Shown one piece after another: positions 1 through 27,508 of a DNA stretch of 27,508 bases. Where the stretch lies: the NCBI GenBank assembly GCA_016840165.1, contig JAEOSU010000094.1, forward strand, positions 1-27,508, read 5' to 3'. How positions within the stretch are numbered: position 1 is the first letter of the stretch; each line of letters begins with the position of its first letter. Position numbers and translations under genes: made by a program. This stretch comes from Promethearchaeota archaeon (GTDB lineage Archaea; Asgardarchaeota; Lokiarchaeia; Sigyniarchaeales; SOKP01). Under the pieces are notes generated by a model. That model saw only the letters and a list, made by a program, of their open reading frames with translations. It did no database searches and had not been told where the DNA came from.

Positions 1-74
1 CGAGAAGAGGTTAAGTTCTTGAAATCCTTTAATTTTTTTCTTAATCGCGAATAATACATGAGAGTGTATTATAC

Positions 75-1061
75 CTATATCATTAAATTTTTTTCATTGT
101 ATCTATTCCAGATATCTTCTAAAACGTTTTCAGGTATGGGATTATTTAGAAGGAAGAGGATTTTTAGATTTGGTAAAAGATCTAAATCTTCCACCTTTTT
201 TATGTTATTATAACCCAAATCTAGATGATTAAGAGTAGCAATTCTCCCGTATATTTTCATGGAGTTTATTTTATTAGCTTCTAAACTTACCTCTTTGAGA
301 TTTTTTACAGTTTCGAGCCCTTTTAGAGAAGTGATTTGATTTCCTAAGAGATAAAGTTTCTCTAAATTATCCAGATTAGCTAAATTTTCAATATTCTCAA
401 TCATATTTGTGCTTAAATCTAATTCATAAAGGTGAGTGAGATTTTCTAAATTTTCTATTTTACTAATTTTATTTTCTGCGAGATTTAATTCTCTAAGCGA
501 CTTCAATTGCCCAATATTATTAATTTCAGTTATATGATTAAGAGAAAGATTTAAATATTTAAGCTTTTTTAGGTGTTCTAGGTTTTTGATTTTAGAGATT
601 TTATTTCGCGAGATATCTAAGCGTGTTAAATTATTCAAATTTTCAAGACCTTCAATTTCTGTTATATTATTGCTATGGAGCTGAAGAGATTCAAGATTAA
701 TTAAATTTTCAAGACCTTCGATCTTAGTTATTTTATTACGACTTAAAAAGAGTGTCTTGAGTTTTGTTAAGTTTTGAATTCCTGTAATTTCTCTAATTTG
801 ATTTTCTCTTAGATCCAAATATGTGAGCTCTTCTAAGTTCTCAAGGTTTTCAATTTTTTCGATATTGTTATCTCGTAAGGACAATTGATTTAATTCACTT
901 ATCCGGGTTAATCCTTGAATTTGGGAAATTCTCTCAATCTTCTTTTTATGAATACGCAATATTTTAGCTACAACAGGATACGTTCTAGTTTTAACAGGAT
1001 ATTCATGACCTTTATATATTACTTTCATATTATCTCGTTGTGGTATTTTTGATTCTTTCAT
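75..1061 (-). CDS. Leucine-rich repeat protein (SDS22-like, ~12-13 repeats of 22 aa)
   Basis: Regular LxxLxxLxLxxNxIxxIxxLxx repeats (LEELTYLDLRENQIREITGIQN, LTKLKTLFLSRNKITKIEGLEN...) with a C-terminal LxLxNNPI cap. A GTGAGG RBS-like sequence lies upstream. Confidence 0.95.
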   Translation of the reverse strand: MKESKIPQRDNMKVIYKGHEYPVKTRTYPVVAKILRIHKKKIERISQIQGLTRISELNQLSLRDNNIEKIENLENLEELTYLDLRENQIREITGIQNLTKLKTLFLSRNKITKIEGLENLINLESLQLHSNNITEIEGLENLNNLTRLDISRNKISKIKNLEHLKKLKYLNLSLNHITEINNIGQLKSLRELNLAENKISKIENLENLTHLYELDLSTNMIENIENLANLDNLEKLYLLGNQITSLKGLETVKNLKEVSLEANKINSMKIYGRIATLNHLDLGYNNIKKVEDLDLLPNLKILFLLNNPIPENVLEDIWNRYNEKNLMI

Positions 1062-1117
1062 ACTTCGTCCTCACATATTTAATAAAACAAATTGCATATA
1101 TATTTTAGTGTACCTCT

Positions 1118-1771
1118 TTAGTTTTTTAATTCATTAGGTCCAAATTTCCTCAATTTTACAATTTTAAAGATAAGCCTTAATAAAAAAAAGCCAGAGCTAA
1201 TTAGGAATATAAGAAATAAAATTATTAAAGATATAAATAAGAAATAATTTCCAGTTAAAAAGAAATTTTTATAGAGAGCTCCTATTCCAATTAAAAAGCC
1301 CCCAATAGTTATAAACAAGAATGTCCACATCAATTGATTAAAAAAGGGGACACTGCCCCTCCTAAGCCCAATTATTTTATTAAGCGGAATGACAGTATTA
1401 ATGAATGTGTTTCCCCTACTATTAATATTTATGATATTAAGTATATTAGAATTTTCCACTAAATTATCATAACTATGAGCTATATAAAAATTGCTTAAGT
1501 TGGAATCAAATATTTTAAGATTACTACAATCATATATTCTTAATGAGTTAAATATACAATTTCTAAAAATGATATTTTGGCAATTACGTAAAACTACTAC
1601 ATTAAGAGTAGAATTTTTAAAAAGAATATATTCTCTATTTCTTATAATCCATAATTTATCTGGAAAACTTTTCGTTGCTTTTATGACAAGAGGGTCATTT
1701 TGAGTCCCACTGCCATACCAGTGTGCTTCTCTCCTTAGTTTTCTAAAAAACTTTTTTTTGCTATTAAACAT
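1118..1771 (-). CDS. Parallel beta-helix repeat protein with two C-terminal transmembrane helices
   Basis: GSGTQNDPLVI start motif, short repeats (LRNCQNIIFRNC, IYDCSNLKIFDS, IAHSYDNLVENS), and two hydrophobic C-terminal segments. Confidence 0.75.
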   Translation of the reverse strand: MFNSKKKFFRKLRREAHWYGSGTQNDPLVIKATKSFPDKLWIIRNREYILFKNSTLNVVVLRNCQNIIFRNCIFNSLRIYDCSNLKIFDSNLSNFYIAHSYDNLVENSNILNIININSRGNTFINTVIPLNKIIGLRRGSVPFFNQLMWTFLFITIGGFLIGIGALYKNFFLTGNYFLFISLIILFLIFLISSGFFLLRLIFKIVKLRKFGPNELKN

Positions 1772-1802
1772 TTTAAATCCTCATTCTAACCAATTTATTA
1801 AT

Positions 1803-1814
1803 AAAAAAAAAAAA
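1803..1814 (-). terminator. Putative archaeal oligo-T terminator after the phospholipase gene
   Basis: A12 run on the + strand (T12 on the coding strand), ~30 nt downstream of the stop at 1845. Confidence 0.45.
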
Positions 1815-1844
1815 TTTAAATTAATTCTTTTTTAGACTCTAATG

Positions 1845-3110
1845 TTATGCAATGTTATAAGGTATTGGTAATGGAATGCTTTTACGTGCTCCAGTAGCTA
1901 TTGCTGCTACTAAAATAGGTAAGACATCAATGCTAGCCAGACCTAAGAACAATATTAATGATACTAATACACTTAATGAACGGAGGCAGTTTAAAGTAGC
2001 ATGAGAAGTATTTCCTTGTCCAGAACAATCTTCACAATACTTAGAAATACCAATTTCTCCTAATTCAGACCAAGCTTCAGCTATGTGATTGATGAGATTT
2101 GCCCCATAAAATATTCCCGCTTGAAGCCTATCATTAATATATTCAAAAAATTGCTTGTCAAAATGATTTACAGTAGTTCGATGACCTGAAGGCAAAGTTT
2201 TCTTGAAATCTCTAAAATGACAGTAACAATTTACCGCCTCCCATTCACCGGGAACGCTAGAACCCGCTTCATCAATATCACTTATTGTGGTATTGAATCG
2301 AGTACTGTAAGCAAGTAACTTGCACAGATGCCAAGAATAATCAAGACCAAGATCTAAAGTCCCTACATCAAATTCTACATCATAATCAAAATAATCATCC
2401 CTTGCGCTCCCAGATGTACTAGTTGCTTTTTGTACTATAGTTTCAAATCTACCATGTAAATCCCAATAAGCAGAACGTGAAACTCCATCTTTCAATACCT
2501 CAATATTATCATCATATTTGAGGGTATGAAAGAAACATGTAAAATCACCAATATAATGCATTAAAAATCCAATATAATATGCTGCTAGATCACATCTTCC
2601 CTCTTTTAGAGAATCTTTTGCAAATTCAGTGTACCTTCGTATATCATGCGCAATATTTGTATTCCTATGAGGTTGCATACTAAATGACGATCCTTCGTTA
2701 AAATCATAGAAGTATATTTTATGTCGTCTCCTATCTCCAACTCCCCGAACAATATAATTATTTAGTTTTAACTTTAAACTACTTAGATCGGGAGCCTCAG
2801 TACCAATAAGATATATCATTTTCCTTCTATCTGTCCAAAATAAACTCTCTTCATTATCAACCCATTTTGCTCTAGCATCATCATCATTTAGAACCGCTTC
2901 TAAAGCAGCTTCTGCTATCCAATCATGAGTTCCATAATGTTTACTGTCCTTCCACCAATTAACCAAAGCATCAGTAGCATAAACATCAAAATCACCTGTC
3001 GCATCACCATTATTCCAGGCCATAACTGGAGCCAAAAAGGCAACTACTAGTAATATACTTTCTATTACCAGTAAAATTCGTATAAACATTTTTCTTTTAA
3101 TTTTTATCAC
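1845..3110 (-). CDS. Secreted, membrane-anchored zinc-dependent phospholipase C / S1-P1 nuclease superfamily protein
   Basis: Signal peptide ending VMA|W, giving a mature N-terminal Trp. Zn-ligand motifs THDWIAE, EAPD, HYIGD, FHT and HGRFE. C-terminal hydrophobic anchor. GTG start overlaps the upstream TGA stop (GTGA, 3107-3110). Confidence 0.85.
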   Translation of the reverse strand: MIKIKRKMFIRILLVIESILLVVAFLAPVMAWNNGDATGDFDVYATDALVNWWKDSKHYGTHDWIAEAALEAVLNDDDARAKWVDNEESLFWTDRRKMIYLIGTEAPDLSSLKLKLNNYIVRGVGDRRRHKIYFYDFNEGSSFSMQPHRNTNIAHDIRRYTEFAKDSLKEGRCDLAAYYIGFLMHYIGDFTCFFHTLKYDDNIEVLKDGVSRSAYWDLHGRFETIVQKATSTSGSARDDYFDYDVEFDVGTLDLGLDYSWHLCKLLAYSTRFNTTISDIDEAGSSVPGEWEAVNCYCHFRDFKKTLPSGHRTTVNHFDKQFFEYINDRLQAGIFYGANLINHIAEAWSELGEIGISKYCEDCSGQGNTSHATLNCLRSLSVLVSLILFLGLASIDVLPILVAAIATGARKSIPLPIPYNIA

Positions 3111-6100
3111 CCCATATACTCTAAAAACTCAATAAACATTAAGACTGCAAATAGTCCTATAAGTAAACCAGTCCCAGACACATTCCTAGAAACAAATTTA
3201 ACTTTAGTCTTACAACTTGGTTCATCGATTAAATTAACTGCATCAAAAGCAGTTCTTACGAAAATCGTTGATAGCAGATTGACTACTATTTGAATTGGAG
3301 TAAAAATCATATTGAGTAACGTCCCTACCCCTGATATGTCATAGATAAATGATAACATATCATGTTGAGGATTAATTGACAAAGCAGAAGCCAACAATGA
3401 CATAATTGCTGTATACCTAAGTACCGTCTTTATAGTGCTCCCTAAAGGACTTGCGAGACCTTTTCCGAATTTTGCACGAGCAAAAGACATAATACTTTCA
3501 TCACCCAGATCTCCAAATAGATTAAACCAGTCTATTGTTCTTTCTTTAAAAACACCAGAAAAAGACAAGAAAAATGAATTAAGAAGTAAAGCAGTTGCTG
3601 TACCTAAGATCATAAATGGATTCTCGCTATCTACTGCTGCCTTTATCATAATGATTGAGGATATAATTGCTGAAGCACAACCTAAAACTGTTAATACTGT
3701 TGAAGCTGAACTATCTGGATTCCACGCAGCTACCGCTGCCGCCCCATAGAAAACCAAAGGAAGGAAACCAGATAATGAGCTAGTTAAGGTATAACAAGTT
3801 GTCATATCTATTGGATTACCTAGATTATATATATAAGAATCACCTGAAGTAACCGTCTCTGCAGCAACTCCATATTCATCTTTTGCTTCAATTCTCCAAA
3901 ACCATTTCCCTGCTCCTAAATCTGCTAAATTTACTGTAGCTGCACAAGCGTAAACACCAAGCTCATATTCATAAATAACATCTTCCATATAAAAGGGTTG
4001 ACTTTCTCTACCCTTCCCGTCTGTGAATATGATCCTAGGATAACCTTCCATTAAATCATAATTATCAGGACTCATGAATGTTGCTTCAAAAAGAAAACTT
4101 GTATAATCTGTTGAGATTCTCCAGTAATCTCCGAGCAGATTATAACATTTTACACCCAGAAGAACTGGCTTATCTTCATCTTTAACTACATATGGTCCTT
4201 TTAGATCGACTTCAATCGAAGAATTAGATTCATCATAGGAATCACCATATAAGTAACTCAAAGACCCATCTGAAAATTCTACTTCAAAATAATGGTGAAA
4301 CCACCCAATTTCGTTGTCATTGTATCCAAGATTAGAAAAATTTAATGTTTTATTGAACTCGACTGGATCCATTGCACTATAATTTGGATAAACAACCGAT
4401 GGTGTCATTAAAAATTTTCTAATCCCTACTGTCTTATTAACCCCACCAAAACCATTAGATATGTTTGCAGGAATAAGACAGAGAGACACATTTGACGGAG
4501 CTTCACTGCCATAATACCATGTTTTAAATGTGAAGTTTTCATTTTTAAATCCAGCACTAGTATACCATTCATTTTTACTCGTTTGAATTGTAGAATACTC
4601 AAGAACATACGATAAATCAGATGTACTGATACAAGGCCCAAGAAGATAAGAACCTACTGGCTTAAATACAATTTGATCACTAAAATTATCCTTTGTCGTG
4701 AAAAAGTAATGCCATAATCCATCTAATTCATATATAGTACTTAGGTCAACCACATAAGTGTAATTAACAGGCTTACTATAATCTGGATCTGGAAGATAAT
4801 CCTCATGAACATTCATGCTTAAGGGCTCGATTGCAGTCCCATTCGGTGCTATTAAGTGTAACCTTACCCCATAATTAGCGTCGGGTGGATTATCACCTGT
4901 CCCACTATCGTCATATAATGTCCAGAATTCGTAGGTGGCACCACTAACATGATTAAATGAACAATGCAACGAAGGAGGGCCTTGTGGTTCATTGATTTCG
5001 AAGTAAGAATTATTAACACCATTAAAGACTTCATTCCCAAATAAAACATCAAGCTCAGTAGTAAATGTTAAAGTCCCATTATTATATACTTTATCAACTA
5101 CCCAAGGAAATTTCATATCAAAGAAATCCCAATAATACCATTTTACTTCTGATTCCATTCTAAATACTCTACTATACACTGAAAATTCGACGAAATTCCA
5201 GCTAAACTCCGTATAACCCCCCATAAAGGAAGTTAAAACCAACAATGCTATACCTGAAGTAATGTAAATAAGAATCTGCATGAAAATATGAATTGCTAAT
5301 AATACATACGCTAATACCAATAATGCTGCTCGCGCTATAACCCATAGTAATTGTGCTAAAAATCCTAATGCATTCATGAAAATCGTTGCCAAAAATTCCT
5401 GAAGATAGGCAAAGAACTTCCCTCCGGTCATGGCCATCTGGGCGTTCAAGACCACACGCAAGATCGGATTGACCAAACATAAGAACCACAGCACGAAATC
5501 GAATGCGCCTTCAGGGTCAGGCTCATCTCCCATAGCCGAGTTTGTATAGTTATTTACCCACGGGATATACCCTAACACGCTATAGGGAAGGTTCATTTCC
5601 GTTGCTTCAGTACCATTCAGTTTTGTTGAGACATAGCTATGAATCGTTGCATTGATATAAATGGTGTTATTACTTTCATCTAAGGTTTCATTGATAACAC
5701 CATTGAGTACTAGTTCTAAGACTGCTAGCGCGTCTTCTGGAGAAATACCCCGTCGAATGAACACAAAATCGACATCGGCGTTCGCTTTTTCTGATTCACC
5801 ATCTCTATCCGGTCCTGTAAATTCGAACATATACTCTTCTTCATGGTAAAGCACCGTCTCATTGAGAGTACCATGTTCTACGTAGCCATTAAGATGGGTT
5901 TGGGTAAATAGTGAGGTAGGAATAATGATAACATTCATTCCATACTCAAAAGGTGTACCGGAACAATCATAGTGATCTTCATTATCCCCAAGAGTGTAGT
6001 CTGGCTCCCATGAGAAACCAAACGCATCAAAATAGCCTGTAAACGCGTCACCTCCCGTACTAATTTGAATCCGATTGATTTGACCTTGATTCGAGACAAA

Positions 6101-9100
6101 ACCTCCATCAGATACTTTCTGAACGCCATCCACGTAGACATCATAATGATAAATGGAAAGCCCATTATACCCGCTCGAGTCACACGCAAAATCCACCCGC
6201 ATACGATACCATGTATCAGAGCTTACACTCATTACATCATAATAATTGCCTCCATAATATCGCTTGATTTTACCATCACGGATATAGAGCCGAATGACGT
6301 CAGTTCCTCCATTCTGTAAGTAAAAATTGAGCACTCCACCATTTGCTTTTGTTGAGTACCACCACCATTCAATAGAACCGTGAGCATGTCCTGCATCAAA
6401 TTGATGATAGAAATTGGAATGATCTGAATCTCCCTCCGAAACACCGAGTACTTGGGAATGTCCGTCAATTTCTTCATAAATCTTCACATAGCTTTCTACA
6501 GAAGAGGAATCAGAGGTGACGAAATCGATATCGATACTACAATTACCGATAGGAGAGTCTAAAAAGCTTTCAGAGCCAAGATAATGCCCTTCTCCTGGAA
6601 TATTTAATTGAATCACACTATAATGCTGATTCCAATCATTGTAATGTCCATTAAAAGTCGAATTTGCCTCGAAAATCGCTAACGTATTCGCTTTTTCGAT
6701 ATATACGGTCTTTACCTTCACCCGTACGTAATTAGGGAAACCAAACCGTCCTGTATCACCTTCAAAGAGTATAGTATACTCCCCACTAGTGTCTATAGTA
6801 TACTGTGCATCTTCATCAACTCCTTTGATGTCGTTAGAGCCTAAGTGACGATAGACGCTATAGAGCTGCAAGTTCATGGTAATGGTATTTCCTTGACGGG
6901 TGGTATCATCATCTATATTCACATAATAATGCTCGTCAAAATAGCATGCCTGATATGAGCCATAAATATTTGGAGCTGAAGTTCCCTGAGTAACTGGAGT
7001 GACGATATAATAATCATTCTCTCCAAAACTAAAGGCAACTACTACCTGCATTAAAGCATGCCCATCACCAATCGCAAGATTATTATATTCCCCGGTATAG
7101 GGGTGAATTTCCAACATGACATCATGGAGCGGATCCCTATCCTCTGGATCGTTTGCCTCATCTCCATCACTGTCCTTTGAGAGAGGGGAGGTACCAGAGG
7201 TGAAAATCTCATAGTAATCGCTCCATCCATCGCCATCAGTATCGTTATTAGCGGGATCTGTTACCCAGCCGACCGTATCTTCAAAGTTAGCGGGAACATA
7301 CGTATCGGCTTCAATCTTAAAGGTACTCAGATTGAATAAATTATTTACTTTTGTCCCATAAAGTTTGATTTGGAGCTGATAGGTTCCGTAAATTGTTCCA
7401 TCATTGCAATATGCTCCTAAATCAAGCGATTTCGAATAGCTAAACGCTGCGGAAGAGTTGAATGAAACTGTATCTATCATTAAACAGATATCACTTTTTG
7501 TAAGATTGAGAACATCCTTGATCAAATAAATAAATACTTGACCTGTCCCATTAGGTGTTCCCACAGAACTTATTTCTATGTCTAATTGCGCGTCCGTAAC
7601 TTCTCCCGTCTGAGAGATCTCAAGGTAATATTCATCAGGATGGTCAAGAGATGGAAACTGAATATACTTATTGTCGCCAATCTCGTAGAAGGGATCCCAA
7701 GAGAAACCAAAAGCATCATAATAATTATAGTATCCGCCATCATTTGATAAAGTCCCTAATCTGATTTTATCTATACTTGAAGAGCTAAAACTAATATTCT
7801 CCGCGATTAAAGAATCATCAACATACCAATTAAATTTCCCCGTATTACAATCAAATTTTATTTTAAAATGGAGCCACTTATTGTTTTCTGGAGTTCCTAC
7901 CCAATTATAGCCCGACACATAATAAAAATATTCATGTAATACACCCACGCTAAATTTTGAGGTTGAGCCTGATAAGAATTCGATCTTCCCCATTTTATGA
8001 TAATTTGTGGTTCGATACCAAAATTCAACCGTACCATTTGTTTGCGCATCGAATTCATTAACAGCATAGATATACCCAACTCCTGCAATATAGTTATTAT
8101 CATATAATTCTAATACTTCATTATGTCCATCTTTTTCTTCTATGACTTGAATTGTTGTACTTGAAGGCTTATTATAGCTGTCAATAAAGTCGATATCATC
8201 TTGATCCTCTCCATTTTCTCCCGTAAACGAATATGTTCCAGGATAAAGCGGATAAAGCCCAACCTCAAATGAGTCAGGGATGGTGTCTCCAAGGTTTTCT
8301 CCTTCCCAGTAATAACTATGGTTGATTATATACCAACAATAGCCGATAGCATCAAAATATACGTCAAAATTAGCGGAACTTTGTCCTGTGCTCAGCATTA
8401 ATTTGTCCAATAAAACACAATTACTTTGATAGAAATTGATATTTTCAGCCTCTAATTCACCGTTAATATACCAATCAAATTTGCCTTTGGTTCCTGCACT
8501 GCAGTTAAAGACAATCTTATGGTGATACCATCCATTTGAGCTATAGACTTTTATATCATGGTAAGAACCATCATACCATGAAAATTGCCCATTCTCTCTC
8601 ATTTTTAAAGAGATTGCCATAGTTGATCCGTCATAGAAGATTACCTCGCTGAATTTATCTTCCGCTGATTGTGCCCAATAAAATTCGATTGTTCCGTTAC
8701 TACGCTCAAATTGAGTATTATAGACCTCGACATTGCCATTGGAATTATCATCTGAAAGTTCCAAAACTTTGTTATGATAGCCAAACTCCGAAAGAATGGA
8801 TGCTTGACAATTAGAATCTACGGAAATACTGTCTATAAAATCGATATTTGTACCACTTGTCCCATCCTCTTCATTTTCAAATGAGAAGCTTCCAGAGTAA
8901 TTGCCGATTGGATTGAGAGTTACATTAAATATCTCCATATTCTCTTGAGTGCCATTTACTAGGTAAGGCGCATAATAATCTTGGATTTCAATGATATCAG
9001 TTCCATTTACCAATACTCCCATTTCAACACCATCTAAAATCCCATCATTATCTGAATCTGAATCATTAGGGTCTAAATAACGGCTAAAATCTAATTCAAA

Positions 9101-12100
9101 ATACTCCAAATAACACTTCGGATTGCCATTAAATCTGTTATCGCCTATATTATATAGTTCATCCCATGAGTAACCAATAGCATCGACGAATAGCCAGAAA
9201 TCATAAAAAGTTCCATACCCTCGGGTGCGAAAGTTGATGCTACTGATGGATGTAACATTGTCATAGAAGTAATACTTGCCATAACTCTGCCCATCGATAT
9301 ATAAGTAATAATAATCACCATCGCATTCAAAATCATAACGAATGTGATACCAACGATCTGCCTCAAAATCTGCGACGATTGACTCCGCTCCTCCATCTTC
9401 AGTGACACGAAAAGAGCCTCCTTTATGGAGTATATTAACAGCCGAGGTGCCACTTGACAGGTCTCCTTCTCGTGCTTCCATAACCATAATTTCCGAATAG
9501 CCGTCTCTTCGAACCCAAAATTCGATCGTACCATTGCTTTGAGGAGAAAAAGAATTTTCTATTCTGGCATTTGCGGTAGGGCCAGGGGCGGTATCAAATA
9601 ATTCGACTACATTTGCATGACCATCTACTGATTCTATTACTTCTACATCGCAATAATCTCCTTCCCATGAGTCCCATTCGGCAGGTAGACCCCCAACTGT
9701 ATCATCGGTAAAACTATAGGTACCACAATAAACTCCATTTTCATAAAACCGATATGTACTGACAAATTCTTCTTCATTGTCTCCAACATAATACCCAGGA
9801 TCCCAAGAATAACCCACCGAATCAACAAATACATAGTAATCGTTATAGGTTCCCCAGCCTCGCGTGTGAAAAACTATTTTATTTAAAGCAGTGACATTAT
9901 CATAGAAATAATACTTGCCATAACTCTGCCCATCGATATATAAGTAAAAATAATCACCATTACATTCAAAATTATAGCGAATGTGATACCAACGATCGGT
10001 ATCAAAATCTGCCACAATTGACTCTGCTCCTCCGTCTTCGCTTACGCGAAAAGAGCCTCCTTTATGAAATAATTCAATTCCTAAAGTATCATCTTGGCAC
10101 ATCCTCCCAACGCGGAATTCTTCTGTATAACCATCTCTCCGTACCCAGAACTCTACTGTACCATTAGTCTGAGAAGAGAAAGAATTTTCAATCAGAGCAA
10201 AATGCGTTGTATATGCATTGGAATCCTTCAACCTCACTATTTTAGCATGTCCATCTAGTGATTCTAATACGCTTACATCACAATAACTTCCTTCATATGA
10301 GGTCCAACCATTGGGTAAGCCCCCAACGGTATCATCTTCGAAACTATACGTAGCGGGATAATGTCCCTCTAAAGTGGTATTGTCAGGATATATAATACCT
10401 ATCTCATAATCCCCATAATAATCATACCCAAGAGTAATATTATTCATGATCTCAGTCACATCAACCACTTGGCTGAAATATCGAGTGTTATTCGTTGAAA
10501 AGTTTGCTAATATAATCCCATTATCCTTTTTCGTGATAATAATTTGTAAGTCTAGCACTTCTTGATCGGAAACTCCATAGGAGCCTGTTGCATTCGTTCC
10601 ATACTCACCAAAAGAGATCCCAAATGAGATCTGGGCAGCAGAGGCTTGAGTGAAATGATGAGGAAAGTGTAGGGTAGAAGATGCGGTCAGATTTACTTTC
10701 TTATCTAAATCATCAAATCCCTCATCTGCAAGTTTTATGAGGTAATTTTTAATCTCTGCTGAGTCAGATACGAAATCATGATCACTATCCGCATCTAAGG
10801 GATTAGTATAAAACCCAATACCCCACCCATAGACTTCTTCCCCATCTTTTAAGCCATCTTGGTCGCTATCAGTATTATTTGGATCAGTACCATATTGTAT
10901 TTCCCAGTAATCTGAAAGAGTATCCTCATCTCCGTCCCATTTTGTCGGGAACGGATCTATGTCATCATCGAGCTGATCATTGTCCGTATCGCTTAGCTGG
11001 GGATTGGAACCCGCTAAGAATTCCTCATAGTCGCTTAATCCATCCGAGTCAGAGTTATTATCTAATGGATCAGCAGAAACATGAAATGTAGAACTGTTCT
11101 CAAAGTATACCACGGTAATGTTCCATCCATAAAGCTCATTCCCATCGGAAAGATAATCGTTATCCGTGTCATAATCTAAATTATCGGTATCCACCGAGAG
11201 TTCGCCGAGAGTGCTGTTAATAGTATAACCATCCCATAACCCATCCCCATCCGTATCGGGATCAAGATACGATGTATTAGAAATCGTCTGTTCATAAGTA
11301 TCGGTTAATCCATCACCATCCGCATCCGAGGTTCCATCAGCTAGTTCAAGCATATCCTCAACATTGTCGCTAATTCCATTTAATGTGTTATCGATAACTG
11401 AATTAATCTTAAAGGAGGCAGTATTCTTTTTGCCTTCCGGATCTACCACGGTAACTCTTCCTTGATAAATCCCCGTTTCTGTACACGTGAAAATGACATC
11501 TGAATAATAATTCCCTCGAGAATCATACATATAAAATTTGTTATTGCCTTTTCGGATCTCCCAGATAAATTTTAATGAACCCATATCATATTGTGTATCC
11601 ATAGCCCACGCACGGAGTTTGATCTCTCCATCAGAACTGAATAATTCATATTCATCCGAAGAAACTCCATGATACATATAGTTACCAATAAATACTTGAG
11701 GTGCTAAGGAATGAACATTAATGGTAATTTTCTGAGAGCTAGATGTACCTGATGAATCGGTTACTATGAGTGTATATTCATATTTGCCATTATCGAGAAT
11801 TACTTGTGGTTTTGGCTCATGAGAAAACAGTTGATTCTTCTCATCAAACCAAGAATATTCAAGTAAAGACTCATCTCGTTCGGAATCGTATACTTCCACG
11901 TCTAAGAGAAGTGCGCTCCCCTCTGTTGCTTGAAACCCGAATGGTCCGACAATCTCAGGAGCCTTCGAGAGGATAGTAATATTTTTTACATCGGTATGGA
12001 AATTACCATACGCATCTGCTATGGTAAGGGAAATGTTGTAGACCCCAGCCATTTGCCACGCATGTTCCGCATAAGGTGCATTTACAGTATAGCCATCAGA

Positions 12101-14398
12101 AAAGTCCCATTTATAATGTAATCCTATACAATCATTATTAATTTTTGAAGTAAATTTAATTCTCTCACCTTCATAAGCAGTAGGCAAGAACGAACTAATA
12201 ACTCCAAAGGGCTCTGGGCTCGATTCATATCCAATATCATGAAGGATTCGAGGATTTAACGTCTCAAAAACTATATCTTTACGTGTATCGATTGAAAGGT
12301 TAGTTGAAGTATACCCACCATCGTCATCAAGTGCATCCCCATTAATTATGTTTTTACTTTCTATACATCCAACTATACTTACTTCCGTTAATCCCATTCT
12401 ATTCTCAAGAATATCATAAAGATCAATTAAAGGAATTATAAGATATTCTAAATTGGTATTCACAGGGAATGAATTATTTGCCAAGTATGTATTTTGGGCT
12501 AATTTCTCTGCGTATACTGATGCATAATGTTGACCATTTTGCTCAAAGAGATTTATATTATAATTCACGTTATCCACAGTAAAAGACTCGTTTTGAAGGA
12601 TAAAATTATTAGAAGTGAATATGACAGTCTTCGACTCGGAATGACCAAGAGAGATCTGTACATCGTCTTGAGAAGGATCAAAAACTTGGGCTTGCAGAGT
12701 TATCGGATGATTTACCCCAAAATTAATCCCATCATAGAACAAAAAGGAGAGATCTTGCTCCCAATAAGCATCGTTGCTCACAACAAATCCTCCGCTCGAT
12801 AAAGAATATGATTGTCTATCTAAAAATATAATATTAAATTGGATTTCATACTCTGTATTGTCTCCAACATCGGAAGTAGTGTTTACTGCCACTTTCCAAT
12901 TCTTATCTGCTACAAGAGGAAATGGAATGGTTGCTGTAGTAATGGTTAAAGATGTATTATCAGAAAATGTAAGTTCATTCCGAAACATAGTGGCATTATC
13001 ACCTAGCAATTGAACCAAAAATGAAGTATTCAAACTCGAGTCAGTGCTATTTCTTATGATACTAAAAGAGATATTCGACATATAATAGGCTTGATAAATA
13101 TTAAGCTCAGGAGCTACATTTTCAACCTGAACGTAGGTAGAGTCAACTGCAAAATTATGATCTAAATCAAGAACCGCTGCCGTTACATTTCCTTCAAAGT
13201 CATCTTCAAAGTAATGGAGATTTAAATTTCCCCCTTGAATATAACTTTGAAGAGTGTGGGGATTAAATTCTTTAGAATTAAAGTTCCAATAATAGAGTAA
13301 ATCAATAATATCATAACTATCATCAGAACCTTTAGCCTGAAATATTACTGGCTCCCCTTCTTTTATGGTATGATTCAAGGAGAAATCTTCTAGCTTAATC
13401 TCAGGTAACGTATTTATAACTTCGATGAGTCGAGAAAATACCGCAATTTCGCCATCATTATCCTTTACAGAAAGAGTAACATTAAATGTTCCGGCATGTG
13501 AGTAAGTATGAGATATCTTCTTTCCATATTCCAAGACTCCATCTCCTAAATCCCAGAGATAACGTAATGACGCTAAATCAGAAGAGGTATCATTACTTTT
13601 TTCGGCATTAAAAGTTATTACTGAGCCAACTTGAAAAGGTTTAATCCCTCCAACAGTAAAATAAGCAGTAGGTTCACGATTCTGGACTTCAACGTTCATA
13701 GATTCTTTGCGTAGTTCCCCTTGAGAACCCATTACCGATACTGACACGGGATATATCCCTTGATTTTTCCATGTGTAATAAGTTACATTATTGGTTGTAG
13801 TTTCTTGAGCATCACCAAAATGATATATATAGGTAAGATCTTCATGAGTCTCTGAAGCATTTACTTCAATTTTAATTTCTTCATCCTCAAAAACCTTAAC
13901 TAAAGGAGCTGCACTTGTTTTCAAGGGTGAAATAGAAGGAGAGCGGCTGGAAGAATGCGAATTAACCGAGAACGTAAAAAGAGGTTCGTTATTTTGAATG
14001 GTAAGGTCGAGAGATTTTGTAAGATATCTTCCATATGCATTCCATACCTGGATAATAGGGGTATATCGCCCTTGTAATGAGTAAATGTGCTCGATTTCTC
14101 CCGACAAAAAGCCATTATTATTTTCAAGTAACTCTGAAACATCTTTAATCTCGCCATCCCCAAAGATTATCAGAACTGTTTCTGGCCCTCCCGAAAGATC
14201 GACTCTAAATATAAGTGTTTTTCCTGATTCATAAGATGCATCTTCAGAATAAATTTCAAAATTATGAATCGCAAATCTTTGGATTTGGGTTACTGGTGTA
14301 CTTACAACGTAAGAAAGAGTAATTGATAATATTATAAGTACAGAATAGATTAATATTTGTCTCCGTTTTTTCGATAATTTTTTGTAATTAATTTTCAT
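3107..14398 (-). CDS. Giant cell-surface protein: N-terminal TM, PKD/Ig-like domains, DxDxDG Ca-binding repeats, five ConA/LamG-like domains, Ig-like domains, multi-TM C-terminus
   Basis: The ORF track gives 3789 aa from TTG 14476; the likelier start is ATG 14398 (MKINYKKLSKKRRQ followed by a TM helix). PKD signatures (WDLGDG, WDFSDG, HTYSHAGTFNVTL). TSP3-like DSDxDGLxD repeats at ~10760-11330. Five repeats of YxxTYSF...GHxxV..L.D...GT(V/I)EFW...WYH....F...D..G.SW. Hydrophobic blocks at ~5215-5500 and ~3110-3810. Confidence 0.9.
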   Translation of the reverse strand: MKINYKKLSKKRRQILIYSVLIILSITLSYVVSTPVTQIQRFAIHNFEIYSEDASYESGKTLIFRVDLSGGPETVLIIFGDGEIKDVSELLENNNGFLSGEIEHIYSLQGRYTPIIQVWNAYGRYLTKSLDLTIQNNEPLFTFSVNSHSSSRSPSISPLKTSAAPLVKVFEDEEIKIEVNASETHEDLTYIYHFGDAQETTTNNVTYYTWKNQGIYPVSVSVMGSQGELRKESMNVEVQNREPTAYFTVGGIKPFQVGSVITFNAEKSNDTSSDLASLRYLWDLGDGVLEYGKKISHTYSHAGTFNVTLSVKDNDGEIAVFSRLIEVINTLPEIKLEDFSLNHTIKEGEPVIFQAKGSDDSYDIIDLLYYWNFNSKEFNPHTLQSYIQGGNLNLHYFEDDFEGNVTAAVLDLDHNFAVDSTYVQVENVAPELNIYQAYYMSNISFSIIRNSTDSSLNTSFLVQLLGDNATMFRNELTFSDNTSLTITTATIPFPLVADKNWKVAVNTTSDVGDNTEYEIQFNIIFLDRQSYSLSSGGFVVSNDAYWEQDLSFLFYDGINFGVNHPITLQAQVFDPSQDDVQISLGHSESKTVIFTSNNFILQNESFTVDNVNYNINLFEQNGQHYASVYAEKLAQNTYLANNSFPVNTNLEYLIIPLIDLYDILENRMGLTEVSIVGCIESKNIINGDALDDDGGYTSTNLSIDTRKDIVFETLNPRILHDIGYESSPEPFGVISSFLPTAYEGERIKFTSKINNDCIGLHYKWDFSDGYTVNAPYAEHAWQMAGVYNISLTIADAYGNFHTDVKNITILSKAPEIVGPFGFQATEGSALLLDVEVYDSERDESLLEYSWFDEKNQLFSHEPKPQVILDNGKYEYTLIVTDSSGTSSSQKITINVHSLAPQVFIGNYMYHGVSSDEYELFSSDGEIKLRAWAMDTQYDMGSLKFIWEIRKGNNKFYMYDSRGNYYSDVIFTCTETGIYQGRVTVVDPEGKKNTASFKINSVIDNTLNGISDNVEDMLELADGTSDADGDGLTDTYEQTISNTSYLDPDTDGDGLWDGYTINSTLGELSVDTDNLDYDTDNDYLSDGNELYGWNITVVYFENSSTFHVSADPLDNNSDSDGLSDYEEFLAGSNPQLSDTDNDQLDDDIDPFPTKWDGDEDTLSDYWEIQYGTDPNNTDSDQDGLKDGEEVYGWGIGFYTNPLDADSDHDFVSDSAEIKNYLIKLADEGFDDLDKKVNLTASSTLHFPHHFTQASAAQISFGISFGEYGTNATGSYGVSDQEVLDLQIIITKKDNGIILANFSTNNTRYFSQVVDVTEIMNNITLGYDYYGDYEIGIIYPDNTTLEGHYPATYSFEDDTVGGLPNGWTSYEGSYCDVSVLESLDGHAKIVRLKDSNAYTTHFALIENSFSSQTNGTVEFWVRRDGYTEEFRVGRMCQDDTLGIELFHKGGSFRVSEDGGAESIVADFDTDRWYHIRYNFECNGDYFYLYIDGQSYGKYYFYDNVTALNKIVFHTRGWGTYNDYYVFVDSVGYSWDPGYYVGDNEEEFVSTYRFYENGVYCGTYSFTDDTVGGLPAEWDSWEGDYCDVEVIESVDGHANVVELFDTAPGPTANARIENSFSPQSNGTIEFWVRRDGYSEIMVMEAREGDLSSGTSAVNILHKGGSFRVTEDGGAESIVADFEADRWYHIRYDFECDGDYYYLYIDGQSYGKYYFYDNVTSISSINFRTRGYGTFYDFWLFVDAIGYSWDELYNIGDNRFNGNPKCYLEYFELDFSRYLDPNDSDSDNDGILDGVEMGVLVNGTDIIEIQDYYAPYLVNGTQENMEIFNVTLNPIGNYSGSFSFENEEDGTSGTNIDFIDSISVDSNCQASILSEFGYHNKVLELSDDNSNGNVEVYNTQFERSNGTIEFYWAQSAEDKFSEVIFYDGSTMAISLKMRENGQFSWYDGSYHDIKVYSSNGWYHHKIVFNCSAGTKGKFDWYINGELEAENINFYQSNCVLLDKLMLSTGQSSANFDVYFDAIGYCWYIINHSYYWEGENLGDTIPDSFEVGLYPLYPGTYSFTGENGEDQDDIDFIDSYNKPSSTTIQVIEEKDGHNEVLELYDNNYIAGVGYIYAVNEFDAQTNGTVEFWYRTTNYHKMGKIEFLSGSTSKFSVGVLHEYFYYVSGYNWVGTPENNKWLHFKIKFDCNTGKFNWYVDDSLIAENISFSSSSIDKIRLGTLSNDGGYYNYYDAFGFSWDPFYEIGDNKYIQFPSLDHPDEYYLEISQTGEVTDAQLDIEISSVGTPNGTGQVFIYLIKDVLNLTKSDICLMIDTVSFNSSAAFSYSKSLDLGAYCNDGTIYGTYQLQIKLYGTKVNNLFNLSTFKIEADTYVPANFEDTVGWVTDPANNDTDGDGWSDYYEIFTSGTSPLSKDSDGDEANDPEDRDPLHDVMLEIHPYTGEYNNLAIGDGHALMQVVVAFSFGENDYYIVTPVTQGTSAPNIYGSYQACYFDEHYYVNIDDDTTRQGNTITMNLQLYSVYRHLGSNDIKGVDEDAQYTIDTSGEYTILFEGDTGRFGFPNYVRVKVKTVYIEKANTLAIFEANSTFNGHYNDWNQHYSVIQLNIPGEGHYLGSESFLDSPIGNCSIDIDFVTSDSSSVESYVKIYEEIDGHSQVLGVSEGDSDHSNFYHQFDAGHAHGSIEWWWYSTKANGGVLNFYLQNGGTDVIRLYIRDGKIKRYYGGNYYDVMSVSSDTWYRMRVDFACDSSGYNGLSIYHYDVYVDGVQKVSDGGFVSNQGQINRIQISTGGDAFTGYFDAFGFSWEPDYTLGDNEDHYDCSGTPFEYGMNVIIIPTSLFTQTHLNGYVEHGTLNETVLYHEEEYMFEFTGPDRDGESEKANADVDFVFIRRGISPEDALAVLELVLNGVINETLDESNNTIYINATIHSYVSTKLNGTEATEMNLPYSVLGYIPWVNNYTNSAMGDEPDPEGAFDFVLWFLCLVNPILRVVLNAQMAMTGGKFFAYLQEFLATIFMNALGFLAQLLWVIARAALLVLAYVLLAIHIFMQILIYITSGIALLVLTSFMGGYTEFSWNFVEFSVYSRVFRMESEVKWYYWDFFDMKFPWVVDKVYNNGTLTFTTELDVLFGNEVFNGVNNSYFEINEPQGPPSLHCSFNHVSGATYEFWTLYDDSGTGDNPPDANYGVRLHLIAPNGTAIEPLSMNVHEDYLPDPDYSKPVNYTYVVDLSTIYELDGLWHYFFTTKDNFSDQIVFKPVGSYLLGPCISTSDLSYVLEYSTIQTSKNEWYTSAGFKNENFTFKTWYYGSEAPSNVSLCLIPANISNGFGGVNKTVGIRKFLMTPSVVYPNYSAMDPVEFNKTLNFSNLGYNDNEIGWFHHYFEVEFSDGSLSYLYGDSYDESNSSIEVDLKGPYVVKDEDKPVLLGVKCYNLLGDYWRISTDYTSFLFEATFMSPDNYDLMEGYPRIIFTDGKGRESQPFYMEDVIYEYELGVYACAATVNLADLGAGKWFWRIEAKDEYGVAAETVTSGDSYIYNLGNPIDMTTCYTLTSSLSGFLPLVFYGAAAVAAWNPDSSASTVLTVLGCASAIISSIIMIKAAVDSENPFMILGTATALLLNSFFLSFSGVFKERTIDWFNLFGDLGDESIMSFARAKFGKGLASPLGSTIKTVLRYTAIMSLLASALSINPQHDMLSFIYDISGVGTLLNMIFTPIQIVVNLLSTIFVRTAFDAVNLIDEPSCKTKVKFVSRNVSGTGLLIGLFAVLMFIEFLEYMG
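9255..10066. repeat. Intragenic tandem duplication of a LamG-like domain (near-identical DNA, offset 639 nt)
   Basis: tcatagaa(g/a)taatacttgccataactctgcccatcgatatataagtaa...gaaaagagcctcctttatg occurs at ~9261-9427 and ~9900-10066. The offset of 639 nt equals 213 codons. Confidence 0.9.
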
Positions 14399-14580
14399 TT
14401 TATTTTTCTCTTTTTTTATAGATTTTTTTAGTAAATTATTTTCGATATTTGCAAGGAAAAATAGAGGACAGAACAATAATGAGACTCTAAAGTGAAATAA
14501 CGCTATCCCAATTACTAGCTGGATTCCTCTGATTTTTCCCTATTCAATATCTTTGCAGTTACAATATATTGTGAATCTCA

Positions 14581-14588
14581 TATATAAA
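14581..14588 (-). promoter_or_regulatory. Probable TATA box (TTTATATA) of the giant surface protein operon
   Basis: tatataaa on + reads TTTATATA on -, immediately adjacent to operator site 1. Confidence 0.55.
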
Positions 14589-14593
14589 CATTT

Positions 14594-14674
14594 AGTTTGG
14601 TATTATACAAACTAAGTGATTATAGTTTGTAGATCTACAAACTGGTTTAACTATAGTTTGTATTTATACAAACT
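14594..14674. promoter_or_regulatory. Three phased palindromic operators AGTTTG-N8-CAAACT
   Basis: 14594-14613 AGTTTGgtattataCAAACT; 14624-14643 AGTTTGtagatctaCAAACT (perfect 20-bp palindrome); 14655-14674 AGTTTGtatttataCAAACT. Starts are spaced 30 and 31 bp apart. Confidence 0.85.
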
Positions 14675-14728
14675 ATCGCAAAAAAGGTGAAATCACCTTT
14701 AAAAAAATATGGAGTATATAATTTTTTC

Positions 14729-14764
14729 TTTAAATATATCCAACAGTTTGGTAGTTGCAAAACT
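14729..14764 (+). promoter_or_regulatory. TATA box of the regulator gene followed by a fourth, degenerate operator
   Basis: TTTAAATA at 14729-14736; AGTTTGgtagttgcAAAACT at 14745-14764 (one mismatch); RBS AGGTGA at 14772-14777. Confidence 0.6.
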
Positions 14765-14782
14765 TATTTACAGGTGAATTTG

Positions 14783-15064
14783 ATGTCAATAAATAGTCAA
14801 TTCGAAAATAAGAATTTTCCCCGATTTTTTACTAATAAACAACAAATTTTGATTTTCCTATGGTCTAAACAAGATATAAGTGTTTATTCTGAAGATATCC
14901 AGAATTTATTAGGGATCCATAAAAGTTATGCGTCGACCTTACTTACAGAATTAGAACACGAAGGGCTCATAATAAGAGAAAGGAATGGTAGGAAAAAAGT
15001 AATTTGTCTAACAGAAAATGGATTTAAAATGGTGGACGATATCTCGCATATCTTCGAAAGGTAA
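14783..15064 (+). CDS. MarR-like winged helix-turn-helix transcriptional regulator
   Basis: FTNKQQILIFL...SEDIQNLLGIHKSYASTLLTELEHEGLIIRERNGRKKVICLTENG is a classic wHTH. Start re-called from GTG 14687 to ATG 14783 because a TATA box and AGGTGA RBS lie directly upstream. Confidence 0.88.
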   Translation: MSINSQFENKNFPRFFTNKQQILIFLWSKQDISVYSEDIQNLLGIHKSYASTLLTELEHEGLIIRERNGRKKVICLTENGFKMVDDISHIFER

Positions 15065-15519
15065 AACTAAATTTGCAATGAAAAATTTAGGATTGAAAAG
15101 GCATAAACATTTAATTGCTTTAAAACGAAAACATTTTTCTGAGGATTAGGAAGCATGTATTCACAATTTCGTAATAATTTGAGGTTTTAAGAATATTTGT
15201 TGAGATATTGATATATTTTTAAAAGAGAAATTTAACCATATCCTTTATAAATACTTTTGCCCTATTATTTGTAGGAGTTTTTTGTATACCTATCCCATGC
15301 TTTTCACTTAAAGCTTAGCTATTCTATATACTACGATTGAATATCTTCCCTTTTCTTTTTACCTTTTTTCCCCATACTTTCTCTTTAATATAATCTATCT
15401 CTTTAGTTGGAAACCTTTTAAAATTATACCAGCAAATCTATGATTATATTTAAAAGCCTTCCGTATTAAGCGATATTTTAAATGAGTAATTTGAGCATCT
15501 TGAGTTCTTAATTAAATTT

Positions 15520-16275
15520 CTAACAGAATATTTGTTTAATTTGGCCTTGCAAAAAATGGAGAAAATTTTCATTAAACATTCCCTCCTTAATTTCTTTTCT
15601 TAGGAGTTCTGAAGTGTACTTATTTCTTAAACCTTGATTGTTCTTAATTTCTGTGAAACACCCTCTAATTGAGTCCAGTTTTTGAGAATCCAAATTTAAA
15701 TCAAATTCTTGGTTCAGCTTATCATCGGAATATACAAGAAAACTTGAAATATTAATCCCAGCACGAGTTAGCTTCTGAAGCAAATTTAAATATGGTAAAT
15801 GAATTGGTTCTAAGGGAATTCCTAGCTTATAACAGGTGGATCTGATTCTTTCTTCGTTCCATTGATCTAATTCCTCTAAGTCAGAGCACCTCTCCTTTCT
15901 AAACCTTTCAATTGTTAAAGGTGGCTTTTTAAACTTATTTAAGATCGAATTTGTAAGGTCTAGCGTTGATTTATAGCTGATCCAATCTTTATTGCTAACA
16001 TCGCCCTCAATTTCTTGATGTCTATATATTTGGGTGTAAAAGTCGTCAAAAGCAAAATCTTCTATTATTCCATATATATAGTCTACTTCTTCGTGAGTTA
16101 AATCCAATTCATAACGATTATTATTTAGAAAAATTTCATTGTTCCATGCTTCTCTAAATTTCGATATAATGCTATCAGCGATATCATCATCCCACGGCTC
16201 CTCAGTATCCGAGGCAAATCCATGACCTTGATCTATCCAATCAAGCTCTTCCCTATTTAATACATATTTAACCAT
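15520..16275 (-). CDS. Hypothetical protein (acidic N-terminus)
   Basis: 251-aa ATG-initiated ORF, co-oriented 50 nt downstream of the nuclease. No recognisable motif. Confidence 0.7.
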   Translation of the reverse strand: MVKYVLNREELDWIDQGHGFASDTEEPWDDDIADSIISKFREAWNNEIFLNNNRYELDLTHEEVDYIYGIIEDFAFDDFYTQIYRHQEIEGDVSNKDWISYKSTLDLTNSILNKFKKPPLTIERFRKERCSDLEELDQWNEERIRSTCYKLGIPLEPIHLPYLNLLQKLTRAGINISSFLVYSDDKLNQEFDLNLDSQKLDSIRGCFTEIKNNQGLRNKYTSELLRKEIKEGMFNENFLHFLQGQIKQIFC

Positions 16276-16325
16276 TTCTTTATTCTCTAATCATTAATTT
16301 GAGAGATTGTGATTTAAATAATATT

Positions 16326-17225
16326 TCATAAATTATAAAAATCAAATATACTTCTATTCTTTTTTTTTGAATCTGCCTTAAAAATTACTTTTAAATGATT
16401 ACAATATTCACAAAACATGCAAATTTTTTCTGAACTGGGAAAATCTATAATAGAAGGCAAATCTTCAATATTTTTACAATTTATTGCTTCAATAATTTTA
16501 GATTTTATCTTGCTTAATTCAGAGTCCTTATATTTCCTTAGTCTTTTAATTTTTTGAAAACCTCTCTGAGGAGAACCGGGTTTCGTATTCCATAATTCTA
16601 AATTTATGTCTTTCGCCTGTTTTTCATTAAAAATTTCTTTATATAATCTTAATTGCCTATTATGTTTAGTAGGACTAGGTTTTCCAGTTTTTAGTTCAAT
16701 AAAGTAAAAATTATAATCTTTTTGATTAAAACATACCAAATCAATTTTTCCGGTCAATAAAACTCCTGGAATAATTTGATATGTAACATTGAATTCATCA
16801 TCAATTACAGAGTTTTCTAAGAAATTATTTCTTACATATATTAGGGATTTAGCGTGCTCAACTAAAATTGGAAGTTGCATATTTATATTATCAATCAATT
16901 CAGCATATTCAGATTTCTCGAGAATGTTTGATTTTAAATAGATTTTCAATAAATATTTCCAATAATCCAAAACGAATCCAAATGCCAATCTTATTGATTC
17001 TTCTAATGATTTATTTAACCTATAGTAGTAAAATTCAATATGCGAGAATATTCTTTTAAAAGTAATTTGAAGGATAGTATGCAGGATCTTACCAATTCTC
17101 ATATAGACGTTTGGATTTTCTTCTTCAGGTATGAATTCTTTCTTTAATCTTGAAATGATATAAATAATTAATTTCCTATCACATGTTGCTTCTGAAATAT
17201 TTGATATGCCTAAAGTAAAATGCAT
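16326..17225 (-). CDS. Cas4/AddB-like PD-(D/E)XK nuclease with predicted Fe-S cluster
   Basis: N-terminal Cys (EATCDRK), motif I MRIGKILH, DDEF, LTGKIDLV, FIELKTGK (ExK), RQLRLY (QxxxY) and C-terminal CMFCEYC. The start overlaps the upstream stop (TAATG at 17223-17227). Confidence 0.9.
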   Translation of the reverse strand: MHFTLGISNISEATCDRKLIIYIISRLKKEFIPEEENPNVYMRIGKILHTILQITFKRIFSHIEFYYYRLNKSLEESIRLAFGFVLDYWKYLLKIYLKSNILEKSEYAELIDNINMQLPILVEHAKSLIYVRNNFLENSVIDDEFNVTYQIIPGVLLTGKIDLVCFNQKDYNFYFIELKTGKPSPTKHNRQLRLYKEIFNEKQAKDINLELWNTKPGSPQRGFQKIKRLRKYKDSELSKIKSKIIEAINCKNIEDLPSIIDFPSSEKICMFCEYCNHLKVIFKADSKKKNRSIFDFYNL

Positions 17226-19102
17226 TAGAATGGATTTTCCTCATCATATTTATAAGGTATCTTATTAAAAAGCCCTTTTTTCTTATATTGTAATAAAAAT
17301 GGTAAATTTACTTTAGAAAAACTCTCTGTTTGATAGAATGTCAAGTAAAAAATAATTTGCAAAATATATTTACTATTTATCTTATTCAATTCGGAACTCA
17401 TTGTCACCAATAGAGGATTAGGAAGACCTTGCTCAGGAATATCCGGATATCCTGTATTTATCAATAGAAAACGATTTAAATCATTGTCAAATAACTGGAT
17501 ATAAGAACCATTCTTAGGGATTTCAAGTTTATTATATTGAGAATTATAAAAAATCCGCGCATTTGGTCTTCTTATTAAAACACAATAAGATTTTCCTTTT
17601 ATTTTTTCAATAAAATCTTCAGAATAGCTACCTTGTTCAAAAATATATAATTCATTATTATAATCAAATCTATATTTTATTTCTAAAATATTAAGGATAT
17701 CGTTGAGGATATCATCCCTTTCTTGATTTTCTGACTTTTTAAAATAGATTTCTTTAAATCTCTTCAAATTATGTTTTATAGTATTAAAAATAATACCAGA
17801 AACCTTAAATATATCAAAATCGGGTTCAAAAATTACACTAAATGAGATTATTCTCTTAAAAATTGGACGTTCATTGAAATACCATATCAAAGTTTTATTA
17901 ATCCTAAAATTGAATGCCAACCAAATTAATAATAGATTCTCATCAAAATCATCAATTATTTCCAATGTAGAAATATTTATAGCCTTAGAAATATCTGCCT
18001 TTCTCTTTATAGTAGCATAAACATATTCAGAACCCTTGTATTTATCATTAATTAATACTAGATAAGGATAATCATTCGAAAAATTGAATTCGTCTATATT
18101 ATTAAGATAATATTTACTTTTTATATTGAAGATACCTGAATCCTCGAGTTTTTTAAGGTAATCCTCCAAAATTTGTTTAGATACTTCAGATAACTTATAT
18201 GTATCAATAATAATTTCTATTTCGATTATTGGTATTAAATTTAAATTATTTCTAAAAAAATCTAATAAATTCATTTTGAATGACTTATTTTTAATCAAAT
18301 CTAAATTCTGATTTATAAAGTTAATATATATTTCATTAGGATAATTTAATGAAGTATTTTTATATGTGGAATTAATTTCAGGCTCATAAATAAAATTGAA
18401 TTCTTCAAGTCTATTGTAAATATATGAACAATATTCGTCAAATCTTTTAAGAAATTTTTCAGAGTCTAAATATACTAAAGAATTCCACATAGGATCATTT
18501 TCTATAAGTCTCCTGTCCTCTAAACTTAGTGGTAAATCTAATAAATTGCCATAAATCTCATAATTGGGCAAAAAACTTACTATAAATTTGTTGTTATTGA
18601 TAAAAACTTCATGATTGACTGATTTATAGATATTAATCTCATTAAATTTTTTTGCGTCTTTAATTGAGATTGTATTAATTAATTCTTTTCTGTAAGATAA
18701 TTTACCCTTAGCAGATTTTCCTAAAAAGGTTCTAATATCTATAGGTTTTTCAAATCCATATTCAATGTATAGATGATCAATCAATGTATAAATAAAAATT
18801 GAGATAGCTTTAGAATCATTGAAATTTTTAAATTTTATTTCTTCAATGACTTCTCCAATATAATTTTTGATAACTATAATCTCCTTTAAAATTGTATCTT
18901 CTTTACTGATAATATAATATTGGCTATTACTCTTGAATAAGCCAAATGGGAAATTACTTTGGTATTCTCCATTTTTGATATAATATTGTAAGGTGGAGAT
19001 TGGGATATCATCTCGATTAAAATCAACTCTAAAAATGCTTAATTTGTTTACATCGATATTTCCACTCCAGCCAGGAATAATTAAATTGGTAATTTGAACC
19101 AT
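17225..19102 (-). CDS. Divergent, catalytically inactive Argonaute-like protein lacking PAZ (N-L1-L2-MID-PIWI)
   Basis: N-terminal ITNL..LSIFRVDF. L1 INIYKSVNHEVFINNNKFIVSFLPNYEIYGNLLDL. MID YATIK...SKAINISTL. PIWI tail LIRRPNARIF, IPKNGSYIQL, FLLINTG, QGLPNPLLV, QIIFYLTF, VNLPFLLQY. The GxD and RDG catalytic motifs are replaced (IISFS, FEQG). Confidence 0.75.
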   Translation of the reverse strand: MVQITNLIIPGWSGNIDVNKLSIFRVDFNRDDIPISTLQYYIKNGEYQSNFPFGLFKSNSQYYIISKEDTILKEIIVIKNYIGEVIEEIKFKNFNDSKAISIFIYTLIDHLYIEYGFEKPIDIRTFLGKSAKGKLSYRKELINTISIKDAKKFNEINIYKSVNHEVFINNNKFIVSFLPNYEIYGNLLDLPLSLEDRRLIENDPMWNSLVYLDSEKFLKRFDEYCSYIYNRLEEFNFIYEPEINSTYKNTSLNYPNEIYINFINQNLDLIKNKSFKMNLLDFFRNNLNLIPIIEIEIIIDTYKLSEVSKQILEDYLKKLEDSGIFNIKSKYYLNNIDEFNFSNDYPYLVLINDKYKGSEYVYATIKRKADISKAINISTLEIIDDFDENLLLIWLAFNFRINKTLIWYFNERPIFKRIISFSVIFEPDFDIFKVSGIIFNTIKHNLKRFKEIYFKKSENQERDDILNDILNILEIKYRFDYNNELYIFEQGSYSEDFIEKIKGKSYCVLIRRPNARIFYNSQYNKLEIPKNGSYIQLFDNDLNRFLLINTGYPDIPEQGLPNPLLVTMSSELNKINSKYILQIIFYLTFYQTESFSKVNLPFLLQYKKKGLFNKIPYKYDEENPF

Positions 19103-19110
19103 CTCGATTT

Positions 19111-21342
19111 TTACAAATAAAATGGTATTTTAAAACTAAATGAATTTAAATTGTATTGAATCCCTTTTTGAAGTGTCGATCGAGCAAAATGCAATGGAAA
19201 TGGTAATTTTGTTTCATTTTTTACTAATGCAGGATTGTATCTAGAAAGTTTAAAGATTCTTGATAAAATATTTCTTAAATTATCCGATTTAGTGCTTAAC
19301 ACTCGGACTTTTATACAAGAGGGAGTCCCTATTTGTGTCTTGGAGGTAATAATATGGCAACTTTTTCCATTAATTATTACACCATTTCCTTGCTTAGGAG
19401 GATAAATCATCCATTTCTTCTTATCGTCTTGTTCAAATAACCTTACTAAAGATGCGTATTTTATTCCAACAATGTCAAGATTTTTCGAATCTGTTATATT
19501 CTCAATAGATTTCACTATATTAGGAATTACTGGACCAAATATCAGTAGAAATATACTAGTATATTTCTTAAATTCCTCACTTAAAATTTCAAGAAGTTTT
19601 TTATCAAAAATTTCTGGATTTTCATTAAGGTATTTACCCTCTATAAAATCACCTTGATTAGTAAAAACTAAAATTGAAGCAATGACATGATCCTTAAAAA
19701 ATTTAATATTCAGACCAATAATGATTTCATTACTTCTAAAAACCTCTTCTAAAACCCAAGTCTTCCCCTCAGATTTTAAATAGATCTGAAGATAAATCAG
19801 AGATCTTAAACTCCCATAACCTATGTCATTTAAGGTATTAATGTTTATTGTTTGATTTGGCTTATCATTTTCAATCAATAAGGATTTAACATTATTGTGC
19901 AACTCTATATTTTCAATATCATTAATCAAAATATAAAAATGATACACTTTGGGTTGTTCAGCATTTAGTATTTTTTGAACATCATCTAATTTCTTTATTT
20001 TTAATGGTGTCAATTGAATGTTTTCGATTTTAGAGAATGATTTATACGTCTCGATGTTATTATATAAGGATTCTGAACTTTTTAATAGATTTTCAATTAT
20101 ATCTAAACCTTTACCTGATTTGAAATATAATAAATGAAAATGGAGAGTATCTTTCCCGTTACAAGATTGTTTATAGAAACCTATATCATTATATTCTATT
20201 GAGGGAAATTCGGTAGGATATTCATTTTTTAGCAAATACGTAGGATTGGCAAAATCAACCTTTACTATATCAGATGACCTAGTATCTAATAATTCTTCAG
20301 GAATGATTGGAAAATTTAAATCTCTAAGATCTGTTATGAGATTCATGTATTCTTCTTTAATCCTTTTGAACCTTTCAAACGGTTTTGGTTGGATTTTCCT
20401 CATGAGACTTTTTGCATCTGAACCAGCATCACTAGTTATAGGTACAATCCTAAGTATTTCTAATGGATAAGAATAAACCTTTTCGGGATTACTCCAAAAG
20501 ATCCTATGAATTAATGGTTCTTTATCTATTATTTTCTCACTTAATAATTTCGTAGGACAGATATTCTCATCTTTGTAAAATTCCAATAAATTTATTGTAG
20601 CTTTGCTAGGTTTTTCATTTACAATCTTCAAATCTTTAATATTGCTAAAATAAGATGGATAATTTAGATCACAAGTGCCAAATGGATTTAGGTAATCTGG
20701 GCAATTAACTACACAACATATTTTTTCAGTATTCCTATTGTTATCATATTTTATTTTGTTGTCTTCCCATAAATCTCTCAGAGTATTTTCTGAAAAAAAT
20801 TTTGACTTTGGCTCAATAATTATCCCAATATTTCCTCCAGACTTTAAAAGTATAGGTTTATACCGAAAACCCATATGTATATGTATTATCCCAAATTTAT
20901 CATCAATTTCTGGAGATGTTGCTTGATAAACATTTTTCCCATATTCTTCATAAACTATATAATTATCTTCTCTATTTCTTAGTACAACAGCTATTCTTTC
21001 TGCGATATACCTCAAAAAAAGTGTTTCTATTTCTGTATCTTTTAGAGCATTGTTTAGACTAATCTCTCTTTTTTGGATGTGATTAGAACTAATAATTATT
21101 TTATTTTTAATTATGAATTTCATTAACTTAATTTTATCTAAAATGTCTTCATCTGAGATAATTGAGTTACCATATTGAAAAATTGTTATTCTTTTATGAT
21201 CTTTTCGTAATTTTTTTACTAAATAGCCAATTAATCTATATCGATTATTCTCAATATCTCCTAAATTGTAGATATATAATTTTATCGATGAATTTTTTAT
21301 CTTTTTTAATTTGACTATATTAGTATAAAGAATCTTATTTAT
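19111..21342 (-). CDS. ago: Long prokaryotic Argonaute, catalytically inactive (N-L1-PAZ-L2-MID-PIWI)
   Basis: Numbering is from the 670-aa ORF (ATG 21123). PAZ NLLEFYK and YSYPLEIL; L2 PKPFERFKRI; MID pocket H409-K413-Q424-K450 (LQIYLKSEGKTWVL); PIWI IIIGLN (D->N472), LIFG (RDG lost), PPKQG, GTPSCI, IFKLSRYN, TKLPFPLHFAR; C-terminal PFYL. The frame stays open upstream to 21351 and encodes an Ago-type N-terminus, so the start is placed at ATA 21342 (ATT 21333 is an alternative). Confidence 0.88.
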   Translation of the reverse strand: MNKILYTNIVKLKKIKNSSIKLYIYNLGDIENNRYRLIGYLVKKLRKDHKRITIFQYGNSIISDEDILDKIKLMKFIIKNKIIISSNHIQKREISLNNALKDTEIETLFLRYIAERIAVVLRNREDNYIVYEEYGKNVYQATSPEIDDKFGIIHIHMGFRYKPILLKSGGNIGIIIEPKSKFFSENTLRDLWEDNKIKYDNNRNTEKICCVVNCPDYLNPFGTCDLNYPSYFSNIKDLKIVNEKPSKATINLLEFYKDENICPTKLLSEKIIDKEPLIHRIFWSNPEKVYSYPLEILRIVPITSDAGSDAKSLMRKIQPKPFERFKRIKEEYMNLITDLRDLNFPIIPEELLDTRSSDIVKVDFANPTYLLKNEYPTEFPSIEYNDIGFYKQSCNGKDTLHFHLLYFKSGKGLDIIENLLKSSESLYNNIETYKSFSKIENIQLTPLKIKKLDDVQKILNAEQPKVYHFYILINDIENIELHNNVKSLLIENDKPNQTININTLNDIGYGSLRSLIYLQIYLKSEGKTWVLEEVFRSNEIIIGLNIKFFKDHVIASILVFTNQGDFIEGKYLNENPEIFDKKLLEILSEEFKKYTSIFLLIFGPVIPNIVKSIENITDSKNLDIVGIKYASLVRLFEQDDKKKWMIYPPKQGNGVIINGKSCHIITSKTQIGTPSCIKVRVLSTKSDNLRNILSRIFKLSRYNPALVKNETKLPFPLHFARSTLQKGIQYNLNSFSFKIPFYL

Positions 21343-22037
21343 CCCTCCATTTTATCTTTAAATTCAAGGAAATCAATTTTCAAACTAATGTTCAAATTGT
21401 TATCCTTGATGAAATCTACAATTACATTATAGATCAAATAAATCCCATAGTTTAAAGGTATATAAGCGCATTTTACTTTTTTAAAAGACTTGTTAAGATT
21501 TGAGATAAACGAAATAATTGGTTCTGATTCTTTAATTATTGATTTCATTTGACATTTTATCAATAATAAGTCATTAGAAATAGATAAATGAGTTTGGATC
21601 AGAGAACTCTCAAATAATGCCATTAATATTTTTTTATTATTATCTACTGAACTTATCTCAAATACTCCGAGAGGATTTAAACGTTGTAAAAGATAATTAC
21701 TTAAATCTTCATAATTTAAACGTAATTTCTCATCAACAAGGCTTATAAATTGACCGGAAATTAAGTTTTGAAATGATGAAAATTCATTCTTTTTAGGATA
21801 GTAATCATAATCTATTTTAGGTAATAAAACAAACTTTTGATTAGTAGGTGTGTAATTAATTTTTTTATTGGTTGTCAATTCTTTTAGTAAGTTTTCGATT
21901 GAATCTTTTAGCTCTTTTAAATTTTGAACAATCACTTCTTTTTCAATTAAATATCTAATGATATCCTCTATGGAGCCCTTTTGATACTCTTCTATATATT
22001 CTATTATATAATTTTTAAAATCTTCCATTCCAATCAA
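21339..22037 (-). CDS. Argonaute-operon protein: N-terminal winged-helix-like domain, C-terminal alpha/beta (possibly YbjN-like) domain
   Basis: FKNYIIEYIEEYQKGSIEDIIRYL...IENLLKELTTNKKINYTPTNQKFVL resembles a wHTH. The C-terminal pattern HLSISNDLLLIKC...ISFISNLN...VKCAY is weakly YbjN/chaperone-like. Start is TTG 22037 or ATG 22028. The stop overlaps the proposed ago start. Confidence 0.6.
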   Translation of the reverse strand: MIGMEDFKNYIIEYIEEYQKGSIEDIIRYLIEKEVIVQNLKELKDSIENLLKELTTNKKINYTPTNQKFVLLPKIDYDYYPKKNEFSSFQNLISGQFISLVDEKLRLNYEDLSNYLLQRLNPLGVFEISSVDNNKKILMALFESSLIQTHLSISNDLLLIKCQMKSIIKESEPIISFISNLNKSFKKVKCAYIPLNYGIYLIYNVIVDFIKDNNLNISLKIDFLEFKDKMEG

Positions 22038-22074
22038 TTATTACATTTAATTTTAATATCTATGCTATAAATCA

Positions 22075-23376
22075 TTAGATTACATATTCCTCTGGCAATT
22101 GACTAAAAAATCTATTTTCTGTTGTATTTTTTATAATCAATGGATTAAGTTCACCAGATATTATAGAATTATAATTTTCAATAAACCATTTGTTTATTTG
22201 ATCTATAAAACCTTGAGTATCTGTTTCTTCAATAAGAAATCCATTAAAAGTGGTTCCATTTTTATCAATAAAAGTTAAGGATGGACTTGATTTATTATTT
22301 TTAACTTCATAAACGCCAATTATTTGATTTGTTTTTATCCTTTTCCGTTTTTCTTCTCTAATTTGGTGAAATTCAAACCAACTTTCTATTGGATAATAGA
22401 TTTTTGGATTAAAGATTACAATTTTCCTACTTTCTGAAACCCATTTACAATCTTTATTATAATAGTACAAAATTGGTTGAATTTTACCTTTTAAAACATT
22501 AATGGCATAAATATTAAATTGAATAGGTACTTCATTTAAAGATATATTATTTTTCCTTGATTCCAGGTAAACTAAAAGAGACCCAGCACCAATATTTTTT
22601 ATTATTTGATTATTCCAATAATAATAATTATGCTCATGCCCACTGAAAATCAAGTGGAGATCATTTTCTTCTAAAAAGTTAATACTTATCTTGTTATCTT
22701 CAAGGTTTTTTAGTGAGTGATGACATATTAGAAATTTATTCATATTACTAAATTGGATTTTTCCAAAATTATCTTCTAATTCCGTTAAAATGTTTGATAA
22801 ATCCTTCATTGATAACACTCCAATATCTAAATATTTTTGATTCAAATACTTATTTCTATCTTCAACATTTAAATTCCTAATCTCGTCATTAATAAGTCTT
22901 TTTTCAATATATTTACATGAATTTACTGCAATGAAAATAGAATTATAATCCTTTAAATATTTGAAACTAACTTGATTTTTCCTAAAATCTTTTGATAAAT
23001 TCACATTGAATTCTTTTTTTTTCTTTTTTAAGAAATTTGTAAACTCTTTAAATTGAGATTTTGACTCAATTGAATTCAAATCTAAGTCATGATTTCCATT
23101 GGCTATACATATCGGTATACTCCTTTTAATGAATATTTGCAAAAATTCCATAAGATATTTATTTTGAAGTTGATCCATATCACCTTTCGAAGAAATATCT
23201 CCTGAGATAATTAAAATTTTAATGGAATAATCTTGCATTATCTTTTCTATTGTAGTTATTAAGAGAGTAAAAAAATCTTCAAAGGATTTTCCAAAACCTG
23301 AATCTCGAGCAATGGATTTTTCTCCAAAATGTAAATCAGAAATATGAATAATATTAAAAGCTTTATCATTTAACAT
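22075..23376 (-). CDS. Calcineurin-like metallophosphoesterase with C-terminal extension
   Basis: All five motifs are present: HISDLH, ISGD, GNHD, CHH and SGHEH. Confidence 0.92.
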   Translation of the reverse strand: MLNDKAFNIIHISDLHFGEKSIARDSGFGKSFEDFFTLLITTIEKIMQDYSIKILIISGDISSKGDMDQLQNKYLMEFLQIFIKRSIPICIANGNHDLDLNSIESKSQFKEFTNFLKKKKKEFNVNLSKDFRKNQVSFKYLKDYNSIFIAVNSCKYIEKRLINDEIRNLNVEDRNKYLNQKYLDIGVLSMKDLSNILTELEDNFGKIQFSNMNKFLICHHSLKNLEDNKISINFLEENDLHLIFSGHEHNYYYWNNQIIKNIGAGSLLVYLESRKNNISLNEVPIQFNIYAINVLKGKIQPILYYYNKDCKWVSESRKIVIFNPKIYYPIESWFEFHQIREEKRKRIKTNQIIGVYEVKNNKSSPSLTFIDKNGTTFNGFLIEETDTQGFIDQINKWFIENYNSIISGELNPLIIKNTTENRFFSQLPEEYVI

Positions 23377-23624
23377 ATGATTTCAGTTAATTACTTGCAT
23401 ACTCTTTTTCTTGTCCTATGTTAATTTATTATTCCAAATATTTAATTCTTTTGTGTAGATATATTCAATTATAAGTTAAAATCATTAAACCGACAAAAAT
23501 CGCATTAGGTCCACGATATATAAAAGTCTGCCTAAATACAGTTGAATTTAAGTCAATTTTTTCTTTTCAATGACATTACTAATTACTTATACCTATTCAT
23601 AAACAAAGATTATGTTCTGTTTGT

Positions 23625-24524
23625 CTAAATTTTATCAAGGTCCAATATTGATGCTAACCCAGAACGTTTTAAATTTTGATCTAAATCTCCAAATTTATTT
23701 ATATATGTTGTTAAATCATCGAAAATATTACTAGCAAATAGATCTCTTTCAGTATTTATTGAATCTTTAGTAAATTCTCTTAGTAGATCATTCAAAAATT
23801 TTAAATTACCTGATACTAGCTCTATAATATCATATATATTAATCCCATGAATCCCACCATATAAACAGTCCAGTACGTAACTCAAAAATTCCTTTCTATT
23901 TACTTTTTCTTTACTTAATACTTCATTTCCATTCATCAAATTAAAAATATTTTCTTGTTCTTTTCGCGAAAGTTGTTCTGAATTACCTGTTCCATACTTG
24001 CCCGCTGCGATAAATGTAATAACGTATCCCAAATTCTCAATTTCTAATGGATGAGGAATATAATGACTTGATGTATAGGAAACCTTTTCTTTTAAGTTTC
24101 TTCTATATTCAATTATAGAATTTTTAGGATTATTTTCTTTACTTACCTGAAATAAATCCCATAGTCCCTCTCCAATACTATCATAATTTGAATAGAAAGA
24201 AACCAACTCATCTCCTTTAAAATATCCCTCTCTTGTACAAAAATCAGGAAAATCCTCTTGATTGATTTGAATTACTAATCCTTCTATGTTTCTGGGAATT
24301 GGGGTATTCTCAATAAGGCTTCCTTTAAAATTAAAGTTGTCAATATCCATACAACAAATATTTCTAATCGAGGGTTTGGCAAAACCGCGTTCTCCTTTAA
24401 TTTGAGCTTTAAAGGCATCCAAAATTTTTAATTTTCTTAAATTCCCTTGCATATTTCTATAAAGACCGCGAAAACTCATAAGTGAGCCATAACCAAAAAT
24501 CAATTCTGTTTTAGAATTCACCAA
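23625..24524 (-). CDS. Gamma-glutamylcyclotransferase-fold (GGCT/ChaC/AIG2-like) protein
   Basis: N-terminal IFGYGSLMS motif, IEGLVIQI strand and REGY (putative catalytic Glu). GTG start preceded by GGAG. Confidence 0.65.
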   Translation of the reverse strand: MVNSKTELIFGYGSLMSFRGLYRNMQGNLRKLKILDAFKAQIKGERGFAKPSIRNICCMDIDNFNFKGSLIENTPIPRNIEGLVIQINQEDFPDFCTREGYFKGDELVSFYSNYDSIGEGLWDLFQVSKENNPKNSIIEYRRNLKEKVSYTSSHYIPHPLEIENLGYVITFIAAGKYGTGNSEQLSRKEQENIFNLMNGNEVLSKEKVNRKEFLSYVLDCLYGGIHGINIYDIIELVSGNLKFLNDLLREFTKDSINTERDLFASNIFDDLTTYINKFGDLDQNLKRSGLASILDLDKI

Positions 24525-24728
24525 TTATACTCCAATCTTTTTCAAATTAATAGTATTTTTCCTTAAATTAATTCTAATTACTATTATAAGTTAATATATT
24601 AATTAATATTAGTTATATATTAGTTGAAATAAATAGATCAAACCTTATTATGCAGAAGAGAAAAAATTAATTATAAAAAATATGAAGTAATTTGTAAGAT
24701 AGGCAATGATTTATGAAGATATTATAAT

Positions 24729-24956
24729 TTACTTTGATACAAGGTTATAGTACATAAGATTTCCGTCAATTAACTCTATAGAATAATGATTAAAACAATA
24801 ACATCGTAAATACTTATTTTTTCCAATTATGATGAATAATATGGAGCTATAATTATTTTCTAATAATTTACCAAATTGCATATCTTGTTTACTTGATTTT
24901 GAGGTACTCATTGGATGAGTATGCAAAAATCCGAGAAATTTATATTCTTCATAATT
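24729..24956 (-). pseudogene. 5'-truncated JAB/MPN+ (JAMM) metalloprotease gene remnant
   Basis: In-frame NYEEYKFLGFLHTHPMSTSKSSKQD gives HxH-x7-S-xx-D, followed by SILFIIIG. The frame hits a stop at 24990-24992 upstream, so the N-terminal half with the catalytic Glu is missing. Confidence 0.7.
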
Positions 24957-24987
24957 AAAAAGCCGCCACTCATCGAGTATTTTAAAC

Positions 24988-25062
24988 AGTTACACCTCAC
25001 GGGCAGATTTGATCAAGGATGCGATTCGTATTAGGCTTCGGGAATTAGATATAATAAAATAA
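24988..25062 (+). pseudogene. 5'-truncated ribbon-helix-helix (CopG-like) gene remnant
   Basis: Own translation: SYTSRADLIKDAIRIRLRELDIIK*, matching the RHH helix B pattern YxSRxExIRxAIR. There is no start codon upstream before the in-frame stop at 24952-24954. Confidence 0.55.
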
Positions 25063-25064
25063 AT

Positions 25065-25967
25065 TTATAATTTTTTTAGAAAGTATTTATAATACCGATT
25101 CTTAGTTATTTGTACTGTTGCCCAACTCCAAAACTGTTTCATTCCATTTTTCTTCGCATATTCATAATTAACTTGAAATACCGTTTTCCCATCATTTTCT
25201 ACCTTAAAAAGTTCATTTGCCACCATATAATTAAAGGTCGCAATAAAGATGAGCACTTTTTTGAAATCGGCGATAAACTCATCAATGTTAACTTCAAAGA
25301 AACCATAATCATCTTCAAATTTCAATTTTCTCTTGTTAATGTTAGCATCATAGATGAATTCTGTTCCGGGATGAGACACAGCATTTCGATAAATTCTTAA
25401 TCTTTCAAGATGGATAAATGTGCCATAGCTATCGAAGTAATGAAGAATCATTCCAAAAGTTTTATTTTTTTCCATTAGCTCATCAATATCTTCCTTACCT
25501 ACTCCCTTGGTAATCAGTTCTAATTGTAGCAATAATTTAAAAATAGTTTTGATTGTATATTCTATAATTTGCGAGTTCTTTAGTGCCCAGTCGTTAAAAT
25601 AAATCCGATATTGTCCTTTAGAAGTTTGCTTGAGTTTCTCGAAAAAGATCCAATTATGAAGTTTTAAAACCTCGCTAATTGGTCTAGTAAGCGCCGTCTC
25701 TCCAAATTTTTGCTTTTCTTCATTGATAAAAGTTAGAGACGCTATGATTTCATCTACAGTTGTTTTATCTTCTATAAAGTCAAGATATTCTTTAAAATAA
25801 GACATAGACTGAGGATATTTTACTACTGAAGAGTGAAGCGGCTGGCTTAATCCTTTGAAGATTAAATAACTGAAATGCGGTTTAATCTTTGCTAAATAAC
25901 TCTCATCATCAGCAAAACTCTTTAGATTTTGTAAATTGTGAGCCAAAAAAAAATCCTGATCCTTCAT
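25065..25967 (-). CDS. Putative HEPN-domain protein (predicted RNase)
   Basis: Helical protein with an R-x4-H motif (LERLRIYRNAVSH), preceded by KTFGMILHYF, as is typical of HEPN domains. Confidence 0.6.
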   Translation of the reverse strand: MKDQDFFLAHNLQNLKSFADDESYLAKIKPHFSYLIFKGLSQPLHSSVVKYPQSMSYFKEYLDFIEDKTTVDEIIASLTFINEEKQKFGETALTRPISEVLKLHNWIFFEKLKQTSKGQYRIYFNDWALKNSQIIEYTIKTIFKLLLQLELITKGVGKEDIDELMEKNKTFGMILHYFDSYGTFIHLERLRIYRNAVSHPGTEFIYDANINKRKLKFEDDYGFFEVNIDEFIADFKKVLIFIATFNYMVANELFKVENDGKTVFQVNYEYAKKNGMKQFWSWATVQITKNRYYKYFLKKL

Positions 25968-26196
25968 TAAATCTGAAGGTTAAAGAATTTATTAAGGACT
26001 TGGAAAATCTTGCCAAACATAGCTTTAAACTAAAATTATTACAGTTTTAAGATATATATAATTTCAGGAATTAATAATTTTATATACATTCAAACCTTGC
26101 AGGGTTTGTCCTCTTATGACTAGAATTTTTTCATAAGAATCATTCAGAATGTAATTATATTAGTTGTTGCAAGATTTGCATAAGAAGTATGCATCC

Positions 26197-26340
26197 TCAT
26201 CCCGTTCCGTTATTTTGACCATCTATGGAATTTATTTCGATAATAACAAAAGCTATTACCAGTACAGCGATTGTAATACTTGCTAATATTGCTACTAATA
26301 ATAATATTTTTTTACTTTCTTTGCTTTTTAATAAATTCAT
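26197..26340 (-). pseudogene. Small membrane-anchored ORF (47 aa), probably the 5' part of a frameshifted gene
   Basis: Own translation: MNLLKSKESKKILLLVAILASITIAVLVIAFVIIEINSIDGQNNGTG*, a basic N-terminus plus a TM helix. Protein-like fragments continue in other frames down to ~26065 (e.g. NYILNDSYEKILVIRGQTLQGLNVYKIINS). Confidence 0.5.
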
Positions 26341-26443
26341 TCCACTTCACTTTCTAATTCAATATGTAATGATAAAAACTTTAAATAATTATTTTTGTGT
26401 GAAAAAAAATTTTTATGGTAAGAAAACATAAAAAATTACAAAA

Positions 26444-26463
26444 TATCGGATTTCCATCCGATA
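26444..26463. promoter_or_regulatory. Palindrome TATCGGAT-N4-ATCCGATA, likely regulator binding site
   Basis: Perfect 8-bp inverted repeat in the divergent intergenic region, 66 nt upstream of the 26530 gene. Confidence 0.5.
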
Positions 26464-26529
26464 CTGTACATAGTGATTAGAAACATCATGCAAAAAAAAT
26501 AATAATAAAAATCTATTATTTATTTAGAG

Positions 26530-27105
26530 ATGCCAATAACTCCACTTCATTATCCTGTAGCATGGGGCCTTTCAAAACTTAATAGAAGGTTAAATTTTCC
26601 GGGATTGATTGTTGGTTCTTTCATTCCTGATATCGAAGTTCCAATCTTAATCCTTTTTTTTGGCGGTATACTTCCTGATCACTTTATATTACACAGTTTA
26701 ATCGGTGCGCTTACTATTGGAACGATTATTTCAACACTGGCGACAATTTACTTATATCCAATTATTGTGTCTTTGATTTTTAGGGTTGATAGAGCCAAAC
26801 TAAACGAGGTCTGTAAACTATCTCCTCTTCTTATAATTTCATGTATGCTTGGAAACACATTTCACATCCTTTTAGATTTCCCGATGCATCCATTTAATCC
26901 CATTTTATGGCCTTTTGTTGATCCTTATGAGATTGTTGGGATCTTGGTTCTTTTTTTAGCTGTAGATGGAAATATCGGAATAGGTTTTTTTAATGCGAAA
27001 ATATTAACAAATTTGATTACAGGGATAATAACAATTGCAATAATAGTCAGATATCGGAAAAATTTGGCGGAATTAGTAATAAGAAAAAACCTAATTTCGA
27101 GATAG
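26530..27105 (+). CDS. Membrane-bound metal-dependent hydrolase (DUF4184/YdjM-like)
   Basis: MPITPLH, GSFIPDIE, LHSLIG and FHILLD motifs, with several TM helices. Confidence 0.85.
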   Translation: MPITPLHYPVAWGLSKLNRRLNFPGLIVGSFIPDIEVPILILFFGGILPDHFILHSLIGALTIGTIISTLATIYLYPIIVSLIFRVDRAKLNEVCKLSPLLIISCMLGNTFHILLDFPMHPFNPILWPFVDPYEIVGILVLFLAVDGNIGIGFFNAKILTNLITGIITIAIIVRYRKNLAELVIRKNLISR

Positions 27106-27246
27106 TTTGATATTAGGACAAAAATCGATGTGATTCTATTTGTGGTAAAAAAGTATAAAAAATTACAAAATCGAATCTGTCTCTATTCGCTTTTAAATAA
27201 TGAATTTCATGTTTTTTGGAGAGAAAACTTGAAGTGAGATAAAAAA

Positions 27247-27447
27247 GTGATGAATAACAGACTAAATATTGATGAGCAATTATATAGGCACGCGAAATTT
27301 CTGCAGACATTAACATTTAATGAGCATGAAACAAAACTAATTCGATTATTCTTAAAATCGAATCAAGATGTAACAGTGAGGGCCAATAGTAGCCTTGGAG
27401 TTGAAGATCACACTTTAAATACTAGGAAAATAGCCGTTGAGTATTAA
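27247..27447 (+). CDS. Short hypothetical ORF or gene fragment
   Basis: 66-aa ORF with protein-like composition and no recognisable motif. Confidence 0.3.
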   Translation: MMNNRLNIDEQLYRHAKFLQTLTFNEHETKLIRLFLKSNQDVTVRANSSLGVEDHTLNTRKIAVEY

Positions 27448-27508
27448 AAGTTTCAAAATTCTCGACTAAACCTCATCTGGCATACATGAATATAAGCTGA
27501 TTTTCCAA

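Follow-up and report, generated by a model that had tools for sequence, protein, structure and literature searches.

The prokaryotic Argonaute (pAgo) systems in the literature that we searched centre on a single Ago, and no prokaryotic immune system in which two distinct Argonautes cooperate is known to us. Multi-Argonaute pathways are the rule in eukaryotes, to which the Asgard archaea are the closest archaeal lineage. Among the described systems, those closest to the locus studied here are APACE1 and APACE2, in which a long-A pAgo is paired with an Argonaute-associated Cas4-family enzyme; ACE1, reported from cyanobacteria, trims guides and heterodimerises with its pAgo, and ACE2 has been reported from bacteria (Bobadilla Ugarte et al. 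2025, PMC12094033). In the long-B (BPAN, BPAS, BPAM) and short (SPARTA, SPARSA, SPARDA, SPARHA) systems, a dead, guide-dependent Ago sensor acts with a co-encoded enzyme that varies from locus to locus. Asgard Argonautes (asAgos) are numerous, polyphyletic and mostly inactive, and lie in operon-like clusters (Bastiaanssen et al. 2024, PMC11217426; Leao et al. 2024, PMC11291487). AfAgo is an archaeal dead Ago that heterodimerises with the product of a neighbouring gene (PMC10954474).

Here we analysed a 27,508-nucleotide stretch of an Asgard genome (the window) which holds two dead Argonautes beside a Cas4-like nuclease, a combination that an earlier note on this DNA could not match to any described system; we likewise found no named system of such make-up in the literature searched. 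While the host phylum is shared with the asAgos, their described operons combine HrAgo1 with RNase III and a helicase, or HrAgo2 with transposition/replication genes, and a two-Ago operon or a Cas4, Cap4 or phosphoesterase partner is absent from the text of PMC11217426 and PMC11291487.

A five-gene cassette with two Argonautes

The cassette consists of five co-directional genes on the minus strand, in the order effector, 232-aa winged-helix protein, Ago1, Ago2 and nuclease. It had previously been described as a four-gene co-directional unit, and the minus-strand open reading frames on which that description rested (21339-22037, 19111-21123, 17225-19102 and 16326-17225) stand; however, a fifth gene upstream, extending to 23376, had been missed. 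The tight junctions reported at the downstream end are present as described, with the Ago1 stop followed by 8 nt and the Ago2 ATG, and with the Ago2 stop and the nuclease start sharing one base in TAATG. The upstream junction, read earlier as an ATAA overlap between the winged-helix and ago1 genes, is reinterpreted here in part. The Ago1 open reading frame spans 19111-21123, while its frame is open up to 21342, that is, to the stop of the 232-aa gene, and contains no ATG, GTG or TTG upstream of 21123. Because the ~70 extra N-terminal codons are kept in orthologues, which start at the same place with ATG or GTG, the start of the Ago1 coding region does lie beside the upstream stop; however, the ATA is less likely as a start codon than the ATT at 21333, which lies 5 nt past that stop and 10 nt past a GGAGG and which is, judging from the sequence, the likelier start.

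The neighbouring genes were excluded from the system: downstream, no homologue of the 251-aa gene (15520-16275) lies at the sister locus (L017), and upstream, the 299-aa gene (23625-24524) has a conserved counterpart in that sister genome only. A bacterial promoter/terminator scan of the window gave results at chance level; it should be noted that bacterial models do not apply to an archaeal host.

Two divergent Argonautes without slicer residues

Ago1 (gene 3, 19111-21342, minus strand), a long pAgo of ~740 aa (743 aa), matches the PADLOC pAgo model (2.8e-28), and its family profile matches CpAgo (1.1e-24, CpAgo residues 213-724, which we take to be the PAZ region onward) and KmAgo (6.9e-15). 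By these comparisons, Ago1 is a divergent long pAgo. Ago2 (gene 4, 17225-19102, minus strand, 625 aa) has no direct Pfam, PADLOC or PDB match and belongs to a family of 48 clusters at 50% identity. A profile of 34 members of this family matches KmAgo (4.6e-6), 11 of the 34 match PADLOC pAgo, and the AF2 model of Ago2 (pLDDT 88.7) matches Siwi, AaAgo and hAgo2 by Foldseek (E 1e-22) and full-length Agos by VIA (Z 24.7-21 over model residues 3-620). The full-length superposition on Agos, together with the KmAgo profile match, bears out the MID-PIWI fold on which the earlier Argonaute-like call for the 625-aa protein depended. The model suggests an architecture of N, L1, L2, MID and PIWI, with merely ~28 residues where PAZ would lie. 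That this family escapes direct matching implies that standard defence-system annotation still misses Argonautes.

The two families are related to each other (hhalign probability 98.7%), and the best sequence matches of both among solved structures are long-A pAgos (CpAgo, KmAgo), a hint as to their affinity. The genes are adjacent, as the term "tandem" in the earlier note implied, but they are not a simple tandem duplicate, since the two proteins fall into different clades (in a tree from a quick search, with long branches) and each also occurs in a smaller module of its own. Neither Ago is of the short type: the alignment of Ago2 to full-length Agos starts at residue 3, and that of the Ago1 profile to CpAgo at CpAgo residue 213. 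Both are complete from N to PIWI, whereas AfAgo is truncated and obtains its N-lobe from an N-L1-L2 partner protein.

Both proteins had been said to lack the DEDX tetrad, and HMM alignments agree, placing N545, G603 and R721 of Ago1 (with loss of the RDG motif at D3) and S422, Q490 and K608 of Ago2 at D1, D3 and D4, respectively, where outgroup Agos keep GIDV and RDG. These substitutions support the prediction that both Argonautes are catalytically dead. Guide-binding Argonautes carry a basic 5'-phosphate site in MID, of the Y/H/R-K-Q-K type. In Ago2 this pocket reads Y362-K366-K373-R400 and is nearly invariant across the 34 relatives, although two positions deviate from the canonical Q and K. 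The Ago1 pocket reads x-K-Q-K, with K486-Q497-K523 mostly conserved; since position 1 varies and the first K is absent from some orthologues, guide binding appears less certain for Ago1 than for Ago2. Ago1 also has a conserved four-cysteine motif (C210, C214, C224, C262) in its PAZ-equivalent region.

A pPIWI-RE identity for Ago2, a lead from a language model, was rejected. Neither Ago2 nor its 34 relatives contain PF13032, PF13111 or PF18157, three of the relatives match the canonical Piwi family of Pfam instead, and the cassette encodes no helicase, such as the DinG-type partner of pPIWI-RE.

A Cas4-like nuclease coupled to Ago2

The 299-aa product of gene 5 (16326-17225, minus strand), a nuclease of the Cas4/Dna2/AddB PD-(D/E)XK type, matches Pfam PDDEXK_1 (2.5e-9) and PADLOC Cas4 (2.9e-4), and the best match of its profile in the PDB is the DNA2 nuclease (1e-6), followed by Cas4 (4r5q, 3.7e-5) and a 277-aa cyanobacterial protein (9iac, 1.6e-4). 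Residues C15, D162, E177, K179, Q191, Y195, C269, C272 and C275 are invariant in 10 orthologues; the D, ExK and QxxxY motifs and the four cysteines, one N-terminal and three C-terminal (CX2CX2C), are therefore as intact as previously proposed. This pattern supports assignment to the Cas4 family, with iron-staple cysteines.

As in APACE, a pAgo gene and the gene for a Cas4-family PD-(D/E)XK nuclease are directly coupled, the nuclease being ~280-310 aa long and bearing one N-terminal and three C-terminal cysteines, and the nearest relatives of Ago2 (L023, L057 and L058) are such pairs, which keep the D1 and D3 aspartates (GIDV, RDG) and adjoin a Cas4-like nuclease. The adjacent enzyme with D...(D/E)xK and four Fe-S cysteines is present in the cassette, but the active long-A partner is not: APACE pAgos are active slicers able to work alone, whereas the nuclease-linked Ago2 is predicted to be dead and almost devoid of PAZ. 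The cassette nuclease carries ExK and CX2CX2C rather than the DxK and CX2CX5C of APACE and is no closer to ACE1 than to Cas4 or Dna2 in a profile comparison. Moreover, the cassette goes beyond a pAgo-nuclease pair, with another dead Ago, the winged-helix protein and the exchangeable effector, and its host is archaeal.

An exchangeable effector and a putative winged-helix protein

Gene 1 (22075-23376, minus strand) encodes in the window a 433-aa calcineurin-like metallophosphoesterase, matching Pfam Metallophos (2e-15, 58.1 bits against a gathering cut-off of 21.5), the NCBIfam anti-phage phosphoesterase (2e-10) and SbcD (7.5e-8) models and PADLOC Effector/Endonuclease (2.6e-6). Its translation contains the DxH, GD, GNHD and GHxH metal-binding motifs of this superfamily, besides a C-terminal region of ~180 aa. 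At other loci (L018, L019, L021 and L060) the same position is occupied by Cap4_nuclease/LmuA-type proteins (Cap4 dsDNA endonuclease domain, Pfam PF14130, 1e-9 to 8e-7; PADLOC LmuA, 5.7e-7), so that the gene-1 enzyme is swapped while genes 2-5 stay. By analogy, this is the pattern of effector exchange known from defence systems, and the cassette would extend it to the Argonaute systems of Asgard archaea. No adaptor domain common to the C-termini of the phosphoesterase and Cap4-type effectors was found by hhalign with 3 sequences per alignment. Although the alternative proteins share the Cap4 dsDNA endonuclease domain with LmuA of Lamassu and Cap4 of CBASS, the cassette has no LmuB/SMC partner, CD-NTase or SAVED domain, and the domain here forms part of an Argonaute operon. 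The earlier note had the Cas4-like nuclease either recruited or activated by the two Agos or generating the guides. With gene 1 as the exchangeable effector, the nuclease is probably not the main one; a part in guide processing alongside Ago2, as for ACE1, is more likely.

Gene 2 (21339-22037, minus strand), which encodes the 232-aa protein, is found in every complete cassette, with orthologues in the same position at L017, L002, L018, L019, L021, L030, L032 and L060, and it has no match to a Pfam family. In its AF2 model (pLDDT 75.7, from an alignment with one misassigned row, L028:150-722, the N-terminal fragment of a split Ago1), residues ~1-76 resemble a large number of winged-helix domains (Z 7-8.4, rmsd 2-3 A), in line with the earlier wHTH call. 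The C-terminal alpha/beta domain (residues 87-230) gave middling and mutually unrelated matches (Roco COR, SirA, Bet v1-like, spermine synthase N-domain). With a clean profile lacking the misassigned row, a p232-like protein at L054 scored 11.8 bits, whereas none of 200 shuffles exceeded 3.8.

Conservation and modularity of the cassette

Synteny in other genomes, on which the earlier proposal hinged, holds up: the five-gene order recurs at at least 10 loci, down to ~20% identity, and is complete in the window and at L017, L002, L018, L019, L021 and L060, and partial on the cut contigs of L020, L022, L028, L030 and L032. Strong Ago2 matches occur in 7 of 400 Asgard genomes, and the identical seven give strong Ago1 matches. 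Overall, the spread is patchy (13 of 400 Asgard genomes and 2 of 42 genomes in the genus), and a related-locus search with one alignment (A1) recovered the sister genome only, and nothing from viral contigs.

The cassette looks like a composite of separable modules. A 99%-complete genome (G158) carries the metallophosphoesterase, a p232-like protein and an Ago1-like protein alone, with no Ago2 match, and Ago2-like proteins are also found without Ago1. As the G158 protein branches inside the Ago1 clade, next to the Ago1 of the window (in a quick tree with long branches), this solitary module may reflect secondary loss instead of the ancestral state.

A candidate guide-dependent defence system

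Based on the folds, the lost slicer residues, the intact nuclease and phosphoesterase motifs, gene order, co-occurrence, effector exchange and modularity, we lean towards reading the cassette as a composite, guide-dependent pAgo defence system of Asgard archaea, in which two modules are fixed as one operon and catalysis is delegated; we infer how guides would be made and bound, how a signal would reach the effector and what would become of the cell. Module A, comprising the effector, the 232-aa protein and Ago1, would form a sensor-adaptor-effector unit. The non-cutting Ago1 would hold a short guide, recognise complementary nucleic acid of an invader and, via the 232-aa protein, release or recruit the exchangeable enzyme, which would then degrade either the DNA of the invader or all DNA of the cell (abortive infection). 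This is the logic of the long-B and short systems, but those have one Ago where the cassette has two of the long type, and they lack a winged-helix protein between effector and Ago. Furthermore, the effector of short systems is fused to APAZ, to which Pfam and PADLOC scans of the neighbouring genes gave no match, whereas the cassette effectors are a metallophosphoesterase or a Cap4/LmuA-type nuclease.

Module B, comprising Ago2 and the nuclease, would have descended from APACE-type pairs of a slicer-aspartate-keeping pAgo and a Cas4-family nuclease. The nuclease may turn single-stranded DNA ends into 5'-phosphorylated guides, and the PAZ-less, dead Ago2 may take these up in its conserved basic pocket (Y-K-K-R), to serve as a second sensor or to pass them to Ago1. 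More tentatively, we raise the possibility that the two distinct, dead, full-length Agos work as one machine, the nuclease-tied one acquiring and holding guides and the one tied to adaptor and effector sensing targets and triggering killing. With its two dissimilar dead Agos, its APACE-like nuclease and its swappable effector, such a conserved operon would bring a new architecture to the known pAgo systems, and it would offer a natural system for studying guide making and hand-over.

The strict co-occurrence and fixed adjacency of Ago1 and Ago2, with the 8-nt junction seen here and a pairing kept down to ~20% identity, could also be accounted for by an obligate sensor, in which a stable Ago1-Ago2 heterodimer recognises the invader and switches on the Cas4-like nuclease and/or the gene-1 enzyme. 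In short pAgo systems it is indeed pAgo-pAgo contacts that drive activation. We nonetheless consider an obligate heterodimer rather unlikely, as the occurrence of Ago1 and its partners without Ago2 in G158, and of Ago2-like proteins without Ago1 elsewhere, favours separable modules, and the literature searched offered no example of two full-length prokaryotic Agos forming a heterodimer. A complex prediction with Ago1 residues 375-743 (cut to fit 1000 residues) and full-length Ago2 scored 0.00, which allows no call either way. Taken to its extreme, separability would make the cassette two functionally unlinked neighbours, one an effector system based on Ago1 and the other an Ago2-nuclease pair of the APACE kind, each known to exist separately and both gathered in one island, as defence genes often are. 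This we regard as improbable: chance would not keep order, strand and junctions of at most 10 nt across at least 10 loci in several Asgard families, Ago1 and Ago2 co-occur in 7 of 7 genomes, and the slicer residues still present in the solitary relatives of Ago2 are missing from the Ago2 clade, a difference that points to reliance on the partner module.

DNA repair, too, employs SbcD/Mre11-like metallophosphoesterases and nucleases resembling Dna2 or Cas4, and the cassette might instead be a module for DNA repair, replication or mobile-element maintenance, in which dead Agos aim an SbcD-like phosphoesterase and a Dna2-like nuclease at particular DNA structures. The SbcD similarity of gene 1, the DNA2 nuclease domain as best PDB match of the nuclease profile, RmuC beside a related solitary Ago (L023) and the lack of other recognisable defence genes in the window would all fit, and some pAgos and the HrAgo2 operon are tied to replication or transposition genes (PMC11217426). 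However, the sporadic spread misfits a housekeeping role, a Cap4/LmuA-type nuclease taking the place of the phosphoesterase is the kind of swap typical for defence effectors, and no integrase or transposase adjoins the cassette in the loci examined, so that we give a non-immune role little credence.

The DNA occurs in marine-sediment metagenomes (public runs, with no RNA run among those listed). Elsewhere, defence genes lie near the cassette, with a GmrSD/NsnA-like gene at L020 and a pVip-like gene at L002.

A five-gene cassette with an unusual Ago1 start

The cassette consists of five tightly spaced minus-strand genes in the window, which encode a 433-aa protein (gene 1, 22075-23376), the 232-aa protein p232 (gene 2, 21339-22037), Ago1 (gene 3, with a long frame open from 21342 to 19111), the 625-aa Ago2 (gene 4, 17225-19102) and a 299-aa Cas4-like nuclease (gene 5, 16326-17225). 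The earlier note had described a unit of four genes; all four are present and co-oriented, and the addition of gene 1 makes it a unit of five. Two of the junctions read as that note had them, with 8 nt separating the Ago1 stop from the Ago2 ATG, and a one-base stop/start overlap (TAATG) joining Ago2 to the nuclease. The host, from marine sediment, belongs to the Asgard archaea and is of the Lokiarchaeia/Promethearchaeota type.

The Ago1 frame contains no ATG, GTG or TTG before 21123, while the ~70 codons upstream of the ATG at that position are conserved in all Ago1 orthologues. At this conserved N-terminus most loci, including the more distant orthologues, start with ATG or GTG; the window and the sister genome have only ATT or ATA at this place, the ATT being found in both. 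Since none of the usual start codons is available there and an ATT follows a GGAGG, the segment at 21331-21351 suggests non-canonical initiation of Ago1. The likeliest start is the ATT at 21333, 10 nt after the GGAGG and 5 nt after the upstream stop, and such a start perhaps keeps Ago1 levels low.

Two Argonautes predicted to be dead as slicers

Ago1 matches PADLOC pAgo models (2.8e-28 and 7e-15), though it is not reached by Pfam Piwi in a Pfam scan. The profile of its orthologues aligns to residues 213-724 of CpAgo, the long-A Argonaute of Clostridium perfringens (1.1e-24), and to KmAgo (6.9e-15). Ago2, as a single sequence, has no match in Pfam, PADLOC, NCBIfam or the PDB. An exhaustive profile search places it in a family whose members form 48 clusters at 50% identity and mostly have ~600-660 aa; when this family is aligned, Pfam Piwi matches 3 of 34 members (best 3.5e-8), PADLOC pAgo models match 11 of the 34 (best 1.2e-34), and the family profile matches KmAgo at 4.6e-6. 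AlphaFold models Ago2 with confidence (pLDDT 88.7, pTM 0.88), and the model resembles full-length Argonautes of every domain of life (Foldseek E ~1e-22), with VIA-align matches at Z 21-24.7 that cover 480-540 residues between model residues 3 and 620 and include the structure of the Asgard HrAgo1. Because its model matches full-length Argonautes, the 625-aa protein does have the MID-PIWI fold, whose absence the earlier note had regarded as fatal to its proposal. In the model, ~28 residues forming two short helices are all that separates the L1 sheet (135-185) from the L2 helices (214-234), so that PAZ appears to be essentially missing from Ago2. An alignment of the Ago1 family with the Ago2 family spans L2-MID-PIWI and has a probability of 98.7%.

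Slicer positions were read from HMM alignments to KmAgo (D527, E562, D596, D713) and CpAgo. Ago2 carries S422, Q490 and K608 at D1, D3 and D4, and Ago1 carries N545, G603 and R721, its relatives having N, H or A at D1. As had been proposed, the slicer residues are lacking in both proteins, and because D1, D3 and D4 are all substituted, both Agos are predicted to be dead as slicers. The predicted MID pocket for a 5'-phosphate is retained in basic form in both: Y362, K366, K373 and R400 of Ago2 vary little or not at all among 34 relatives, so that the Y-K-Q-K motif takes the unusual form Y-K-K-R, and K486, Q497 and K523 of Ago1 are mostly conserved, with a variable first position.

The PAZ-equivalent region of Ago1 contains four cysteines (C210, C214, C224 and C262; window 20557-20716) conserved in all Ago1-family proteins and also present in two related solitary Agos (L055 and L048). 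Their conservation suggests a zinc site, and perhaps a zinc-binding insert, in this region, a feature that we did not find mentioned for pAgos.

The nuclease, the phosphoesterase and p232

The 299-aa protein is a predicted PD-(D/E)XK nuclease, matching Pfam PDDEXK_1 at 2.5e-9 with weak Cas4 matches. Ten nuclease orthologues share C15, H49, E144, D162, K179, Q191, Y195, C269, C272 and C275 without exception, and E177 nearly so; these residues read as the RecB/Cas4 motif set together with a one-plus-three cysteine "iron staple", and the intact nuclease motifs and four cysteines reported at first sight are thereby borne out. The nuclease profile matches a DNA2 nuclease domain (1e-6), a Cas4 (3.7e-5) and 9iac, a 277-aa cyanobacterial protein (1.6e-4); 9iac, probably ACE1, was deposited beside an Argonaute entry.

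Gene 1 encodes a calcineurin-like metallophosphoesterase (2e-15) in which every metal-binding motif is present and which resembles SbcD, an anti-phage phosphoesterase family and a PADLOC effector model. Database scans assign no family to p232. In its model (pLDDT 75.7) the N-terminal part folds as a winged helix, as had been claimed: residues 1-76 match winged-helix domains, among them E2F-DP, Fur, histone H5 and Z-alpha, at Z 7-8.4. One row of the alignment behind this model was wrong, and the assignment is based on the high-confidence N-terminal part. Structure comparison gave no clear match for the C-terminal alpha/beta domain.

Conservation and modular assembly

All five genes recur in this order in the sister genome (L001/L017; 58-76% identity to the proteins of the window), in an ENA contig (L002; ~40%), in three Asgard genomes (L018, L019, L021; 23-34%) and in three metagenomic contigs (L030, L032, L060), where Ago2 is just 20-24% identical; the cut contigs L020, L022 and L028 hold part of the cassette. 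Since the order recurs across loci, the objection that the gene trio might be conserved nowhere else fails. Among 400 genomes of the phylum, strong Ago2 matches (profile E < 1e-100) occur in seven, and strong Ago1 matches (profile E < 1e-190) in exactly the same seven. The cassette is patchy, being present in 2 of 42 genomes of the genus with matches in several families, a distribution typical of accessory or defence genes.

Gene 1 is exchanged between loci. The window, L017 and L002 have a metallophosphoesterase at this position, as does L030 by motif. In L018, L019, L021 and L060 the position is taken by a protein of 350-420 aa that carries a Cap4 dsDNA-endonuclease domain (in the first three, Pfam PF14130 at 1e-9 to 8e-7 and PADLOC LmuA at 5.7e-7; in L060, 2.8e-10 against a profile built from those three). 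Genes 2-5 are unchanged whichever type is present. Effector, p232 and Ago1 (module A) also occur by themselves in the 99% complete genome G158, which encodes a metallophosphoesterase (35% identity; full-length family-profile match at 2.5e-67), a p232-like protein (11.8 bits, where the best of 200 shuffles reached 3.8) and an Ago1-like protein that has the four cysteines (30% identity). No Ago2 or nuclease follows them, and a profile search of the whole genome gave no Ago2 match. Beside this module, a 1769-aa DEAD/Helicase_C protein that has an MrfA Zn-binding (MZB) domain is encoded on the opposite strand (L054:2202-7508); its gene may be a further one for defence or repair.

The nearest relatives of the Ago2 clade retain GIDV and RDG motifs, and each is followed by a Cas4-like nuclease, as in L057 and in L023, where RmuC is also present. 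At L058:5385-11977, a 721-aa Ago that keeps D1 and D3 is followed by a 307-aa Cas4-like nuclease, an 845-aa Piwi protein distinct from the first Ago, and a CARF-like HFX_2341_N-domain protein. This is another two-Argonaute arrangement, and in these archaea the placing of two Agos around such a nuclease may be a more general pattern. In a quick maximum-likelihood tree built from the last 400 residues, the Ago2 clade (98% SH-aLRT) falls beside the aspartate-keeping, Cas4-linked Agos (91) and Ago1 falls elsewhere (80); given its long branches and short search, the tree is indicative only. Taken together, effector exchange, the occurrence of module A by itself, the relatives of Ago2 that are linked to Cas4 and the tree favour a fusion of two modules over a tandem duplication, the second module (module B) being Ago2 with its nuclease.

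A proposed division of labour

Dead pAgos of the short and long-B types are guide-dependent sensors that activate a co-encoded effector, and the cassette probably belongs with such sensor and effector systems. ACE1 is a nuclease of the Cas4 family that heterodimerises with its pAgo, cleaves ssDNA and trims guides (PMC12094033). We infer that module B would supply or hold 5'-phosphorylated DNA guides and that module A would sense targets and trigger the effector. Ago2 is without the slicer residues kept by its solitary relatives, which suggests that killing is handed to the gene-1 enzyme.

Alternatively, Ago1 and Ago2 could form an obligate heterodimer, a reading for which their joint presence in the same seven genomes speaks, and against which the solo module A of G158 speaks. 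The modules could also be two unrelated neighbouring systems; their separate occurrence is in favour of this, and the recurring five-gene order is against it. A role in repair or replication would be the third rival, in line with the DNA2 and SbcD resemblances. The defence context is mixed. A GmrSD/NsnA-like enzyme adjoins the cassette in L020, and in L002 (11165-12971) a radical-SAM protein (PADLOC pVip, prokaryotic viperins, 5.9e-13) and an HD-domain protein lie ~2-4 kb from it; in the window nothing recognisable as defence surrounds the cassette, its surroundings holding a giant surface protein, an LRR protein and a MarR-like gene. Full-text literature searches, and a reading of papers on Asgard Argonautes, of the APACE1 paper and of the survey of pAgos by Ryazansky et al., yielded single-Ago systems only and no two-Ago operon.

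Elsewhere in the window, the region at 3107-14476 and 75-3110 looks like a surface or adhesion cluster unrelated to the cassette: a 3789-aa protein that has PKD, laminin-G-like and sialidase-CBM-like domains is followed by a zinc phospholipase-C-like protein, a 217-aa unknown protein and a leucine-rich-repeat protein. Two Ago1 orthologues are interrupted. That of L002 has a single in-frame TAG (5578-5580) at a conserved position occupied by Leu in the window, and gene callers split this orthologue into 508 and 206 aa; point mutation, assembly error and read-through are candidate explanations. That of L028 (150-2402) is in two pieces, a 191-aa N-terminal one and one of 512 aa, through a frameshift or assembly error.

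Follow-up and report, generated by a model that had tools for sequence, protein, structure and literature searches.

Introduction

Single-chain long prokaryotic Argonautes (pAgos) without a PAZ domain have already been published (PMC6299218, PMC10954474), 31 of them in Ryazansky et al., 2018 (PMC6299218). Of the pAgo-associated nucleases, the Cas4-family enzyme ACE1 both trims guides and attaches to the MID-PIWI lobe of its pAgo (PMC12094033), which offers a precedent for the mechanism proposed below. In BPAN systems, Ago-Ago dimers belong to the active assembly (PMC10620215, PMC13535254). The initial annotation of an Asgard archaeal locus placed one of its two Argonautes, here called Ago2, as an intermediate between long pAgos and the pairing of APAZ with a short pAgo. 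This is fair as a structural description, though not a new one, since such pAgos are in print (PMC6299218, PMC10954474). In this study, we describe Ago2, its neighboring genes, and the role that they may share.

Results

Organization and distribution of the cassette

The window, that is, the whole analyzed stretch of 27,508 nucleotides, contains the following genes.

16326..17225, minus strand: Cas4-family (ACE-like) PD-(D/E)XK Fe-S nuclease, 299 aa, matching Pfam PDDEXK_1 at 2.5e-9
17225..19102, minus strand: Ago2, the subject of this report; an intact ORF of 625 aa for a PAZ-less, predicted catalytically dead Argonaute
19111..21333, minus strand: Ago1, a putatively PAZ-bearing, catalytically dead long Argonaute, matching PADLOC pAgo at 2e-28 and AaAgo at 5.6e-24
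21339..22037, minus strand: cassette gene 2, a 232-aa protein of unknown family, with an equal-sized gene in the same slot of all cassettes
22075..23376, minus strand: cassette gene 1, a metallophosphoesterase, with a Cap4-like endonuclease in its place in other cassettes

The Ago2 stop and the nuclease start share 1 nt in the sequence TAATG (translationally coupled), which corrects the ATGA overlap reported initially. The annotated ATG of Ago1 lies at 21123. The reading frame is open up to 21351, the N-terminal extension upstream of the annotated ATG aligns with homologues, and the ATT at 21333 is the probable start. The gene 2 products (~235 aa) of distant cassettes resemble one another weakly (hhalign E 2.4e-4, probability 44%), a similarity only suggestive of homology.

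The order Ago1, Ago2, nuclease, with overlapping ends, was found in 7/7 positive genomes among 400 Asgard (Promethearchaeota) genomes, and the trio recurs in this order in distant metagenomic loci. In every locus surveyed computationally, the Ago2 gene is flanked by that of a putatively PAZ-bearing dead Ago1 on one side and that of a Cas4-family Fe-S nuclease on the other. Cassette gene 1 encodes a metallophosphoesterase in some cassettes and a Cap4-like nuclease in others; the Cas4-like gene, by contrast, does not vary. A scan of public genomes with a narrow Ago2 alignment returned a same-genus MAG as the sole match. As far as sampled, the Ago2 clade is restricted to Asgard archaea and marine-sediment metagenomes, and public records label its members "hypothetical protein".

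Ago2 is a divergent Argonaute

As a single sequence (P0001), Ago2 had no match in Pfam, PADLOC or PDB sequences, and BLASTP of Ago2 against Ago1 was not significant; its homology to Argonautes is detectable with profiles and not with single-sequence searches. The Ago2 family profile matches the KmAgo PIWI domain (E 1.8e-6), and hhalign of the Ago2 family against the Ago1 family gave a probability of 98% (E 3e-14). Within the family, Pfam Piwi was found in 3/32 members and PADLOC pAgo in 10. The PADLOC model PprPIWI is matched by in-clade members via the PIWI C-terminus only, whereas P0046, which lies outside the core clade, aligns to it over residues 206-687.

The AF2 model of Ago2 (pLDDT 89.2, pTM 0.89) matched hAGO2 and AaAgo in Foldseek (E ~1e-23), and structural matches in the ESM Atlas reached TM 0.70-0.72. 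Superposition with VIA onto full-length Argonautes gave Z 22-25 and aligned 476-543 of the 625 residues of Ago2, the Foldseek and VIA matches covering residues 3-617; the individual VIA alignments span Ago2 residues 2-5 to 613-625 and start from residue 1 of CbAgo, KmAgo, MjAgo and PliAgo. Against AfAgo, which consists of MID-PIWI only, the alignment covered 335 residues (Ago2 residues 247-625, Z 22.4). Profiles, Foldseek and VIA place the MID and PIWI domains in Ago2, and VIA shows in addition N, L1 and L2 as in long Argonautes. Ago2 is thus shown computationally, with the predicted model as basis, to be a genuine, very divergent Argonaute with the full-length fold minus PAZ.

A short stub replaces PAZ

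The regions of Ago2 were delimited as follows.

18818..19102, minus strand: N domain, ~residues 1-95 (boundary approximate), from secondary structure and VIA alignments
18548..18817, minus strand: L1, ~residues 96-185, with the invariant motifs RTFLGKSAKGKLS and LPNYEIYGN, from the family alignment and the secondary structure of the model
18464..18547, minus strand: stub in place of PAZ, ~residues 186-213, a loop and two short helices with a conserved DLPL, from the model and the family alignment
18233..18463, minus strand: L2, ~residues 214-290, from the secondary structure of the model and the alignment to AfAgo (part of L2 plus MID-PIWI) from residue 247
17873..18232, minus strand: MID, ~residues 291-410, with the pocket Y362-K366-(S372)K373-R400(K403), from alignments
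17228..17872, minus strand: PIWI, ~residues 411-625, without DEDX and with a conserved acidic tail KY(N/D)EExPF, from the KmAgo alignment and family columns

In Ago1 (P0002 numbering), 127 aa separate SENTLRDL (111-118) from PKPFERFKRI (246-255). In Ago2, the equivalent YGNLLDL ends at L190 and LDSEKFLKRF begins at L212, leaving 21 aa. The short junction is not a one-genome oddity, because the stub between L1 and L2 measures 28-37 aa in 32/32 aligned family members, some of which are ~20% identical. In the AF2 model, the last L1 strand (172-185) is followed only by the short helices 194-201 and 204-210 before the long L2 helix (214-233) is reached. Neither the model nor the 32-member alignment contains a PAZ domain between L1 and L2. 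The initial proposal that PAZ had apparently been deleted while N and L1 were kept is therefore backed by the 21-aa gap, the family-wide stub and the model, and superposition onto full-length Argonautes returned an end-to-end match with no PAZ and an Argonaute-like N-terminal half. A single-chain N-L1-L2-MID-PIWI architecture is confirmed at the level of the predicted structure.

Both C-termini read in the translations as first reported, with Ago2 ending in the acidic YDEENPF and Ago1 in PFYL. The Ago2 tail has low pLDDT in the AF2 model.

The catalytic site has drifted and the MID pocket is conserved

In the KmAgo alignment, Ago2 has S/F, Q and K opposite the catalytic D527, D596 and D713, and the PIWI catalytic columns vary across the 32 family members. 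No DEDX tetrad is present in the Ago2 PIWI domain by either the KmAgo alignment or the family columns; judged by these columns, Ago2 is catalytically dead. The related G082/P0046 clade retains GIDV and RDG.

The MID pocket behaves differently from these columns. Profile-profile alignment sets Y362, K366, K373 and R400 of Ago2 opposite the H-K-Q-K of Ago1, as the initial reading of an altered pocket (against Y/H-K-Q-K) had it. Relative to the MID motif Y/H/R-K-Q-K, the first two positions (Y362, K366) are canonical, the third is K for Q, and the fourth is R for K. Y/H362, K366, K373 and R400 are kept in at least 30/32 family members at ~20-40% overall identity. By computation from sequence, the pocket is accordingly conserved and more basic (Y-K-K-R) than the canonical one. 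No MID positions are better conserved in the family than these four, which points to a functional 5'-end pocket. A guide-less Ago2, as once suggested, is unlikely, given that the pocket was conserved while the catalytic columns drifted. The conserved K/R variant may mean a different guide-end chemistry, which is relevant to tool development.

Ago1 and Ago2 are not in-paralogues in the sample analyzed

The structure model of Ago1 is of low quality (pLDDT 56; below 50 for residues 126-359), and a PAZ is not visible there. The profile match of Ago1 to A. aeolicus Ago (5.6e-24) begins in the C-terminal PAZ strand (YxYP motif), and it is this match that suggests a PAZ in Ago1.

Ago2 stands in tandem with another Argonaute and is missed by Pfam and PADLOC when searched alone, as might be expected of a functionless, decaying copy of Ago1 that recently lost PAZ by deletion. 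We regard this origin as barely credible. The family consists of intact ORFs of ~600-670 aa in 39 clusters at 50% identity, the stub is of constant length family-wide, and the family alignment holds many invariant positions alongside a confident structure model. Moreover, in a tree of Asgard and metagenomic Argonautes only, built without references for long-A, long-B or short pAgos, the grouping of Ago1 with Ago2 as one clade was rejected (AU p = 0.002). For this sample, the result discards the in-paralogy raised in the initial annotation. Within the G161/G176/L045 group, the subtrees of Ago1 and Ago2 are concordant, which also speaks against decay. Intact ORFs, constant stub, invariant positions and tree together refute the decaying duplicate in practice.

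The nuclease and its predicted complex with Ago2

The nuclease carries a set of one plus three cysteines (C15; C269, C272, C275), a D-ExK motif (D162, E177, K179) and a QxxxY motif (Q191, Y195), all invariant. PDDEXK_1 is the Pfam model above threshold; Cas_Cas4 is matched weakly (E 0.026, 15.0 bits, under the 22.7-bit cut-off), and the nuclease profile is marginally similar to solved ACE and Cas4 chains (E 0.07-0.24). Its 299 aa leave no room for an APAZ region.

Complex prediction for Ago2 and the nuclease gave an ipSAE of 0.83 (runs 0.83, 0.84, 0.81) against 0.01 for the best of three controls, a mark attained by 58/80 solved complexes and 2/110 mismatched pairs. The runs had at least 92% of contacts in common, with partner pLDDT of at least 76. 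A heterodimer through the MID-PIWI lobe is thus predicted, in a model built without nucleic acid. The helical N-terminal half of the nuclease spans the Ago2 cleft and touches the N domain, the PAZ-replacing stub (188, 190-191), MID (302, 334-335, and the loop 355-363 before and at Y362), PIWI (428-431, 454-459) and the C-terminal tail. Conservation of the predicted interface (0.411) is on a par with the protein average (0.407) and lends the complex no independent support. Ago1 could be an equal or better partner, as the prediction covered Ago2 and the nuclease alone.

The placement of the nuclease against the loop beside the 5'-end pocket could mean occlusion rather than cooperation. It bears on the initial idea of Ago2 as a guide-less scaffold or adaptor for the nuclease. 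The adaptor part gains from the ipSAE of 0.83 and the strict synteny; the guide-less part loses to the conserved pocket. In its full form, this idea has Ago2 only tethering the nuclease, and perhaps Ago1, with a vestigial or blocked MID pocket. It would fit a protein with no PAZ to grip the guide 3' end, with the nuclease predicted on residues 355-363 directly beside Y362, and with an acidic, non-canonical and poorly modeled tail. A vestigial pocket, however, would be expected to drift like the catalytic columns, and PAZ-less Agos such as fAfAgo and short pAgo-APAZ complexes bind guides (PMC10954474). We consider a mere scaffold quite improbable.

Another possibility, unlikely but deserving more weight than the scaffold, is that the nuclease is an effector rather than a guide processor, as in BPAN and SPARDA: guide-loaded Ago2 would sense its target and activate the bound PD-(D/E)XK nuclease, leading to indiscriminate DNA degradation and abortive infection. 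Dead pAgos are typically paired with downstream nucleases, and long-B pAgos adjoin effectors with an N-terminal helical and a PD-(D/E)XK part (PMC10954474, PMC10620215, PMC13535254); here, the catalytic motifs of the nuclease are intact and its helical half forms the predicted interface. Yet the cassette already has an effector-like gene 1 that is swapped while the Cas4-like gene stays, the 1+3 Cys Fe-S signature and the size (~280-340 aa) fit ACE and Cas4 enzymes, and the characterized ACE1 is an ssDNA-processing enzyme (PMC12094033).

Discussion

We propose, as the probable though by no means certain reading, that Ago2 is a dead PAZ-less Argonaute acting as the guide-end-binding subunit of an APACE-like pAgo-Cas4 module that cooperates with Ago1. 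Ago2 would still hold the 5' end of a small nucleic acid and serve as the Argonaute subunit of the module. The nuclease would make or trim guides, whose 3' ends no PAZ protects, or would itself be under Ago2 control, and the Ago2-nuclease module would supply Ago1 or cooperate with it. The swappable gene 1, a metallophosphoesterase here and a Cap4-like DNase elsewhere, would be the part of a five-gene Asgard defence cassette that kills or interferes. It counts against an APACE-like module that the APACE pAgo, unlike Ago2, has PAZ and is an active enzyme of the long-A type.

A bolder extension, rather less likely than not, is that Ago1 and Ago2 work together as an obligate hetero-Argonaute machine, which would make this the first defence system with two Argonautes. 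Ago2-Cas4 would capture and process 5'-ended invader fragments and hand them to Ago1 or co-target with it, and joint recognition would activate the swappable effector, be it the phosphoesterase or the Cap4-like DNase. If so, guide acquisition and target sensing would be split, recalling eukaryotic multi-Argonaute pathways in archaeal relatives of eukaryotes. Cooperation of the two proteins in whatever form would broaden the known principles of Argonaute immunity in prokaryotes and would mean that Asgard archaea have a multi-Argonaute arrangement of a kind otherwise linked to eukaryotes. The Ago2 clade is also invisible to standard Pfam and PADLOC models.

Among described systems, single-chain long-B pAgos lacking PAZ and the heterodimeric fAfAgo (Manakova et al., 2024, PMC10954474) share with Ago2 the N-L1-L2-MID-PIWI layout with PAZ absent or cut to a helix. 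They further share an inactive PIWI, a MID motif opening with Y-K, and a gene with a helical domain and PD-(D/E)XK immediately downstream; Ago2 has the long-B traits of inactive PIWI, YK motif and downstream effector gene. It differs from them in belonging to a separate, very divergent clade (in a tree of Asgard and metagenomic Agos without long-B references), in having K for Q and R for K in the pocket, in the Cas4/ACE-type Fe-S nature of its downstream nuclease, and in the second Argonaute always upstream. Our literature search for tandem or adjacent pAgos turned up no account of two different Argonautes in one cassette.

APACE1 (Bobadilla Ugarte et al., 2025, PMC12094033) likewise co-encodes a pAgo with a Cas4-family nuclease of ~280-310 aa with an N-terminal cysteine, three C-terminal ones and a D-(D/E)xK motif. 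A heterodimer via the MID-PIWI lobe is experimental for MaAgo-MaACE1 and predicted for Ago2 and its nuclease. APACE pAgos are active, carry PAZ and stand alone, whereas Ago2 lacks PAZ and DEDX and its cassette has a second dead Argonaute and further genes as obligatory parts; its nuclease is, in addition, marginally similar to the solved ACE and Cas4 chains.

Short pAgo and APAZ-effector systems (SPARTA, SPARSA, SPARDA) and the single-chain SIR2-APAZ-pAgo fusions share the PAZ-less shape (an N-L1-L2 equivalent plus MID-PIWI), the dead PIWI and, by prediction for the Ago2 cassette, an effector enzyme on the N-lobe/PAZ side. In those systems, N-L1-L2 (APAZ) is fused to the effector, whereas in Ago2 it forms one chain with MID-PIWI, distinct from that of the nuclease; the Ago2 cassette has no NADase and has two Argonautes. 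BPAN (long-B pAgo and bAgaN; PMC10620215, PMC13535254) also pairs a dead pAgo with a PD-(D/E)XK nuclease that engages it by an N-terminal domain, as predicted here. However, bAgaN is not a Cas4-type Fe-S enzyme, and BPAN uses homodimers of one PAZ*-bearing pAgo species, whereas the Ago2 cassette encodes two different Argonautes. PAZ-less pAgos and pAgo-Cas4 pairs (APACE) are thus known; what is new here is the divergent Ago2 clade, the K/R form of its pocket, and a cassette in which two Argonautes are obligatory.

Gene row and cassette distribution

The window belongs to a marine-sediment Asgard (Promethearchaeota) MAG of 3.6 Mb. Ago2 lies in a tightly packed gene row on the minus strand.

22075-23376, minus: metallophosphoesterase, cassette gene 1
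21339-22037, minus: 232-aa protein without an assigned family, cassette gene 2
19111-21123, minus: Ago1 (as annotated)
17225-19102, minus: Ago2
16326-17225, minus: PD-(D/E)XK nuclease
15520-16275, minus: 251-aa protein, not conserved elsewhere

Ago1 and Ago2 are separated by 8 bases, and the Ago2 stop overlaps the nuclease start in TAATG. The 251-aa ORF probably lies outside the system, since none of the related cassettes that were examined carries a homologue. At 75-14476 (minus), a neighbourhood unrelated to the Ago genes, a 3789-aa PKD/LamG/TSP3 surface protein and a Zn-dependent phospholipase C-like protein are coupled, accompanied by an LRR protein. At 35-40%, the GC content of this neighbourhood stands clearly above the 22-29% of the Ago island.

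Strong Ago2 matches were found in 7 of 400 Asgard genomes, and strong Ago1 matches in exactly those 7. The order Ago1, Ago2, nuclease, with overlapping ends, is constant in these genomes, and the same order is kept in distant metagenomic members (26-30% identical). A gene of ~232-239 aa lies upstream in every cassette, with weak homology between distant ones. Cassette gene 1 is a metallophosphoesterase in the window and close relatives, and a Cap4-like dsDNA endonuclease (PF14130) in the G161 and G055 genomes (L019:8860-9954 and L020:13392-14459); this swap looks like that of an exchangeable effector. In the nuclease family, C15, C269, C272, C275, D162, E177, K179, Q191, and Y195 are invariant, the signature of an intact Cas4/ACE-type Fe-S PD-(D/E)XK enzyme.

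One further genome of the 400 (G158) gave no Ago2 match, and its Ago1-like match, although full-length, was weaker. Its Ago1-family gene (L032:1501-3564, 688 aa, E 2e-233 to the Ago1 profile) is followed by neither Ago2 nor the nuclease, the next ORF (373 codons) being on the opposite strand; therefore, Ago1 can occur alone. In a metagenomic cassette (L002:4054-6255), the Ago1 homologue is in two ORFs (508 + about 206-224 aa), which may reflect a frameshift, an error in sequencing, or a natural division of the gene; a comparable split (192 + 558) is seen at L043.

Ago2 is a divergent Argonaute

The Argonaute identity of Ago2 needed to be established, because its single sequence had no match in Pfam, PADLOC, or PDB sequences and BLASTP detected no similarity to Ago1. 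An exhaustive HMMER search yielded 39 homologue clusters at 50% identity, nearly all of 585-705 aa, and 32 of these were used to build a family profile. The profile matched the KmAgo PIWI domain (E 1.8e-6). Three members reached Pfam Piwi, and ten matched the PADLOC pAgo model that is also the best match of Ago1. The Ago2 and Ago1 families were aligned by hhalign over the MID end and PIWI (98% probability, E 3e-14, 20% identity).

AlphaFold2 with the family alignment gave a confident model (pLDDT 89.2, pTM 0.89). Foldseek retrieved hAGO2, AaAgo, PIWI-clade proteins, CbAgo, and KmAgo (E ~1e-23), and the ESM Atlas search matched eukaryotic PIWI/AGO clusters (TM 0.70-0.72). VIA-align placed 476-543 residues, from 2-5 to 613-625, on Argonaute chains beginning at their N domains (Z 22-25); Asgard HrAgo1 gave Z 23.2, rmsd 3.8, and 489 aligned residues. 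AfAgo, which is MID-PIWI only, aligned over 335 residues starting at residue 247. The full-span alignments indicate that the modelled N-terminal half is genuine Argonaute N-L1-L2, as the initial annotation had proposed.

The PAZ domain is absent

The spacing from YGNLLDL to LDSEKFLKRF in Ago2 is 21 aa, as first noted, and that from SENTLRDL to PKPFERFKRI in Ago1 is 127 aa (about 128 in the initial annotation). The suspected PAZ deletion was borne out by the Ago2 model, in which a loop and a stub of two short helices (194-201 and 204-210) connect the last L1 strand (172-185) to the long L2 helix (214-233). All 32 aligned members have 28-37 aa between residues 185 and 217, so the PAZ loss is ancestral to the whole clade and no assembly artefact.

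The Ago1 PAZ was not visible in structure, the Ago1 model being poor (pLDDT 56); the Ago1 profile aligns to A. aeolicus Ago (E 5.6e-24), the match starting in the C-terminal strand of PAZ (YxYP). Within the Ago1 PAZ region (about 20557-20718, minus), C212, C217, C227, and C265 (extended numbering; CP..C...PF..C ... CP) are invariant in 9 of 9 family sequences, which suggests a Zn-binding elaboration. The Ago1 frame is open for 76 codons upstream of the annotated ATG (21124-21351, minus), and this extension aligns with homologue N-termini (M..TNI...IFQ.G) but lacks ATG, GTG, and TTG. An ATT at 21333-21331, 9 nt after GGAGG, would yield (M)LYTNIV, agreeing with homologue starts. The extension is likewise open, without a canonical start, in a same-genus MAG.

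The MID pocket is conserved and the catalytic site is not

Y362, K366, K373, and R400 are present as reported, and profile-profile alignment places them on the canonical H, K, Q, and K of Ago1. At least 30 of 32 members carry Y/H, K, K, and R here, while those matching KmAgo D527, D596, and D713 are non-acidic and differ among members. We therefore read Ago2, from residue conservation, as a dead slicer with a functional, more basic 5'-end pocket, and the earlier suggestion that it is guide-less is disfavoured. The C-termini, YDEENPF in Ago2 and PFYL in Ago1, were also correctly described; the acidic tail, KY(N/D)EExPF, is conserved in the closer Ago2 subfamily only and is poorly modelled.

Predicted Ago2-nuclease complex

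The complex prediction for Ago2 and the nuclease scored ipSAE 0.83 (runs 0.83, 0.84, and 0.81) vs 0.01 for the best of three controls. Of 80 solved complexes, 58 reached this mark, as did 2 of 110 mismatched pairs; these counts hold only roughly because alignments built for this analysis were used. Contact overlap between runs was at least 92%, and partner pLDDT at least 76. The predicted interface comprises the N domain (27-31 and 75-84), residue 127, the PAZ-replacing stub (188 and 190-191), MID (302, 334-335, and 355-363), PIWI (428-431 and 454-459), and the tail (614-620) of Ago2, and the helical N-terminal half of the nuclease. The Ago2 interface residues showed no unusual conservation. 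Memory of solved pAgo-nuclease assemblies is an unlikely source of the score, because sequence similarity to BPAN and SPARDA is negligible. Of the proposed guide-less adaptor or scaffold, the docking of the nuclease is thus backed by the model, and the guide-less part is opposed by the conserved pocket.

Evolutionary relations

A MID-PIWI tree was built from 44 Asgard and metagenomic Agos. In it, the Ago2 family forms a single clade (SH-aLRT 95), and Ago1 clusters with other Asgard Agos, both long and short (support 96). The two had been suspected in-paralogues; an Ago1+Ago2 clade was rejected by the AU test (p = 0.002), with the group named after the tree was seen and long branches present. 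Genomes G161 and G176 and locus L045 group together in both subtrees, consistent with joint inheritance of the pair.

A sister lineage (protein P0046 and genome G082) is PAZ-less, keeps the GIDV and RDG motifs, and is followed by a Cas4-like nuclease, without Ago1; the PAZ-less Ago-Cas4 pair thus looks older than the tandem arrangement. The G082 Argonaute (L024:8036-11126) has 711 aa, GIDV and RDG, and an H-K-K pocket, and is possibly catalytically active. The nuclease gene directly follows it, and no Ago1-like gene was detected nearby; this locus may show the module in its ancestral form, with a single Ago.

Comparison with published systems

The literature search found no description of the divergent Ago2 clade or its Y-K-K-R pocket, and no account of a cassette obligatorily encoding two different dead Argonautes. 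All sequence observations of the initial annotation were confirmed, and its interpretation was supported in part. Ago2 is most likely a PAZ-less, guide-end-binding Argonaute that docks a Cas4-family nuclease in a five-gene, two-Argonaute Asgard defence cassette.

Long pAgos without PAZ are already known (31 in the list of Ryazansky et al., PMC6299218), Asgard Agos without PAZ were noted by Leão et al. (PMC11291487), and asAgo clades mixing long and short forms were described by Bastiaanssen et al. (PMC11217426). In BPAN, a nuclease is recruited by Ago dimers (PMC13535254). APACE systems are pAgos with Cas4-family partners, in which ACE1 trims guides and binds the MID-PIWI lobe (PMC12094033); the likeness is that a Cas4-family enzyme partners the pAgo there and a Cas4-type nuclease adjoins Ago2 here.
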